A stretch of DNA of 64,000 nucleotides from a bacterium (GTDB lineage Bacteria > Zhuqueibacterota > Zhuqueibacteria > Residuimicrobiales > Krinioviventaceae): NCBI GenBank assembly GCA_963675755.2, contig CAXXMD010000002.1:768001-832000 (forward strand). The letters are read 5' to 3'. Below, piece by piece: positions 1 through 64,000 of the stretch; the first letter of the stretch is position 1, and the number at the start of each line of letters is the position of its first letter. The notes under the pieces were generated by a model. That model was not told where the DNA came from. It ran no database searches and saw nothing but the letters and a program-made list of their open reading frames with translations. Position numbers and translations under genes: made by a program.

Positions 1-138
1 AGAGCGTGCTATATGTCCATATTCGTGAGTATTGCTCGATGCATTACCAAAATCATGAGTAAAAAATGGCATCATTGCATCCAGGACCTCTTTGTCAACA
101 GGGGTCGTCGCATGATGGTCCAGATATATTGTATTCAT
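1..138 (-). CDS. iscS: cysteine desulfurase (IscS/NifS family), 5' part only; runs off the window edge
   Basis: Manual minus-strand translation from ATG at 138 gives [41 protein letters not shown], the IYLDxxATTP / FGNxSS N-terminus of IscS. Not in the ORF track. Confidence 0.9.
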
Positions 139-234
139 AAAAATTTACCTTTAATTTAGTTAAATCCAAGTATATAAAGTAATTTTTTTTAATGATAAAA
201 TCAAGGATTTCAATATTCAAAAAAGCAGGTAGTC

Positions 235-266
235 AAAAAAAAAGCCCCTGTATAAATACAGAGGCT
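235..266 (-). terminator. intrinsic terminator after the ferritin-like gene
   Basis: Imperfect hairpin agcccctgtat/atacagaggct, preceded on + by an A-run (U-tract on minus). Confidence 0.65.
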
Positions 267-288
267 AATAATGGGAAAAGGTAAATTA

Positions 289-807
289 TCAGGCATCTTG
301 TTCAGATGATACCTTGTTTTCAATATATTCATCCGATTCTTCCAAATCTGCTGGGTCAATATCCAGATTCAGGGGTTCTGCGAATGAAGATTCTAAAAGT
401 GCTAAATGTTGCTCACGTTCCATTGCCAAATCACGAAACAATTGACGTAATTCAGACTCTACTAAACGACGTGAAACCAATTGATAAAAATCTTTGAGCT
501 CTTTTTCATTCTTTTTAACTGTTCTTACTGCATCATTTGGATCATCACCACATTTCAACAAAGAACTCAATTTATGTTTCTTGCCGAGGTTCAAGTATAA
601 TATTTTTTTACCACTGGTTTTACTATATGTCTTGATCAACCTCTGTCTGTTCTTTTCCTCTTTTTCTGAAAGACCATGTAGTATTGCTTCAGCATCATCA
701 CTTTTAACCAGCGAAGCAGCTTTTGTATAATATAATTGCATGTCTGCTTCACATTGTATTGATACTTTAAGGGCGTCGAGAGTGTTAATAGAATTCAAAT
801 TTGTCAT
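289..807 (-). CDS. ferritin-like/rubrerythrin-family protein
   Basis: Two repeats of the E-x6-Y ... LA-x-E-ExxH pattern (CEADMQLYY; NEKELKDFY; LAMEREQH); acidic tail. Confidence 0.75.
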   Translation of the reverse strand: MTNLNSINTLDALKVSIQCEADMQLYYTKAASLVKSDDAEAILHGLSEKEEKNRQRLIKTYSKTSGKKILYLNLGKKHKLSSLLKCGDDPNDAVRTVKKNEKELKDFYQLVSRRLVESELRQLFRDLAMEREQHLALLESSFAEPLNLDIDPADLEESDEYIENKVSSEQDA

Positions 808-1022
808 CTAACTCTACCTCCTTATCCGAAATACAGATCATTTAATATATATTTAAACATCAAAAACATATTAGTTTGTTTATTGACAATACAATGTATA
901 AAATAATGCTTTAAAGCACAATTCAACAATTGTAAACAATTGTAATAAACTATTGTTTTTATATGTATATATAACGTTTTTTTGAAGCGATTTGTTCCGG
1001 AGAAAAGTAGAAAAATGAATTA

Positions 1023-2297
1023 TTATTCAATGTCAGCGAGTATATAAGGCCCTTTTGGTATAACCACAATTTTTGCATTTTCACCATATTTTTGCATAGA
1101 TTGTTCAATAGCCTGTTCTACGGTTTCTGCCCAATTGACATGAATACTGTCTTTTTGCTGAGCAGACAAACCATTGGAAACAAGAATTACGTTGGCTTTT
1201 CTGGTTACTTTAACATATTCCTGAAATTGCCATTGATCAATTACAAAAAAATCCGGTGAAAATAGTTTTTGGGAAAATTCATCCAAGTCTTTAAAGTCCT
1301 GAACGAGTTTGGTAAAATGATCACTTCCTACTCCCTGACTACATTCAGAAGCAATTATTATGGTTCCACCCTCTTTAACTAATGGAAGTGCGGCAGTCAT
1401 TCCTTTAATGGTTTGATAATATGTTGCATCCAGTGGATACCCGGCAGATGTAGTTACTACAATATCAGCGGGTTCAGGTATAGTATCCCGTACATGTGAT
1501 TTAACAAAATCAATACCTGCTTTATGAGCGGCATCTAGTTCACCTGAAAAAATACCACTTATTTTTTTTTGCTCATTCAAAGCTACGTTTACAATAAAAT
1601 CCACTCCGGCCATTTTTGCAATTTCTAACGCCTCTTCATGAAAGGGATTACCGTCAATTACACCTTCGCGAGCATTGTCATGGGACAATATCTCTGGTCC
1701 ATGCATCACTTTGACAGTTTCAATACTTGCAATTCCAGGTACTACCAGTTTTCGGCCACCTGAAAAACCAGCCATTAAATGAGGTTCAATAAAGCCGGTA
1801 GCAATTTTAAAATCGGCATTTACAAAACGTTTATCGATCCATACATCGGTATTTTTACTGGTTTTACCCAAGAACTCGTGTGATTTAAGATTGGTTGCTT
1901 CATGGTTTTTTATATGGTATTTTGAAGCAATTTCATCACCTACAAGTTCAATCAATTCATCACCCAAATTGGGACGATGGATACCCGTTGCAATGAGAAT
2001 CAATATATCATCATGAGATAAGCCTGCAGCATGCAAGGTTTTTAAAAGAGGTGGTAAAATCAAACGATTGGGAACCGGTCTGGTAATGTCACATATAAGA
2101 ATACAAGCGGATTGTTTCCCGCGTGCCATATCAAAAAAAGATCTGTCATACCCTATGGGTCTCAATAAAGATTTGGTGATTTCTATATAGGTATCTGATA
2201 TGGGTTCAGAATCGGACATGGAAAGTATTTTTAACAAGTTTTTATCAGGTACGTCAACTTTTAATCCGGTTTTTCCATAATCCAATTGAATTTGCAT
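1023..2297 (-). CDS. larA: nickel-pincer-dependent lactate racemase family protein (LarA homologue)
   Basis: DITRP, ATGIHR, EPHLMAGFSGGRK and YQTIKG motifs typical of LarA; 424 aa. Confidence 0.88.
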   Translation of the reverse strand: MQIQLDYGKTGLKVDVPDKNLLKILSMSDSEPISDTYIEITKSLLRPIGYDRSFFDMARGKQSACILICDITRPVPNRLILPPLLKTLHAAGLSHDDILILIATGIHRPNLGDELIELVGDEIASKYHIKNHEATNLKSHEFLGKTSKNTDVWIDKRFVNADFKIATGFIEPHLMAGFSGGRKLVVPGIASIETVKVMHGPEILSHDNAREGVIDGNPFHEEALEIAKMAGVDFIVNVALNEQKKISGIFSGELDAAHKAGIDFVKSHVRDTIPEPADIVVTTSAGYPLDATYYQTIKGMTAALPLVKEGGTIIIASECSQGVGSDHFTKLVQDFKDLDEFSQKLFSPDFFVIDQWQFQEYVKVTRKANVILVSNGLSAQQKDSIHVNWAETVEQAIEQSMQKYGENAKIVVIPKGPYILADIE

Positions 2298-2316
2298 GCG
2301 AGAATCTCTCCTTGTT

Positions 2317-2940
2317 TTATTTGTTTTTATACAATGCAGGATTAAATCTGGGGTCGTTGTACATTTTATATTGACGATAAATCTTGTGACGCTTACGTGC
2401 CTGGCGTAAATCTAACATTAATTTATCCAATGCTCTGCCAAGATCATCGCGTTGTTCATTTAACACATCCAGACGCTTTTTAGATAAATCCTGATGCTCT
2501 TTATCCGCATCTTTACGTTCAACCTCTTCCTGCATATGAAAAATCTTTAAACAGATTATTGAAAGACGGTCAATGATACTGCCCGGTGTTTCAGAATTGG
2601 ATTCAATATTATTATCCGGTTCTATACCGGCATTTTGTAAAACAGTATCAATCCATATATCAACACGTTCAATTGAATCGTTGCGGATTTGATTATATTT
2701 ATCAATATGACGTTTACAATCTACAATAACAGCATCTTCTACATCTGTTCTGCGAGCATCATCTTCATAATGCCAGATTGTAAAATTATTATAATGGATC
2801 CATTGGGTCATACCTTTGGGAGAATGATGGTCTTCCGGTTCCAGCGGACCCGTATTGTGCCACAATTCTACAAGATCGGTATACCATTCAATTAATCGAT
2901 CACTTTTAAATGGGGTCAATATTTCAGATAATGAACTCAA
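2317..2940 (-). CDS. DUF4254 domain protein
   Basis: WHYEDDARR, IDKYNQIRND, SETPGSIIDRLSI and YRQYKMYNDPRFNP motifs. Confidence 0.85.
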   Translation of the reverse strand: MSSLSEILTPFKSDRLIEWYTDLVELWHNTGPLEPEDHHSPKGMTQWIHYNNFTIWHYEDDARRTDVEDAVIVDCKRHIDKYNQIRNDSIERVDIWIDTVLQNAGIEPDNNIESNSETPGSIIDRLSIICLKIFHMQEEVERKDADKEHQDLSKKRLDVLNEQRDDLGRALDKLMLDLRQARKRHKIYRQYKMYNDPRFNPALYKNK

Positions 2941-3022
2941 GGCTCCTCCTAAATTTTCAGTTATCTAATTTATGAATATTGGACTTGAAATGCAAGTCTA
3001 TAGAATGTATTTTTATTTTTCA

Positions 3023-3053
3023 TTTGCGTTTTAAATATTATTTCGTATCTTTG
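3023..3053 (+). promoter_or_regulatory. putative promoter of the riboswitch/TonB receptor transcript
   Basis: TTGCGT-N16-TATCTT directly upstream of the aptamer; also readable as TTTG-N19-TATCTTTG. Confidence 0.45.
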
Positions 3054-3056
3054 TTT

Positions 3057-3136
3057 ATCCGTTAGGGGTGGTCCCTAAGACCTGAGATTACACCCTAAGA
3101 ACCTGACCTGGTTAATACTAGCGTAGGGAAACGGTA
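3057..3136 (+). ncRNA. TPP riboswitch (THI box)
   Basis: GGGGTG...CTGAGA..TACACCC...GAACCTGA.CTGGTTAATACTAGCGTAGGGAA matches the TPP aptamer core; the P1 stem is ccgtt/aacgg. Confidence 0.93.
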
Positions 3137-3163
3137 AAACATTTTATCTTTTTAAAATGCTGG

Positions 3164-3197
3164 ACCGTTTTCCTAAAAGGAAATCGGTTTTTTCATT
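3164..3197 (+). terminator. riboswitch expression-platform terminator
   Basis: Hairpin accgttttcct-aaa-aggaaatcggt plus a T-run. Its 5' arm can alternatively pair with ggaaacggt at the aptamer 3' end (antiterminator). Confidence 0.75.
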
Positions 3198-3209
3198 TTA
3201 GGAGGACAA

Positions 3210-5627
3210 ATGTTAACAAAAACTGTAAAACTTTTGATCTTGTTTTCTACTCTACTCTGCTTCACTACAGTTCACGCGGCCACAATCCGTGGTACAATTA
3301 TTCACGCTACAGAAAAAACTCCGGTTATTGGTGCAAATATTATGATTGCATCAACAAATCTGGGCTCCAGCACAAACGACGATGGAGAATTTGTTATAAA
3401 CAATATCCCTCCCGGTAACTATCAATTGGTGGTAAACCACATTGGTTTCAAGGTGTCCAAGCAAAATATCAACCTTGCAACCCGCGATATAGAGGTATTA
3501 TTCACGCTTTATCCCCGCATTATTGAAGGGCAACAAATTACTGTTTCCGCATTACGCGCAGAGAACCGCAAGAGCCCGGTTGCATTTACAGATTTAACTG
3601 AAAAAGAAATTGATGATAAATACTGGGCACAGGAAATCCCACTGCTGCTCAACGATGTTCCGGGTGTTTATGCTTATTCGTATACAGGCAGCGGATTGGG
3701 ATATTCGGAAGTCAAAATGCGTGGTTTTGATGCAACACGAGTAGGTGTTACGCTTAACGATGTTCCTTTGAATGATCCGCTTGACCATATAACATATTTC
3801 TATGATCTACCGGATATTAGTGCAAACGTGCAGGACATACAGGTTCAACGGGGTGTTGCCAATTCACTCTATGGAACTGGCGCACTAGCGGGTTCTGTAA
3901 ATATTCGTACAGAATCAGCAGGCAATGAAAGATATCTACGGTATACAGCCGGAACAGGCAGCTACAACACACGAAAACACACTTTTGCTTTTGGTTCAGG
4001 CCTGGTTGACAATACATATTCATTTTATGGTCGTTTTTCCAAAGTAAAAACAGATGGATATCGGGACAATTCATGGGTCGATTCATGGTCCTATTTCTTT
4101 AGTGCTTCCAGATATGATGAAAATTTCACAACTACTGTCAATTTGTTTGGCGGCCCCATGAAAGCACATTTTGCCTGGGAAGGTATCACTAAAGAAGAAC
4201 TTGAAGACAATCACCGATTAAACTATGATACATACAAAGGTGCGGCAGACAACTTTAATCAACCGCAATATCAATTAATTAACGAATGGACACCTGCAGA
4301 TAATTTCAAACTGACATCCACCATGTTTCATGTTAAAGGTGATGGTTATTACGAACAACTAAAATCCGGTGAGAATTTAACTGATTACAATATGTTAGAA
4401 TTTTCAATGGGGAATACTACGATCAGTGAAACCGATCTGGTAAGACAGAAATGGGTGGATAAATCACAATACGGTTGGATTCCTCGTATCGAATACATTG
4501 CCGGCAGAAACAATATCTCTGTAGGTGGCGAATTCAGCATATTCAAATCACATCACTGGGGTGAAGTGATTTGGGCAAATCAGATGTCTCCGGGTATACA
4601 ACCTGGGCATATTTATTATAAACATAACATAGATAAAAACTCGGCAGCAGTTTATATAAACGATCTGTTTGAAATAACACCAGATTTATTCTTGAAAGCA
4701 GATTTGCAATTTCAACACATTGCTTTTGATTTTGATCAGGAAGAAATGGGTGCCTTTTATGGTCATAGCTATGAATTGAATTACAATTTCATAACACCAA
4801 GATTGGGTTTAAACTATAATATTAACAAGCAGATGAACATTTTTGGTAATTTTTCTGTAGCTAAACGTGAACCCAAAGATGGGGATATCTATGACGCAGA
4901 CGATACCGGAGCTATTCCCCTGTTCAAAACTATAAATCCGGCACAAGGGATTTATGAGGATCCCTATATTGATGCAGAAACCTTGTATGATTTTGAATCC
5001 GGATTCGGTTATGAATTCGAACATACAAGATTTAAATTGAATGCGTATTGGATGGATTTTCGAAATGAAATTGTAGCAACTGGTGGTATAACTGACGATG
5101 GTTATCCCATTTATGGTAATGCCGATAAATCTGTACATAGAGGCATTGAGTTAGAAATGAAACATTTATTACCTGCTCAATTCATGATTTCTCTGAACGG
5201 TTCATATAATGATAACTATTTTGTAGACTATATAGAATATCTTTGGAATGAGGATTATAGCGGTAACATTCAAAAAGACAGAAGCGGAAATACTATTGCT
5301 AATTTCCCCAAAATGATGATGAATGCAGGTATTTCAAAATCATTGGGCCCCATATCTGCCTCATTATCACTGCAACATGTAGGAAAAATCTTTTTGGATA
5401 ATTCACAGAACGATGAACTTGCAATTGATCCTTACAATGTTGTTAATTTTGCTGCTCATGCAAAATTACCCCAATACTTTGGTCCATTACACTTGTCTTT
5501 GTCCGTACATGTGAACAATTTACTTGATGAAAAATATGAACTTTCAGGTTATACTTGGGATGGTGTAGGTTATTATATACCAGCTGCGGAACGTAATTTC
5601 TTTGTATCTTTGCAATCACAGTTATAG
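3210..5627 (+). CDS. TonB-dependent receptor, probably for thiamine or a thiamine precursor
   Basis: Signal peptide, carboxypeptidase-regulatory-like N-domain, plug (MRGFDATRVGVTLNDVPLND; QVQRG..SLYGTGALAGSVN), barrel ending NNLLDEKY...RNFFVSL; lies under a TPP riboswitch. Confidence 0.9.
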   Translation: MLTKTVKLLILFSTLLCFTTVHAATIRGTIIHATEKTPVIGANIMIASTNLGSSTNDDGEFVINNIPPGNYQLVVNHIGFKVSKQNINLATRDIEVLFTLYPRIIEGQQITVSALRAENRKSPVAFTDLTEKEIDDKYWAQEIPLLLNDVPGVYAYSYTGSGLGYSEVKMRGFDATRVGVTLNDVPLNDPLDHITYFYDLPDISANVQDIQVQRGVANSLYGTGALAGSVNIRTESAGNERYLRYTAGTGSYNTRKHTFAFGSGLVDNTYSFYGRFSKVKTDGYRDNSWVDSWSYFFSASRYDENFTTTVNLFGGPMKAHFAWEGITKEELEDNHRLNYDTYKGAADNFNQPQYQLINEWTPADNFKLTSTMFHVKGDGYYEQLKSGENLTDYNMLEFSMGNTTISETDLVRQKWVDKSQYGWIPRIEYIAGRNNISVGGEFSIFKSHHWGEVIWANQMSPGIQPGHIYYKHNIDKNSAAVYINDLFEITPDLFLKADLQFQHIAFDFDQEEMGAFYGHSYELNYNFITPRLGLNYNINKQMNIFGNFSVAKREPKDGDIYDADDTGAIPLFKTINPAQGIYEDPYIDAETLYDFESGFGYEFEHTRFKLNAYWMDFRNEIVATGGITDDGYPIYGNADKSVHRGIELEMKHLLPAQFMISLNGSYNDNYFVDYIEYLWNEDYSGNIQKDRSGNTIANFPKMMMNAGISKSLGPISASLSLQHVGKIFLDNSQNDELAIDPYNVVNFAAHAKLPQYFGPLHLSLSVHVNNLLDEKYELSGYTWDGVGYYIPAAERNFFVSLQSQL

Positions 5628-5633
5628 CATAAA

Positions 5634-5660
5634 GCCCTTTCTCTTTAATAGAGAAAGGGC
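5634..5660. terminator. hairpin between convergent genes
   Basis: Perfect stem gccctttctct-N5-agagaaagggc. Confidence 0.65.
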
Positions 5661-5665
5661 AACAT

Positions 5666-6202
5666 TTACATAGGTGGTGGATTGTTCCAATCAATTGGAC
5701 CGTTAACAAAACGATATTGTAAACGGGCAAGTACTACCTGGCCCCAAACTGCATCAAAATACTCGTAAGCCTTTTGCCACTCTTCCCCATCTTTCCAGCC
5801 AGTATGTTCAAGCATAACCCGGGTTTCATTTTCGGAAACAGGTTCAAAATTCACAGTTACCCGGGTATGTTCTTTGCGAACATTTGATAAATGTGGTGGA
5901 GCGTTCCAGGTAAATACCAAAAGACTTACAGGTTTTATTTGTTCTATAATACAACCTTCGCTTCCTCGGGAACCTTTTTCTGCAGATGTATCAAAATACA
6001 ATTCATATGCGCCCCCTACCCTGGCTTCAATTTTACAATCAGACGCAAAAAAGGTTTTAGCGCCCTCATTAGTTGTCCAGACATTCCAAACTGAATCTAA
6101 AGGAGCATTAACAATTGCTGTTTTTTTAATGATCTTATCCATAGCAAAAGTATTTGATATAATTAACAGCAATAAAATAAACACAAATCGTCTTAACATC
6201 AT
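5666..6202 (-). CDS. secreted SRPBCC/AHSA1-domain protein
   Basis: Signal peptide; VNAPLDSVWNVWTT, VGGAYEL, LVFTW, TRVMLEHTGW motifs. Confidence 0.8.
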   Translation of the reverse strand: MMLRRFVFILLLLIISNTFAMDKIIKKTAIVNAPLDSVWNVWTTNEGAKTFFASDCKIEARVGGAYELYFDTSAEKGSRGSEGCIIEQIKPVSLLVFTWNAPPHLSNVRKEHTRVTVNFEPVSENETRVMLEHTGWKDGEEWQKAYEYFDAVWGQVVLARLQYRFVNGPIDWNNPPPM

Positions 6203-6582
6203 TTCATTTCCGGTAAATGTTTAAATTTATACTTAAAAGGTAATTGTTCGAGCTGATCAGGTAAAGGTTTTAACAATCCAGTTCCAACGTGAGGATAAAC
6301 TCGTAGAATTTTAGCATCAACTTGCGGATCAAGAGCCATTCTTGGCATATTTTTATCAACTTGAGGATCAACAGGCAATGAAGGAATTGTGATATGATTT
6401 TTATTCTGGTATCGATGTTTGTAGAAATCGGGTACCAGTATCTTTGGATGTTGTTTTAAACTGTCGATATTTAAATAATTATTCAAGGATTCAGGAACCG
6501 GTACATTCTGCTTGTCGTCATTTTCAGCAATGGCAACACCTGATAAAATTAAAGTACAAAAGACCAACAATACTTTGGGCAT
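6199..6582 (-). CDS. hypothetical secreted protein
   Basis: Signal peptide; Pro-rich; internal DPQVD repeat; overlaps the next gene by 4 nt. Confidence 0.6.
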   Translation of the reverse strand: MPKVLLVFCTLILSGVAIAENDDKQNVPVPESLNNYLNIDSLKQHPKILVPDFYKHRYQNKNHITIPSLPVDPQVDKNMPRMALDPQVDAKILRVYPHVGTGLLKPLPDQLEQLPFKYKFKHLPEMK

Positions 6583-6662
6583 ATTGAACTCCAGGTAGAA
6601 TGAAATTATTAATATTTTAAATTATACGTTTAAAAAAATTACCGGTTCCTTGCATTTCTCTA

Positions 6663-8135
6663 TTATTTAAATAAATGGTTATATTTTTGATATGCCTCAT
6701 CCCACATGACTGTTTCCTGTGGTTCAAAAGTCTTCATTTCAAAAGAATTTTTAACAATTTCTCGTCCTTCTTCTATTGAACCAATTTCTCCAGCGGTAAT
6801 TGCCTGGACCATAATATTACCAATGGCAGTCGCTTCGATTGGACCGGCAACAACAGGAATTCCACATGCATTTGCCGCGTATTGATTCAACAATTCGTTT
6901 TGAGAACCACCACCAACAATATGCAATGTTGTAATTTTACTGTCACTGATCTGATTAATTATTTCAATCACATAACGATATTTTAACGCCAAACTTTCCA
7001 AAATAGTTCGGGTAAACTCGCCGGGTGTTTCCGGTGCCGGTTGATTTTTATTTGAACAATATTCACATATGGCTTTGATCATGTTTGGCGGATTTAAAAA
7101 TATGGGATCATCAGGGTGAATGATTGCCTTAAACGGAGTAGCCGATTTTGCACTCTCTAGCAATACTCCAAAATCAGCTGAAATACCATTATCAATCCAT
7201 TCTTTACGGCATCCATTTAACAACCACATTCCCATAATATTTTTCAAGAAACGGATTGTATCATTAATGCCACCTTCATTGGTAAAGTTGCTGCTCAATG
7301 TAAGATCATTTATCAATGGTGACGCGGTTTCAATTCCCATTAATGACCAGGTACCACTGCTCAAATAGGCCCAGTTTTCACCTTTGGCCGGTACAGCGGC
7401 AACCGCACTTGCTGTATCATGACTTGCAGGTGCTACAACATCTATATTAGATGCTCCTGTTTCAGAAGCGATATCACTTAGAATAGGACCAATTCGGGTT
7501 CCGGTTTTTACAATTTCCGGCATAATATCAATTGGTAATGAGAGTTTTGCAAAAATTTCGGGTTCCCATTGTCTGGTGTTAGCATTCAACAACTGAGAGG
7601 TTGAGGCTATCGAATACTCTGAAACCATCTCTCCGGTAAACATGTAATTTAACAAATCAGGAGTAAATAAAAGCTTTTCTGATACAGGTAGTAATGGATG
7701 ACTGGTTTTGACCATGCTATATAACTGAAAAACAGAATTAAACTGCATAAATTGGATACCGGTATATTTATACATATCTTTCGCCGGCATCATTTTAAAG
7801 GCCTCTTCCATGATATCATTGGTACGGGAATCACGATATGAATATGGATTTCCCAACAAAACATTATCACGACCAATTAAACCAAAATCCACACCCCATG
7901 TATCTACACCCAGACTGGTTATGTTTTTATAACCTTTTTTTATAGAGTTAGATAAGGCTTCTTTTAACTCTTCGAATAACTTTAAAATATCCCAATAATA
8001 ATGACCCCACAGTAATACCTGAACATTAGGGAATCGATGCACTTCTGTTAATTCAATTTTTCCATTCTCAAGACTTCCAACAATTCCTCTACCACTACTG
8101 GCACCAATATCAAAAGCGAGATACTCCCTTTTCAT
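6663..8135 (-). CDS. rhaB: rhamnulokinase-family FGGY sugar kinase
   Basis: LAFDIGASSGR, GVDTWGVDFG, HDTASAV, LSSGTWSLMG, FTNEGG, LKNIMGMW motifs. Confidence 0.85.
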   Translation of the reverse strand: MKREYLAFDIGASSGRGIVGSLENGKIELTEVHRFPNVQVLLWGHYYWDILKLFEELKEALSNSIKKGYKNITSLGVDTWGVDFGLIGRDNVLLGNPYSYRDSRTNDIMEEAFKMMPAKDMYKYTGIQFMQFNSVFQLYSMVKTSHPLLPVSEKLLFTPDLLNYMFTGEMVSEYSIASTSQLLNANTRQWEPEIFAKLSLPIDIMPEIVKTGTRIGPILSDIASETGASNIDVVAPASHDTASAVAAVPAKGENWAYLSSGTWSLMGIETASPLINDLTLSSNFTNEGGINDTIRFLKNIMGMWLLNGCRKEWIDNGISADFGVLLESAKSATPFKAIIHPDDPIFLNPPNMIKAICEYCSNKNQPAPETPGEFTRTILESLALKYRYVIEIINQISDSKITTLHIVGGGSQNELLNQYAANACGIPVVAGPIEATAIGNIMVQAITAGEIGSIEEGREIVKNSFEMKTFEPQETVMWDEAYQKYNHLFK

Positions 8136-8159
8136 CCTAATCCCTTTCTATTACTACAG

Positions 8160-9350
8160 TTACAACGTTTCTTTCAATAATTCTATTACGCCATTTTTCA
8201 ATTTTTCTTCAGAAGATTTTCCTGAACCTATTGTGTACAATCGCACTTTACCTTTTTTATCAATTAGAACCATGTGCGGTATTCCATAAACACCAAATGC
8301 TCTGGCGTTTGCAGCACCATCAGATGAATTTGAAATTGCTGTTGGAATGGTTATATTCATATTTTCTTTGAATTTTTTTACCCATTCGTCTTCACGTTCA
8401 GGTGAAATGTTTTTTAAATTTTTTCCAAGTTGGTTAAAATACCCATAGTATTGAGTCACTCCAATGGCCTGAAATCCTTGATCGCCATATTCCTCATAAA
8501 GAGATTGTAAAAATGGCAGTATATCTCTGCAAGGCGGACACCAGGGGGCCCAAAAGTCTAACAAAACAACTTTGCCTTTTAAAGATGCCAATGGTAATGG
8601 ATCAGAGCCTAACCATTTATCAACTTTTAGTTCAGTTGCAGGTTTGCCGACCATTTCAATCAATTGTCGTTTTGCAGCAATTTTTTTAAGATTATTAGGC
8701 GTCAGGTTATCTATGGATTCAGCCTGTTTGATAATTTCCAGAGCTTTTTTCGATTCATTCATGGTTATAAATAATTCGGCTTTATCCAGCAGCAAAGAGA
8801 CGGTTAATGTAGAGTCAACATTTTCAATTGCATTATCTACAACACGTAAGGCATTTTCAAACTCGCCTTCTTCAATATATCCGTATTGCATATAGGAATA
8901 ATAGTTTTCAATTTTTGGGGGTTGTTTTTCTAATATATGAGATTGAAACAAGTCTTCTGATTTGTCAATTTCACCTTCATACACATACAACTGAAACAAC
9001 AGATCCAGAAATTCAATGTCTGCATCATCTATAGATTTACGTTCCATAACCTGAATTGCTTTATCAAATTGCTCGGAAAAATAATACAATTGAGCTGCGG
9101 CAAACAAATCTGATTCCGGAACCTGTTCAGGATTCATTTTAGCAGTATATTTTTCTGCAAGTAATTTTTGCTCATTGCGTAAACTATCATGATCTGACAA
9201 TCCGGATTGAACGCCTTTAATCAAGATACTGTCTACCTCTGCAATCTTTTGCTGCAAATTATCATAAGTATCGGTACCACAAGAGGTTAAAATAAATATG
9301 GAAATTACACTAAAAAATAACGAAAAACCTAAAAAAGCGCGAAAATTCAT
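8160..9350 (-). CDS. lipoprotein with TPR-like region and TlpA-like thioredoxin domain
   Basis: Likely start MNFRAF at 9350; lipobox ILTSC; LLDFWAPWCPPC; YGIPHMVLIDKKG. Confidence 0.82.
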   Translation of the reverse strand: MNFRAFLGFSLFFSVISIFILTSCGTDTYDNLQQKIAEVDSILIKGVQSGLSDHDSLRNEQKLLAEKYTAKMNPEQVPESDLFAAAQLYYFSEQFDKAIQVMERKSIDDADIEFLDLLFQLYVYEGEIDKSEDLFQSHILEKQPPKIENYYSYMQYGYIEEGEFENALRVVDNAIENVDSTLTVSLLLDKAELFITMNESKKALEIIKQAESIDNLTPNNLKKIAAKRQLIEMVGKPATELKVDKWLGSDPLPLASLKGKVVLLDFWAPWCPPCRDILPFLQSLYEEYGDQGFQAIGVTQYYGYFNQLGKNLKNISPEREDEWVKKFKENMNITIPTAISNSSDGAANARAFGVYGIPHMVLIDKKGKVRLYTIGSGKSSEEKLKNGVIELLKETL

Positions 9351-9428
9351 AAACACACCTTTGCATAAAAATACTATTATTATTGACTTACAATATACAA
9401 ATTCTTGTGTGTCTATCAAATAAAAATT

Positions 9429-9466
9429 AAAAAAAATCCTGTACCGCAATAACAGTACAGGATTTT
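9429..9466 (-). terminator. terminator of the PadR/NifX/Mrp operon
   Basis: Hairpin aaatcctgtac...gtacaggattt with an A-run on +. Confidence 0.7.
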
Positions 9467-9489
9467 CAATAAAAAATTTAAATTATAAA

Positions 9490-10716
9490 CTAGTGATCAC
9501 ATACATTGTCACCGGTTTCAAGTGTATCATTGACATGGCTGGTTACCAGATTTTCAGGAGTATCAACAGATGCTCCGGTAATGACATGCACATTTTTCTC
9601 TTCAAATAAACTTTGTGCACGTTGTCCCATTCCCCCGGCAATGATAGTATGTACTTGATTTTCATGACACCATTCCGGTAATACACCCGGTTCGTGAGGT
9701 GGTGGATTCAAAACCTTAGTTTTAACAATTTTATTCTCATTTTTATCAAAATCAATAAAGGCAAATTTTTCACTATGACCAAAATGCATACACAATTTTC
9801 CATCACTTATAGGAATTGCGTAACGAACAATGTTTTCTGGCAAAGGTTCAATTGATTTTTTTTCTTCTTTTGGAGCGACATTTTCCGGTAATTCATCACC
9901 CAAAGCGTTTACCATCTTTTCAATAATTGCCTGGATCTTTTTAGCAGTTTCAGATTTGTTGTAAAAATATATATAAGGCCTGCCTTCATCGCTGGCAGTT
10001 ACAATATCCGGTTCTAATGGGATCTGGCCTAAAAAGTTAACGCCCATATCTTGGGCCATTTCTTCACCGCCACCGGATTTAAAGATATCGATTTTGTCAT
10101 GACAATGCGGACAAACAAATCCACTCATATTTTCAATAACACCCAAAACAGGCAGATTTACTTGCTCACAAAAACTGATTGATCTTCTCACATCAGATAC
10201 GGCAATATCCTGAGGAGTAGTTACTACAATAGCGCCTGTAGCATTTTTAATAATTTGAACAACAGATAAAGGCTCATCACCTGTTCCCGGAGGACAATCA
10301 ATTATTAGAAAATCAAGATCACCCCAATCAACATCTTTGATGAGTTGCTGTATAGCCCCCATTTTCATGGGACCGCGCCAAATAACGGCATCATCATTAT
10401 TTTTCAAAAGCATTCCCAGTGATACAACTTTTAAATTGTTACCATATTTCATGGGAATCAATCCGTTTTCATCGGATTGCATTTTATCGTTGTCTAAACC
10501 TAATAATTTTGGAATACTGGGACCATGAAAATCAACATCCAGCAAGCCTGTTTTATATCCATCGAGGCCCAGTGAAATAGCAAGATTGGCTGCAACAGTA
10601 CTTTTGCCTACTCCACCCTTACCAGATAAGACCAGTATTTTGTGTTTAAATCTTTCCAGTGTTTTTTCAATTTCAATTTGTTCTAATACTCTGTCAGGAT
10701 TTTGTTCATGATTCAT
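9490..10716 (-). CDS. Mrp/NBP35 (ApbC) Fe-S carrier ATPase fused to a C-terminal NifB/NifX-like domain
   Basis: SGKGGVGKST, WRGP, DCPPGTGDE, ENMS..CPHC; C-terminal HFGHS...PPPHEPG...GGMG...CDH. Confidence 0.9.
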   Translation of the reverse strand: MNHEQNPDRVLEQIEIEKTLERFKHKILVLSGKGGVGKSTVAANLAISLGLDGYKTGLLDVDFHGPSIPKLLGLDNDKMQSDENGLIPMKYGNNLKVVSLGMLLKNNDDAVIWRGPMKMGAIQQLIKDVDWGDLDFLIIDCPPGTGDEPLSVVQIIKNATGAIVVTTPQDIAVSDVRRSISFCEQVNLPVLGVIENMSGFVCPHCHDKIDIFKSGGGEEMAQDMGVNFLGQIPLEPDIVTASDEGRPYIYFYNKSETAKKIQAIIEKMVNALGDELPENVAPKEEKKSIEPLPENIVRYAIPISDGKLCMHFGHSEKFAFIDFDKNENKIVKTKVLNPPPHEPGVLPEWCHENQVHTIIAGGMGQRAQSLFEEKNVHVITGASVDTPENLVTSHVNDTLETGDNVCDH

Positions 10717-10733
10717 AATATTTTATCCCTGCT

Positions 10734-11606
10734 TCAATTTGAATAGTTGAGTGATTTTAATACAGAATCCCATATGGATTTATATATATCAGTTAATTGT
10801 TTATTGCCATATTCAATAATACTTTTTCCCGCTTTTTGTGCAGAAAGTATATCGGTGTGATATGGTATTTTTCCAGCAATTTTTATTCCGTTTTCCTGAC
10901 AAAAATTATAAATTTTGCCAGAAAGTTCATAGTTTATATCATATTTGTTTATTACTACCAATGGATATACACCAAAATGCTTTACAAGTTCCAAAACTCT
11001 TTTCATATCATGTATTGCGGATAATGTAGGTTCAGTTACAACAAGAGCAATATCAGCACCCCCAAGAGAAGCTATAACCGGACAACCGGTTCCTGGTGGC
11101 CCATCTGTCAGGATTAATGAACAATCACTTTCTTCGCACACTTTTTTGGCTTCATTTCTAACCAAGGTAACCAGTTTACCCGAATTTTCTTCACCGGGTT
11201 CAAGCTGGGCATGAATAAATGTAAGACCTTGTTTTGAACTTGACTGGTACCATTCGCCATTTATTCTTTCTTTGAAATTTATTGCATCTGATGGACAATT
11301 CCAAACACAAACACCGCAGCCCTCACAGGCCAATGGATCGACAGCGAAATCAGAGGTAATTGCATTGAATCTACAAACCTCCTGACATCTACCACATTCA
11401 GTACATAGCGATTTATCTATTTCAGCGGTTTTACCGCCGGAAAAAGAATATATTTTTTGATTAGATGGATTCAACAATAAAAACAAATCCGGAGCATCAA
11501 CATCAGCATCAGCAAGTACTGCATTACTTATTAATGAAGCAAAAGCGCCTGTTACAGAAGTCTTGCCCGTACCACCTTTACCGCTTATTATTATTATTTC
11601 TTTCAT
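10734..11606 (-). CDS. MinD-like P-loop ATPase with inserted 2x[4Fe-4S] ferredoxin domain
   Basis: SGKGGTGKT, DADVDAPDL, two CxxCxxCxxxC motifs, DGPPGTGCP. Confidence 0.88.
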   Translation of the reverse strand: MKEIIIISGKGGTGKTSVTGAFASLISNAVLADADVDAPDLFLLLNPSNQKIYSFSGGKTAEIDKSLCTECGRCQEVCRFNAITSDFAVDPLACEGCGVCVWNCPSDAINFKERINGEWYQSSSKQGLTFIHAQLEPGEENSGKLVTLVRNEAKKVCEESDCSLILTDGPPGTGCPVIASLGGADIALVVTEPTLSAIHDMKRVLELVKHFGVYPLVVINKYDINYELSGKIYNFCQENGIKIAGKIPYHTDILSAQKAGKSIIEYGNKQLTDIYKSIWDSVLKSLNYSN

Positions 11607-12448
11607 GATTTCAATCTATTTTCTATTTGTTCAAATAATTTAAGGAACGAAAGTTTAAATGCAGGAATTGTATGAATTAACAATTCACCTTTCGAATACA
11701 ACTCGGCAATGGTTCTGTCAAGGGGTATCTTTATATGGATCGGAATATCATTTTCATAAGCATAATTCTTGACATCTGGATAATTGGTATCGCTTTTGTT
11801 CAATACAATTCCAAAGGGGATGTTTAATTTTTTTACAACCTTAACCGCAAGTTTTAGGTCATTGAATCCAAATGGAGAATCTTCTGCAACGAGAATGATA
11901 TAATCCGCATCCCTCATTGCTTCAACAGCCGGGCAGGCAGTACCGGGAGGAGAATCAATTATATTAATTGCATTATTATCAATATGCTCTTTAACTGCAT
12001 TAATTACAGGAGGTGATTTTGCTTCACCAATTGTTAGTAATCCGGATACAACTTTGATAGAACCACTTTTTCCGGATTTTACAATACCTGTGGCATGTTC
12101 ACGCTCCGTTATAGCATTCTCAGGACATGCAATTGTGCAGCCTCCACAGGCATGGCACAATTCAGGAAAAACCAAAACCTGTTTCCCAAAAACAGAAATT
12201 GCATTAAACTCGCAAACCTGACCGCATTGATTACACAAATTACATTTCTGGTGATCAATAGCAGGAACCAACAGATTTACAGGACTCTCTGATTCTACCA
12301 GAGAATTCATAAATATGTCAACATTGGGGGCTTCTACATCACAATCCAAAAGCCGTACTTGTTGTTTTTCATCCAACACAGCTGCAAGATTGGTTGATAC
12401 AAGTGTTTTACCTGTCCCCCCTTTACCGCTAGCAATTACTATATTCAT
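11603..12448 (-). CDS. MinD-like P-loop ATPase with inserted 2x[4Fe-4S] ferredoxin domain (paralogue)
   Basis: SGKGGTGKT, DCDVEAPN, CNLCNQCGQVC, CHACGGCTIACP, DSPPGTACP. Confidence 0.88.
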   Translation of the reverse strand: MNIVIASGKGGTGKTLVSTNLAAVLDEKQQVRLLDCDVEAPNVDIFMNSLVESESPVNLLVPAIDHQKCNLCNQCGQVCEFNAISVFGKQVLVFPELCHACGGCTIACPENAITEREHATGIVKSGKSGSIKVVSGLLTIGEAKSPPVINAVKEHIDNNAINIIDSPPGTACPAVEAMRDADYIILVAEDSPFGFNDLKLAVKVVKKLNIPFGIVLNKSDTNYPDVKNYAYENDIPIHIKIPLDRTIAELYSKGELLIHTIPAFKLSFLKLFEQIENRLKS

Positions 12449-12457
12449 ATGTAATAT

Positions 12458-12676
12458 TTACCTTTGTCTCTTCATTTTTACACCACAATCAGGACATTCG
12501 GTTTCCGAACAAGGTACACCACGTTGATGAGTAATCATTTTTCCACAAGCAGGACAAATACAATTACCTTCAGAACCAGCAAATTTTCCTTTACTACCTC
12601 CGGAATTACCCATTCTTTTACCCTGTCCTTTTCCTTGAGTACCAGAAACAGGCCCGGTACCATCACCATTTGGCAT
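12458..12676 (-). CDS. small Gly-rich DUF5320-like protein with Cys-rich metal-binding tail
   Basis: MPNGDGTGP start; CICPACG...PC....CPDCG; RBS gaggag. Confidence 0.75.
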   Translation of the reverse strand: MPNGDGTGPVSGTQGKGQGKRMGNSGGSKGKFAGSEGNCICPACGKMITHQRGVPCSETECPDCGVKMKRQR

Positions 12677-12694
12677 TTCATGCTCCTCGGTTAT

Positions 12695-13057
12695 TTATAC
12701 CCAATGACCTTCTACATCAGCATCAGATGCCAATTCCAATTTATTTTCATTAAACGCATTCAAGGCATCTTGAACTGTACCTTTAATTCCGGTGTATATC
12801 TTGACCTCTGCTGCATTCAAAGCACGAAACGCTTTCGGTCCACAATGACCGGTTAATAAAACATCAGCATGTAGATCCGTTACATGTTTAGCAGCTTGAA
12901 TGCCTGCACCAGAAGGAGTATTTAATACCTGATCATTATCTGCAAACTCTAGAGTGTTATTCTCGGTATCATAAATCACAAAACCTTTTGCCCTTCCAAA
13001 ACGTTCATCTACAGAGCTTGACAAGTCTGAACCGGTACTTGTAATTGCAATCTTCAT
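12695..13057 (-). CDS. NifB/NifX-family (dinitrogenase FeMo-cofactor biosynthesis-like) protein
   Basis: MKIAITS, RFGRA, GAGIQAA, TGHCGPKA motifs. Confidence 0.88.
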   Translation of the reverse strand: MKIAITSTGSDLSSSVDERFGRAKGFVIYDTENNTLEFADNDQVLNTPSGAGIQAAKHVTDLHADVLLTGHCGPKAFRALNAAEVKIYTGIKGTVQDALNAFNENKLELASDADVEGHWV

Positions 13058-13068
13058 AATAATAACCT

Positions 13069-13443
13069 TTATTTTAAATCTTTAATTTTTTCAATAAAAT
13101 CATTCAATGCTGTCTGGTGGCTTTTCAAAGTTTCAAACCATAGCATTAAATTATCTCTGCCATTTTGTGTAATTGTATAGAGTCGTTTTGCTGGTCCAGA
13201 ACCGGATGTATCCCACTCTGATTCAACCATTTTATTATCTTCCAGATGCCTGAGCATTCTGTAAATAGCACCAGGATCAGCAGTTTCATCAAAAAAGCCA
13301 ACAGTAGGTAAATCATTCATCAATTCATATCCATGACGGGAATGTTCCCACAATAAATATAAAATTGAAGGTTCAATCCAACGTGCTCGTCTTCCACGAT
13401 AACATCCACATCCTGTTGCATCTCTATTGGAAAAATTATTCAT
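13069..13443 (-). CDS. PadR-family transcriptional regulator
   Basis: HGYEL, PGAIYRMLRHLE, W...SGPAKRLYTITQNG. Confidence 0.9.
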   Translation of the reverse strand: MNNFSNRDATGCGCYRGRRARWIEPSILYLLWEHSRHGYELMNDLPTVGFFDETADPGAIYRMLRHLEDNKMVESEWDTSGSGPAKRLYTITQNGRDNLMLWFETLKSHQTALNDFIEKIKDLK

Positions 13444-13450
13444 TAATACC

Positions 13451-13473
13451 TCTATATGTAATTTACATATAGA
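13451..13473. promoter_or_regulatory. putative PadR operator
   Basis: Perfect 11-1-11 inverted repeat TCTATATGTAA-T-TTACATATAGA next to the padR RBS; minus-strand TTGACA at 13496-13501. Confidence 0.7.
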
Positions 13474-13533
13474 AGTTAATACAATATATATTACATGTCA
13501 AGTTATTTTTATTAATACAACAATAATTAAAAC

Positions 13534-13562
13534 TTGACAGTTTGAGGTCTATTTAGTATACT
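13534..13562 (+). promoter_or_regulatory. sigma70-type promoter of hldA-gmhB
   Basis: TTGACA-N17-TATACT. Confidence 0.7.
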
Positions 13563-13583
13563 AGATAAAAATTTGGAAATGAT

Positions 13584-14579
13584 ATGAAAAAATACAACGC
13601 TCGACAGGTTGCAAAATTTATAAAAAAAATGCAGCAACAGCATATTCTGGTCATTGGCGATATTATGCTGGACCAGTTTATTTGGGGCAAAGTCAGCAGA
13701 ATATCCCCTGAAGCTCCTGTTCCTGTTGTTCAGGTAACCAATGAATCTGCATATCCTGGCGGTGCAGCGAATGTAGCCAGAAACCTGGTTCAATTTGGCA
13801 TCCAATCTACAATGTGTGGTATTATTGGCCAGGATATTAACGGCAAAAAACTGCTGGGTAATTTAAAAACCTCGGGAATTGCTACCGATGGCATTGCTGC
13901 TGTTCAGGATTATGAAACAATTGTAAAAACCCGTATCATTGCCAAACATCAGCAGGTTGTTAGAGTAGATCGTGAATCCAGTTATCAAATTCCACAAGAA
14001 CAACTAAATAACCTGATTAAAAAAATTGAAAAAATAATCCCTACTGTTTCAGCAATTATTATTGAAGATTACGGTAAAGGTTTTATAACTCAGGATTTTG
14101 TTGATTCAGTTATTAAAATTGCAGCTGATAATAAAAAAATCATAACTATTGATCCCAATCCACAAAATCCATTGATTTGGGAAGGCGTTACACTTGTTAA
14201 ACCGAATCGTTCAGAAGCATATGCTGCTGCAGGTGTTCCCCTGGATGAATCAAGAGATACCTTGTTAAAAGTAGGTGATATTTTACTGGAGAAATGGAAA
14301 ACCAACCTGCTATTAGTTACGCTAGGTGAAGAGGGATTAATACTTTTTCAAGCAGGCTATCCCCCCTTTCATACTCCTACAAAAGCAATTGAAGTTTATG
14401 ATGTATCTGGTGCGGGTGATACGGTTATTGCATTTTTCACCTCTGCACTTGCAGCTGGACTTAACAGTTATGAAGCTGCTCAATTAGCAAACCATGCTGC
14501 CGGTGTTGTTGTAGGCAAAGTGGGAACTGCAACCCTAACAATTGAAGAACTTTTGGCAAGTTTCGAGCGCGATGCATAA
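13584..14579 (+). CDS. hldA: D-glycero-beta-D-manno-heptose-7-phosphate kinase (RfaE domain I / HldA)
   Basis: GDIMLD, RISPEAPVPV, GGAANVA, DYGKG, DVSGAGDT motifs; no adenylyltransferase domain. Confidence 0.9.
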   Translation: MKKYNARQVAKFIKKMQQQHILVIGDIMLDQFIWGKVSRISPEAPVPVVQVTNESAYPGGAANVARNLVQFGIQSTMCGIIGQDINGKKLLGNLKTSGIATDGIAAVQDYETIVKTRIIAKHQQVVRVDRESSYQIPQEQLNNLIKKIEKIIPTVSAIIIEDYGKGFITQDFVDSVIKIAADNKKIITIDPNPQNPLIWEGVTLVKPNRSEAYAAAGVPLDESRDTLLKVGDILLEKWKTNLLLVTLGEEGLILFQAGYPPFHTPTKAIEVYDVSGAGDTVIAFFTSALAAGLNSYEAAQLANHAAGVVVGKVGTATLTIEELLASFERDA

Positions 14580-15114
14580 AGCAATATTCTGGGACAGAGA
14601 CGACACACTCGTATACGATGTACCTTATAATGGGGACCCATCAAGAGTAAAGCTTTTACCCAATACCGTAAAAGCATTAACACTATTGCATACATTTAAT
14701 TTTAAACAATTTATTATAACAAACCAATCTGGCGTTGGCAGAGGTATTATCACTAAAGACCAGGTTCTTTCTGTTAATAAGCGATTGCTTGAATTATTGG
14801 GAACAAATCTTATACAGGGGATATATTGTTGTTATGATGATCCCGCAAATCCATTGGAAAATTGTCGTAAACCCTCTCCTCAAATGATCTACAAAGCAAG
14901 AGATGAACACAATCTTTCGCTTAGCTCCTCTTTTGTTATTGGTGACAAGATTGCAGATATTCAGGCCGGGCATAGTGCCAACTGCAGAAGCATTTTAAAA
15001 CTTATTGATTACAAAAATGCAGATCAAGCTAAAGCAAAACTTGAAGCAGATTATGCATCTACCAATTTGTTAAAAATTGCTGAATGGATCATCAATTTTG
15101 AAACAAGTAACTAA
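14572..15114 (+). CDS. gmhB: D,D-heptose-1,7-bisphosphate phosphatase (HAD IIIA)
   Basis: Start MHKAIFWDRDDT overlapping the hldA stop; TNQSGVGRG, CRKPSP, IGDKIADI motifs. Confidence 0.85.
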   Translation: MHKAIFWDRDDTLVYDVPYNGDPSRVKLLPNTVKALTLLHTFNFKQFIITNQSGVGRGIITKDQVLSVNKRLLELLGTNLIQGIYCCYDDPANPLENCRKPSPQMIYKARDEHNLSLSSSFVIGDKIADIQAGHSANCRSILKLIDYKNADQAKAKLEADYASTNLLKIAEWIINFETSN

Positions 15115-15235
15115 TTTCTCTTGCTTTTTATTTTGTAATTCCTTAACCTACATTGTTCATTAGGGAAAAATTTGTATGCTAACCAGACGTTTATTCTGTT
15201 CTTAATCATGAAGTAAACCATTAGAGAGGTGCGGC

Positions 15236-16579
15236 ATGAAATTACAATTAATGCGTATTGTATTTTTATTGTTAATTTCTATATCGTTAACTCTGGGCCA
15301 AACTGCTGGCGAAGAGGCTCTGGGATCACGTTCTTACGACGATTATGAAAATCCCAAAGCTTGCTATAGCTGCCATGTAGATATTTATATGCAGTGGACC
15401 CAGGCAATGATGTCTCAGGCGTATACACATCACTGGGATGAAATCGAATATTTTGACCTCGCTGTAGCACATGCAGAGGTTGATCCAAGTTTCAAAGGTC
15501 CGGTAGATGGCTGTAATGGCTGCCATACACCTATGGCATTCCTGGCCGGCGATGTAACTCCTCCCCGTCCGTCTGAAAATACCCGAGCGAACGAAAGTGT
15601 GCATTGCGATATTTGCCACACAATTACAGGATTTAAAGACGAACCCAATTTTAATTTCAACTTTTATTCAGATCCTGGCAGGACAAAATATGGTACAAAA
15701 CCTGGTCTTGTTTCGCCTCACCATGTTACCCAAGCCAAAGACATTTATGGAGAAGCTAAATTCTGTGGAGCTTGCCATAATGAAAAAAACCCGGTAGGAA
15801 TTTGGGTTAAATCAACCCAGCTTGAGTGGGAAGATGGTCCCTATTCTAAAGAAGGTGTACCTTGTCATCAATGTCATATGCCAAAAGCGTTGGGCAAAAA
15901 TGCTAAAATGTCAGAAGAAAGTATGGTTGCTCAACATCTGTTCCATGGCGCACATGATCCCGGTAAAGTTGGCGGTGTAATTGAATTGCGCATTCATCCC
16001 GAACAACGGGAATATGAATACGATGAAAAAGTAGTTGTCAAAGTACAGTTATTTAACGGCAAAGCAGGACACAAAGTACCAACAGGTTCAGTTGAAGACC
16101 GCATCATGTGGCTGCATGTAACAGCCACAGACGAAAACGGTAAAGTGTATCATTTACCCGTTGACCAAAAGGGATTTGATGGTGAAGAATACACCATTGC
16201 TTCTGATGAACTTGCATATGTTGATATGGGTATCCCTAAAAAAGATCCTAATTTCAAAGGTGTTCAAAGAGATGGCGTACCCATTGGTGATAGAATTTTT
16301 AGAATGCCCTATTTTGATAAAAATGGCATTATGACAATCATGCAATGGAACACAGCTTCATTGGGTGTAGATTATCGTATTGGACCAAGAGAAACCAAAA
16401 TTGAAACTTTTACCTGGCAAATGCCAGAAGATATTCCTCTTGGCAAGATTACATTCAAAGCCGAGTTAAATTATCAAAAACTGGTAAAACCCGTTGCAGA
16501 TTATTTAGGGGTTCCGGAAGAAGAAAGTGAAATAGTTCCGGTTAACCAGGCATTAACCTGGATTGAAATTTACGACTAA
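15236..16579 (+). CDS. periplasmic pentaheme cytochrome c (cytochrome c554-like N-terminal domain)
   Basis: Signal peptide; five CxxCH motifs (CYSCH, CNGCH, CDICH, CGACH, CHQCH); C-terminal beta-rich domain with NGKAGHKVPTG. Confidence 0.88.
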   Translation: MKLQLMRIVFLLLISISLTLGQTAGEEALGSRSYDDYENPKACYSCHVDIYMQWTQAMMSQAYTHHWDEIEYFDLAVAHAEVDPSFKGPVDGCNGCHTPMAFLAGDVTPPRPSENTRANESVHCDICHTITGFKDEPNFNFNFYSDPGRTKYGTKPGLVSPHHVTQAKDIYGEAKFCGACHNEKNPVGIWVKSTQLEWEDGPYSKEGVPCHQCHMPKALGKNAKMSEESMVAQHLFHGAHDPGKVGGVIELRIHPEQREYEYDEKVVVKVQLFNGKAGHKVPTGSVEDRIMWLHVTATDENGKVYHLPVDQKGFDGEEYTIASDELAYVDMGIPKKDPNFKGVQRDGVPIGDRIFRMPYFDKNGIMTIMQWNTASLGVDYRIGPRETKIETFTWQMPEDIPLGKITFKAELNYQKLVKPVADYLGVPEEESEIVPVNQALTWIEIYD

Positions 16580-16590
16580 GGAGAATCAAC

Positions 16591-17766
16591 ATGAAAAAAT
16601 TTGCAGGATTAATAATTGCTGTAATCCTAATGGCATTTATCGTTCAGGATGCCAGTGCAATACCAGCATTTGCCAGACGTTACAAACTTTCTTGTAATAC
16701 CTGCCATAGCCCTATACCAAGATTAAAACCATACGGCGATGAATTTGCTGGAAATGGTTTTATTCTCAAAGAAGAAGAAAAAGAACGTGACTATATTACT
16801 GCCGGTGACGATATGTTGTGGCTGAACAAAGACTTTCCCGTAGGTGTTCGGTTTGATGCATATGCACAATATGATCAGGATCAGGATGTTGACAAAGATC
16901 TCCAATCTCCATGGGGAATAAAATTATTGTCCGGTGGTACAGTCTATAAAAATATCGGTTACTATTTCTATTTTTACATGTCGGAACGCGGTGAAGTTGC
17001 GGGCATTGAAGATGCATATTTACATTTTGATAATGTTGGTGGCTCTCAATTAGATATTTTGGTTGGTCAGTTTCAAACATCAGATCCATTAATGAAACGC
17101 GAACTCCGCCTCACATTTGAAGATTATGTGATTTACAAAACAAGTATTGGTAGTTCAAGTACAAACCTGGCTTATGACCGAGGTGTTATGTTTATGTATG
17201 GTCTTGAGCAAACAGGAACAGATATTATTGCTATGGTTGTTAACGGTAATGGTAAAGATGAAGCCGGAGACGATAAAAAATTTGATAATGATGCAAATAA
17301 AAATTTAGGATTCAGAGTATCTCAAGGTATTGGAGAACTCGTATCCATTGGTGGATACTATTATTTGGGTAAAGAAACCATGCTGAATTATCTGGATGAT
17401 AAGTTTGAAAACGAAATCACATACATTGGTGTTGATGGCAATATGACTGTGGGACCCTTGGCTTTTACAGGGCAATGGCTCAGACGTAAAGATACCAATC
17501 CTTATTTTGCGTATACTGGTATGGAATATGAAGGTGAAGGTATAGTAGCTGAGCTTGTTATTTCACCACAGCTTGATCGTTCTCGTTTTTATCTTACAGC
17601 ATTATATAATCGCATAGATCATGATATTGATGCGTATGATTACCAAACAGCAACATTAAGCGGAACCTATCTTGTTGCACGTAATCTGCGTCTAATAGCT
17701 GAATACACTCGTGATCTGGAGCTTGATAAAAACAGAGTTACAATTGGTATGGTAAGTGGATTTTAA
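16591..17766 (+). CDS. Cyc2-like monoheme cytochrome c fused to an outer-membrane porin
   Basis: Signal peptide, then AIPAFARRYKLSCNTCHSPIPRLKPYGDEFAGNGF (Cyc2-type N-terminus), amphipathic beta-strands and a terminal Phe. Confidence 0.82.
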   Translation: MKKFAGLIIAVILMAFIVQDASAIPAFARRYKLSCNTCHSPIPRLKPYGDEFAGNGFILKEEEKERDYITAGDDMLWLNKDFPVGVRFDAYAQYDQDQDVDKDLQSPWGIKLLSGGTVYKNIGYYFYFYMSERGEVAGIEDAYLHFDNVGGSQLDILVGQFQTSDPLMKRELRLTFEDYVIYKTSIGSSSTNLAYDRGVMFMYGLEQTGTDIIAMVVNGNGKDEAGDDKKFDNDANKNLGFRVSQGIGELVSIGGYYYLGKETMLNYLDDKFENEITYIGVDGNMTVGPLAFTGQWLRRKDTNPYFAYTGMEYEGEGIVAELVISPQLDRSRFYLTALYNRIDHDIDAYDYQTATLSGTYLVARNLRLIAEYTRDLELDKNRVTIGMVSGF

Positions 17767-17788
17767 AAAGTATTTAAATACAAGATGC

Positions 17789-17822
17789 AAAAAAAAAGCG
17801 GGATTCTCTCCCGCTTTTTTTA
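17789..17822. terminator. bidirectional intrinsic terminator
   Basis: A9-gcggga-N5-tcccgc-T8 between convergent genes. Confidence 0.85.
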
Positions 17823-18959
17823 TTAATAGAGTGACCTTAGTATTACTTTTTGTATTCTAAGAATTCCATCCTGTTTTGAATGAAAAATTGCAATCTTTCC
17901 AGGCCTTACCATTTGAGTATAGGTTTGTTTATAAACACTCATCCCCACAACTTTGGCTTCAAGATAACGGCTTGAAGAAATAATTTGATAAAATGTCCAG
18001 GGGTATGGCCAATACGGACCCACATCCCATGCTTTATCTTTTGAAGTAGAATTTACTAACGCCATTGTTCCCGGATGGTCATAGAAATCAATCCGATAAC
18101 CCGGATCATAGCTTTCATTCCATCGGACATAAAAAGCACCCTTGCGTGGATTTTTTAGATCATTTTCAACATATGCCTGAAAATAAAAATCTTCATAGTC
18201 CTTGTCGGTTACAAGCCAGCCATCACCACCAGAACCAACGATCATATTGTCTACAACATCCCATTCTGCATAACCATATTGCACCCAATTTGATAAATCT
18301 TTGCCATTGAAAAGTTGGACTTCATTAACCGGGGGTGCAGGTAAGCGCTTGACCCAAATATTTTTAAATTCTACAGGATCACCATGATTTTGCAAACCAA
18401 TGGGTCCGCTCCGCAATCTGAATTTTGTATACATATCAGATTCAAAGTTGTATTCCTGTACCATAACATCATTTAACCAGACAGTACACATGGGCCAATC
18501 AAATCGAATATGATAACGGTTCCATTCTCCTGCCGGTTTTTCCGCAATTGCCATAGCTGGAGAAACATCATAAATAGAACCCGTAGTATGTAAAAGATCA
18601 GGATTGCTGTTGTGAATTTGAATTTCAAATCCCAACCTAGACTCTCTTCCAGACATGGGAACATGAAACAAAATGCCACTGTTATGTCCTTTTGCAATTT
18701 TGAAATCTGCATAAAAGTCAAAGTTGTTGTAGGATTCCAGTGTTTTAATAACATAAGGTACACTGGGTTTACCTAAACATTTGATAATGCCATCCTTTAC
18801 AATCCATCGACCACTATCAGGTTCTATATTCCATCCGGTAAAATCTTTACCATTAAACAAGGATTTATATCCAGGGCCTGGTGCACCCCCCGGCCAATCT
18901 GATGCAAATAAAAGGTTTGATAATAATATCAGTACCACCACAAGAAGCATTTTTTTCAT
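17823..18959 (-). CDS. secreted tandem DUF1080 (3-keto-disaccharide hydrolase-like) protein
   Basis: Start MKKMLL with signal peptide; two LFNGKD..GW/NW repeats; NSGI, EIQI, GEWN, GPIGLQNHG..VEFKNIWV motifs. Confidence 0.85.
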   Translation of the reverse strand: MKKMLLVVVLILLSNLLFASDWPGGAPGPGYKSLFNGKDFTGWNIEPDSGRWIVKDGIIKCLGKPSVPYVIKTLESYNNFDFYADFKIAKGHNSGILFHVPMSGRESRLGFEIQIHNSNPDLLHTTGSIYDVSPAMAIAEKPAGEWNRYHIRFDWPMCTVWLNDVMVQEYNFESDMYTKFRLRSGPIGLQNHGDPVEFKNIWVKRLPAPPVNEVQLFNGKDLSNWVQYGYAEWDVVDNMIVGSGGDGWLVTDKDYEDFYFQAYVENDLKNPRKGAFYVRWNESYDPGYRIDFYDHPGTMALVNSTSKDKAWDVGPYWPYPWTFYQIISSSRYLEAKVVGMSVYKQTYTQMVRPGKIAIFHSKQDGILRIQKVILRSLY

Positions 18960-18972
18960 AGCATATTCCTTT

Positions 18973-19707
18973 TCAAAAAGTATAGTCAACATCTTTATCC
19001 AGCATAGACAAGGTACGGAATCCATGATTTATTTTCTGAAATACAGATTTATATTCATCATAATGAGATTCAAAAGTTTTATTTAAAACAATATAAGTTA
19101 CATTACGTCTTGGCATTACACTAAGAACCCAGATATTTTTATCAACTCTTTTTTCAGGCAACACAACTGCCCAGTAATGTCCAACGAGCACGTGATGGGC
19201 GGGTAAAGTAGCGGGTACGAGTATGTTGGCACGCTCTTTATTTGTTTCATATTTTTCAAGAATCTCAGCCAACAAAGAAATTGCCAAATCTTTACTATCC
19301 GGTTGTTCGTCTTGCCATCTTAAAATACCGGTAAAAGATGTTGCCAACGTATCCATGTTTACAACATGGTCCATTTCAACCAGCCAGTTGATTTGACCAA
19401 ATAAAGAACGATCGGTTTCTACATATTGAAAAACAGAATCTTTTGTAAGAACATGCATATCCCAATCACTGACAACCCGTTTCAAAGTAAAATAGTAGGG
19501 TCGATTAAAATAAACAGAATCTGCAATTCCAATCCTCTCTGCACCGGCAATGTCTTTAATGTCTTTATCTGGCTTGGGAATTCGTCGGTTCATTTCAAAA
19601 ACCAACAATGTTATAGCAACCAGAACAAAAGCCAACATTAATATTGTACTAGTGCCCAACAAATTTTTCTTTTTTCTAAATTGCTTTATATCCAGATCTT
19701 TATTCAT
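18973..19707 (-). CDS. hypothetical membrane-anchored protein
   Basis: Single N-terminal TM helix; 244 aa ORF coupled to its neighbours. Confidence 0.65.
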   Translation of the reverse strand: MNKDLDIKQFRKKKNLLGTSTILMLAFVLVAITLLVFEMNRRIPKPDKDIKDIAGAERIGIADSVYFNRPYYFTLKRVVSDWDMHVLTKDSVFQYVETDRSLFGQINWLVEMDHVVNMDTLATSFTGILRWQDEQPDSKDLAISLLAEILEKYETNKERANILVPATLPAHHVLVGHYWAVVLPEKRVDKNIWVLSVMPRRNVTYIVLNKTFESHYDEYKSVFQKINHGFRTLSMLDKDVDYTF

Positions 19708-20599
19708 TTGGAAAAAGCTCCATTATATCTTCAGGCGACCATTTGGGTGTTGCTCCCTGTTGGGTTGCAACCCAAGCACCTAAACGGTTACCATATTCAG
19801 CAATTTCAGCCAATTCAGCACCCTGAATAAATTTAATTGTCATACCAGCTGCAAAAGCATCACCCGAACCGGTTGTATCAACAGCAGTAACATTGAAACC
19901 AGGATGTACAACATATTCAATATCATTGACTAAAAAACACCCTTTATCACCCAGTGTAACAGCCGCCAGTTCAATCTCATATTTTTGTAATAATTGACGT
20001 AGAAATACAACATCATTGGACTTTTTATTCATTGATGTTTTTAACTGAGCCAATTCATCTTCATTAAGTTTTATTACATCTGCAAGCTTTAAAGATTCTT
20101 CAATCGTTTTTTTGATTGTACTGTTCCAGCCTCTTATGTTTATATCGAAAACTTTGCAACAATCATCAACGGATTTCAATGCTTGTTGAATGGATTGACG
20201 GGATTCTTCGTTACGTTGTGCCAGAGTACCCCACAATATAGCATCCAAACCACCAAGAATTTCAGTCCATTTGGAATCTTGCTGCATATAATCAAAAGCA
20301 ACGTCTTTGGTGCAATCAAATGTGGGAATTCCTTTTTCATCAAGCGTAACATTTACAGTACCTGTAGGAAAACTTTTGTCGGTTTGAATACCGGATGTAT
20401 TAATTTTCATTTTCTTCAAAGTTGATTTAATTTTCTTGCCCAAATCATCATTACCGACACGGCTTAATACATAGGCATTAAAGCCAGCGTAATTTACATG
20501 AGCGGCAAAATTAGCGGGTGCACCACCTAGATATTTCTTGTCACCATACACATCCCATAAAACTTCACCCATTCCTGCAATATTTAAAGAATCTTTCAT
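19700..20599 (-). CDS. PfkB-family carbohydrate kinase (fructokinase-like)
   Basis: GEVLWD, GGAPANFA, DINIR, KLNEDEL, DTTGSGDAF motifs. Confidence 0.9.
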   Translation of the reverse strand: MKDSLNIAGMGEVLWDVYGDKKYLGGAPANFAAHVNYAGFNAYVLSRVGNDDLGKKIKSTLKKMKINTSGIQTDKSFPTGTVNVTLDEKGIPTFDCTKDVAFDYMQQDSKWTEILGGLDAILWGTLAQRNEESRQSIQQALKSVDDCCKVFDINIRGWNSTIKKTIEESLKLADVIKLNEDELAQLKTSMNKKSNDVVFLRQLLQKYEIELAAVTLGDKGCFLVNDIEYVVHPGFNVTAVDTTGSGDAFAAGMTIKFIQGAELAEIAEYGNRLGAWVATQQGATPKWSPEDIMELFPNE

Positions 20600-22569
20600 T
20601 TACTTACTCCATCTTTATATCCGCTCCGTAGAGCAACTGTTATTTTTGGTTGACCCGGCATGGGCCCTGACGCGGTAAAAGGATCAATTTCCTCAAAAAC
20701 AATTCCTGGTGGTTGAGAAAATTGACTATACGGTTGATTCTCTAAAGCATTCTGCATAAAATTCAACCAAATGGGCAAAGCTGCCATTCCACCTGTTACT
20801 CCTCTTCTTTTTGATAAACGCATAGATCGATTATCATCAAAACCTACCCAAACGGCACACACCAAATCAGGAGTAAAACCTATAAACCAGGCATCACGAT
20901 AATCATTGGTAGTCCCAGTCTTGCCTGCACAGGGTCTTGAAAAACCAGCTTGTTTTATACTTTTTCCTGTACCGTAATCAATTACACCCTGCATCGTATT
21001 TAAAAGAATGTAATTCGTTTGTGGATCGATAACACGTTTTCCATTTAAATCGTGATCTTTTCTAATGGTATTACCCGCAATCTGTAATTTAGTTATAGAA
21101 TACGGATCATGAAAAACACCGCCATTTGCAATTGTTGAATACGCAGTGGCCATTTCTACAGGAGATACACTGGTAGCACCAAGTGCAAGTGATAAATTAG
21201 GTTCAAGCTCACTGGTTATACCCATTTTTTTGGCATATTCAATAACCGTTTCCGGTGTAACTCTTTCAATTAGTTTTGCTGCAATTATATTCCGAGAATG
21301 CGATAAAGCCCATTTAACAGTCATGGGTCCCAGAAAATCATTTTCAAAATTTTGTGGTTCCCAAACCTGGTTGTAAATTTTAAATGAAACGGGCTCATCT
21401 ACAAGAACCGTTTTGGGTGTTACTATACCCTTATCTATTGCAGCCAGATACGTAAAAACCTTAAATGAGGAACCTGGCAACCGGTTATTGGATACTGCGC
21501 GGTTAAAGGGTGCTCTTTGATAGTCCCTTCCTCCCATTAAAGCTTTAATTGCACCGGTCTTGGGATCCATAACAACCATTGCTGCCTGTGGATATTGAAG
21601 CTTGTCTTGCCAGGGAGCCAACTCATAAGGTGGTAAATCCAGTAATTTATCTAACTTTGCTAATCCTTCTTCAATAGCAATCTTGGCATAATATTGATAT
21701 TTTAAATTCATCGTTGTAAAAATATCAACACCGCCATACACAATTGCATCACGGCCATACTCTATACCCAGCTCACGAATTATATAATCCACATAATAAT
21801 CAGCATGGCTTTCATAGGGATTCATTCTCTGGAAAACAAGATCTTTATCCAAAGCAAATTGTAATTGTTCACTATCGATAAAATGTTCTTCAAACATGCG
21901 CTTTAATACAAAACGCAAACGTTGCAAAGCAAATTCATCTTTTTTATAAGGATTATAACGATTTGGAGATCTGGGTATTCCAGCAAGTAATGCACATTCT
22001 GGTAAAGTGAGTTCATCTGCATGTTTGGAAAAATAAGTTTGAGCAGCCATCTCTAAACCAAAAATACCTGAACCAAAATCAATTTGATTAATATATGCTT
22101 CAAGAATTTCTGTTTTGCTAAATTGCTGTTCTATCTGCAGAGTAATCAAAATTTCTTTGACCTTGCGTGTCCACGTTCTGTCAAATGTGAAAAATAGATT
22201 CTTTGCAAGCTGCTGTGTAATAGAGCTTCCACCTTCAGAGATTTTTCCACTCTTGACATTTACAAACAGTGCGCGTATTAATCCTGCTTTATTTAATCCA
22301 CTATGTTTAAAGAAATGAACATCTTCAAGAGCCAGCATGGCATGAATAAAATCCTGCGGAATCTCCTCATAGCCGATAACCTGTCGATTGGTTAAAGATT
22401 TTACAATCTGTCCATTATCAGCATAAATTACTGTTGGATTTTTGGTAGCAATTAAATTCAAATCATCCGGTATTTGGGGCAAATGTTTAACAATAAAAAA
22501 CAAACCTATGCTTATCATTAAAAAAGCAACTATCAGAAATACCGCTATCCATTTTAAAACTTTTTTCAT
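20596..22569 (-). CDS. class A penicillin-binding protein (PBP1A family)
   Basis: EDVHFFKH, GGSSITQQLAKN, RKVKE (transglycosylase); SSFK, SRN, KTGT (transpeptidase). Confidence 0.92.
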   Translation of the reverse strand: MKKVLKWIAVFLIVAFLMISIGLFFIVKHLPQIPDDLNLIATKNPTVIYADNGQIVKSLTNRQVIGYEEIPQDFIHAMLALEDVHFFKHSGLNKAGLIRALFVNVKSGKISEGGSSITQQLAKNLFFTFDRTWTRKVKEILITLQIEQQFSKTEILEAYINQIDFGSGIFGLEMAAQTYFSKHADELTLPECALLAGIPRSPNRYNPYKKDEFALQRLRFVLKRMFEEHFIDSEQLQFALDKDLVFQRMNPYESHADYYVDYIIRELGIEYGRDAIVYGGVDIFTTMNLKYQYYAKIAIEEGLAKLDKLLDLPPYELAPWQDKLQYPQAAMVVMDPKTGAIKALMGGRDYQRAPFNRAVSNNRLPGSSFKVFTYLAAIDKGIVTPKTVLVDEPVSFKIYNQVWEPQNFENDFLGPMTVKWALSHSRNIIAAKLIERVTPETVIEYAKKMGITSELEPNLSLALGATSVSPVEMATAYSTIANGGVFHDPYSITKLQIAGNTIRKDHDLNGKRVIDPQTNYILLNTMQGVIDYGTGKSIKQAGFSRPCAGKTGTTNDYRDAWFIGFTPDLVCAVWVGFDDNRSMRLSKRRGVTGGMAALPIWLNFMQNALENQPYSQFSQPPGIVFEEIDPFTASGPMPGQPKITVALRSGYKDGVSK

Positions 22570-22570
22570 T

Positions 22571-23425
22571 CTAACGGCCTCCTAACTGCGGTTTCGAGAT
22601 CATTGTTCCTTGGGCCTGGTTGTTAATTGTATTGATAAGGTACTCTATTGCTATTTCGGAGGCACTTGAAGTATAAATTCTCGATTGAGATTCAGATATA
22701 ATTTCAAATGCAAGCTGAACAGCTCCCATATCAACCTGTGATGAAATACCAACATAAACCAAATTGTCTCCCCAGGAGACCAAACGATAGGGATCATTCA
22801 TAATCTGCAATCTATAAGATATTGGCAAACTTAGAAATGCTTTGTAAAACTCATCTGCTGATATAATCCGATTTTGAAATTCTTTTTTATCTGCAAGACG
22901 TGTATTGTAATTATTTTGACCATTTTTTAATAACGAGTTTAAATCAACGTATCGTTCATTCAAAGGTTGACCAAAGCCATCTAGAAAATAAACACTAAGC
23001 TGTTGATCATTCAAGATCATTTTAACAGATTCCCATTGCGGGTTGTGATACAGTTCCAAAAACTTCATAGGATCTTGTAACTGTTTTGCAGATTGAACGG
23101 GTATTATACTGTAAAAATCGATAAAATCTTTATGACTCATTATAACTTTTTTACGAAGCAATAACTCTGAATGTAAATCATATACATTGGTAAAATGAAC
23201 CAGCGTTAAGGTATCTGCAGCAATATTTTGAGAGAGTGAATCAATCACTGCATCTCCATTTAGTTCCTTGTTCTCCTCTTCCCACAACCTTCCGGTTTGA
23301 GGACGAGTAGAATTTGTTAACAGTATCATTTTACCTGTGATGACTTCAAAAATATCAAACCATATTTCAAATATCAGCAGGCAAAGCAATACGCCTAAAA
23401 CAATCCATATTATTGATCTTTTCAC
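22571..23425 (-). CDS. hypothetical membrane-anchored protein
   Basis: N-terminal TM helix; weak internal repeat (DFIDFYSIIP...DP / DEFYKAFLSLP...DP). Confidence 0.65.
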   Translation of the reverse strand: MKRSIIWIVLGVLLCLLIFEIWFDIFEVITGKMILLTNSTRPQTGRLWEEENKELNGDAVIDSLSQNIAADTLTLVHFTNVYDLHSELLLRKKVIMSHKDFIDFYSIIPVQSAKQLQDPMKFLELYHNPQWESVKMILNDQQLSVYFLDGFGQPLNERYVDLNSLLKNGQNNYNTRLADKKEFQNRIISADEFYKAFLSLPISYRLQIMNDPYRLVSWGDNLVYVGISSQVDMGAVQLAFEIISESQSRIYTSSASEIAIEYLINTINNQAQGTMISKPQLGGR

Positions 23426-23453
23426 ATTAATCCTGTTTTAAAAAAATGAACAG

Positions 23454-24299
23454 TTAGAATTTAAAAGGCATGGGTGTAAAAGATATTATAAAAATAATAA
23501 AAATAATGTAACCAAGCAAGCGACGATTTTGATCTATTGATGTATAATTATCTACTGGCGGAGGATGAATTCTGCCGAAAACAAGTAACAATATAAAGAA
23601 AAAAATCCAAACAGGATATATTATTGTCATAATTCCTAAACCTGCAAGAAAAACCAAATTTGATTTTTTATTAAAATGCCCAAACAAACTAAAAAATATG
23701 TGCCCACCATCCAATTGGCCGATAGGTATTAAATTAAGTGCTGTTACAAATAAACCTACCCATCCTGCATATGCAAGCGGATGCAAAGAGACATCATATC
23801 CGTCCGGCACTATTCCTATTGCTATATACGACAAACCCTTGAACAACAAAGGTTCACCTAAAAAGAATGCCATGTCATCCATTTCAGGTGTTGGAACAAT
23901 TGTAGATAATTTTAAACCCAGATAGATCAAGGGTAAAGTTATAACAAAACCTGCAAGCGGCCCTGATGCGCCAATATCAAACAAGGCTTTTTTATTTGGA
24001 ATAGGTTCTTTTATTCGAATAAAAGCGCCAAATGTTCCAAATGGGTTCAAAACGGGAACCGGAAATGGTATAAAATAAGGTAAAGTTGTATTTATATGAT
24101 ATCTCTTGCAAGTAAAATAATGAGCAAATTCATGTGTTGATAAAAAAAGCATAATCCCAATACTGTACCACGGGCCCCAAAGTAACCAGGTTGAAACAAA
24201 AGTGAGTAAGAACAAAATAAACGGAATTCGTATTTTATTCCATTGCTTTAGCTTTGGTTTAACTTTCAATGAGGTACTATTATCAACGCTATTTTCCAT
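23454..24299 (-). CDS. site-2 protease (peptidase M50)
   Basis: HEFAH, FDIGASGP, LNLIPIGQLDGGH motifs; multiple TM helices. Confidence 0.9.
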   Translation of the reverse strand: MENSVDNSTSLKVKPKLKQWNKIRIPFILFLLTFVSTWLLWGPWYSIGIMLFLSTHEFAHYFTCKRYHINTTLPYFIPFPVPVLNPFGTFGAFIRIKEPIPNKKALFDIGASGPLAGFVITLPLIYLGLKLSTIVPTPEMDDMAFFLGEPLLFKGLSYIAIGIVPDGYDVSLHPLAYAGWVGLFVTALNLIPIGQLDGGHIFFSLFGHFNKKSNLVFLAGLGIMTIIYPVWIFFFILLLVFGRIHPPPVDNYTSIDQNRRLLGYIIFIIFIISFTPMPFKF

Positions 24300-24303
24300 A
24301 GAT

Positions 24304-25083
24304 TTATTCTTGAAACTGCACAATCACTCTGGCTTTATTATTAATATTTAAACATTCTGCGGCATTTCCATTACGTACAGCAATTTCCAACATTCCATGA
24401 CTGCCAATTAATGCTACAGGAAATCCGTCAAGTACATCACTATAACTATTTGCAAGTTTTACAATTTTGTGAGCCGCCAAATGTATTGAATGTAACTTTT
24501 TATTAAAAAAAACATGCTCTGGAATATTGGTAATTAAATTTCCAAAATGATCGATATGAGCGATTTCACCACTTGCAATATCTCCCAATTCTTTACAAAC
24601 AGGAATAATACCTTTATTAAAATTAGAGCACGGTGAGCCTATTTCTTCTAATGTTATACCTGTAGATATGTGTGCCGCTACAGGAGCAAAAATATCACGA
24701 CCATGAAATGTATTACTTATATTTGGTAGAAAAAAATCTTTTTTATTCAACTCGAATACATTGGCGTCTGGCCAGGTAGCAAAAATCCATTGTAAAACAC
24801 CATTGTCAGGAGCAACAAAGATATGGTTTGGAATTTGAACACCAAGGATCTTTCTTGCACTTCCCACTCCCGGATCCACAACAATAACATGAATTGTATT
24901 TTCAGGGAAATAATGAAAAGCAGATTTTAAAATAAATGATGCTGCAGTAATATCTCCCTGTGGTATCTGGTGTGTAATATCAATAAATGCAAGTTGGGGA
25001 TTAATAGACAACATTACCCCCTTCATTATGGCTGCAAAACCATCCTGCTCACCAAAATCTGTCAACAGGGTCACAAGAGGCAT
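24304..25083 (-). CDS. SAM hydroxide adenosyltransferase / chlorinase-fluorinase family (DUF62)
   Basis: LLTDFG, DITH, VVDPGVG, APDNG, STFHGRDIFAP-like (SNTFHGRDIFAP), DHFGN motifs. Confidence 0.92.
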   Translation of the reverse strand: MPLVTLLTDFGEQDGFAAIMKGVMLSINPQLAFIDITHQIPQGDITAASFILKSAFHYFPENTIHVIVVDPGVGSARKILGVQIPNHIFVAPDNGVLQWIFATWPDANVFELNKKDFFLPNISNTFHGRDIFAPVAAHISTGITLEEIGSPCSNFNKGIIPVCKELGDIASGEIAHIDHFGNLITNIPEHVFFNKKLHSIHLAAHKIVKLANSYSDVLDGFPVALIGSHGMLEIAVRNGNAAECLNINNKARVIVQFQE

Positions 25084-25088
25084 CTGAT

Positions 25089-25757
25089 TTACTCTCCGTT
25101 ATTGTACTGCTGCATTATTTTATAAATATCCTGATATACATTTTCAATTAGATGAGGACGTTTATCCAGATCTAATTCATCAGCATCTACAATTAAAACA
25201 TTATAACTGTCTTTAATACTGTTTATCCAACGTTCATATGCTTCATTTAATTCAAAAAGATATTCTTTGGTAATTTTTTGTTCATAGTCTCTTCCCCGCT
25301 TTCGTATTCGCGATATCAACGTCCAGGTCGATGCTCGCAGATATACAATCAGATCAGGCTTGCGGAGATACTGTGTCATAATAGCAAAAAGATCACGATA
25401 GTTTTCATAATCACGGTCTGTCATATAACCTTGTTTATGGAGGATATATGCAAATATCTCAGCATCTTCATAAATCGACCGATCCTGTATACACGGTACA
25501 GGACTATTTGATATAGTACGCTGATCGTTAAATCGATTTGACAGAAAAAAGATTTGTAAATTAAAACTCCAGCGGTTCATATCTTTGTAAAAATCATCCA
25601 GATATGGATTATCAATTACACGTTCAAAAAATGGCTCGAGTTTTAATTTTTCACTCAACTTGTTGGTAATGGTTGTTTTCCCTACTCCAATATTACCGGC
25701 TATAGCCATAAAAAAAGGAGGTTTTTGTTCAGTTCCGTTTTTACTAGAATTCATCAT
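25089..25757 (-). CDS. deoxynucleoside kinase
   Basis: GNIGVGKTT, DRSIYED, RIRKRGRDYE motifs. Confidence 0.92.
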   Translation of the reverse strand: MMNSSKNGTEQKPPFFMAIAGNIGVGKTTITNKLSEKLKLEPFFERVIDNPYLDDFYKDMNRWSFNLQIFFLSNRFNDQRTISNSPVPCIQDRSIYEDAEIFAYILHKQGYMTDRDYENYRDLFAIMTQYLRKPDLIVYLRASTWTLISRIRKRGRDYEQKITKEYLFELNEAYERWINSIKDSYNVLIVDADELDLDKRPHLIENVYQDIYKIMQQYNNGE

Positions 25758-25764
25758 ACTCTTT

Positions 25765-28299
25765 TCAATTATAGGAAATAGCTACAGTTTCATTTTTCTC
25801 GGTAAATTCAATATCGTTAAATCCATACCCGGATTCATCTGTTATTCTAAAGTATAACCCCATTTCACCAATACGATTAGAAGCCTTGACCATAATGTAA
25901 TTCTGACCAGCATTCAAATTAATTTTGGTCCGCAAACGATCTAATATGGGTTGTTGATATTCATTCTGTGTAACAACTTTACGGTTATTCAACCATACTT
26001 TAATTGGACTCGTTGGTCCTAATCGCAATTCAGCAGTTCGGGATGAAGGCACCCAGACAGGTAAAACAGCATAAACCGCATTGTTATAATGAGCATCACC
26101 AATCTTTTTTAAATCAATAAATCCATCATATAATGCATCGCTATCGGAGATCAAAAAACCTTCATTATCATTATGATAGAGTTCGTTCAATTCATTTTCT
26201 TCAGGATAAAATTGCTGATTAACTCCCTTTTCAATATCATAAGGTCCAAAATATTTCCATTCACTTGATGGTGGCGAACCTGTTCGCTTGACAATTTCAT
26301 TATAATCTTTAAACTCTTGTTTGTAATAATGAATACTTGCCAATGCCATCATCATTGAAATTTCAAAATGACGATTTTCGATTGTTTTAGAAAACGCTAA
26401 CAATTTTTCAATATTTTCTTGATTTAAACGACCGTTATAGTAACCTTGTTTTATTCCATCAAAATAATATCTCCAATAGTTATCCCACGTGATATTGGTC
26501 ATTTGATTTAATGCGGTAGTTATGATTTCATCAAAATCGATTATAAAACTATTATACTCGTCAATATATCCATCATTATATAATATCTCTTTGAATGCCA
26601 AAGCAGATATATTGATCATAGGATCTTTAGTTTTTTCAAGAAGCATAGTTAATAGTTGGTCCGTCTTTTTATAATAATCATCGATTGTAAATGCAAATCG
26701 AACCATTATAAAAATCATATTCGGAGTTATATTTTCCAGAGATTCTGAATTAAGAAATTTATCATAAATTGATTCTATACGTTTTCGGTTTTCAATATTC
26801 TCAGGATCAACAATTAACAATGCCAAAAGTGCATTAAAGTGTTCAGGCTGCTGTTCAAGAATATCTTCCAACACCTCAATAACCTTGTTAAACTTTTTTT
26901 CAACAATATATGTATTGGCCAACAGCAGATATGGATTAACATTGAGTTCAATAGGGCCTTGCTTTTCAATTAGCTCCTTGACAATTTTATGTGCCTTTCG
27001 AGTATCTCCTTTATCAAGATAGGCTGTAACCAAATGATTAGCTGCAGGATAAAAATCTTTATCAATGTCGAGTGATTTCTCAAACATCTCTATGGCTCTG
27101 TCCAGCTCCCCCTGTTCCAGTAATAGTTCACCGTAACTATCCAAAGGATTCGGTTCATCCTGAGCAATATCGATATATTTTTGCAAAGCAGCGTATGCAA
27201 GATCAATTTTACCAATATCTGCATATGCATACCCTAAATGATTATAAGCTAATTTAAAATCAGGATCTAATGCAATAGTAGCCTCATATTGCTCAATTGC
27301 TTTTTCAGATCGGCCTATTTGAAACTGATAAAAGTTAGCCAACTGAAAATGAGCATCTGCATCTTCAGGGAATTGATCTACAAGTTGTTCATAATATTTT
27401 ATCGCTTGAAAAATATCACCGTCAGTAATAGCCTTTGCTCCAAGTATCCTCAATTTTTCTTTAGGGGGAGCATTGGCTGCATAACGAGCAGCTTTTTCAA
27501 GCATTGCTTTCCGTCTTTCAACATTTCTACGCATTCCATAATACTCTGCAAGACGAATATATGCTGAAGCAAAAGTACTATCTATTTCTACAGCTTTTTG
27601 AAATTGTTCAAATGCTTTTTCATAATAGAGTTGATTTTGTAATTTCATGCCTTGTGAATAAAACTTGAAAGCTTCTAACGATTGAAAAGTCAGGTCACCT
27701 TTGTTAACATCAATTTCGTTTAATGCGCTTAGATTAATTTGGAGATTTTCTCTTAACAAATTTGAAATGCGATTGATCATAGAGAATACATTTTCCAGGC
27801 CGCCCCCTGCTTCAATTACTTTTTGCAGTAATCGTCCACTAGTACCTTCTCGCAATTCTAGATCTATGTAAAGTGAATCTGATGCATAGCGAAATTGCCC
27901 ATTGATAAAAACCTGGGCATTGATTTGTTTTGCCAGGTTTGATCCCGTAATTGAATCCTGGATTGCATAAGAATTTATATCTAAATTTTGCATGGCTTCA
28001 TTAATTTGCAACCCGGGGATTATTATTAATTGACGGGATTGAGCAAGCTCTGATGTCAGCATTTCCACAATTCCAGATTCTAGCCAGTTCAAATTTGTAT
28101 CACCTGTTCTGTTCAGGAAATGATAAATGGCAATACTCTTTTTTTGAGATGCCTCAAATTGGATTGTAGAAATGCGGTCTTGCATCAAAGCACTGTTTGG
28201 TTTTGATGCAAGTTTTATTCTGCGATCCATATTTGAATCACAGGAAAAAAGAAAAAAGATAACTACGAATAGAATAATATGCTTAAAAAATCTTGTCAT
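25765..28299 (-). CDS. lipoprotein with TolB-N/FlgO-like domain, TPR repeats and C-terminal beta-sandwich
   Basis: Lipobox FLFSC; SIAIYHFLNRTGD..LNWL..GI.EML; many TPR motifs; C-terminal KVWLNN...LNAGQNYIMVK. Confidence 0.75.
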   Translation of the reverse strand: MTRFFKHIILFVVIFFLFSCDSNMDRRIKLASKPNSALMQDRISTIQFEASQKKSIAIYHFLNRTGDTNLNWLESGIVEMLTSELAQSRQLIIIPGLQINEAMQNLDINSYAIQDSITGSNLAKQINAQVFINGQFRYASDSLYIDLELREGTSGRLLQKVIEAGGGLENVFSMINRISNLLRENLQINLSALNEIDVNKGDLTFQSLEAFKFYSQGMKLQNQLYYEKAFEQFQKAVEIDSTFASAYIRLAEYYGMRRNVERRKAMLEKAARYAANAPPKEKLRILGAKAITDGDIFQAIKYYEQLVDQFPEDADAHFQLANFYQFQIGRSEKAIEQYEATIALDPDFKLAYNHLGYAYADIGKIDLAYAALQKYIDIAQDEPNPLDSYGELLLEQGELDRAIEMFEKSLDIDKDFYPAANHLVTAYLDKGDTRKAHKIVKELIEKQGPIELNVNPYLLLANTYIVEKKFNKVIEVLEDILEQQPEHFNALLALLIVDPENIENRKRIESIYDKFLNSESLENITPNMIFIMVRFAFTIDDYYKKTDQLLTMLLEKTKDPMINISALAFKEILYNDGYIDEYNSFIIDFDEIITTALNQMTNITWDNYWRYYFDGIKQGYYNGRLNQENIEKLLAFSKTIENRHFEISMMMALASIHYYKQEFKDYNEIVKRTGSPPSSEWKYFGPYDIEKGVNQQFYPEENELNELYHNDNEGFLISDSDALYDGFIDLKKIGDAHYNNAVYAVLPVWVPSSRTAELRLGPTSPIKVWLNNRKVVTQNEYQQPILDRLRTKINLNAGQNYIMVKASNRIGEMGLYFRITDESGYGFNDIEFTEKNETVAISYN

Positions 28300-30290
28300 A
28301 TACTCTCTGTTATTTTTGCTACAATAAGGGTTATATCGTCAAATTGGTCCATATCACCAGAAAATTTGTTTACATCATGCAATAAACTTTTTAAAAGAGC
28401 ACCGGATGTTTGATTATTTGAATTTTTAAGAAATTCAACCAATTGATCTTCTCCATATTCCTGGTACGTTTTATTCATTGCTTCAGTAATACCATCTGTA
28501 TAAAATAATAACGTATCTTGTTTATTTAATATAACACATTCTTCATTCAAATACATTTCAAAAGTTTTATTATCTGCTAAACCCAAACCAATTCCAGGAG
28601 GAATATGCATCTCAACCTGGTTATCAAGTTGGTTACGTGCAATCAATAATGCATTATGTCCCGCTCTTACAAATTTAAAAGAATTATCATTTAAATCAAT
28701 AATACCATAGATCATTGTTGCAAATATTTTTCGGTCTATGGTCTCATACAACCGTTGATTTACATTCAACAATAATTCTTTGGGACTTTTTTCAGTGTAC
28801 GCCAAAGCACTCATCATCCCTTTAATTTCAGACATGTAAAATGCAGCAGAAGCACCCTTGCCAGAAACATCTGCAATTGCTATCCCTATTCGTTTTTTAT
28901 CTAGAATAAAATAATCATAATAATCACCACCAATTTCAGCAGTGGAAATACAGACACCACTTATATCAAGGCCTTTAATTTGAGGATCCTGCTGTGGAAG
29001 TAATCGCTGCTGTACAGCTCTGGCAATTTCAAGCTCGCGGCTGAGGCGTTCTTTTTCTGTAACCTCTTTTAAGAGGTTTGCATTTTCAAGAGCAAGAGCA
29101 GCCTGTTTACCCAACGTTGACAAAAATTCCAGTTCGTCAATGCTATATTGCAATTGCGCATTTTTAGTAACAAGGAAAAGTCCTAATAAAATATTTTGAT
29201 TGACAAGAGGCAAAAATATTTGATTTTTCAAAAAACCAAAATGATCTTGAAAAGTATCACTAACAAGTTGCTGATGATTTTGCTCAAGTTGTGCAATATC
29301 AAATGCAGTTTGCTTTTCTAAAAGCAAGGATTTGCATTCTTGAGAAATGGGTACTATTTTATTATTATATTTGGTATCAGGATAAGAATACAGGATACAT
29401 GCATCTGCGGTATTCACCTCTGACGAAACAATCAATAAAGTTCCTCGTGATGCATTCATAGATCTAACAATGTGCTCAGTTATAACCTTGCCCAGCTCTT
29501 CCAGCGTATACGTAAAACCCAGCTGTTTAGTAAATTGTTCAATACTGTTTTTCTCTCGTAACCTTGAAATCATATAATTATAAGATTGAGCAAGTGAGCC
29601 GGTTTCATCGTTACTTGTAACTGATAATGTGTTTTCAAGATTGCCATTAGAAACCTGCAACATTGCATCGGAAAGCTGATTGATTGGACGGGTTATACGG
29701 CGACCAATGATTACAGATGCAATTACGCCAATTAATAAAAATAATAATAATAAATACAAGTTGACAAATGCCCGTTGCCTGAATCTATTGTTAAAATCAA
29801 CCAATGAAAAACCAACATCAACCTTGCCCAACAATTCACGTCCTAAACGAATATTGACTGAAAAATGATCAAAGTCATTTTGACTTTCTTCCGCGACTAA
29901 ACCATTTGCAAGGTTTTCAACAACACGTATTTGTTCTTCACGAGTGAGATAACTGTTATCACCAAGATCCAGCCAGTTATAATTGATTCCAAAAGCAGCC
30001 AGGCTGTTATTTTCATCAAAGATAGCGATATATACCAGATCCTTGCCTATATCTGAGGCAATGATATTATCAATCCATTCCTGATAAACAAACCATCCTG
30101 CTGTTTCAGCTAACCGGATTGATGCAATTTGCTTGGCAACCCGTCCCATATTGTTACGTATTTCCTGTCTTTCAACAGATAATTGACGAACAGTAAAAAA
30201 ATAGGATACAAGTCCCATAATTATCAAAATCAAAACTACAATAGCAATTGTAATTTTGATCCATATTTTATTAAGAAATTGTTTCTTCAT
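28296..30290 (-). CDS. membrane HAMP-GAF-PP2C (SpoIIE/RsbU-type) phosphatase
   Basis: Two TM helices flanking an extracytoplasmic domain; HAMP (PINQLSDAM); GAF; GGDYYD, DVSGKG, YTDG, DDIT. Confidence 0.9.
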   Translation of the reverse strand: MKKQFLNKIWIKITIAIVVLILIIMGLVSYFFTVRQLSVERQEIRNNMGRVAKQIASIRLAETAGWFVYQEWIDNIIASDIGKDLVYIAIFDENNSLAAFGINYNWLDLGDNSYLTREEQIRVVENLANGLVAEESQNDFDHFSVNIRLGRELLGKVDVGFSLVDFNNRFRQRAFVNLYLLLLFLLIGVIASVIIGRRITRPINQLSDAMLQVSNGNLENTLSVTSNDETGSLAQSYNYMISRLREKNSIEQFTKQLGFTYTLEELGKVITEHIVRSMNASRGTLLIVSSEVNTADACILYSYPDTKYNNKIVPISQECKSLLLEKQTAFDIAQLEQNHQQLVSDTFQDHFGFLKNQIFLPLVNQNILLGLFLVTKNAQLQYSIDELEFLSTLGKQAALALENANLLKEVTEKERLSRELEIARAVQQRLLPQQDPQIKGLDISGVCISTAEIGGDYYDYFILDKKRIGIAIADVSGKGASAAFYMSEIKGMMSALAYTEKSPKELLLNVNQRLYETIDRKIFATMIYGIIDLNDNSFKFVRAGHNALLIARNQLDNQVEMHIPPGIGLGLADNKTFEMYLNEECVILNKQDTLLFYTDGITEAMNKTYQEYGEDQLVEFLKNSNNQTSGALLKSLLHDVNKFSGDMDQFDDITLIVAKITESI

Positions 30291-30319
30291 AATTTCTAAA
30301 CTAATGTATCAGTTCTGGT

Positions 30320-31666
30320 TTATATATAATCATGTTTCAGTTGTCTTGTAAATTCTTCAACAGCACTATATCCATATTTCTGAGACCACAGCGGAAATAT
30401 AGTAGTGTTGGATAACAAAAGATCAGTATCATCATACCATAAATTGTTTTCAATCGCTCTTTTCCAATCTGATGTGCCAGGTATAGGTGAAAAAGATGCG
30501 ATATTAATTTTTACACCAAGCGACTTTACAAAATTCACACTCGCCAGTACTTCATTCATATCCTGATCTGGTAAACCCATTAATACATAGACACCAATAT
30601 CGTCAGTACTTATTCCAGAGTTAACAAGATTGGTTATTGCTTGCTCAAGGTCTTTATTATTCACTTTAGACATCTCATGCTGTCTGGCAGGATCTATAGA
30701 TTCAAAACTAAGTCTTACAGTTTGCCCTCCTGCTGCTGCAAACAAGGAAGCAAAATTGTTGCTTACAAATCTGGGCTGTATACCATTTGGCGTATGCAGC
30801 CGGATGTTAATTTTTGATTGAACGAGTTGACGTAATAAAGGTTCAATATATGTTTCTGATTTATATAATAATGCATCATCGTAAAAAGCAACATGAGATA
30901 TTTGTTTTTCATTTACCCAATATTGAATTTCCTGAAATACCTGTTCTGAATTTCGTCTATCAAATTTTGGATTTAAAATATGGGAAGCACAAAAACTACA
31001 ACGGTAAGGGCATCCGGTTGAAGTTAATACTGCAATAGATTCCAATTCAGGGTATAAACCATAGACAGGATATGGTAAATCTGAAAGCTTTTCATAAAGA
31101 TATTCAACATCTGTATCCAATATATGATTTACCAGTTTAATAAATTGTGAAATATCAGAACCGGTAAAAAGATAGTCTGGTGCTATATTCTCCCGGGCAT
31201 GTTCATGTGCCAATGTGGCATATATTCCACCTAAAATTATGGGAGTATCAGGAAAATATTTTTTCAATAAAATGTACATATCTTTTACAGCGGGGTACCA
31301 ATAGGTCATAATTGATGTCAGGCAAATCAAATCCGGTTTTTCAATTCGGTTTTGTAATTCACGATCTATCAATTCAATGGGTAATCCATATCTGCAAAAT
31401 TTACGGTCAATATGTGAAAGAACATCAGGTTTATCAATCGGAACACGATAAAATTTACCGGTACCGTTATTTTTACCATGAGGTATTTTGTAATTTGAAT
31501 CCTTAAAGGAAGGATGATATCTATCCAAACAGTCTAATAATTGCAGATCAAAACCAGCATCTTGCAGTACACCTCCAATTTGTAACAGGCCGAGGGGTTT
31601 TGACCAAAAATCATACGCAGCAAAATCATATATCCATGGATTTACAAGTAAAATCTTTTTGTTCAT
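30320..31666 (-). CDS. cobalamin-binding-domain radical SAM protein
   Basis: ILLVNPWIYDF..KPLGL, ILGGIYAT, GCPYRCSFC, YDDA motifs. Confidence 0.85.
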   Translation of the reverse strand: MNKKILLVNPWIYDFAAYDFWSKPLGLLQIGGVLQDAGFDLQLLDCLDRYHPSFKDSNYKIPHGKNNGTGKFYRVPIDKPDVLSHIDRKFCRYGLPIELIDRELQNRIEKPDLICLTSIMTYWYPAVKDMYILLKKYFPDTPIILGGIYATLAHEHARENIAPDYLFTGSDISQFIKLVNHILDTDVEYLYEKLSDLPYPVYGLYPELESIAVLTSTGCPYRCSFCASHILNPKFDRRNSEQVFQEIQYWVNEKQISHVAFYDDALLYKSETYIEPLLRQLVQSKINIRLHTPNGIQPRFVSNNFASLFAAAGGQTVRLSFESIDPARQHEMSKVNNKDLEQAITNLVNSGISTDDIGVYVLMGLPDQDMNEVLASVNFVKSLGVKINIASFSPIPGTSDWKRAIENNLWYDDTDLLLSNTTIFPLWSQKYGYSAVEEFTRQLKHDYI

Positions 31667-31668
31667 AA

Positions 31669-32835
31669 TCAAGAAAACTGGGCAATCATTAACAATATAT
31701 CATCCCGGAGGTCACCATGACTATAATTTCTAACATCCTTAACTATAGACTCGGCAGCTTTGTCAACGGGTTGATCCTTATAATCCTGAAACTTTTTCAG
31801 CAATGAATCAAGCCCAAATTGCTCCTGATATTCATTTTCTGTTTCAATAATTCCATCAGTATAGAGAGCAAGTCTATCACCTGCATGGTATTCAAAAACA
31901 TCTTGCTCAAATATATTATCTTCTACATCAGAAAAGCCAATAATAGGATTTTGTGAAGACAATTTAATGACATTTTGTTCACCTACATGAAACAACAATG
32001 CAGAAGGATGAGCGCTTCCGGCATGATAGAGCTTTTTATTATGATAATCTACCTTTATGGATTGTATAGTCAAAAATAATCCGGTTTGTGAAAAAGAATC
32101 AAAGAAAAAAGCATTAAGTTGATGTAATAATTCTTTGGGATCCAATCCCTCGCGAACCAATTTATTTATTTCACTGCAAACACGATTCACAAGAAGCGCT
32201 GCGGCAATACCATGCCCGGTTACATCAATAATGGTCATATAGAAATGACCATTATTATCATCATATACATCCGCAAAATCACCGCCAATGCCTATCATTG
32301 GCAAATATTCAACACCAAATGCTATATTTTCATTTTCAAACTCCAGGGGCACCAAACTGTTTTGGACACGCTTTGCAAGATTTAAATCTTTTTCAATCAT
32401 GGTATGAAATTCTTCAATCTCGCGTTTTTGATGCTCTACAAGCATTTCCATACGACGTTGCTCCAGAGCCTTTTCAATACGAACCAGAAAAGTTTCATTA
32501 TTAAAGGGTTTTGTTAAATAATCATATGCACCCTCTTGCATCGCCTGGACTGCAGTTGAAATACTTCCATATCCGGTTAAAATGATAACCTGTACATATT
32601 TATCAGCTTTTTTGGCTGCCTCTAAAACATCAAGGCCACTTACCTGATACATTTGCAAATCAGTGACAATAACGTCGTATTGTGTTTCAGATATTTTCTC
32701 AAGCGCTTTTTCACCTGATTCTGCTTCTTCAACATTAAAAGCTTTGAGTTTTAAAATTTGAATGAACAACCTTCTATTGTAACTGTCATCATCCACTACC
32801 AAAATTTGGGGTAAATCTACATTATTTAAACTCAT
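31669..32835 (-). CDS. response-regulator receiver-PP2C phosphatase
   Basis: ILVVDDD, TDLQM, LTG, TKP (receiver); GGDFAD, DVTGHG, YTDG, DD. Confidence 0.9.
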   Translation of the reverse strand: MSLNNVDLPQILVVDDDSYNRRLFIQILKLKAFNVEEAESGEKALEKISETQYDVIVTDLQMYQVSGLDVLEAAKKADKYVQVIILTGYGSISTAVQAMQEGAYDYLTKPFNNETFLVRIEKALEQRRMEMLVEHQKREIEEFHTMIEKDLNLAKRVQNSLVPLEFENENIAFGVEYLPMIGIGGDFADVYDDNNGHFYMTIIDVTGHGIAAALLVNRVCSEINKLVREGLDPKELLHQLNAFFFDSFSQTGLFLTIQSIKVDYHNKKLYHAGSAHPSALLFHVGEQNVIKLSSQNPIIGFSDVEDNIFEQDVFEYHAGDRLALYTDGIIETENEYQEQFGLDSLLKKFQDYKDQPVDKAAESIVKDVRNYSHGDLRDDILLMIAQFS

Positions 32836-32841
32836 AAAAAA

Positions 32842-34605
32842 CTAACCGATCACTTTAAATCCCAACAAGGTTATATCATCGCTTTGTGCTTCGCCTTTGG
32901 TAAACTCGCCCACTTTATTCATTATCAAATTAAGGGTATCCTGAATTTCGAGGTTTTCTTTTTGTGCCTGATGTAACAGCTCTAACAAACGCCATTCCTC
33001 AAATTCCTGCTCCATGCGATTCATAGCCTCTGTCACTCCATCAGTAAACATTAACACCAAATCACCTGAATTTAGTTCAACTGATTGAGTTGCATATTTT
33101 ACATTTGGCATCATACCTAACAACAATCCACCTTCATCAAGTTCAATACAGTCACCATTTTCACGTATTAAATAAGGAGGATTATGGCCTGCATTGCAAT
33201 AAACCATTGTATTATTTTCCAGATCAATTTCTGCATAAAAAAAGGTGATAAATTTATCTAAATTGGTATTTGCATAAATTAAATTATTTAATTTAGAAAC
33301 CAAAGCGTTAATATCAGTATTGGTCATTAAAAGGCTGTGCAAACCAGCATGTAAATTAGACATTAGCAATGATGCCGGAGCACCTTTTCCAGAAACATCA
33401 CCAATTGCAAGGGCAATTTTATTTTCATCGAGTTTGATGCAATCAAAATAATCACCACCCACTTCACGAGAAGGGATATTTAATCCATTTATATGCAAAT
33501 GAGCAGATTCGGGAAAAGATTCAGGAAATAATCGCTGTTGAATTTCTCGTGCAATATTTAACTCTTCTTCCATCCGTTGTTTTTCCAGTGTAACATCGAA
33601 TAGATTTGCATTTTCAATAGAGATCATTGCCTGGTTACAGAGCGTTGAAAGAAATCCTATATCGTCATCATCATATATTGCTTTATTAATCTTTTCACCT
33701 AAAAGCAGCATTCCTTTGGTTTGATCTTGAATACGCATGGGAATAACAACTTTGATATTAAAATCACGTAGAGCATGCATTTCTCTGGTTAAAACGGTTT
33801 CATCAATTTTCATTACTGAATTAATGTTCCCAAGATTCTTTAAAAATTCAGCATCCGTAAAACTTTTAACATCTTGAAGGGTTTTTTCAGCCCCCTTGTA
33901 TTCAAAAAGTTCAAGTGCATCTGTATTTTCTAAAAAAACATAACAACGGGTGGCAAACATTTCACCCATTATTGCATATATTAATAAATTAACAATTTTT
34001 TTCTTATCCAGAGTAGAGTTGAGCTCTTTGCCAATATCAAACAAGGTGTTCAACTCTTGAATTTTTTTATCTAATTTTTTATTTACTGTTAATAATTTTT
34101 GCACAATTAATGCATTCTCTATAGCAGTTGATGCTATATTGGTAAGTAAATTTAAAAAATCGAGCTCATTTTTTGCATAGGGATTACCGGTTATCTTTTT
34201 ACCAAGAGCAAGAATTCCTATTAACCGGTCTTTGGTTTTTATTGGTAACAAAATTTCAATTTCAAGGGACTGAAACAATTCTTTTAATTTACATTGAGCA
34301 ATATTGAGTTCATTCAATAAAATGGGTTGTTCAAAATGATATTCTATAGTATATGTTTTCCCAACCAGATCTTTATCCAATCCTTTAACAACCTGAATAC
34401 TGAATGTTTTTTTGTCATCTACAATTAATACCAATCCACGTGAAATCATCATTCTGCCCATTGGAGTGAGCAACAGATTATTTAATATGGTAGGCAAATC
34501 AAGCGAAGAATTGAGAATTTTACCTGTTTCAAACAAGGATCTCAATTCAACGTGTTGCTGATCAATTTCTAAATGTAAAGCTTTACTGGAATCAGAATCT
34601 GCCAT
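32842..34605 (-). CDS. GAF-GAF-PP2C phosphatase
   Basis: Two repeated GAF units (LNSSLD / LNSTLD ... IENA); GGDYFD, DVSGKG, FTDG, DDIT. Confidence 0.9.
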   Translation of the reverse strand: MADSDSSKALHLEIDQQHVELRSLFETGKILNSSLDLPTILNNLLLTPMGRMMISRGLVLIVDDKKTFSIQVVKGLDKDLVGKTYTIEYHFEQPILLNELNIAQCKLKELFQSLEIEILLPIKTKDRLIGILALGKKITGNPYAKNELDFLNLLTNIASTAIENALIVQKLLTVNKKLDKKIQELNTLFDIGKELNSTLDKKKIVNLLIYAIMGEMFATRCYVFLENTDALELFEYKGAEKTLQDVKSFTDAEFLKNLGNINSVMKIDETVLTREMHALRDFNIKVVIPMRIQDQTKGMLLLGEKINKAIYDDDDIGFLSTLCNQAMISIENANLFDVTLEKQRMEEELNIAREIQQRLFPESFPESAHLHINGLNIPSREVGGDYFDCIKLDENKIALAIGDVSGKGAPASLLMSNLHAGLHSLLMTNTDINALVSKLNNLIYANTNLDKFITFFYAEIDLENNTMVYCNAGHNPPYLIRENGDCIELDEGGLLLGMMPNVKYATQSVELNSGDLVLMFTDGVTEAMNRMEQEFEEWRLLELLHQAQKENLEIQDTLNLIMNKVGEFTKGEAQSDDITLLGFKVIG

Positions 34606-35117
34606 TACTTTTCCTTACCCTTGTCATGCAATTCCGAATCCTGAGCATTTATAAAATATTTGACCATGGTCACCTGGTTATTTTTTCCAGGATTGATATC
34701 ATAAACCACATCATCCATTAGTGTTTTCATTAAATAAATACCCAATCCACCAACCTTGAGCTCTGCAAGATATTGTTTTAAATCAGGAATTTTGATTGAT
34801 TTGGGATCGAATCCTTTACCATGATCAGTGACTACAAGCGTAAACTTTTGATAATCTACCTTGATAACAATATCCAGTGTGCTTTCTTTATTGTCTTTGG
34901 AATACGCATGTTTGATTACATTGGTGCAGGCTTCGTCACATGCAAGTTCAATCTTGTTCACTTCTTCAGCATCAAAACCAACCTTGTCGGCAACTTTGCC
35001 TACGAATCCTCTTATCAACTCCAAATTATCTGTCTGACTGGGAATTCGAAGAGTGTACTCTCCTTCCAGTTTTGGAGCAATTGGCTGTTGTTTTTTCTTT
35101 TCAGCAGTATTTGTCAT
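34605..35117 (-). CDS. rsbW: anti-sigma factor Ser kinase (RsbW/SpoIIAB type)
   Basis: EACTNVIKHAY, DHGKGFD, GGLGIYLM motifs. Confidence 0.88.
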   Translation of the reverse strand: MTNTAEKKKQQPIAPKLEGEYTLRIPSQTDNLELIRGFVGKVADKVGFDAEEVNKIELACDEACTNVIKHAYSKDNKESTLDIVIKVDYQKFTLVVTDHGKGFDPKSIKIPDLKQYLAELKVGGLGIYLMKTLMDDVVYDINPGKNNQVTMVKYFINAQDSELHDKGKEK

Positions 35118-35135
35118 AACATTTCAACCTGTTAT

Positions 35136-35483
35136 TTAACTGTTAAATTTTTCAATAGCTTCTTCTTCAGTATCAACAATATCATATAATGTAGGAAAAC
35201 CGAGAAGATCGAATACTCTGAATATTTTGGGTGTCATATCGGACATTTTAATATCACCATCATGATTTCGGATATTCTCAATAAAGCCCATAAACACGCC
35301 CAATCCCGCGCTACTGATATATGACAATTCTTTAAAATTGACTAGAATTTTAAATTGCTCTGTATCAATGATTTTTTGGATTGCACTTTCCAATTCAGGG
35401 GCAGTATGCGCGTCCAAAAAGCCACCGATATATAAAACAGCAATTCCTCCTTTTTCTTCTCGGTTAATTGTAAAATTTTCCAT
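35136..35483 (-). CDS. rsbV: STAS anti-sigma-factor antagonist (RsbV/SpoIIAA type)
   Basis: Start MENF after a GGAGG RBS; GFLDAHTAP, LSYISSAGLGV (phosphoacceptor Ser). Confidence 0.88.
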   Translation of the reverse strand: MENFTINREEKGGIAVLYIGGFLDAHTAPELESAIQKIIDTEQFKILVNFKELSYISSAGLGVFMGFIENIRNHDGDIKMSDMTPKIFRVFDLLGFPTLYDIVDTEEEAIEKFNS

Positions 35484-35523
35484 TAATTCCTCCTGAATCA
35501 ATTAATATTTTAGAGTATAGGTC

Positions 35524-37614
35524 TTATAAGACCTTAATCACAACAAATGTTAAATCATCTGTTGTGTTTTCTCCATCAAAGAACGTATAAATCTCGTGTA
35601 TGATCTGTTTTTTTATTTCTGCGGCTGATAAATGATGCAATTGCGCAAAGGCTTTTCCTAAACGTTCTTCACCAAATTCTTCACCGCTTCTGTTTCTGGC
35701 TTCAGTAACTCCATCAGTATAAAGTAAAAAAGTATGGCCGGTTTTTAGGGGCATTTTTAGCTGCTTTAATGTTTTCTCAAAGAGATTTCCGGAATCCAAT
35801 CCTACACCTAATCCTGAAGGCTCTAGTAATTCATAATCAAATTTACCTGTAGATGCAAACAAAATAGGACAATGACCTGCTCTGCAAAATGTAAATGTCT
35901 TTTTCTTAACATCAATTATACCATAAACCAGACTAATAAAGGTATTTCTATCAAAATTTTTATACAAGATGTTATTGGTGGGTATGAGCAGGTTTTTAGG
36001 AGTTTCATTTGCCCTGGCAAGAGCTTCCATGATCCCCTTCACTTCTGCCATATAAAAGGCAGCAGATGGACCTTTACCGGAAACATCACCAATTACCACA
36101 CCCAGGCGATCATCATCGATTTTGAAAAAATCATAATAATCACCACCAACTTCATTGGCAGTAATACAAACAGCATCTAACTCTATGCCTTCCAATTGGG
36201 GCATATCTTTGGGCAATAATTTCATTTGAGCTTCATGAGCAATACGAAGTTCCTGCTCGAGCCGTTCTTTAACGATTGATTCTTCAACCAACCTGGCATT
36301 TTCAATAGCCACAACAGCTTGTTCACAAAACGCACGCAGCATATCAACGTCATCTACTTCAAAGCCAAATTCTATTCGCTTCCCGGCATATAAAAATCCT
36401 ATTACCTTTTCATTATGAATCAAAGGTAAAACCAAAAGTGAGTGACAATCATGTTTCCATTTGCACAATTTCTTGGCAATAGGACTCTTTAAAGATTGAT
36501 TATTTAAAAAAGGCTCTTTATTGGTCTTTAACCATTCAGAAAGTGGATCATGAAATGACGGCTGCCTTCGTTTCAATTCTGAAGGCGAAAGATGCTTGGA
36601 CGATACAAGTTGTAATTCATTGGTCTTTGTATCCAGCAATTCGAGCCAGGAAAAATCCGCTTCGGTTACTTCTGTAGCAAGATTCACAATGGTAACAACA
36701 AGTTTGTTTATATCAAACTCGGAGCTCACTGCCCTGCTTAAATGATGAAAAGAAGAAATTTGTCTTATTTTTCTATCATACAATTGCGCTGTTGGCAAAT
36801 GACCAAGTAATGCAAAAAAAGCAATAATAATATATATAGTTAAAAAGATAATACTGGAATCAACAAACTTGCCCAATACAGGACTAAAAGAATAAACCGG
36901 ATTCAGTTTGTGAAATAAATAACCAAAATAAAACTGGATTGGAATCAGTATAAATCCACCCCAAAAACAGGCCAATTTCTGTTTGCGATTCAAATAGTTG
37001 ATCCAGGAGACACGGAAAGAATTGAAAACCATCAAATTGATGAGAATAAATAATATTACATATTCCAGATTATTAAAAAATCCTTTGTCAAGCCATGAAA
37101 ACTGTCTCAAGGTTTCCGGCAAACTGAATAACGGGTACAATAATAAAAAAATCATCAACCAGGTAAAATTACGGGCGGTAGATTTTTTACGTTTGATATA
37201 TATTAAATTACGTAACGTACCCAGGCTGATAAGCACAAATATAGTAACAAAAAATGTCCAGGATAATACAAAAATATAATTTCCGGCACTTGAATAGATT
37301 GCTTTATTGCCCTCATCAAAGTCAAACAAGAAATCCAAACGATCATTGGAAATAATCAATAACAAACAGGTAAATAATATCAAAAAGAAAAGCGAGCGTA
37401 ACCCACGTAACACATTTCGGTCAGAAGCCCATTTTTGTTTATAAACAAGAGGTAATGAAAGGATTAAAGCAAAAATAATAAAATATTCACGGATATAGAT
37501 AGCCGTTACCGGTGGTCCATCGCTCATGGCCATCATGTTCATATCCTGCACTACTGCTGCAATGAGCAATGCAAGGGGTAATAATAATGATAATTTACTG
37601 ATTTCTTTCATCAT
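35524..37614 (-). CDS. polytopic membrane GAF-PP2C phosphatase
   Basis: About 8 hydrophobic segments, GAF, GGDYYD, DVSGKG, YTDG, DDLT. Confidence 0.9.
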   Translation of the reverse strand: MMKEISKLSLLLPLALLIAAVVQDMNMMAMSDGPPVTAIYIREYFIIFALILSLPLVYKQKWASDRNVLRGLRSLFFLILFTCLLLIISNDRLDFLFDFDEGNKAIYSSAGNYIFVLSWTFFVTIFVLISLGTLRNLIYIKRKKSTARNFTWLMIFLLLYPLFSLPETLRQFSWLDKGFFNNLEYVILFILINLMVFNSFRVSWINYLNRKQKLACFWGGFILIPIQFYFGYLFHKLNPVYSFSPVLGKFVDSSIIFLTIYIIIAFFALLGHLPTAQLYDRKIRQISSFHHLSRAVSSEFDINKLVVTIVNLATEVTEADFSWLELLDTKTNELQLVSSKHLSPSELKRRQPSFHDPLSEWLKTNKEPFLNNQSLKSPIAKKLCKWKHDCHSLLVLPLIHNEKVIGFLYAGKRIEFGFEVDDVDMLRAFCEQAVVAIENARLVEESIVKERLEQELRIAHEAQMKLLPKDMPQLEGIELDAVCITANEVGGDYYDFFKIDDDRLGVVIGDVSGKGPSAAFYMAEVKGIMEALARANETPKNLLIPTNNILYKNFDRNTFISLVYGIIDVKKKTFTFCRAGHCPILFASTGKFDYELLEPSGLGVGLDSGNLFEKTLKQLKMPLKTGHTFLLYTDGVTEARNRSGEEFGEERLGKAFAQLHHLSAAEIKKQIIHEIYTFFDGENTTDDLTFVVIKVL

Positions 37615-37676
37615 ATCCGCTTTTTTGTTCTATACGTTGATACGAATAAGCATATAAATAGTTACAATTATGTATG

Positions 37677-40061
37677 TCAAGTGAGTTTGAATATCAGCAT
37701 AGTCATATCGTCATGCTGTGGCGATGATTTTGTAAAAGCTTTAACTTTAACATTTATAAAATCAAGTAATTCTTTTGCTGTAGCATCATGATTATTGTGA
37801 ACAATTTCCTCAAGCATGGCTTCACTGAATTCGTGGTGATCTTTGTCCATAGCTTCTGAAAATCCATCTGTATAAAGAACCAATACATCACCTTTTGAAA
37901 GTGATACTGATTCTTCGGTTATAATTTTTTCAAATACAGGGCCTTTATCTAAACCAAGAGCCAGTCCGGGCGGACAAATAGTGCGTGTTTCATGATTACT
38001 TTTAAATATTAAAGGATTGTGCCCTGCTCTGGCGAATGTAAAAGTATATTTTTCAAGATCAAATACACCATAGATCATACTTATAAAATGACTTCTTTCA
38101 ACATTTTCATAAAACAGACTGTTGATTTCTGTCAAAACTTTTTGGGGCGAAAAAAGAGTTCGGGTTAATGACCGAATAAAACCTTTGGTCAAAGTCATAT
38201 AAAACGCTGCCGAAATACCTTTACCGGAAACATCGCCTATTACAATGCCCAGCTTTTTGTCACTATATTGAATAAAATCATAATAGTCGCCTCCTACTTC
38301 TTCAGCAGGATAGCAGATGCTGGCAATCTCCAGATTATTGATATGTGGATGAGAACGTGGTAAAAAATTGAGTTGTACGCGTTTCGCAATCTCAAGTTCT
38401 CTTTTTAAACGTTCCCTGTCGAGAATTCGCTTTACATGTTTGGGTGTAAATTGCACCAAATCATCTTTGCTTAAATCATTGCGAATTCCAATTAAAGAAC
38501 TGAATGCCATAATGAGTATTATCAACAGGAAAACACTCCCAGCCAGAACAAATGCCAAATGTTCAAAATGAAACATGCGGAGAGCTTCAAAAGTCAGTAA
38601 ATATACAAAATATGTTGTCAAAGAAGTCAAAAAATCATATTTCATAAATATGATTACAAAATATATTCCGGATATAAAATAAAACAAAGCGATAAACCAG
38701 GCAGGAGATGCTACAATATCATTAGGATTCGAACGTAATGCCCAAAATATTGCAACAATGAGAACAATCCATCTTTTCTTTGCGAAAAATCGTGCAAAAA
38801 AAGATGACAAAAATAAAACAAAAACAAATTGGATCCATATAGTCTCAGTAATAATCTTGCCAATTCTAAACAAAAACGGTGAATGACTATTAAGATCACG
38901 TATATCACTGCTGTATGGTACAAAATCAATAAATGTGAAAGATTGTGCTAGTTTGAACAATAAAATTGAAAAACCGGCAAAAATAATTCCCAAAGCGATT
39001 CCATGCAAGACAGATGATCCGGTAAAAGGATTGTAGAGTTTTCGATTTGTTGCGAGATCAAAGCTGAACAACTTTTCGTTCCAGGCATCACGTGTAATGG
39101 CATCAGCACAAGAGACAACAATTACACAAATAAAACCAGAAAACAAGGGTCCCAATATTAAACCACCCACCATTCTGCCTGTATCAACAGTTTGTGGCTG
39201 GAGCAAGAATTCTAATAAAACGGAAATAAACATCAAAATACCAAGAGGCAAAGCAGATTTAAGAGAAAGCTCATCATCCCTTAGCTTTTTAATAAAAATA
39301 TAGATAAAAGCACCGCTTATAACCAGGAATAATAACAGAACTGAAAACATTCGGTTCATAAAAGAACCTTCATCTGCTATATTTTCATAAACAAATTCGT
39401 AACGTCCAACCTTATCACCAATAAGATCAATTTCAATATTAACTGGAAGTTCAGCAATTTCACCAATACTGTAAATGACGGAATAATCTGTACGGGTATC
39501 CCGGGTTTGCTGCTTAATTCGTAAAAACTCAGTTTTACTACCAAATTTAGCAGCAATTAAAGAATCTGCAATTAATTTGGCAGTTTCCTGACTTATGCTT
39601 GACAGCATACTATCTTCGTAAGCTTCAATCCAGAATGATATTTCTTCTCCTGATTGATTTAGATTCAAACCAATCCTTTTAATCCAACCCGGGAAATCAT
39701 TATTTATTAGAGAATTCGAATCTAAAGAAGCATTAGCATTGGTCGTCCACATAATTGACCAATAATATGCAGGTAGATTGTGTGACATGTAATATTCAAC
39801 ACTGTCATAATCAGTAAAATATTTACTGATATACCGAAGTAAACCTTTTCTGACTCTTAATTCAGTGACAATTTCATTGTCACCTGAAGAATATCCCCAT
39901 TCAGCAAGGCTTTGTTCCGCAAGCTGTTCAATTTGATCACGATTTAATTTAAAAGACAGATGCGCAGATGGAAACAGTAATGAATACCATGAAACAAGTA
40001 TGGAGACTGCTATAACGGTAAATAGTAGGTATACTAGAGTTTTAGAGTTGATATTTTTCAT
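37677..40061 (-). CDS. polytopic membrane PP2C phosphatase with N-terminal extracytoplasmic domain
   Basis: N-terminal TM, about 200 aa soluble domain, many TM helices, then GGDYYD, DVSGKG, YTDG, DDMT. Confidence 0.9.
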   Translation of the reverse strand: MKNINSKTLVYLLFTVIAVSILVSWYSLLFPSAHLSFKLNRDQIEQLAEQSLAEWGYSSGDNEIVTELRVRKGLLRYISKYFTDYDSVEYYMSHNLPAYYWSIMWTTNANASLDSNSLINNDFPGWIKRIGLNLNQSGEEISFWIEAYEDSMLSSISQETAKLIADSLIAAKFGSKTEFLRIKQQTRDTRTDYSVIYSIGEIAELPVNIEIDLIGDKVGRYEFVYENIADEGSFMNRMFSVLLLFLVISGAFIYIFIKKLRDDELSLKSALPLGILMFISVLLEFLLQPQTVDTGRMVGGLILGPLFSGFICVIVVSCADAITRDAWNEKLFSFDLATNRKLYNPFTGSSVLHGIALGIIFAGFSILLFKLAQSFTFIDFVPYSSDIRDLNSHSPFLFRIGKIITETIWIQFVFVLFLSSFFARFFAKKRWIVLIVAIFWALRSNPNDIVASPAWFIALFYFISGIYFVIIFMKYDFLTSLTTYFVYLLTFEALRMFHFEHLAFVLAGSVFLLIILIMAFSSLIGIRNDLSKDDLVQFTPKHVKRILDRERLKRELEIAKRVQLNFLPRSHPHINNLEIASICYPAEEVGGDYYDFIQYSDKKLGIVIGDVSGKGISAAFYMTLTKGFIRSLTRTLFSPQKVLTEINSLFYENVERSHFISMIYGVFDLEKYTFTFARAGHNPLIFKSNHETRTICPPGLALGLDKGPVFEKIITEESVSLSKGDVLVLYTDGFSEAMDKDHHEFSEAMLEEIVHNNHDATAKELLDFINVKVKAFTKSSPQHDDMTMLIFKLT

Positions 40062-40078
40062 CTGCTTTAGAATTAGAA

Positions 40079-40360
40079 TTAACCGGCGTTATAGACATCT
40101 GTAACAATCCTGAAAATCTTCAGAACGTCTCCTTTAATTTCTGTTGCCCCAAATAATTTTGTTGCCTCGAGAGCAATTTTCCAATCCATTTCTGAAACAG
40201 ATAACAGATTTATTTTATCAAATCTGCCTAAAACTTTTTTGTACAAGGTTAATTTGTCAGCGGGAATTTTGGCTTCATTTTTAACCAAGTATTCTTTCAT
40301 ACGATTTGTACATGAAGCTAATAATTTTTGACTTTCAATTATCTCTTTCTGGCTGAGCAT
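40079..40360 (-). CDS. hypothetical protein
   Basis: 93 aa ORF with AAGGA RBS filling the gap on the same strand as its neighbours. Confidence 0.55.
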   Translation of the reverse strand: MLSQKEIIESQKLLASCTNRMKEYLVKNEAKIPADKLTLYKKVLGRFDKINLLSVSEMDWKIALEATKLFGATEIKGDVLKIFRIVTDVYNAG

Positions 40361-40451
40361 ATACTGCTTCCTTGTTTTTCAAACAATTTTTTAATTGAAT
40401 TCAACATAAGTTACACAAATACATTAATTTAATCAAGCAAAATCAAACATT

Positions 40452-41024
40452 TTATTTACCGGGTTCGGTAAATATTTGAGCAGAAAAAATAAAAATATCC
40501 GCATTTTGATCTTTCCAGGCACTTTCCTTCAACCCTGCTTTTATACAGGTATGCTGTAAAAAAGTTTCAACATCCCACTCATTTTCTGTTGCAACCTGTG
40601 GTAATAAAAGACCTCTACGATAACCTTTTTCAATATAAAGCCCATGTTCACCAATGTGAATCTCTTCAATAGATGATAAGCGGTGCATAGGTGTTAAAAC
40701 TGATATCTCTATTTCCAAATCATCAACTTCATGCTTTTCAACGGGATCAAAGCGAGGATCACGCAATGCAGCAGCTTCTGCCATCTCCATTATCGTTTCA
40801 AGCAATGGTTTAACTGCCTGCACATACCCTATACATCCACGCAGTTGTTTATTTTTATGTAAAGTTACAAATGCACCAAATTTTTCATTAAATACAGTGT
40901 GTTGATAATCTTTATTCATTACAGGACGCTGTTGGTGAGTAACTGCTCCAATAGTTTCTCTGGCAATTTGTAATAATGTTGTTTGTTCTTCAAGACTTAG
41001 AATATCTATTACCTGACTATTCAT
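40452..41024 (-). CDS. amrA: AmmeMemoRadiSam system protein A (AMMECR1 domain)
   Basis: GAFVTL, LRGCIG, DPRF, EISVL, LLLPQVA, KAGL motifs. Confidence 0.92.
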   Translation of the reverse strand: MNSQVIDILSLEEQTTLLQIARETIGAVTHQQRPVMNKDYQHTVFNEKFGAFVTLHKNKQLRGCIGYVQAVKPLLETIMEMAEAAALRDPRFDPVEKHEVDDLEIEISVLTPMHRLSSIEEIHIGEHGLYIEKGYRRGLLLPQVATENEWDVETFLQHTCIKAGLKESAWKDQNADIFIFSAQIFTEPGK

Positions 41025-41050
41025 GATATTCTCCTCTTTTTATATAAATA

Positions 41051-42511
41051 TTATTCTTCAAATACCTGGGTTTTATATACCCAGAATTCTGCTCCATCTT
41101 TCCATGCATTTCGATCCAAGCCGGCTTTTCTGCAAAGACTTGACATTTCTTCATCAACAGTTTTCCAGCCAGCCTCAATAGGCACTTCGGGTAAATATGT
41201 TGCTCGTTTTCCATCCTTTATTAATATAATACCTTGTTTACCCATTTTAAATTCCGTGATTGAATTAATTTTATAGACATTACTCAAATAAACAGATATT
41301 TTGATGTGGATTTTATCAAATTCATCAGGCGTTAGCGGTGCAAACCGCGGATCTCCAAAGGCAGCAGATACAGCCATATGAGGTACAAGTTCATTCAAAG
41401 GACGATCTGATTCATGCTGCCCAATGCAGCCGCGTAACATTCCATCAATGGTTAATGTAACAAAAACACCACGCTTCTCTGTCATCTCATCAGTTTTGGG
41501 TTCAAAAGAAGTCAGTTTTCCCGTTCGCATATAACCCAAAATGCTCTCACGGGCTATTTTTAACAACTCTTTTTGGGTTTCCTGATTAATTGTATGGTAT
41601 TCGATTTTTCCCAAAGTGGATTTTGAAAAAACTATAGCACCATATCCTACAACATATCCTTCTTTAACTCCCATTACATCATTAGAATTGGTTCTAGCCT
41701 GCAAGGTTGCTTTATATTCTCCCATCTGCTGCAAAGCAACCTGCATGATAACTACGGGTGCACCTCCGCAGGCTTGAAATTTATCATTTAACAAACCTTC
41801 ACACAATCGTTTTGGCTTTAAATCCATAATCGCATCAAGTGTATTTTTGTCTGTTTTATTACATTCTTTATAAGATTGTCCATGATATAAATCTGTACTG
41901 GCAACGATTAACACATTTTTATTTTTAACAGTATTAAATATTGCATCCCCAATGGATTTGCATTGTTCCCAATTAAATCCACCTACCACAATGGGTACAA
42001 TAGGAGTTTTAGGAAAAAGTTTCTGAATAAAAGGTAATTGCACTTCTATTGCATGCTCTTCCCTGTGACCCAGGATAGAAAATTGAATGAACTCACTTTT
42101 TTCTACGATTTCATTGGCAACGGATTTGTCTATATTAACATTGCCTAATGGTGTTTCGTACATATCACCATTATATACAGTTGCTCCATAAAAGGGATCG
42201 CGATGACTGGGAGCCATTACGATTATAAAATCATAGGTGTTCCCTTTCAGGCACTTGTATGCCTGTGCAGCGGTTTGGGCAGAAAATCGATACCCTGCAT
42301 GTGGAACCATAATGGCATCAATTTCCCCATCCGGCTTTTGAGCAGGATCTCCCGATAACAATTCATCCAAAAATTCACTTAATTGTAATGGATCTTCAGG
42401 ATAAAAGCTACCGGCAACAGCAGATTTCCGTGTTATATCTGCAAATAAAAAATTTGAATAGAAAAAAAACAAGATTAGAATGAAAGAATAGACCTTTAGT
42501 AAGGTTTTCAT
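41051..42511 (-). CDS. amrB: AmmeMemoRadiSam protein B (MEMO1) fused to AMMECR1, with N-terminal signal peptide
   Basis: Hydrophobic signal ending LFA; AVAGSFYP, PHAGY, PSH, EHAIEVQLPF, STDLYH, CGG; then GVFVTL..LRGCIG, DPRF, YLPEV. Confidence 0.9.
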   Translation of the reverse strand: MKTLLKVYSFILILFFFYSNFLFADITRKSAVAGSFYPEDPLQLSEFLDELLSGDPAQKPDGEIDAIMVPHAGYRFSAQTAAQAYKCLKGNTYDFIIVMAPSHRDPFYGATVYNGDMYETPLGNVNIDKSVANEIVEKSEFIQFSILGHREEHAIEVQLPFIQKLFPKTPIVPIVVGGFNWEQCKSIGDAIFNTVKNKNVLIVASTDLYHGQSYKECNKTDKNTLDAIMDLKPKRLCEGLLNDKFQACGGAPVVIMQVALQQMGEYKATLQARTNSNDVMGVKEGYVVGYGAIVFSKSTLGKIEYHTINQETQKELLKIARESILGYMRTGKLTSFEPKTDEMTEKRGVFVTLTIDGMLRGCIGQHESDRPLNELVPHMAVSAAFGDPRFAPLTPDEFDKIHIKISVYLSNVYKINSITEFKMGKQGIILIKDGKRATYLPEVPIEAGWKTVDEEMSSLCRKAGLDRNAWKDGAEFWVYKTQVFEE

Positions 42512-42575
42512 TTCAGACTCCCAACATATAACATATTATAATATATAGAATATAGGCGATATAGCAAGAAAATTA

Positions 42576-43709
42576 TTATTGCCAAACACCAGCAATAGCT
42601 TGCCCGCAATAAGCGCAATTACCATCATGCATATGATTTTCAGTAACTTTGAAGCCTTTACGTCCAATCAACAATTTTCCGCAATCCGGGCAATAGGTAT
42701 TTTCTCCTTTATCACCAGGTATATTTCCGGTATACACAAATTGTAAACCGCTATCAATACCAATCTGACGAGCGGTTTGTAAGGTTTTTATAGGTGTAGA
42801 TGGCACATTTTTCAAGCGGTATTGTGGATGAAATCTGGAAAAATGTACCGGTGTTTCGGGCCCCAATTCAGAGGCAATCCATTTACACATTTCCGATAAT
42901 TCGTTGGGATCATCATTTTGGCCGGGGATTACAAGATACACAATTTCGGTCCACATATTGTTGTGTTTGAGCAAAACCAACGTATCCAATACCGGACGGA
43001 GCTCTCCTGATACCAACTCTTTATAAAAACGTTCGGTAAATGCTTTTAAATCAATTTTGACCGCATCCAACACCTCAACAAGATCTCGCATTGGCTCTGG
43101 TTTGATATAACCATTAGAGATCATAACACTTTTAATCCCCTTTTCACGCCCCTTAACGGCCGAATCGTACATATATTCTGTAAAGATAACCGGCTCCGTA
43201 TATGTATATGCAATAGATTTACATTGGTAAACATCTGCCAGGTCAGCAACTTTTGTCGGGGACATATCATAATTTCGAATTTGTTCAGGACGAGATTGAG
43301 ATATTTCCCAGTTTTGGCAGAATTTGCAAAACACATTACAACCTGCGGTTGCAATTGAAAATGCCAATGTGCCAGGCAAAAAATGAGACAAGGGCTTTTT
43401 CTCGATAGGATCAACATTAGCTGAACAAGGTTTACCATAGACCAGGGTATAATATGTTCCATTTTGGTTTTCACGAACACCACAATACCCTCTCTCCAAA
43501 TCATCAATTACACATTCACGGGGACACAATTGGCATTGTATTTTACGGTTATCCAGTTTTTTATAATATCTTGCTTCAACAAGCTTAAAGTCTTGCTTCA
43601 AGCTAGCACCATAACCATTTACAGACAAGTTTAAAGCAGTTGAGCATACCCCAAAAGCACAAGCCGAGCAAGTTGTTTTAAGATAATCTCGTCTTGATAT
43701 TTTTTTCAT
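42576..43709 (-). CDS. amrS: AmmeMemoRadiSam radical SAM enzyme with twin-arginine leader
   Basis: SRRDYLK leader; CQLCPREC, DPIEKKPL, GCNVFCKFCQNWEISQ, YTYTEP, HFSRFHP, CPDC...CAYC. Confidence 0.92.
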   Translation of the reverse strand: MKKISRRDYLKTTCSACAFGVCSTALNLSVNGYGASLKQDFKLVEARYYKKLDNRKIQCQLCPRECVIDDLERGYCGVRENQNGTYYTLVYGKPCSANVDPIEKKPLSHFLPGTLAFSIATAGCNVFCKFCQNWEISQSRPEQIRNYDMSPTKVADLADVYQCKSIAYTYTEPVIFTEYMYDSAVKGREKGIKSVMISNGYIKPEPMRDLVEVLDAVKIDLKAFTERFYKELVSGELRPVLDTLVLLKHNNMWTEIVYLVIPGQNDDPNELSEMCKWIASELGPETPVHFSRFHPQYRLKNVPSTPIKTLQTARQIGIDSGLQFVYTGNIPGDKGENTYCPDCGKLLIGRKGFKVTENHMHDGNCAYCGQAIAGVWQ

Positions 43710-44704
43710 AATTGAATCAGCTCAATATTGTTCATGTTATTTGTGCCCAATTTGTGATTTTCGTCAGCAGCAGTTTGAATATAGATCGGCTCACGACCAA
43801 CCTCTTTTAAAGTTGGGAAACCTTTTTCTCGTCGTTTTTGCTCAATAACATCCCAGGCAAATGTATCCATAGCAACAGGATCCGTACCCAATACAAGACT
43901 GTTCATATTCCATGTCCATTGAGGCATATATGGAGGACCACCCTCATATTGTGGGGTAATTGCATCACAAATAATGAGCCGGGTTTTATTACGAATAATG
44001 GGTAACATATTCACATCCGCAACATATGGATCACCTACATTATCATGATATTTATTGGGATTATTGATGACACCAAAATTATTTTTCATTGCTGCACTGA
44101 CACCTACAATACCATGATCCTTAAGTATAGGTATATTGATTATTGCAGTGCATTGTTGTTCAAGAATCAGGGAAATCAAACTTGCTACGGATCCATATTC
44201 ATACAATTCACGAGAAAATCCCGTTTTATTTGATCCATAACACTGAACTTTGCGCCTTCCCTGGTATAATTTGTAACCTGCTCGCTCCAAGTCACGATCA
44301 TGTCGGTCCCATACAATAATATGATTTGCTGGAATACCAATTTTTTGCAATTTCAATGAAATAGCTTCAACCAATTCTATATTTGTGGAAAGACCGCGCC
44401 CTGCAAGACAATTAACTTTTAATCCAACGATGTCATCTTTTGCGAAAAGCTGGTTCCATACATCATCAGCAGGTAAATCATAAAGTTTGCTTATACCTGA
44501 ATCCAATAATTGAACAAGATTTTGAACAGAAATCCCCTGTTTTGACAATAATTCATTTTGATTTGCACAAACAATACGTGATTTCATGGAACCATTTGCA
44601 ACACTAGGATTTGCTATTGTATTTGCAAAAAGTCCAGTACTATGTAATGCGCCTGCCGCCCCGGCAGTGAGTGTTGTGTTGAGAAATTCTCTACGATCGA
44701 GCAT
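43706..44704 (-). CDS. Tat-exported DUF362 domain protein
   Basis: DRREFL leader; VGLKVN, INIPILKDH..GVSAAMKN.FG, DPVAMD motifs. Confidence 0.85.
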   Translation of the reverse strand: MLDRREFLNTTLTAGAAGALHSTGLFANTIANPSVANGSMKSRIVCANQNELLSKQGISVQNLVQLLDSGISKLYDLPADDVWNQLFAKDDIVGLKVNCLAGRGLSTNIELVEAISLKLQKIGIPANHIIVWDRHDRDLERAGYKLYQGRRKVQCYGSNKTGFSRELYEYGSVASLISLILEQQCTAIINIPILKDHGIVGVSAAMKNNFGVINNPNKYHDNVGDPYVADVNMLPIIRNKTRLIICDAITPQYEGGPPYMPQWTWNMNSLVLGTDPVAMDTFAWDVIEQKRREKGFPTLKEVGREPIYIQTAADENHKLGTNNMNNIELIQL

Positions 44705-44722
44705 ATTTTAATATCTCCAAAC

Positions 44723-44760
44723 AAAAAAACCGTGATCGATTTGAACACGGTTTTTATTTT
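44723..44760. terminator. intrinsic terminator
   Basis: aaaaaaaccgtg-N-cacggttttt hairpin with flanking A and T runs. Confidence 0.65.
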
Positions 44761-44779
44761 AGATATTTATAATTTACAA

Positions 44780-47146
44780 TTATCTCAGAAAACGTTCAAC
44801 CAATTTTTTAAATCCGGTTTTGGTAAAATCCGCATCGGCAAAATAATCTGAAGCAAGCTGACTGTTATCCTGAGATGGATTTGCTTGTGGTTCAGGCTCA
44901 ATTTCAGGCGGTTCCGGAGGTTCTGGAATACTAGTGTCAAAAGCTGTTGTATTTTCAGGTGTAGTATTGTATTCAACATTAGCAAGATCATTAAATGTTG
45001 AACCATTTCCGCCTTCGTCTTCTATTTCTTCCTGATTATAATCCTGAATATTGTCATTAACTTCTGTTGGATCATTAAACACAGATTGTTGAACTGTCTG
45101 CACAACAGGTTGGTGTACTACAGGCTCAGTATTGTATGAATGTGAAGAACTGGATAATTTCTGAGGTTCTGCTTTTTGTACCAGTTGAGGAGCCTGAATC
45201 TGCTCTTTAGCTTGAACATACATGACACGGTTATCAATAGCTATTGCAATTTGATTTGCAAGTATTTCCAGGGTATGCAGGGTATCTTTATTTGGCATTC
45301 TGCAATCATTCGGATCATCAGCCATTAAAAATCCAATGATTTTCTCTTCTTTGGACTTTATGGGTACAATGACTACAGCCCAGTTTGGCCAGCCACCTTC
45401 ATAATACTCACCTTCTTCTGAACCATAATAAATGCGTTTTAAATGATCAAATACCGGTTCCTGATTCTGAACCAGATATGATTTGCCTTGTAGATAATCT
45501 TTGCGTAATAATTGACTGTATTCTTTGAGATTATAATTTAATTCCTTGATCTGAGCCAGTTTTATCTTGTCATCACATGCTACGGCTTTGGTTTCAAGCA
45601 TACCACTCTTTTTACTGATCAAGACAAGAGAAACAAGGTTGAAATCCAATGAAAATTTGACTGACCAGACAACTTCTTTGAGTAATTCACTCAAACTGTA
45701 ATACAATTTAAATACATTACTGTTAACCAGAATCTGTTTCATGCGACGGTTGCGACGTTCAAGTGTAGAAATACGATAGTAATTTTCAACCGTAACGGAA
45801 ACCAGCCTGCTGAATAATTCCAGATTGTAAAAAGTGGATTTTGTAGGTGTATTACCTTCACCCGGCTCGTCCAAAGATATATAACCAAAGGTATTGTTGT
45901 TTTTATCAGCAAGATTCAGGATAATCAGGTCACGTTTATGCCATTGTGCAATGGGCGATGTTTCCTGAGAATCATTTTTAACCAGTTCATTATTCAAGTG
46001 ACTTGCTAACTGGCGACGTTCTTTGTTGTGATAAATCACCTTAATGCGAGATTTATCTGCAAATACTTTATCAATAACACGCTGGGGAACTTCAATATTG
46101 TCTTTTGAGGAATTTTCTCGCGCAGAATAACCTACCATTGCCTGTTTTACATATGCATGCTTGCGCGGATCCAAAAGCGCAACGGTTGATCGTTTAAATC
46201 CAAAAACCTGGCATACCAATTCCGAAAGATTTTTTAACAAGACTTCAATAGATTCAGAATAACTACGATGAATGATATCAATTACTTCTGATATCATTTG
46301 TTTTTGATCAACAGTTTTTTGTACTACAAAGGTACCGGAAGATTTTACATGGACTTTGACAAGGTTTCCACGAAATCCAATGACATGATTTTTATCATTA
46401 TCGTCATAAATGAGAGAAATTTGTAATTTTGCAGGTATCTTTTCACCGGTTTTTGCAATAACATACACTTCAAATGACATTGCCGGTTTTTTAATTGCAA
46501 CATTGAGGATCTTGTTGAAAAAATCAGTATCATCAACAGATGCAAGTACATCATCGATAGTTAATTCCAGTAATTCAGCATTAGTATATCCTGCTACATC
46601 TTCAATATATTCATTAGCGGAAAGAAAACGGCGCTTACGGTCACAAACAAAATAACCAATTTCACCACTTTGTACATGCGGGATATCTGTTTCAAGTAAA
46701 TTTTTGGGTTCTTCAACTTCTATAATAGGCAGTTCATCATGAACCGGCATGGGTTCTGGCAAGGGTTCATCGGGATGGACTTTGAACTCGGCTGCTCGTT
46801 TGAGGCTTTCTGATAATGCAGAAAGATAGCCTTTCTTTTTGACAACAAATTCAAAAACACCCAAATTTTGCACATCCTGAAAAATCTGTTCATCATCTTC
46901 ATTTACAGTCAAGATGGTTGGATGAATACGACTGATCTTTTTAAGCGTTTCCGTAAAAGAATCATGATGTCCATTAGCCAGTTCACTGTCAATTAACAAA
47001 ATATCAAATTCTACATTCGTAAACTGTTCCTGCACTTCCTTTAAAGAAGTTGCTCCAATTGGATTATATTCATCATTTTGTACGCTTATGACCTGTCGGG
47101 TTGCTTCTACATATGAGGCATTCGGATGCGCTATTGATATTTTCAT
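44780..47146 (-). CDS. receiver-like-PAS-GAF-GAF sensory protein with no recognisable output domain
   Basis: Likely start MKISIAH at 47146; DILLID receiver-like segment; PAS (SANEYIEDVAGYTNAELL); two GAF domains (ending LEILANQIAIAIDN); acidic Pro/Gln tail. Confidence 0.75.
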   Translation of the reverse strand: MKISIAHPNASYVEATRQVISVQNDEYNPIGATSLKEVQEQFTNVEFDILLIDSELANGHHDSFTETLKKISRIHPTILTVNEDDEQIFQDVQNLGVFEFVVKKKGYLSALSESLKRAAEFKVHPDEPLPEPMPVHDELPIIEVEEPKNLLETDIPHVQSGEIGYFVCDRKRRFLSANEYIEDVAGYTNAELLELTIDDVLASVDDTDFFNKILNVAIKKPAMSFEVYVIAKTGEKIPAKLQISLIYDDNDKNHVIGFRGNLVKVHVKSSGTFVVQKTVDQKQMISEVIDIIHRSYSESIEVLLKNLSELVCQVFGFKRSTVALLDPRKHAYVKQAMVGYSARENSSKDNIEVPQRVIDKVFADKSRIKVIYHNKERRQLASHLNNELVKNDSQETSPIAQWHKRDLIILNLADKNNNTFGYISLDEPGEGNTPTKSTFYNLELFSRLVSVTVENYYRISTLERRNRRMKQILVNSNVFKLYYSLSELLKEVVWSVKFSLDFNLVSLVLISKKSGMLETKAVACDDKIKLAQIKELNYNLKEYSQLLRKDYLQGKSYLVQNQEPVFDHLKRIYYGSEEGEYYEGGWPNWAVVIVPIKSKEEKIIGFLMADDPNDCRMPNKDTLHTLEILANQIAIAIDNRVMYVQAKEQIQAPQLVQKAEPQKLSSSSHSYNTEPVVHQPVVQTVQQSVFNDPTEVNDNIQDYNQEEIEDEGGNGSTFNDLANVEYNTTPENTTAFDTSIPEPPEPPEIEPEPQANPSQDNSQLASDYFADADFTKTGFKKLVERFLR

Positions 47147-47466
47147 ATTACCTGCTACTCCAATATAATTCAGCAAAAAGCTCTGAAATTCACGAAACAA
47201 TTAACAAAAATTTGTACACATAATCAAGAAAATAGATAATAAATACTGTCGAAAAATGATGTGATTACTTTTTGCCACATTTAAAAGAAAAAATATACAA
47301 TTTTGGGTAATCGCAAATTACATTTTTGAAAAGCATTATTATCATCCATTTACTCATGTTGATTTTTATATACTTAGACATACAATTGTCTGGTTATATT
47401 TAAAACAAAATTAAATCCAACAAACATCCAATTTAAAGCAAAATCCAAGCCAAAAAGAGTATTGAC

Positions 47467-47501
47467 AAAAAAAAAGCCAGAGATTTTATAAACTCTGGCT
47501 T
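47467..47501 (-). terminator. terminator of the TrmB-led catabolic operon
   Basis: A9-gccagag-N10-ctctggc just past the small-subunit stop. Confidence 0.8.
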
Positions 47502-47515
47502 GTAATTTTCATTCA

Positions 47516-48001
47516 TTACTTTCGTAACCGGGATCGTGTATATTCAATTAATCCCCCTGCATCCATTACCATCTGACGTGTGCCGGACAGAGGCTGTATA
47601 TTAAATTCTTTACCAGTAGTCATGTTTAATACTTTATCACCAGAAATATCAAGTTCATGTCCATTTTCAGCATCAATATCTGGTACGGTTATGGTTTGTA
47701 ATCCTAAATTTACTGCATTTTGCAGAAAAATTCTGGCATAGCTTTTGGCAATTACAATCAAATCATGGCCTTTTAAACAGGATGCTGCCTGTTCTCGTGA
47801 TGAACCGCAACCAAAATTTTCTCCACCAACAATAATACTTTTAGCAGTTAACGTTCCACTGTTTAATAAAGTATTAAACGTTTTATCATCTGCAAAGGCA
47901 TATTCAGGAGTCTCTGTAGGTAATACTGTGGCCATAAATCTTCCGGGATATATAGTATCTGTTGATATATCATTGCCAAGTTTATAAACAACTTTGGACA
48001 T
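47516..48001 (-). CDS. homoaconitase/isopropylmalate isomerase small subunit (HacB/LysU-like)
   Basis: DISTDTIYPG, NFGCGSSREQA, AKSYARIF..NAVNLG, AGGL motifs. Confidence 0.88.
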   Translation of the reverse strand: MSKVVYKLGNDISTDTIYPGRFMATVLPTETPEYAFADDKTFNTLLNSGTLTAKSIIVGGENFGCGSSREQAASCLKGHDLIVIAKSYARIFLQNAVNLGLQTITVPDIDAENGHELDISGDKVLNMTTGKEFNIQPLSGTRQMVMDAGGLIEYTRSRLRK

Positions 48002-48002
48002 A

Positions 48003-49295
48003 TTAACTCCTTTCCTGACGTGGATCAGTTATTTTACCGGTTATTGCTGATGCGGCAGCCGTTGCAGGTGAACACAAGTACACTTCTGCATTGGGATTTC
48101 CCATTCTGCCTTTAAAGTTGCGATTTGTAGTTGCTAGAGCTACCTCTCCATCAGCAAGTGCTCCCTGATGCACTCCCAGGCAGCATCCACATCCCGGATT
48201 CATGATTACAGCGCCACTTTGTGCAAGCATTTCAAGATAACCTTCCTCCAATGCTTTTCGATATATCTTGCTGGATGCTGGAAAAACCAGCATTCTAACA
48301 TCATTGGCTACTTTTTTGCCCTTTAATATCTTTGCTGCTATTTCTAAATCCTCTAATCTGCCATTTGTACAAGAACCGATTACAATCTGGTCCAGCTTCA
48401 CATTATTAACATTACTAATAGGTTCAACATTATCAACAGTATGGGGACAGGCAATCTGAGGCTCAAGATTGGTTACATCTATATCCACAATCTGCTCGTA
48501 AACAGCATCCTGGTCCGGTGTAACAAAATTCAACTCCCCGGTCACACCCGCTTCCTCACGTAGATACCGTTCTGTTTCCTGATCGGCAGGTACAATACCT
48601 GCGCTGGCACCGGCTTCGACTGACATGTTTGAAATTGTTAATCTGCCTGATACATTCATATTTGAAATAACACTACCATGGTATTCTAAAACTTTGAATG
48701 TTGCACCTTTGGCAGTAATCTTGCCAATTAGATATAATATAATATCTTTGGCAGCTAATGTTTCAGGCATAACCCCATTAATATTGACTTTAATAGTGCC
48801 CGGGACTTCAAGATTCAATAATGTACCCAAACACCACACACTTGCCATTTCCGTTGCTCCAATTCCCATTGAAAAAGCACCTAATGCACCATGGCTGGTC
48901 GTATGCGAATCTGTACCCAAAACTACGTAACCGGGACGAACATAGCCATATTCGGGTAATATTTGATGGCAAATGCCACCTACATCACCCCGGATTTCAT
49001 GAAATTTAGAAACTCCCTGTTCTTTAAGAAAATTTCTAATTTTCTTTTGGTTATTTGCAGTCTTGGAACTTTCTGCGGGCACACGGTGGTCAAATATAAT
49101 TGCAATTTTATCAGGGTCCCAAACTTTTGGAGACAAATCTGTTCCTTTATAAACTTCAAAGAATTGGTTAATAACCAAAGCAGCATTTTCATGAGACATG
49201 GCAAGATCAACAGAAGGCTCAATGATATCACCGGGTTTTACACTTGAAACATTTGCTGCTCTGGCAAGTATTTTTTCTGCAACAGTCATTGCCAT
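48003..49295 (-). CDS. homoaconitase/isopropylmalate isomerase large subunit (HacA/LysT-like)
   Basis: EKILARA, FDH, GICHQ, GTDSHT, GSCTNGR, PGCGCC, TTNRNFKGRMG, SPATAAASA motifs. Confidence 0.9.
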   Translation of the reverse strand: MAMTVAEKILARAANVSSVKPGDIIEPSVDLAMSHENAALVINQFFEVYKGTDLSPKVWDPDKIAIIFDHRVPAESSKTANNQKKIRNFLKEQGVSKFHEIRGDVGGICHQILPEYGYVRPGYVVLGTDSHTTSHGALGAFSMGIGATEMASVWCLGTLLNLEVPGTIKVNINGVMPETLAAKDIILYLIGKITAKGATFKVLEYHGSVISNMNVSGRLTISNMSVEAGASAGIVPADQETERYLREEAGVTGELNFVTPDQDAVYEQIVDIDVTNLEPQIACPHTVDNVEPISNVNNVKLDQIVIGSCTNGRLEDLEIAAKILKGKKVANDVRMLVFPASSKIYRKALEEGYLEMLAQSGAVIMNPGCGCCLGVHQGALADGEVALATTNRNFKGRMGNPNAEVYLCSPATAAASAITGKITDPRQERS

Positions 49296-49308
49296 TGTTT
49301 TTCTCCAA

Positions 49309-50502
49309 TTAAATTATACCTTCTTTATGGAAATTATCAATTTCCTCTCTTGAATACCCCACTTGGCTGAGAAGTTCATGAGTATGTTGGGATAATCTTG
49401 GAGGCGGATTGTCGATATTTGCCGGCGTTTTACTAAATTTAGCTGTGAGATTGAACAGCTTTAACTCACCCAATTCATCATCTGGTACTGATGCTAATGT
49501 TTGACGATGCTGGACTTGATCTGCTGACAATGCATCTTTCAAGGCTAATATATCCCCCGATGGTACTCCTTGAGCATTTAAAAGATCAACCCATTCAACA
49601 GTATCTTTATCAATCAATTTAGCTTCAAGCAATGGAGTAAGAATTCTTCGATTCTTTTTTCTTGTATCTCGCTCCTTAAATCGTGGATCCTCCTGTAATT
49701 CGGGGATTCCCAGAACCTCTGTTACACTGCACCATTGTTCCTGTTTATTTGCGGCAATATTAATATATCCGTCTCTGGTTTTAAATGTTCCTGAAGGTGC
49801 AGCTGTAAAATTATCATTCCCCAACAAGGTAGGAGCTTGACCTCCAATCAACAGATTTGCCGCAACCCATCCCATTAATGGCATTATTGAATCCAGCAAA
49901 GCAATGTCAATAAATTGTCCTTCGCCTGTTCTTTCCCGGTAATACAGGGCAGCCATAATAGCAAAAGCAGCATTCAAACCACCAACGGTATCACATACCG
50001 GGAAACCACATCGCAAAGGATTCAGAGTTTCATCACCATTTACAGACATAACTCCGCTTAGACCCTGAATGATTTGGTCATATGCCGGTTTTAATGCATC
50101 AGGACCGGTTTGTCCGAAACCTGAAATAGCGCAATACACAATTTTAGGATTAATAGATTGAAGTGTATCATAATCAAGACCCAACCGCTTCATAACACCG
50201 GGTCTGAAATTTTCAACAACAACATCTGCTGTTTTTACGAGTTTTTTGAATATCTGTTTGGCATTATCATCCTTAAGATTCAGCGTTAAAGATTTTTTAT
50301 TAGCATTTTGAGCCAAAAAACTGGTGCCCATAAGCTTCTTGTTCAATTCAGGCATACATCCCAATTTCCTGGCCAAATCACCATCTTGAGGGTTTTCAAT
50401 CTTGATAACTTCTGCTCCCAATAATGCCAGGTGTAATGTACCAAACGGGCCAGACAAAACGTTTGTCAAGTCCAATACCCTTGTACCTTTTAATAGACTC
50501 AT
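49309..50502 (-). CDS. family III (CaiB/BaiF) CoA-transferase
   Basis: RVLDLT..LSGP, GAEVIKIE, NANKKS, ENFRPG, SGFGQTGP, AYD; catalytic Asp in VCDTVGG. Confidence 0.92.
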   Translation of the reverse strand: MSLLKGTRVLDLTNVLSGPFGTLHLALLGAEVIKIENPQDGDLARKLGCMPELNKKLMGTSFLAQNANKKSLTLNLKDDNAKQIFKKLVKTADVVVENFRPGVMKRLGLDYDTLQSINPKIVYCAISGFGQTGPDALKPAYDQIIQGLSGVMSVNGDETLNPLRCGFPVCDTVGGLNAAFAIMAALYYRERTGEGQFIDIALLDSIMPLMGWVAANLLIGGQAPTLLGNDNFTAAPSGTFKTRDGYINIAANKQEQWCSVTEVLGIPELQEDPRFKERDTRKKNRRILTPLLEAKLIDKDTVEWVDLLNAQGVPSGDILALKDALSADQVQHRQTLASVPDDELGELKLFNLTAKFSKTPANIDNPPPRLSQHTHELLSQVGYSREEIDNFHKEGII

Positions 50503-50505
50503 GCT

Positions 50506-51426
50506 TTAATGTTCTCCTTTAAGCACTTCAGGAAACCCTGTTTTATACAATCTACCAGACAAATCTCGTTCAAGTGTTTCAGCAATACCATTTACAAACG
50601 TTACCAACTTTTCAATATCCGGAAGATCACTTTTTCCCATTCGTTTGAACAGATACACCAGATCCTCGGTACAGACATTTCCCGAACTTGTCTTTGTAAA
50701 AGGACAACCACCAAGTCCGCCAAACGCGGTTTCAAAATGCCTTACACCAGATTGAAAAGCAGCATAACAATTTGCTATTCCAGCTCCAAATGTATCGTGA
50801 AAATGGCAGGCACCTTCAATAGCGGAATCTAGTTCATATATTGACGTATAATAATCCTGTACCTGGTCAGGATGTGCATAGCCAGCTGTATCAGCAAGAC
50901 TGATGAAACGAAAACCGGAATCGAGATATGTTTTTACAATATTCATAACCGATTCTTTGGCAATTTTACCCTCAAATCCGCATCCAAAAGCTGATTGAAC
51001 AGATAACTGGACTTTTATACCGTGCTGTTGTGCTTGTTTTGCCATTGCAATAATACGCTTTAAAGCTTCATTGGTATCCATCCCTGTATTTTTCTGACTG
51101 TGTGTTTGACTCGCGGATACACCCATACAAAACAGTTCAACGCCACAAGCTAAACCTCTGTCAAGTCCCCGTTCATTCAAAACCAGACCACTAAAAACGA
51201 TATCCTGAGAATTTAAATCAGAATTATGGACCAATTTGAACAATTCATCAGTATTAGCCATTTGAGGTACTTTGACAGGGTGCACAAACGAACCTAGTTG
51301 TATGGTTTTGATACCGGCTTTAACTAATTTTTTGACCCACATCAATTTTGTCTCAGTTGGCATTGTTTTTTGTTCAATTTGAAGTCCATCACGAAGACCT
51401 ACTTCATGTATAATCACACTTTGCAT
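50506..51426 (-). CDS. HMG-CoA lyase family 3-hydroxyacyl-CoA lyase
   Basis: EVGLRDGLQ, SFVHP..VPQMA, LADTAG, HFHDT, GGLGGCPF, GNVCTED; no regulatory domain. Confidence 0.88.
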   Translation of the reverse strand: MQSVIIHEVGLRDGLQIEQKTMPTETKLMWVKKLVKAGIKTIQLGSFVHPVKVPQMANTDELFKLVHNSDLNSQDIVFSGLVLNERGLDRGLACGVELFCMGVSASQTHSQKNTGMDTNEALKRIIAMAKQAQQHGIKVQLSVQSAFGCGFEGKIAKESVMNIVKTYLDSGFRFISLADTAGYAHPDQVQDYYTSIYELDSAIEGACHFHDTFGAGIANCYAAFQSGVRHFETAFGGLGGCPFTKTSSGNVCTEDLVYLFKRMGKSDLPDIEKLVTFVNGIAETLERDLSGRLYKTGFPEVLKGEH

Positions 51427-52532
51427 GCAATTGCCTCTGCCATTTCAGTTGTTGAACTGTTTCCACCCATATCATATGTTCTCACTTTACCTTCTCGAAT
51501 GACATCTGCTACAGCTTTTTCAAGTTTATCTGCCTTTTCCGTTTCACCAAGGTAATCCAGCATTAATTTAGCTGCTAATAACATTGCAATAGGATTCACC
51601 TTGTCCATGCCTGCATATTTGGGTGCGCTACCATGAGTTGGCTCAAAAACAGCATAATTATCACCGATATTGCCACTTGAAGCGAATCCCAATCCACCAA
51701 CCAGTTGCGCTGCAAGATCCGATATAATATCGCCAAACATATTTTCAGCGACCAGCACACCATAGTTTTCAGGATTTTTCACAAGCCACATACACATAGC
51801 ATCGATATTGGTTTCCCACAATTCAATATCCGGATAGTTTTTGGCAACCTCACGAGCACAACGCGTCATTAAACCACCCGTTTCACGCAATACATTGGGT
51901 TTTTCAACCAATGTAACTGTTTTATAACCAAATTTTTGGGCATATTTAAAAGCCTCATTCACAATATTAGTACATCCTTCTTTGGTTACAATACGTGTGG
52001 AAACTGCAATCTCATCGAGTGGAACATTTTCAAACTTTTTCATCTTGGCATTGTTTTGCAAAAGTGTATTGAAAACCTGTTCTGGAAGTGGATGAAACTC
52101 TACACCGGCATAAAGACCTTGTGTGTTTTCACGGAAAACAACCAGGTCAATCCCCTCTTTGTGATTCAATGGATTACCATTATATGCTTTACAGGGACGT
52201 AAATTGGTTCTTAAATTGAACATTTGACGTAATTTCACGATTGGTGAAAAATAATCAAGACCTTTGGATTGTAAATGTAGTGCAAGTTCTTTTGCAGCTT
52301 CGTCTTTAGGTTTTGAAGTTATTGCTCCAAATAGAGCTGCATCTGTTTGTTTTAATATATCTATTGTGCGGTCAGGCAATGGATTTCCTTCGGTTTTCCA
52401 AAATTCCCAACCTATATCACCATGGATGTATTCCGCATCAAGCTCAAGCTTGTTCAGGACGAGTTTGGTCGCATTCATCACATCAATACCAACTCCATCT
52501 CCTGGCAGCCATGCAATTTTATATTTAGCCAT
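51414..52532 (-). CDS. beta-decarboxylating dehydrogenase, homoisocitrate-dehydrogenase-like
   Basis: PGDGVG, LFGAITS, YFSPIVKLR, NLRP, RENT, KPNV, NMFGDIISD, EPTHGSAP motifs. Confidence 0.85.
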   Translation of the reverse strand: MAKYKIAWLPGDGVGIDVMNATKLVLNKLELDAEYIHGDIGWEFWKTEGNPLPDRTIDILKQTDAALFGAITSKPKDEAAKELALHLQSKGLDYFSPIVKLRQMFNLRTNLRPCKAYNGNPLNHKEGIDLVVFRENTQGLYAGVEFHPLPEQVFNTLLQNNAKMKKFENVPLDEIAVSTRIVTKEGCTNIVNEAFKYAQKFGYKTVTLVEKPNVLRETGGLMTRCAREVAKNYPDIELWETNIDAMCMWLVKNPENYGVLVAENMFGDIISDLAAQLVGGLGFASSGNIGDNYAVFEPTHGSAPKYAGMDKVNPIAMLLAAKLMLDYLGETEKADKLEKAVADVIREGKVRTYDMGGNSSTTEMAEAIACKV

Positions 52533-52552
52533 TTGATTTTCCTTAATTTCTG

Positions 52553-53884
52553 TTACATTTCGTCAAAGACCTGTTTTAATATGTCCAAACAGCAGTCAAT
52601 GTGATCTTTTTCAACAACCAATGCTGGTGCAAATCGAATGGAATTGGGTCCACAACCCAAAATGATAAGTCCTTTATAAAAAGCTTTATCTAGTATTTCA
52701 TTTCGTTTTTGGGCATCTGGTTCAAATGATTCGGTATCCTTAATGATCTCAATACCAACCATTAATCCTTTTCCTCTGACATCACCTATAAATGGATATT
52801 CAGCAGCCATTTCATCGAGTCGGGATATGAGATATTCACCCATTTGGGCTGCATTTTCAATTAATTCAGCTTCAAGTAATTCTATAGTCTTTAATGCAGC
52901 CGCACAGGATACGGGATTACCACCAAAAGTTGAAGCATGTGATCCATATGGCCAATTCATAACATCACTTTTTGCAATAATAGCTCCCAGGGGCATGCCG
53001 GAAGCAATTCCTTTGGCAACACAGATAATATCTGGTTCTAAACCATAATGTTCGCTGGCAAAAAACTTGCCTGTTCGTCCCATACCGGCCTGAATTTCAT
53101 CGGCTACAATGAGAAAACCATGTTTTTCAGACAGTTTTTTCAAGCTATCCACATATTCTTTAGGCGGGACAATATATCCACCTTCACCCTGAATAGGTTC
53201 AAAAAATACAGCAGCAACTTCTTCTGGTGGGACCGTTTTTTCAAAAATTGTATTTTCAAGATATTTAACACATTCAAAATGACAGGAACCGTACTTTTGT
53301 CCAAATATACAACGGTAACAATAGGGATAAGGAATATGAGTTACATCTGGCAGCAAGGGAGAAAATCCGGCTTTTTGTACAACTTTACTTCCGGTAAGTG
53401 ACAATGCACCATAAGTACGACCATGAAATGCACCCGTATAAGCCAACAAACGTGTGCGTTTTGTATTATAACGTGCAAGCTTAATAGCAGCTTCAACCGC
53501 TTCTGCACCGGAATTTGTAAAAAACACGCGTTTCCCTGAATTTCCGGGGGCGTTTTCAACCAGCTTTTTAGCCAATTCGGATTGAACTGTATAATAAAAA
53601 TCAGTTCCTGACATATGTAACAGGTTATCTGCCTGATCTTTGATAGCTTGAACGACTTGAGGATGACAATGCCCTGTTGAACAAACAGCAATACCACTGC
53701 AAAAATCGAGAAACTCGTTACCATCTATATCTTCTAAAATTACACCCCTACCCTTTTCAGCAACACAGGGAAAATCACGAGTATAAGAAGGAGAAACATA
53801 TTGATTATCAGTTTCAATAACTTTTTGAGCTTTGGGGCCCGGTAAATCTGTCTTGATATTTGGATATGGATATGGATTGGTCAT
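52553..53884 (-). CDS. class III PLP omega-aminotransferase (ornithine/lysine terminal aminotransferase-like)
   Basis: Start MTNP at 53884; LPGPKA, NSGAEAVEAA, FHGRT, EPIQGEGG, DEIQAGMGRTG, AKG, STFGGNP motifs. Confidence 0.88.
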   Translation of the reverse strand: MTNPYPYPNIKTDLPGPKAQKVIETDNQYVSPSYTRDFPCVAEKGRGVILEDIDGNEFLDFCSGIAVCSTGHCHPQVVQAIKDQADNLLHMSGTDFYYTVQSELAKKLVENAPGNSGKRVFFTNSGAEAVEAAIKLARYNTKRTRLLAYTGAFHGRTYGALSLTGSKVVQKAGFSPLLPDVTHIPYPYCYRCIFGQKYGSCHFECVKYLENTIFEKTVPPEEVAAVFFEPIQGEGGYIVPPKEYVDSLKKLSEKHGFLIVADEIQAGMGRTGKFFASEHYGLEPDIICVAKGIASGMPLGAIIAKSDVMNWPYGSHASTFGGNPVSCAAALKTIELLEAELIENAAQMGEYLISRLDEMAAEYPFIGDVRGKGLMVGIEIIKDTESFEPDAQKRNEILDKAFYKGLIILGCGPNSIRFAPALVVEKDHIDCCLDILKQVFDEM

Positions 53885-53897
53885 AGCAATGCCTTTC

Positions 53898-55442
53898 TCA
53901 ATCAAATTGAATACCCTGCGCAAGAACCGTCTCTTGGCTCCAGTTAATTGTGTTTGTTTGTCTCCGCATATAGCCTTTCCAGGCATCTGATCCGCTCTCA
54001 CGACCACCACCCGTCTCTTTTTCTCCACCAAAAGCGAGTCCAATTTCAGCACCACTTGTTCCCAGGTTTACATTGGCTATTCCACAATCAGAACCGGCAT
54101 AACTAAGGAATGTCTCTGACTCTATCAGATCGTTGGTAAAGATCGATGAACTAAGCCCCTGTGGAACATCATTTTGAATTTCTATTGCATTTTCTATAGT
54201 TCCATCATATTTCAATAGATATAAAATGGGTGCAAATGTTTCTTCCTGAACAATATCCATTGAATTTTCAACCTCAGCAATAGCTGGTTTTACATAACAC
54301 CCACCCGGATATTCACTCTCATTCAAGAGCTCTCCACCATAAATAAGCGTACCGCCCTGTTCACGAATCTGTTGAATTGCTTTTTGCATTGTTTCAACAG
54401 CGGTGGTATCTACCAATGGTCCCATGAGAATATTTTCATCCATAGGATTTCCAATGGTTATACGACTATAATAATCCAACAATAGTGTTTTAAATTTTTC
54501 ATATATGGATTCAGCAACAATAACCCTTCTGGTAGATGTACACCGTTGGCCGGCAGTTCCAACAGCTCCAAATAATACATTTTTAGCTGCAAGTTCCAGA
54601 TCTGCCTTGGGAGTTACTATTATTGCGTTATTACCACCCAATTCAAGTATTGTCTTACCCAGGCGCTCACCAACTGTTTTGGATATATGCTTTCCGAGAC
54701 GAGTAGATCCGGTATAGCTTACTAGATTTACACGTTTATCATAATTTAACAGATCACCAATCTCTGACCCTTTACCTGTTATCAGTGTTGCAATACCTTT
54801 GGGGGCATCATTAGCCTCAAGTACTGCTTCAAGTATTTTTTGACATGCTATGGCAGTCAAGGGGACAGGAGATGCGGGTTTCCATACACATACATCGCCA
54901 CAAACAAGTGCTATGGAAAGATTCCAGCTCCATACAGCAACAGGGAAATTAAAAGCGGAAATGATACCTACAACACCAAGTGGATGCCATTGCTCATACA
55001 TACGATGTTTGGGTCGTTCACTGTGAGTTTGTACTCCATACAGCATTCGTGACTGACCACAGGCATAATCACAAATATCAATCATTTCCTGGACTTCTCC
55101 CCAGCCCTCTTGAATGGATTTACCCATTTCCAGAGTTACCAGTTTGCCTAGTGCGTCTTTTTTCTCACGAAGCGCAACACCCAATTGTCTGACAATTTCT
55201 CCTCTTTTAGGAGCTGGTACTTGTTTCCATTGAGCAAAAGATTGTTGTGCGGAGCGGATAACAATATCATAATCTTCTTTACTTGCTTGTTTTACTTGAG
55301 CAATTCGTTCACCAGTTATGGGTGACAAAACATCAACAACAGTACCGCTTCCAAACCATTTTTCTCCATCAAAAACACCGTCATTAACATCTTTTAAATC
55401 CAGAGCTTTTAATACTTCGGTAATTTCATCCCGGATTTTCAT
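53898..55442 (-). CDS. ALDH7/antiquitin-type alpha-aminoadipate-semialdehyde (piperideine-6-carboxylate) dehydrogenase
   Basis: PAPKRGEIVRQ, GEVQEMIDICD, SERP.HRM.EQWHPLG..GIISAFNFPVAVW.WN, LELGGNNA, GTAGQRCT, GGGRESGSDAWK.YMRRQT: ALDH7 signature. Confidence 0.9.
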   Translation of the reverse strand: MKIRDEITEVLKALDLKDVNDGVFDGEKWFGSGTVVDVLSPITGERIAQVKQASKEDYDIVIRSAQQSFAQWKQVPAPKRGEIVRQLGVALREKKDALGKLVTLEMGKSIQEGWGEVQEMIDICDYACGQSRMLYGVQTHSERPKHRMYEQWHPLGVVGIISAFNFPVAVWSWNLSIALVCGDVCVWKPASPVPLTAIACQKILEAVLEANDAPKGIATLITGKGSEIGDLLNYDKRVNLVSYTGSTRLGKHISKTVGERLGKTILELGGNNAIIVTPKADLELAAKNVLFGAVGTAGQRCTSTRRVIVAESIYEKFKTLLLDYYSRITIGNPMDENILMGPLVDTTAVETMQKAIQQIREQGGTLIYGGELLNESEYPGGCYVKPAIAEVENSMDIVQEETFAPILYLLKYDGTIENAIEIQNDVPQGLSSSIFTNDLIESETFLSYAGSDCGIANVNLGTSGAEIGLAFGGEKETGGGRESGSDAWKGYMRRQTNTINWSQETVLAQGIQFD

Positions 55443-55452
55443 ACCAACTCCT

Positions 55453-56241
55453 TTATTTTTGATAAATATTTCTCAGAATATGGAAATCATTACCAAAAAT
55501 TGATTTTGCCTGCTCTTCCAGGCGATTTATCAATTTCCAGCTATAAATATCATGTTTGATAAAATCTTTTGCCACACCTACCAGACTTTCATTTGCTGTT
55601 AGTACGCCAATATTGCTTTTTTGATCAGAAATAATGCCCTGTAACAAATAAGAATTATCTACAACCAGTGTAAATTCACGTCCCCCTTTTTCTTTTATCT
55701 TTTCTTCTTCCAAAAGATGATGATAAACCGTTCCAAAATCTAACTCAAGGTTTCCATACTGTACAATCGCAATATTTTTATCCTGCTTTTCTTTTAGCTT
55801 TTCCTGTAAAAGAATCAATTCTTCTTCCCAGCAGAATAAAAGAATCTCATTTTGACAATTTAGTATCAATTCATTGGCTTTATTAATTAAATCTTCCCGA
55901 GAATTAATATCCCAAATATAGTGTGAAGAAATTCCCTTAGCTTCAGGTAGATGCTTTTTCAAAAGATTGATTGATGCAGTAGTATCGTCCTGAAATCGTT
56001 TTAATAATATTTCAATATCTATAGGAATATATTTAACAGGATCTGTTTGTATTGGAGAAATGACAGATTTTTCCAACAGCTTGTTGATTACTTCATAAAC
56101 TTTTGATGGTGGGATCCCGGAACGCTTGGCTAATTCATATCCCGTAATAGGATTTTTTTTAACCAGTGCAACATATGCTTTTGATTCATACTGTGAAAAT
56201 CCAAATCTTGCTAGATTTTCCATAATAATTGATATTGGCAA
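55453..56241 (-). CDS. TrmB-family transcriptional regulator
   Basis: GFSQYESKAY, GYELAKRSGIPPSKVYEV..KL wHTH plus C-terminal effector domain; TTG start 6 nt after AAGGAG. Confidence 0.88.
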   Translation of the reverse strand: MPISIIMENLARFGFSQYESKAYVALVKKNPITGYELAKRSGIPPSKVYEVINKLLEKSVISPIQTDPVKYIPIDIEILLKRFQDDTTASINLLKKHLPEAKGISSHYIWDINSREDLINKANELILNCQNEILLFCWEEELILLQEKLKEKQDKNIAIVQYGNLELDFGTVYHHLLEEEKIKEKGGREFTLVVDNSYLLQGIISDQKSNIGVLTANESLVGVAKDFIKHDIYSWKLINRLEEQAKSIFGNDFHILRNIYQK

Positions 56242-56255
56242 TTCGAACTCCTTAT

Positions 56256-56273
56256 TAACTACCGTTGTAGTTA
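56256..56273. promoter_or_regulatory. putative TrmB operator
   Basis: Inverted repeat TAACTAC-N4-GTAGTTA between the -10 element and the RBS. Confidence 0.7.
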
Positions 56274-56301
56274 TTATATTAAAAGTTCATAGAATTGTCA
56301 A
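56273..56301 (-). promoter_or_regulatory. consensus sigma70 promoter of the TrmB operon
   Basis: Minus-strand TTGACA (56301-56296), N17, TATAAT (56278-56273). Confidence 0.85.
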
Positions 56302-56330
56302 GAAAAATTTATTGTATTTTTAAAATAGAT

Positions 56331-56362
56331 AAAAAAAGGCCGCTATTTAATAATAACGGCCT
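56331..56362 (-). terminator. terminator after the Gfo/Idh/MocA gene
   Basis: A-run plus aggccg...cggcct hairpin; insulates the TrmB operon. Confidence 0.7.
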
Positions 56363-56378
56363 GAAAATGTAGTGTGGA

Positions 56379-57692
56379 TCAGATATTCTTTGGAACTACA
56401 AAAGGTTCGCGATAATCGCGGGTGAGCATTTCATCGGCTTCGGGATCATTAACAAATCTTTCACTGGAGGGATCAAAATCCAACTGACGTCCCAGGCGAT
56501 AAGAGATATTTCCCAAATGTGCAAGGCCTGATGAAAGATGAGCAGTTTCAACCGGTGCATTCAAAATAGATTTATCGTGAGCACGAACAGCTTTAATAAA
56601 GTTAGCAAAATGATCGCCACCCTCTTTTTTACTTGGGCCAGGTTTTACATCTCTACCTTCACCAATATAGGTTTCATATGTATCATAACCTTTAATTAGC
56701 ATATAGCCTTTAGAACCATAGAAAAGGTTACCTGTACCTACACCATCTTCTTTATTAGTAAACCAGTGTCTAACTTCAACTTCCATAAATTTGTTTTCGT
56801 CAGGCCAATAGTATTGTGAGCTAAGAATTTCAGGTGTTTCTTTGCAATCATCCCACAAAAATTTTCCACCCATGGATGATATCTTGCTTGGCAACCCTAC
56901 ATCTAAACCCCACATACTCATATCAGTTTCGTGAACACCCTGGTTACCAATATCACCATTACCAAAATCCCAATGCCAGTGCCAATTGTAATGAACAATA
57001 TTACGTGAGAATGGGCGTTCCTGAGCAGGTCCTAACCAAAGATCATAATCTAAACCATCAGGTACCGGTTCAAAGCCTTTATCACCAATATCAGGGCGCC
57101 AACGATATATAGTTGCTCTGGACATATAAACATCACCTATCAAACCATCACGCAAATGTTGAACGGCTTCCTGCAAAGCTACAGAACTACGTAATTGAAC
57201 ACCATGTTGAACAATACGATCATATTTTGCTGCAGCTTCAACCATTTTTCGGCCTTCATAAATATTATGAGAACCAGGTTTTTCTACATAAACATCTTTG
57301 CCAGCCTGGCAAGCCCATATAGTAGCAAGTGAATGCCAATGGTTACAGGTTGCTATGCTCACAACATCAATATCTTTATCTTCGTAAACTTTGCGTAAAT
57401 CCTGTTCCAGGGTAACCTTTTTATCATATTCTTCTTTGAAATCTTTGGCTCTTTGATCAAGTACTTTTTGGTCAGGATCGCATAGCGTAACAACTTCTAC
57501 ACCATCCAGGTTCATATACCCTTTAATATGGCTTTTACCTCTTCCATTTACTCCTAAAACAGCTACATTGATTTTATCATTTGCTCCTTTTGCAGCTTTA
57601 GGTAAAATCATAGGGGCAGAAATTGCTGCAGCTGCTGTAATACCTGCAGAACTTTTCATAAAATCACGACGGCTAACCTTTTCTTTTTCCAT
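56379..57692 (-). CDS. Tat-exported Gfo/Idh/MocA oxidoreductase
   Basis: SRRDFMK leader; GVNGRG, NHWH, GKDVYVEKP, WLGPA, GNQGVH motifs. Confidence 0.9.
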   Translation of the reverse strand: MEKEKVSRRDFMKSSAGITAAAAISAPMILPKAAKGANDKINVAVLGVNGRGKSHIKGYMNLDGVEVVTLCDPDQKVLDQRAKDFKEEYDKKVTLEQDLRKVYEDKDIDVVSIATCNHWHSLATIWACQAGKDVYVEKPGSHNIYEGRKMVEAAAKYDRIVQHGVQLRSSVALQEAVQHLRDGLIGDVYMSRATIYRWRPDIGDKGFEPVPDGLDYDLWLGPAQERPFSRNIVHYNWHWHWDFGNGDIGNQGVHETDMSMWGLDVGLPSKISSMGGKFLWDDCKETPEILSSQYYWPDENKFMEVEVRHWFTNKEDGVGTGNLFYGSKGYMLIKGYDTYETYIGEGRDVKPGPSKKEGGDHFANFIKAVRAHDKSILNAPVETAHLSSGLAHLGNISYRLGRQLDFDPSSERFVNDPEADEMLTRDYREPFVVPKNI

Positions 57693-57927
57693 GGTCAAAA
57701 CCTCAATTTAATAATTATTTATGATTTAATTTATTAATTGAACCGGTTTAATTTTTATAAATTATTATAATGTTTTAATTAGAGATTGTCAATAGTTTTA
57801 TACAGATTTACACTTTATTACAAAATGTAACATTTTTTAATAAAAGATGAACAGTTCTTCATTAAATAATTTGCATTTTAGTACTTAAATCTTTATCATA
57901 TAAAGCTGTACTTGTAATGTTCTCTGG

Positions 57928-59760
57928 TTGAACTGGAATGTCGAACTTGCTAACAAGGAGATACTATTGTACAACAAAGACAATATTGATCGTTTACTAT
58001 CCATAAATCCCACTATCAACAGTCTCCTCAAAGATGCCCAAAATCCAAGAATGGCAAGAAATTTTACCCGAATATATCTAGATGAAATGATCAGTATGTT
58101 GGACAGGAATACACAAAAGATTCAACCTCTTGAATGGACTGTTCAGATGTCTTGTTTGCAAACATTTAAAAAAATTATTTCAGTTAGAAGTGAAAGACTG
58201 GCAAAGTTTAGTATCATTCAGTTATTATTTTACCTTGCAAAAGGTAAACTTGATAAACTTCCTTCTGATTTAAATGACGGTTTTTTTGAAGAAATGATCC
58301 ACTTGTTTCAAGGTATGCTGGGTAAAAGCGGTGTTTATACTCAAGAAAAAGTTCCTGAATTTACAAATTTAAGCGGTCGAGATGCTGCCATTTCAAGATC
58401 TCATAAATTAGATATAATGGCAAATGAAAGTAACAAATTCGTAAAAAAATATCCATCCGGTCTTGATGAAACTGTAAAACAAAGGCGAATAACAAACAAA
58501 AAACGTATAATGGATCATTTTCAAGCTACAGATCAAGATTGGAATAACCATCTATGGCAAATGAAACATGTTATACGAAATGTCGAACAACTTGAATCTT
58601 TGATAGATCTATCGGAAGAAGAGATCCAATCTATCAATATGGCTAAAGGTGGAAATCTACCCTTTGGAATTACCCCTTATTATGTTTCATTGATGGATAA
58701 AGAACCTGATCGTAAATTCGATCACGCAATCCGAGCTCAGGTTATCCCCCCATTAGATTATGTCGAAAATATGCTAAAAAATCGAGATGATCGTTCCAAT
58801 TGCTTTGATTTTATGATGGAATCAGACACATCCCCTATTGATCTTATCACACGACGATATCCCATGATCTGTATTCTTAAACCATACAATACTTGTAGTC
58901 AAATTTGTGTTTATTGTCAGCGGAACTGGGAAATTGACGATGTTTTGGCTTCAGACGCATTAGCAAGTAAAGAAAATATAACAAATGCAGTTCAATGGAT
59001 AAAAGATCATCCTGCAATAAATGAAGTACTTGTAACGGGTGGTGATCCTCTGGTAATGAACAATAAAAGGCTTGATTGGGTATTATCTCAAATTGCTGAA
59101 ATAGATCACGTAGAAAGAATACGTATAGGATCTCGCACCCCAGTTGTATTACCCCAACGCATCACTGATGATCTTTTACAAATTATTAAGAAATATCATG
59201 TTCCCGGAATAAGAGAAGTTGTTCTTGTTACACATTTTGAACATCCTTATGAAATCACCCCGGAATCCATGCAAGCAGTACAGAAATTCAAAAAAGCAGG
59301 AATTTCAGTATATAACCAGGCTGTTTACACTCTTGAAAACAGTCGAAGATTTGAGTTGGTAGCATTGCGCAGATTATTAAGATTGATTGGAGTGGATCCA
59401 TACTATACATTTAACACAAAAGGAAAAGAAGAAACAAAAAGCTATCGCGTACCGATGGCAAGACTACAACAAGAAATTAAAGAAGAAGCCAGATTAATCC
59501 CAGGAACAGTTAGAACGGATGAACCTGTTTATAATGTACCTAAATTAGGTAAAAACTATATAAGAGCACAACAACATCACAGTATACTAACTATTTTGCC
59601 TAATGGCTCCCGCGTTTATGAATTCCATCCTTGGGAAAAAAACCTAGCGTTGGCTGAAACGTATATAGATACTGATGTTTCAATATATGATTATTTAAAC
59701 ATACTTGAAAAACGTGGTGAAAATATTGATGATTATAAATCTATCTGGTATTATTTTTAA
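57928..59760 (+). CDS. long-form KamA-family radical SAM aminomutase (lysine/glutamate 2,3-aminomutase-like)
   Basis: ITPYY, RRYP, CSQICVYCQR, VLVTGGDPL, RIGSRTP..LPQRIT, THFEHPYE, NQ, LGK (PLP Lys); about 190 aa N-terminal extension; exact start uncertain. Confidence 0.85.
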   Translation: MNWNVELANKEILLYNKDNIDRLLSINPTINSLLKDAQNPRMARNFTRIYLDEMISMLDRNTQKIQPLEWTVQMSCLQTFKKIISVRSERLAKFSIIQLLFYLAKGKLDKLPSDLNDGFFEEMIHLFQGMLGKSGVYTQEKVPEFTNLSGRDAAISRSHKLDIMANESNKFVKKYPSGLDETVKQRRITNKKRIMDHFQATDQDWNNHLWQMKHVIRNVEQLESLIDLSEEEIQSINMAKGGNLPFGITPYYVSLMDKEPDRKFDHAIRAQVIPPLDYVENMLKNRDDRSNCFDFMMESDTSPIDLITRRYPMICILKPYNTCSQICVYCQRNWEIDDVLASDALASKENITNAVQWIKDHPAINEVLVTGGDPLVMNNKRLDWVLSQIAEIDHVERIRIGSRTPVVLPQRITDDLLQIIKKYHVPGIREVVLVTHFEHPYEITPESMQAVQKFKKAGISVYNQAVYTLENSRRFELVALRRLLRLIGVDPYYTFNTKGKEETKSYRVPMARLQQEIKEEARLIPGTVRTDEPVYNVPKLGKNYIRAQQHHSILTILPNGSRVYEFHPWEKNLALAETYIDTDVSIYDYLNILEKRGENIDDYKSIWYYF

Positions 59761-59773
59761 ATGAGGAATTCAA

Positions 59774-59959
59774 ATGAATGAAGAACAGAATGTACAAAAT
59801 GATGTTCCCGGTCCAATTGAAAGCGAATACAAGGGCAATCCTATTCTCACTCTTAATCCGGAAAGCAGATACCCCTTTAGCTTTGGATTATCAAAAGCTA
59901 AATTAGTAATACAATATTTTGAAGAAATAAAAGCTTTTGTTCAAAAACATGATAAATAA
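59774..59959 (+). CDS. small hypothetical protein
   Basis: GAGGA RBS; SEYKGNPIL...PFSFGLSKAKL; followed by a terminator. Confidence 0.7.
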   Translation: MNEEQNVQNDVPGPIESEYKGNPILTLNPESRYPFSFGLSKAKLVIQYFEEIKAFVQKHDK

Positions 59960-59993
59960 AAAAAAAGGCCGCTTAAATAAGCGGCCTTTTTTT
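59958..59993. terminator. bidirectional intrinsic terminator
   Basis: A-run-ggccgctta-aa-taagcggcc-T-run between convergent genes. Confidence 0.85.
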
Positions 59994-60013
59994 ATTATCT
60001 ATAATATTTATGC

Positions 60014-61306
60014 TTATCCGATTCGATTTAACCATTCACGGGCTTTACCAACATATTCACTATCAGGATAATTATTGATTAATTCCTGCAAATAATTTTT
60101 TGCATTCTGCATATCATTTAACTGAATATAACAACGACCCAACATCAAAGTTGCATCATCTTTTTTGTAAGAAAAGCTATGTGCAAAAACACTTTGGAAT
60201 GCCTGAATTGCTTGCTCATAATTTGCAAGACCAAAATAAGATTCACCAATCCAATAGTCACAATTACTGGTCAATTTATGATTTGGATATTGAGCCTTTA
60301 ATTGTTCAAACTGGGATATCGCACTTGCAAAATCGCGTGAATAATAAACTTGCAAAGCACTTTGATATGCATTTGAGAATGATCCATCACCGCTGTAAGC
60401 AGTTGCAGAGCGTCCAGAAGTACCTGCTAAATCAGATTCAAGATCAGAAATTCGTTGTTCTTTGAATTGCAATTCCTGTTGAAGATTATTAATTTCATTT
60501 TGTTTCACACTAATATTTTGAGTTAACTCGTCATATCTTTGCTGTAATGCTTGATCATCAGTTTCAGTAAACATGGACAGATCATCACTATCTTCCAATT
60601 GAGAAAGAATGTCACCTTCTACCTCATTAAATTCTACACGTTCAAGTGCTAAAAGATCATCATCACTGGGACCTTGTTGTGTACGGCTTCCAAGATGATA
60701 AGTTAAACCCAGTTTTGCATTCAAATAGCCATCTTTTGATCCGTTATTATCCTGGTTATTTACACCATCAAGATCATCAGACATTGTAAATCTGTAATCT
60801 GCAAAAGTAGTCAAAGCCAACTTGTCAGTTAAAAATAAATCAAGTCCACCACCAAAAATCAAACCACCATCATAATATACTTCGCCTTGTGGAAAATTAG
60901 CAGTTTGCTTATATACATATCCAGGATCTTTACTTTCTCTGTAAAATTCAAAGCTAAATGCACCTACACCCAAAGAAACATAGGGTAAAAATCTGCCTGA
61001 ATTCAAGAGATTGAAATTAGCCGTCAAGTCAACATTATTTAAATAACTGGTAAATTCATTATCAACATCGGTCAAGCGAGAAAAACCAACACCTAATGCC
61101 AAGTTAAAACGGTTATTTAAATAATATCTTCCCGCAACACCACCGGAAATACCAATGCCTGGATCAGCATAATCGCCATAAGGCTGAGTAAAACCACCGT
61201 ATGCTCCAATTCCAAACTTGGACTGACCAGCGGGGCCTTGAGCATAAAGTGAAGGTACCAGTAAAAGTACCATTGCAATTATTAATAAACTCTTCAGGAT
61301 CTTCAT
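60014..61306 (-). CDS. outer-membrane beta-barrel protein fused to coiled coil and CpoB/YbgF-like TPR domain
   Basis: Signal peptide; 8-strand-type barrel (PYVSLGVG, FGGGLD, AKLGLTYHLG); coiled coil; YQSAL..Y, YWIGESYF, LINNYPDS. Confidence 0.78.
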   Translation of the reverse strand: MKILKSLLIIAMVLLLVPSLYAQGPAGQSKFGIGAYGGFTQPYGDYADPGIGISGGVAGRYYLNNRFNLALGVGFSRLTDVDNEFTSYLNNVDLTANFNLLNSGRFLPYVSLGVGAFSFEFYRESKDPGYVYKQTANFPQGEVYYDGGLIFGGGLDLFLTDKLALTTFADYRFTMSDDLDGVNNQDNNGSKDGYLNAKLGLTYHLGSRTQQGPSDDDLLALERVEFNEVEGDILSQLEDSDDLSMFTETDDQALQQRYDELTQNISVKQNEINNLQQELQFKEQRISDLESDLAGTSGRSATAYSGDGSFSNAYQSALQVYYSRDFASAISQFEQLKAQYPNHKLTSNCDYWIGESYFGLANYEQAIQAFQSVFAHSFSYKKDDATLMLGRCYIQLNDMQNAKNYLQELINNYPDSEYVGKAREWLNRIG

Positions 61307-61350
61307 GTTTATCTCCCTTCATGGAAAATTAAACTTGGCAACATCTTGCG

Positions 61351-61887
61351 TTAAGAATAATTTTTTTTCTGTTCCTTAAAATATTTCAAGAGTACGTCAG
61401 GAACAATGGTTTCAAGATTAATATCAGTTTCTGCATTTTGATTATAAGCATTCAACAGAGATTCAAGATTTAATGTTTCGTAATAAAATTTTTCACCATT
61501 TTTTTGATCGAACAAATTTTTGATTTTAATAATTTGCTCACCTACTTTTTCAAAATAATAGTTAGTTAATGAATGTCCTATTAAATCCTTAACTTTTAAA
61601 TCAATATCCAATTTACTTTTTAACACATCACGAATAATACCGTGAAACAAATAACGATTCAAATTTAACTCTAGTCCACTATCAACACCTTTATAACTAA
61701 AAACCGATGGACCTTTAAAATAATCAGTTTTAGGAGCGATGTGATTCAAAATATAAAAATCAATCGCTTCTCGTTCATTGGTCTCAAGGAGCTTGTGTGA
61801 ATAATAAAATAACTGGTTGTTACTATCATCAAATTCTATTTCAACGAGCACGTTAAAAGTTGAAAAATATATTGTATCATTCATCAC
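61351..61887 (-). CDS. hypothetical protein
   Basis: 178 aa ORF with no recognised motif. Confidence 0.6.
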   Translation of the reverse strand: MMNDTIYFSTFNVLVEIEFDDSNNQLFYYSHKLLETNEREAIDFYILNHIAPKTDYFKGPSVFSYKGVDSGLELNLNRYLFHGIIRDVLKSKLDIDLKVKDLIGHSLTNYYFEKVGEQIIKIKNLFDQKNGEKFYYETLNLESLLNAYNQNAETDINLETIVPDVLLKYFKEQKKNYS

Positions 61888-62002
61888 ATCAAAATCTTAC
61901 AATTATTATTAAAGCAAAAATCAAGCCATTAATATCTTACTTTACATAACTTGAATAACCTACTCTAGAACAAGGAATTGCACAAGTATTATTTCAAAAT
62001 TA

Positions 62003-62018
62003 TGTGACATGAAACACA
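62003..62018. promoter_or_regulatory. possible CRP/FNR-family binding site
   Basis: TGTGA-N6-ACACA, one mismatch from TGTGA-N6-TCACA, in an AT-rich intergenic region. Confidence 0.3.
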
Positions 62019-62195
62019 TTTATGTAATTTAAATAAAACAATAACTTGTGATCTTTTTTATTATACATACAACAAATTAATTTTGCGTTTATATTTTTAA
62101 ATTTCACTTACTAAAACAAAGTTTTTGTTGAATTTATTTGTTAATTTTATGTTCATCTATAAAACACTATATCAAATTGATACAGTAATAGTTAC

Positions 62196-63134
62196 CTATT
62201 TGAAATTCAAAATTACTTTTAAAGAACTTTGCAAAGACGTATCAAAAGCTTTATCAAAATCCTCAACATTAAATTCCTTGTCAATCAAAGCGTCTGTATT
62301 GAAACTGCTATTTTCAATCAAGCGAAGGGCTGGTTCAAACCGACCACATCTTGAACCTACAATATTAATTTCATCAACAACAAATTGAGACATATTTATT
62401 GTTATATCGCTTGCATAAGTACTCTTTAGAACAATAGTCCCTCTAGGTTTAATTTTTTTTTTAGCAAACATTAAACCTTCAGGTTTTCCTGAGGCTTCCA
62501 CAACAATATCAAATTTTAAATTTTCATCATTACTTGTCTTTGCACCAAACTTTTCAGCAATTGCAAGCTTGCTTTCATGTTTCCCAAAAACAGTACAATC
62601 AGCGCCGGTTAATTGGATAGCCTGAACAATCAACAATGCCAGTTTACCATCACCTACAATTGCAACTTTATCACAAGGCTGTATATGTACTTGCTCCAAA
62701 ATTTCCAACGCAGCAGCAATGGGCTCCGTAAAGACAGCTTGCGAATCAGACATTGAATCCGGTACAATAAATAAATTTTTGTCCGGTAATACAAGGTATT
62801 CCGCAAAAGCACCTTGATGATTGAAAATACCTAAAACAGATCTATTATAACAATGTCTTTCAAGGCCAGAGCGACAGAATTCACAATCACCACAACCAAC
62901 ATTTATTTCACCAACAACACGTTTACCAACTAGAGATGAATTAAAAGATTCTTTGACAATTCCTACAAACTCATGTCCCATGACACCAGAGTATTCCATA
63001 TAACCTCTGGTAATCTCTATATCTGTATTACAGATACCAGCTTTTGCAATCTCAATCAGAGATTCACCTTCTTTAGCAACAGGTTTTTCAATATCCATCA
63101 GCTTTACTTTGTTGTCAAATACAATTGCTTTCAT
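62196..63134 (-). CDS. zinc-dependent medium-chain alcohol dehydrogenase
   Basis: GICNTD, GHEFVG, CGDCEFC..GLERHC, GDGKLA, GSRCG motifs. Confidence 0.9.
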   Translation of the reverse strand: MKAIVFDNKVKLMDIEKPVAKEGESLIEIAKAGICNTDIEITRGYMEYSGVMGHEFVGIVKESFNSSLVGKRVVGEINVGCGDCEFCRSGLERHCYNRSVLGIFNHQGAFAEYLVLPDKNLFIVPDSMSDSQAVFTEPIAAALEILEQVHIQPCDKVAIVGDGKLALLIVQAIQLTGADCTVFGKHESKLAIAEKFGAKTSNDENLKFDIVVEASGKPEGLMFAKKKIKPRGTIVLKSTYASDITINMSQFVVDEINIVGSRCGRFEPALRLIENSSFNTDALIDKEFNVEDFDKAFDTSLQSSLKVILNFK

Positions 63135-63269
63135 ATCAACACATAAAAACCTTTTGCTTAAACTAATGCTTCAAGTAAACGTCACTATATATTACTACAC
63201 AATAAATTACGGAATTTGAAATGTATTGTCAAGTGAAATAATTAAAATCAAGTAAAAAATGAAGAAAAT

Positions 63270-64000
63270 TTAACGAATAAGTGCAATTTTGGCAGGACCA
63301 ATTACCGTAGAACATTCAATGATAACCAAATAAACCCCTGAAACTACCCCTTCCCCACTGTCGTTGATGCCTCTCCATTGATAAATATTTGTACCATCTG
63401 GGCATTTTTCCAATTTCGATCTTTTAATTTTTTGTCCTGCTTCATTATAAATTGAAACATAAACATCATCACTTTGCTCTTCAAGGTTGAAAATTATGTC
63501 TACATACTCATGCTTATCCGGCATAAACGGATTAGGTTTAATTTCTACAATTTCATTCTGGCTTTCTGAAACGCTCCCACGCTCTATTTTCATGGAAAAA
63601 GTTTTCGCTTTATTATTCACAAATGAAACATCTGGGAAGCGACTGAATATGGGGCAAACAATTATTTCTGAAAGTGAACTTATTGTATTTAGATTCTTGG
63701 GTGAATCACCACCAACAATAATGGGTTCGTATTTACCATCATAATTGTTTACAATAATTGAATAGATCCAATTTTCAGGTTCATCAAAATCAGGAACAAC
63801 TGAATATTCACCTGTAGACTTTACTGATACTTTGTAATAATTTGTAGATTGTTGTTCAACTTTGTCTTCCAAGGTTAGTTCTGAAACAATCTGTTTTTGA
63901 TCGGTAAAATCTATTTGTGGGTAATATTCACCTTCTGGGTAATACAGAGTAGTGTCAGCGCGGTTCCCGGTAAAATAATTCCATACGGAGAAATCTGCTA
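63270..64000 (-). CDS. 3' part of a large secreted protein with C-terminal FlgD-Ig-like/sorting domain
   Basis: The frame stays open to the window edge (ADFSVWNYFTGNRAD...); C-terminal PNPF, IYNEAGQKI, W.G.NDSG..V.SGVY. Confidence 0.75.
   Translation of the reverse strand, partial: ADFSVWNYFTGNRADTTLYYPEGEYYPQIDFTDQKQIVSELTLEDKVEQQSTNYYKVSVKSTGEYSVVPDFDEPENWIYSIIVNNYDGKYEPIIVGGDSPKNLNTISSLSEIIVCPIFSRFPDVSFVNNKAKTFSMKIERGSVSESQNEIVEIKPNPFMPDKHEYVDIIFNLEEQSDDVYVSIYNEAGQKIKRSKLEKCPDGTNIYQWRGINDSGEGVVSGVYLVIIECSTVIGPAKIALIR

What the first reader, a model, noticed from the sequence alone, without database searches (positions are those of the whole stretch)
47516..56301. Candidate new lysine catabolic pathway: a reversed, CO2-incorporating alpha-aminoadipate route ending in homocitryl-CoA cleavage
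Seen: one insulated operon (consensus promoter, operator, tight or overlapping junctions, terminator) encoding TrmB, an ALDH7-type dehydrogenase, a class III omega-aminotransferase, a beta-decarboxylating dehydrogenase, an HMG-CoA-lyase-family lyase, a CaiB CoA-transferase and the two aconitase-family subunits. Established: lysine 6-aminotransferase plus ALDH7 converts Lys to 2-aminoadipate, and the ALDH step is effectively irreversible. HICDH and homoaconitase interconvert 2-oxoadipate and (R)-homocitrate. In Chloroflexus, a family III CoA-transferase plus an HMG-CoA-lyase-like enzyme cleaves (R)-citramalate through its CoA ester. Inference: Lys -> aminoadipate semialdehyde -> 2-aminoadipate -> 2-oxoadipate (transaminase encoded elsewhere) -> reductive carboxylation to homoisocitrate -> homocitrate -> homocitryl-CoA -> acetyl-CoA + 2-oxoglutarate. 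NADH from ALDH7 would be spent in the carboxylation, so the route is redox-neutral (net Lys + 2-OG + CO2 -> 2 Glu + acetyl). It would bypass 2-oxoadipate and glutaryl-CoA dehydrogenases, which suits an anaerobe. I know of no description of this pathway.
Basis: partly seen in the sequence, partly recalled or inferred. Interest (0 to 1): 0.92.

Follow-up and report, generated by a model that had tools for sequence, protein, structure and literature searches.

The report
Lysine breakdown by reversed aminoadipate pathway
An eight-gene operon of an uncultured bacterium most likely breaks down lysine by running the first half of the aminoadipate lysine-biosynthesis pathway backwards, fixing one CO2 and ending in cleavage of homocitrate, a route that appears not to have been described.

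Summary
One minus-strand operon (56301-47467) has a 12/12 sigma-70 promoter, a conserved palindrome and a terminator. It encodes TrmB, an ALDH7-type P6C dehydrogenase, an Orn/Lys-type omega-aminotransferase, a homoisocitrate-dehydrogenase-like enzyme, an HMG-CoA-lyase-like enzyme, a family III CoA-transferase and LeuC/LeuD-like subunits.

- The five distal genes form a module in 53 of 80 fetched loci from many phyla.
- In other phyla the module sits beside three other lysine-to-aminoadipate systems: LKR+SDH+ALDH7, pipecolate-type enzymes+ALDH7, and a lysine-6-dehydrogenase-like gene.
- In sister genera the same TrmB-ALDH7-aminotransferase-dehydrogenase-dehydratase operon ends in a diverged citrate-lyase (CitDEF-like) set instead of lyase plus CoA-transferase.
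- The host genome keeps separate aconitase, ICDH, LeuB/LeuC and citrate synthase, and a DAP lysine-biosynthesis cluster. I found no HglS and no clear glutaryl-CoA dehydrogenase.

Evidence against: 29 of 81 Ignavibacteriales genomes carry the lyase, yet none has a P6C dehydrogenase. Specificity motifs are ambiguous. No 2-aminoadipate transaminase is linked. Substrates and direction are inferred, not shown.

Ten literature searches found no description. Confidence is about 0.58 and interest is high.

The parts
56273..56301 (-). Sigma-70-type promoter, TTGACA-17-TATAAT
   Evidence: 12 of 12 match, the only perfect site in 47100-56500. Sequence read.
56258..56271 (.). Palindrome ACTAC-N4-GTAGT between the -10 box and the ribosome-binding site; candidate TrmB operator
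   Evidence: Single match in the window, 0.01 expected. Present 17-20 nt upstream of the TrmB start in G001, G014 and G017.
55453..56241 (-). TrmB-family transcription regulator (262 aa, TTG start)
   Evidence: PF01978, 70.2 bits against a cut-off of 25.6. A TrmB gene also heads the variant operon of G010 and G003.
53898..55442 (-). ALDH7-type L-piperideine-6-carboxylate / 2-aminoadipate-semialdehyde dehydrogenase (514 aa)
   Evidence: NF050084 equivalog, 781.1 bits against a cut-off of 730. Human ALDH7A1 structures match at E = 2e-162.
52553..53884 (-). Class III omega-aminotransferase (443 aa from M58); proposed lysine epsilon-aminotransferase
   Evidence: PF00202, 425.8 bits. NF004426, 645.8 bits against a cut-off of 552. 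Best solved relative is 7vno, E = 1.6e-129. The archaeal Orn/Lys omega-aminotransferases PH1423 and TK2101 accept L-Lys (table in PMC9986279). That 7vno is PH1423 is recalled, not shown by a call.
51414..52532 (-). Beta-decarboxylating dehydrogenase (372 aa); proposed homoisocitrate dehydrogenase run as a 2-oxoadipate reductive carboxylase
   Evidence: PF00180, 303 bits. Best NCBIfam hit is AksF2 homoisocitrate dehydrogenase, 345.9 bits, below the cut-off of 540. Best solved relatives are Thermus homoisocitrate dehydrogenases 3asj and 1x0l.
50506..51426 (-). HMG-CoA-lyase-family lyase (306 aa); proposed homocitryl-CoA lyase
   Evidence: NF004283 subfamily, 255.6 bits against a cut-off of 246. 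HMG-CoA lyases 6nds and 1ydo match at E about 5e-54. R12-D13, H208, H210, C241 and N250 are invariant in 6 orthologues.
49309..50502 (-). Family III (CaiB/BaiF) CoA-transferase (397 aa); proposed acyl-CoA:homocitrate CoA-transferase
   Evidence: PF02515, 405.5 bits. Best solved relative is succinate-hydroxymethylglutarate CoA-transferase 9br7, E = 5e-79.
48003..49295 (-). Aconitase-family dehydratase large subunit (430 aa); proposed homoaconitase
   Evidence: TIGR01343 hacA_fam, 528.2 bits against a cut-off of 385.7. HacA_Meth, 504.2 bits, below the cut-off of 550.
47516..48001 (-). Dehydratase small subunit (161 aa)
   Evidence: TIGR02087, 109 bits against a cut-off of 108.95. Best solved relatives are 3vba and 2pkp. 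The loop YPGR[F/Y]MATVLP is conserved in 57 of 58 orthologues.
47467..47501 (-). Intrinsic terminator
   Evidence: 9-bp stem, 10-nt loop, U9. -13.6 kcal/mol, z = -4.9. Sequence read.

Best explanation
The operon is a TrmB-controlled lysine catabolic pathway with the following proposed steps.

1. The omega-aminotransferase moves the epsilon-amino group of lysine to 2-oxoglutarate. This gives 2-aminoadipate semialdehyde/P6C (inferred from family).
2. The ALDH7 enzyme oxidises this irreversibly to 2-aminoadipate (family-level assignment above the curated cut-off).
3. A transaminase encoded elsewhere gives 2-oxoadipate (inferred; no candidate found).
4. The five-gene module then runs the 2-oxoacid elongation chemistry backwards.
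   - The homoisocitrate-dehydrogenase-like enzyme reductively carboxylates 2-oxoadipate to homoisocitrate.
   - The LeuCD-like dehydratase isomerises it via cis-homoaconitate to homocitrate.
   - The family III CoA-transferase makes homocitryl-CoA.
   - The HMG-CoA-lyase-like enzyme cleaves it to acetyl-CoA plus 2-oxoglutarate.

All module steps are inferred. Sister genera do the last step with a citrate-lyase-like CitDEF complex instead, which would give acetate plus 2-oxoglutarate.
For: 1. Families.
- The ALDH passes the P6C-dehydrogenase equivalog (781 against 730) and matches ALDH7A1.
- The aminotransferase is closest to an archaeal enzyme. The archaeal Orn/Lys omega-aminotransferases PH1423 and TK2101 accept L-Lys.
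- The dehydrogenase is closest to homoisocitrate dehydrogenases.
- The transferase is closest to succinate-hydroxymethylglutarate CoA-transferase.
- The lyase is closest to HMG-CoA lyases.

2. The module is a conserved unit. Among 80 loci from Ignavibacteria, Chloroflexota, Acidobacteriota, Elusimicrobia and others, the counts are lyase 80, transferase 78, LeuC 67, dehydrogenase 64, LeuD 63, and all five genes 53. Most gaps fall at contig ends.

3. Twelve of the 80 loci carry lysine-to-aminoadipate genes beside the module, in four different forms.
- Aminotransferase plus ALDH7: L016-L018.
- Complete saccharopine pathway in L055. The ALDH7 scores 739.5 against a cut-off of 730. The LKR matches the LKR part of human AASS at E = 2.5e-79. 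The SDH matches Lys9/AASS at E = 4e-96.
- Pipecolate-type set: DadA-like, OCD-family and SoxB-like genes plus ALDH7 in L037; SoxB-like plus ALDH7 in L024; ALDH7 alone in L046.
- A PH1688-like Sacchrp_dh protein in L034, L036, L047, L068 and L079.
- Saccharopine dehydrogenase was the top Pfam family among 129 same-strand neighbours.

4. Displacement of the last step.
- G010 and G003 have TrmB, P6CDH, aminotransferase, dehydrogenase, HDIG, a fused LeuCD, LeuC2, LeuD2, a CitD-CitE fusion and CitF. G011 and G022 show the parts that their contigs hold.
- The CitE score is 246 against a cut-off of 443, and CitF is 472 against 501.
- Among 41 relatives, this CitF type (72-100% identity) is in 5 genomes. 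The HMGL-type lyase is in 6 other genomes, and none of those 6 has any CitF.

5. Elimination.
- G000 also has AcnA, canonical LeuC, LeuB, ICDH and citrate synthase.
- All five variant genomes have an AcnA-like hit besides the operon dehydratases. A canonical LeuC-like hit is clear in G010 and G003, and partial in G011 and G018.

6. No other route for 2-oxoadipate was found.
- HglS is in 0 of 41 genomes.
- Acyl-CoA dehydrogenase domains number 1 in G000, whose best hit is an acryloyl-CoA-reductase type lying beside fabF, and 0 in G010 and G003.

7. The operon is not biosynthetic. G000 has a DAP cluster, LysX is in 0 of 5 genomes, and the ALDH step is irreversible (established biochemistry).

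8. At the position of Thermus HICDH Arg85 all 59 module dehydrogenases have Val. From memory (Miyazaki and co-workers), the R85V mutant loses isocitrate activity but keeps homoisocitrate activity.
Against: 1. In a sample of 81 genomes of the order holding G041 (Ignavibacteriales-labelled records):
- 29 carry the lyase, but 0 of 81 have a P6C dehydrogenase at E <= 1e-120.
- Sacchrp_dh_C is no more frequent in carriers (3 of 29) than in non-carriers (5 of 52).
- Of five carriers from five phyla, only one has P6CDH over the cut-off.
The module therefore commonly works without any known source of 2-aminoadipate.

2. G043 and G045 have no other Iso_dh or aconitase homologue. There the module could serve citrate/isocitrate chemistry.

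3. Specificity motifs are not diagnostic.
- The small-subunit loop reads FMAT. The methanogen homoaconitase loop is YLRT and the isopropylmalate isomerase loop is YLVY.
- The dehydrogenase has I-V where I recall Thermus IPMDH has L-L.

4. The dehydrogenase and both dehydratase subunits score below the NCBIfam homoisocitrate-dehydrogenase and homoaconitase equivalog cut-offs.

5. No 2-aminoadipate transaminase is linked in any locus examined.

6. Physiological reductive carboxylation by a homoisocitrate dehydrogenase, and homocitryl-CoA as a metabolite, have no precedent that I could find.
Confidence: 0.58

Rival explanations
1. The module works on citrate/isocitrate and interconverts 2-oxoglutarate with oxaloacetate plus acetyl-CoA. 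It would either supply the 2-oxoglutarate acceptor that lysine deamination consumes, or dispose reductively of the glutamate/2-oxoglutarate produced. The fate of 2-aminoadipate would lie elsewhere.
For: - The variant operon ends in genes whose best NCBIfam hits are citrate lyase subunits.
- G043 and G045 have no other aconitase or Iso_dh homologue.
- The module mostly stands alone, as expected if all its substrates are central metabolites.
- It occurs without lysine genes in Ignavibacteriales.
- Thermus homoisocitrate dehydrogenase also uses isocitrate (recalled).
Against: - G000, G041, G042 and G044, and the variant genomes, keep an AcnA-like enzyme; G000, G041, G042 and G044 also have a further Iso_dh homologue. 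Dedicated paralogues would be redundant for citrate.
- 25 of 29 Ignavibacteriales carriers have citrate synthase, so the distribution is not complementary.
- The operon CitE and CitF score below the citrate-lyase cut-offs and are only about 50% identical to the ordinary CitF of relatives.
- Val at the Arg85 position argues against isocitrate (plus recalled mutagenesis).
- This reading leaves 2-aminoadipate as a dead end in an operon that makes it.
Confidence: 0.1
2. The module shortens or lengthens another 2-oxoacid: 2-oxoisocaproate via isopropylmalate, or 2-oxobutyrate via (R)-citramalate as in the Chloroflexus Sct/Ccl pair. Its linkage to lysine genes would be secondary.
For: - A family III CoA-transferase beside an HMGL-like lyase matches the Chloroflexus (R)-citramalate system (recalled).
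- The dehydrogenase loop has hydrophobic I-V where I recall IPMDH has L-L.
- The small-subunit loop lacks the Arg of methanogen homoaconitase.
- Ignavibacteriales carriers lack lysine genes.
Against: - Four different lysine-to-aminoadipate gene sets adjoin the module in three phylum-level groups.
- A CitDEF-like tricarboxylate lyase replaces the cleavage pair in the variant operon.
- The dehydrogenase loop carries one or two conserved Arg/Lys (Y[R/F]SPIV[R/K]).
- G000 and G044 already have a canonical LeuA-like synthase, LeuB and LeuC-like dehydratase.
- LeuA-like genes are absent from carriers and non-carriers alike in Ignavibacteriales: only 1 of 81 genomes has one, so there is no complementarity.
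Confidence: 0.12
3. The module runs forwards as an energy-conserving 2-oxoacid elongation: 2-oxoglutarate plus acetyl-CoA to 2-oxoadipate, for biosynthesis.
For: All module reactions are reversible in principle, and the enzyme families are best known from biosynthesis.
Against: - The module is co-transcribed with an irreversible aldehyde dehydrogenase that produces 2-aminoadipate.
- LysX is in 0 of 5 genomes.
- G000 has a DAP pathway.
- Citrate-lyase-type enzymes in the variant operon are cleavage enzymes (established biochemistry).
Confidence: 0.04
4. Two unrelated units happen to be co-transcribed: lysine to 2-aminoadipate, and an HMG- or leucine-type lyase/transferase with spare LeuBCD paralogues. 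There would be no shared pathway.
For: The module occurs alone in most loci.
Against: The linkage recurs independently with different upstream enzymes and, in the variant operon, with a different cleavage system. The junctions are tight or overlapping.
Confidence: 0.06

Closest known systems
Alpha-aminoadipate lysine biosynthesis, first half (homocitrate synthase, homoaconitase, homoisocitrate dehydrogenase of Thermus, fungi and archaea; the methanogen Aks 2-oxoacid elongation)
   Same: The same enzyme families for the dehydratase and the dehydrogenase, and the same proposed intermediates.
   Different: The proposed direction is reversed. The irreversible synthase is replaced by a CoA-transferase plus a lyase, or by a CitDEF-like complex. 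The equivalog cut-offs are not reached. The genes sit with catabolic lysine genes rather than with LysWXZYJK, which was found in 0 of 5 genomes.
Chloroflexus aurantiacus succinyl-CoA:(R)-citramalate CoA-transferase plus (R)-citramalyl-CoA lyase (recalled from the literature)
   Same: A family III CoA-transferase is encoded next to an HMG-CoA-lyase-family lyase. Together they cleave a 3-hydroxy-3-carboxy acid through its CoA ester.
   Different: Here the pair is embedded with a dehydratase and a beta-decarboxylating dehydrogenase and, in several lineages, with lysine genes. The proposed substrate is the C7 tricarboxylate homocitrate. Orthology to the Chloroflexus proteins was not tested, because no sequence was at hand.
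Citrate lyase CitDEF and the reversed oxidative TCA cycle / ATP-citrate-lyase logic
   Same: A reductive carboxylation of a 2-oxoacid, an aconitase-type isomerisation, then cleavage into an acetyl unit plus a 2-oxoacid one carbon shorter than the starting 2-oxoacid. The variant operon uses true CitDEF homologues.
   Different: The substrate is one methylene longer. The role is amino-acid catabolism, not carbon fixation or citrate fermentation. The CitE and CitF homologues score below the citrate-lyase cut-offs.
Known fates of 2-oxoadipate in lysine catabolism: the 2-oxoadipate dehydrogenase/glutaryl-CoA route, and the HglS route to D-2-hydroxyglutarate (10.1101/2020.01.30.927905; search listing and start of abstract only)
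   Same: The same upstream steps to 2-aminoadipate and 2-oxoadipate. As in the HglS route, the end product is 2-oxoglutarate.
   Different: HglS is in 0 of 41 relatives, and no clear glutaryl-CoA dehydrogenase was found. The proposed route needs no O2 and releases no CO2; it incorporates one.

Membership tests
ALDH7 / L-piperideine-6-carboxylate dehydrogenase (NF050084) | Whole-protein score above the curated equivalog cut-off | tested here: met
   781.1 bits against a cut-off of 730. ALDH7A1 structures match at E = 2e-162.
Lysine epsilon-aminotransferase (functional class) | A class III fold, with lysine as the amino donor | tested here: inconclusive
   PF00202 is met. The closest solved relative is an archaeal enzyme; the archaeal Orn/Lys omega-aminotransferases PH1423 and TK2101 accept L-Lys. 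No lysine-aminotransferase model appeared among the 25 NCBIfam rows shown, out of 69 families matched. The substrate was not testable.
Homoisocitrate dehydrogenase | Score above an NCBIfam homoisocitrate-dehydrogenase equivalog cut-off | tested here: not met
   AksF2_Meth 345.9 against 540; AksF_Meth 288.3 against 500. These are nevertheless the best-scoring models.
Homoisocitrate dehydrogenase | Substrate-loop residue (Thermus Arg85) | tested here: not met
   Val at the aligned position, followed by Lys or Arg. From memory, the R85V mutant keeps homoisocitrate activity, so this does not exclude the function.
Homoaconitase, large subunit | hacA_fam subfamily cut-off; HacA_Meth equivalog cut-off | tested here: inconclusive
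   TIGR01343, 528.2 against 385.7: met. NF040615, 504.2 against 550: not met.
Homoaconitase, small subunit (methanogen type) | Specificity loop YLRT | tested here: not met
   The loop reads FMAT. 2pkp has YLRT, 3vba has YLVY and 1v7l has YNLT.
HMG-CoA lyase family | Subfamily cut-off, and conserved catalytic Arg-Asp, His-x-His and Cys | tested here: met
   NF004283, 255.6 against 246. R12-D13, H208, H210 and C241 are invariant in 6 orthologues. The catalytic roles are recalled from human HMGCL.
Family III CoA-transferase | Pfam CoA_transf_3 over its whole length | tested here: met
   405.5 bits, profile positions 1-366 of 366. No equivalog cut-off is reached; the best is succinate-glutarate CoA-transferase, 298.7 against 750.
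Citrate lyase CitDEF (variant operon of G010, G003, G011, G018 and G022) | Equivalog cut-offs for citE and citF | tested here: not met
   citE 246.1 against 443.4; citF 472.3 against 501.45. Identity to the ordinary CitF of relatives is about 50%. It is filed as a diverged paralogue.
Chloroflexus (R)-citramalate CoA-transferase/lyase pair | Orthology to the characterised proteins; activity on (R)-citramalate | not tested
Only the shared gene pairing was seen.

The most novel reading that the evidence does not exclude
The five-gene set is a general, possibly iterative, reverse 2-oxoacid-elongation module. It would be a CO2-incorporating, thioester-conserving chain-shortening device that is widespread in uncultured bacteria of many phyla. 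It would take 2-oxoadipate to 2-oxoglutarate, and perhaps on to oxaloacetate, or act on other 2-oxoacids. Lysine catabolism recruited it at least three times. Its cleavage step was invented twice: once CoA-based with an HMGL-type lyase, and once ACP-based with a CitDEF-type homocitrate lyase.
Probability: 0.2. Interest if true: 0.92.

Novelty: new variant of a known kind. Interest (0 to 1): 0.82.

Why it matters
If true, this adds a new way to finish lysine catabolism. It is oxygen-independent, redox-balanced on paper, and needs neither 2-oxoadipate dehydrogenase, glutaryl-CoA dehydrogenase nor HglS.

It would show that 2-oxoacid chain-elongation chemistry is used backwards in nature, with a net CO2 incorporation. 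It would also predict two new enzyme activities: homocitryl-CoA lyase with its CoA-transferase, and an ACP-type homocitrate lyase.

The module is present in many uncultured lineages from several phyla, so it would change how amino-acid turnover is read from their genomes. All five genes are at present auto-named as leucine-biosynthesis or HMG-CoA-lyase genes (names).

The enzymes would also interest engineers of C6 dicarboxylate pathways.

Tried and rejected
- Leucine-biosynthesis variant (lyase plus transferase replacing LeuA). Not supported. In the 81-genome Ignavibacteriales sample only one genome, a non-carrier, has LeuA-like genes, so there is no complementary pattern. G000 has its own LeuA-like genes, LeuB and LeuC.
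- TCA replacement. Not supported. Citrate synthase is in 76 of 81 genomes, including 25 of 29 carriers.
- AAA-type lysine biosynthesis. Rejected. LysX is in 0 of 5 genomes, and G000 has a DAP cluster.
- Phyletic link between the module and P6CDH. Uninformative among relatives, where P6CDH is in 37 of 41 genomes. Negative in Ignavibacteriales, 0 of 81. The Sacchrp_dh_C profile was likewise negative.
- Context of the solitary P6CDH gene in the non-carrier G004: unrelated neighbours. L098 and L099 were fetched but not analysed. For L100 only the ORF list was made.
- Riboswitch search. Nothing at the operon or in seven module loci.
- Expression. No RNA holder was listed by the look-up of sequencing runs.
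- Specificity from motifs. Ambiguous.
- A tree with characterised enzymes could not be built, because no characterised sequences could be brought in.
- Literature. 'homocitryl-CoA' gave 0 papers and 'homocitrate lyase' gave 0. Five combination searches returned nothing relevant, and so did. Searches were used only to check enzyme names. Supplementary files of papers were closed and were not consulted.

Full report
OBSERVATION

The stated interval holds eight co-directional minus-strand genes. Their junctions run from a 13-nt overlap to a 20-nt gap.

Pfam and NCBIfam give:
- TrmB: PF01978.
- An ALDH that passes the curated L-piperideine-6-carboxylate dehydrogenase equivalog: NF050084, 781 bits against a cut-off of 730.
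- A class III aminotransferase: NF004426, 646 against 552.
- An Iso_dh-family dehydrogenase. Its best model is the methanogen homoisocitrate dehydrogenase AksF2, at 346 bits, below the cut-off of 540.
- An HMG-CoA-lyase-subfamily protein: 256 against 246.
- A family III CoA-transferase.
- A LeuC/LeuD-type dehydratase: hacA_fam, 528 against 386.

The aminotransferase ORF overlaps the ALDH gene only if read from its first GTG. The likely start is M58 at 53884.

A 12-of-12 TTGACA-17-TATAAT promoter lies at 56301-56273. A palindrome lies at 56258-56271; it is unique in the window, with 0.01 expected. It is conserved upstream of TrmB in three orthologous operons. A strong terminator follows the last gene.

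CLOSEST CHARACTERISED RELATIVES

- The ALDH matches human ALDH7A1 structures at E = 2e-162.
- The aminotransferase is closest to 7vno. I recall this to be P. horikoshii PH1423. A table in PMC9986279 (passages read) lists PH1423 and TK2101 as ornithine omega-aminotransferases that also take L-lysine.
- The dehydrogenase is closest to Thermus homoisocitrate dehydrogenase.
- The lyase is closest to HMG-CoA lyases.
- The transferase is closest to succinate-hydroxymethylglutarate CoA-transferase.
- The small subunit is closest to the M. jannaschii isopropylmalate isomerase and homoaconitase small subunits.

CONSERVATION

Among G000 and 40 relatives, a lyase orthologue (at least 58% identity) is present in 6 genomes. 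The full eight-gene order is kept in G001, G014 and G017. Seven genes are seen in G005, whose contig starts inside the ALDH gene. In G031 only the dehydrogenase and the lyase fit on the contig.

A scan of one genome per species found at least 550 candidate loci, and the best 80 were kept. In these 80 loci the counts are: lyase 80, transferase 78, LeuC 67, dehydrogenase 64, LeuD 63, and all five genes 53. Most of the 27 incomplete cases end at a contig edge. About ten do not (L032, L033, L038, L042, L045, L053, L058, L066, L076, L088).

The record titles name Ignavibacteria, Anaerolineae/Chloroflexota, Acidobacteriota, Elusimicrobia, Armatimonadetes and others. No other gene cluster accompanies the module in more than 9 loci. 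The five distal genes are therefore a self-standing module. The TrmB-ALDH-aminotransferase part belongs to the window's own lineage.

LINK TO LYSINE

Twelve of the 80 loci carry genes that make 2-aminoadipate semialdehyde or 2-aminoadipate next to the module. They do so in four different ways.

1. The window's type, aminotransferase plus ALDH7: L016-L018.

2. L055 (Elusimicrobia label) has three genes directly before lyase-transferase-LeuC-LeuD-dehydrogenase.
- An ALDH7 over the P6CDH cut-off.
- A gene matching the lysine-ketoglutarate reductase part of human AASS, E = 2.5e-79.
- A gene matching saccharopine dehydrogenase Lys9/AASS, E = 4e-96.
Its LeuC and LeuD are only 51% and 40% identical to the window's and have another loop. 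The same enzyme set was therefore assembled from different parts.

3. The pipecolate-type arrangement.
- L037 has the module followed by a D-amino-acid-dehydrogenase-like gene, an ornithine-cyclodeaminase/P2C-reductase-family gene, a SoxB-like oxidase and ALDH7.
- L024 has the SoxB-like gene and ALDH7 before the module.
- L046 has ALDH7 on the other strand.
This is the gene content of the pipecolate route (recalled from Pseudomonas).

4. Five Chloroflexota loci have a 427-aa Sacchrp_dh protein beside the module. Its best solved relative is PH1688, E = 4.5e-29. I recall PH1688 as L-lysine 6-dehydrogenase.

Saccharopine dehydrogenase domains were the most frequent Pfam family among 129 same-strand neighbours.

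DISPLACEMENT OF THE LAST STEP

G010 is in the same family as the window's genome and has no lyase orthologue. Its P6CDH gene sits in an operon of this order:
- TrmB
- a GxxExxY protein
- P6CDH
- the aminotransferase (split into two ORFs there)
- an AksF2-like dehydrogenase
- an HDIG protein
- a fused LeuCD
- a second LeuC and LeuD
- a CitD-CitE fusion
- a CitF homologue

. G003 has the same order in full. G011 and G022 show the parts that their contigs hold.

The CitE and CitF scores lie below the citrate-lyase cut-offs: 246 against 443, and 472 against 501. This CitF type (72-100% identity) is found in 5 of 41 genomes. An ordinary CitF (48-54% identity) is found in 23 genomes. None of the six lyase carriers has any CitF.

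So two non-homologous systems occupy the same place in otherwise equivalent lysine operons, and each splits a 3-hydroxy-3-carboxy acid into an acetyl unit and a 2-oxoacid. This is the strongest single argument that the last step is cleavage of a citrate-like tricarboxylate.

WHICH TRICARBOXYLATE

G000 has AcnA, ICDH and citrate synthase, and also canonical LeuC and LeuB. All five variant genomes have an AcnA-like hit besides the operon dehydratases. A canonical LeuC-like hit is clear in G010 and G003, and partial in G011 and G018. By elimination the operon enzymes serve a third substrate series. Given the link to 2-aminoadipate, the homocitrate series is the obvious one.

G000 has a complete DapL-type DAP cluster and no LysX. 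HglS is in 0 of 41 relatives. G000 has a single acyl-CoA dehydrogenase; it is of acryloyl-CoA-reductase type and lies beside fabF. G010 and G003 have none. No known exit from 2-oxoadipate was therefore found.

All 59 module dehydrogenases carry Val where Thermus homoisocitrate dehydrogenase has Arg85, followed by Arg or Lys. The published R85V mutant, as I recall it, loses isocitrate activity but keeps homoisocitrate activity.

EVIDENCE AGAINST

- In 81 genomes of the order holding G041, 29 have the lyase. None has a P6C dehydrogenase. Sacchrp_dh_C is in 3 of 29 carriers and 5 of 52 non-carriers.
- Of five carriers from five phyla, only G045 has P6CDH over the cut-off.
- G043 and G045 have no other Iso_dh or aconitase homologue.
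- The small-subunit loop (FMAT) matches neither the homoaconitase loop (YLRT) nor the isomerase loop (YLVY).
- No 2-aminoadipate transaminase is linked.
- The equivalog cut-offs for homoisocitrate dehydrogenase and homoaconitase are not met.

What feeds the module in Ignavibacteriales is unexplained. The module may be broader than lysine catabolism.

The tallies include G106, which the tool flags as unpublished.

MECHANISM, NOVELTY AND VERDICT

The best reading is lysine to 2-aminoadipate (family-level assignments), then 2-oxoadipate (inferred, enzyme unknown). Next come reductive carboxylation, isomerisation, CoA transfer and cleavage to acetyl-CoA plus 2-oxoglutarate (all inferred). Sister genera use an ACP-type cleavage instead. 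Confidence is 0.58.

The rivals are a citrate series (0.10), an isopropylmalate or citramalate series (0.12), forward biosynthesis (0.04) and unrelated co-transcribed units (0.06).

Ten literature searches were run. Eight looked for the pathway and found no description of it, of homocitryl-CoA or of a homocitrate lyase. only checked enzyme names. Only open-access full texts and bioRxiv were searched, and supplements were closed.

The parts are known enzyme families, so I rate this a new variant of a known kind. The pathway logic would nevertheless be new and directly testable.

Noticed in passing
L113 (G010) 1435-14821; L114 (G003) 2291-14200: A variant lysine operon with two aconitase-family dehydratases (one a LeuC-LeuD fusion), an HDIG protein and a CitD-CitE fusion plus CitF. 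In G010 the aminotransferase is split into two overlapping ORFs, which suggests a frameshift or an assembly error.
   Followed up: partly
L111 (G060) 7113-10498; L112 (G120) 6989-8725: Some Ignavibacteriales carriers hold a second system: one or two further HMG-CoA-lyase-like genes next to a family I (ScoA/ScoB-type) CoA-transferase. At E <= 1e-25 such extra HMGL-like hits occur in 10 of 29 lyase carriers and in 0 of 52 non-carriers, leaving aside the LeuA-like genes of G085.
   Followed up: partly
window 3054-3146 (+): A TPP riboswitch (RF00059, 73.5 bits) directly upstream of a TonB-dependent receptor gene at 3210-5627.
   Followed up: no
window 28296-40061 (-): Four paralogous SpoIIE/PP2C-type phosphatase genes with HAMP or GAF sensor domains within 12 kb (28296-30290, 32842-34605, 35524-37614, 37677-40061).
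   Followed up: no
window 41051-42511 (-): A fused Memo-like plus AMMECR1 protein of 486 aa.
   Followed up: no
window 44780-47200 (-) and 56379-57698 (-): The operon is flanked by an 806-aa receiver-PAS-GAF protein and by a TAT-signal GFO/IDH/MocA oxidoreductase of the glycoside 3-dehydrogenase type. Neither is conserved next to the operon in relatives.
   Followed up: partly
L055 10400-12232: The Elusimicrobia-labelled locus uses a different LeuC/LeuD pair (51% and 40% identity). Its small-subunit loop, YPGRFLNITDK, resembles that of P. horikoshii 1v7l.
   Followed up: partly
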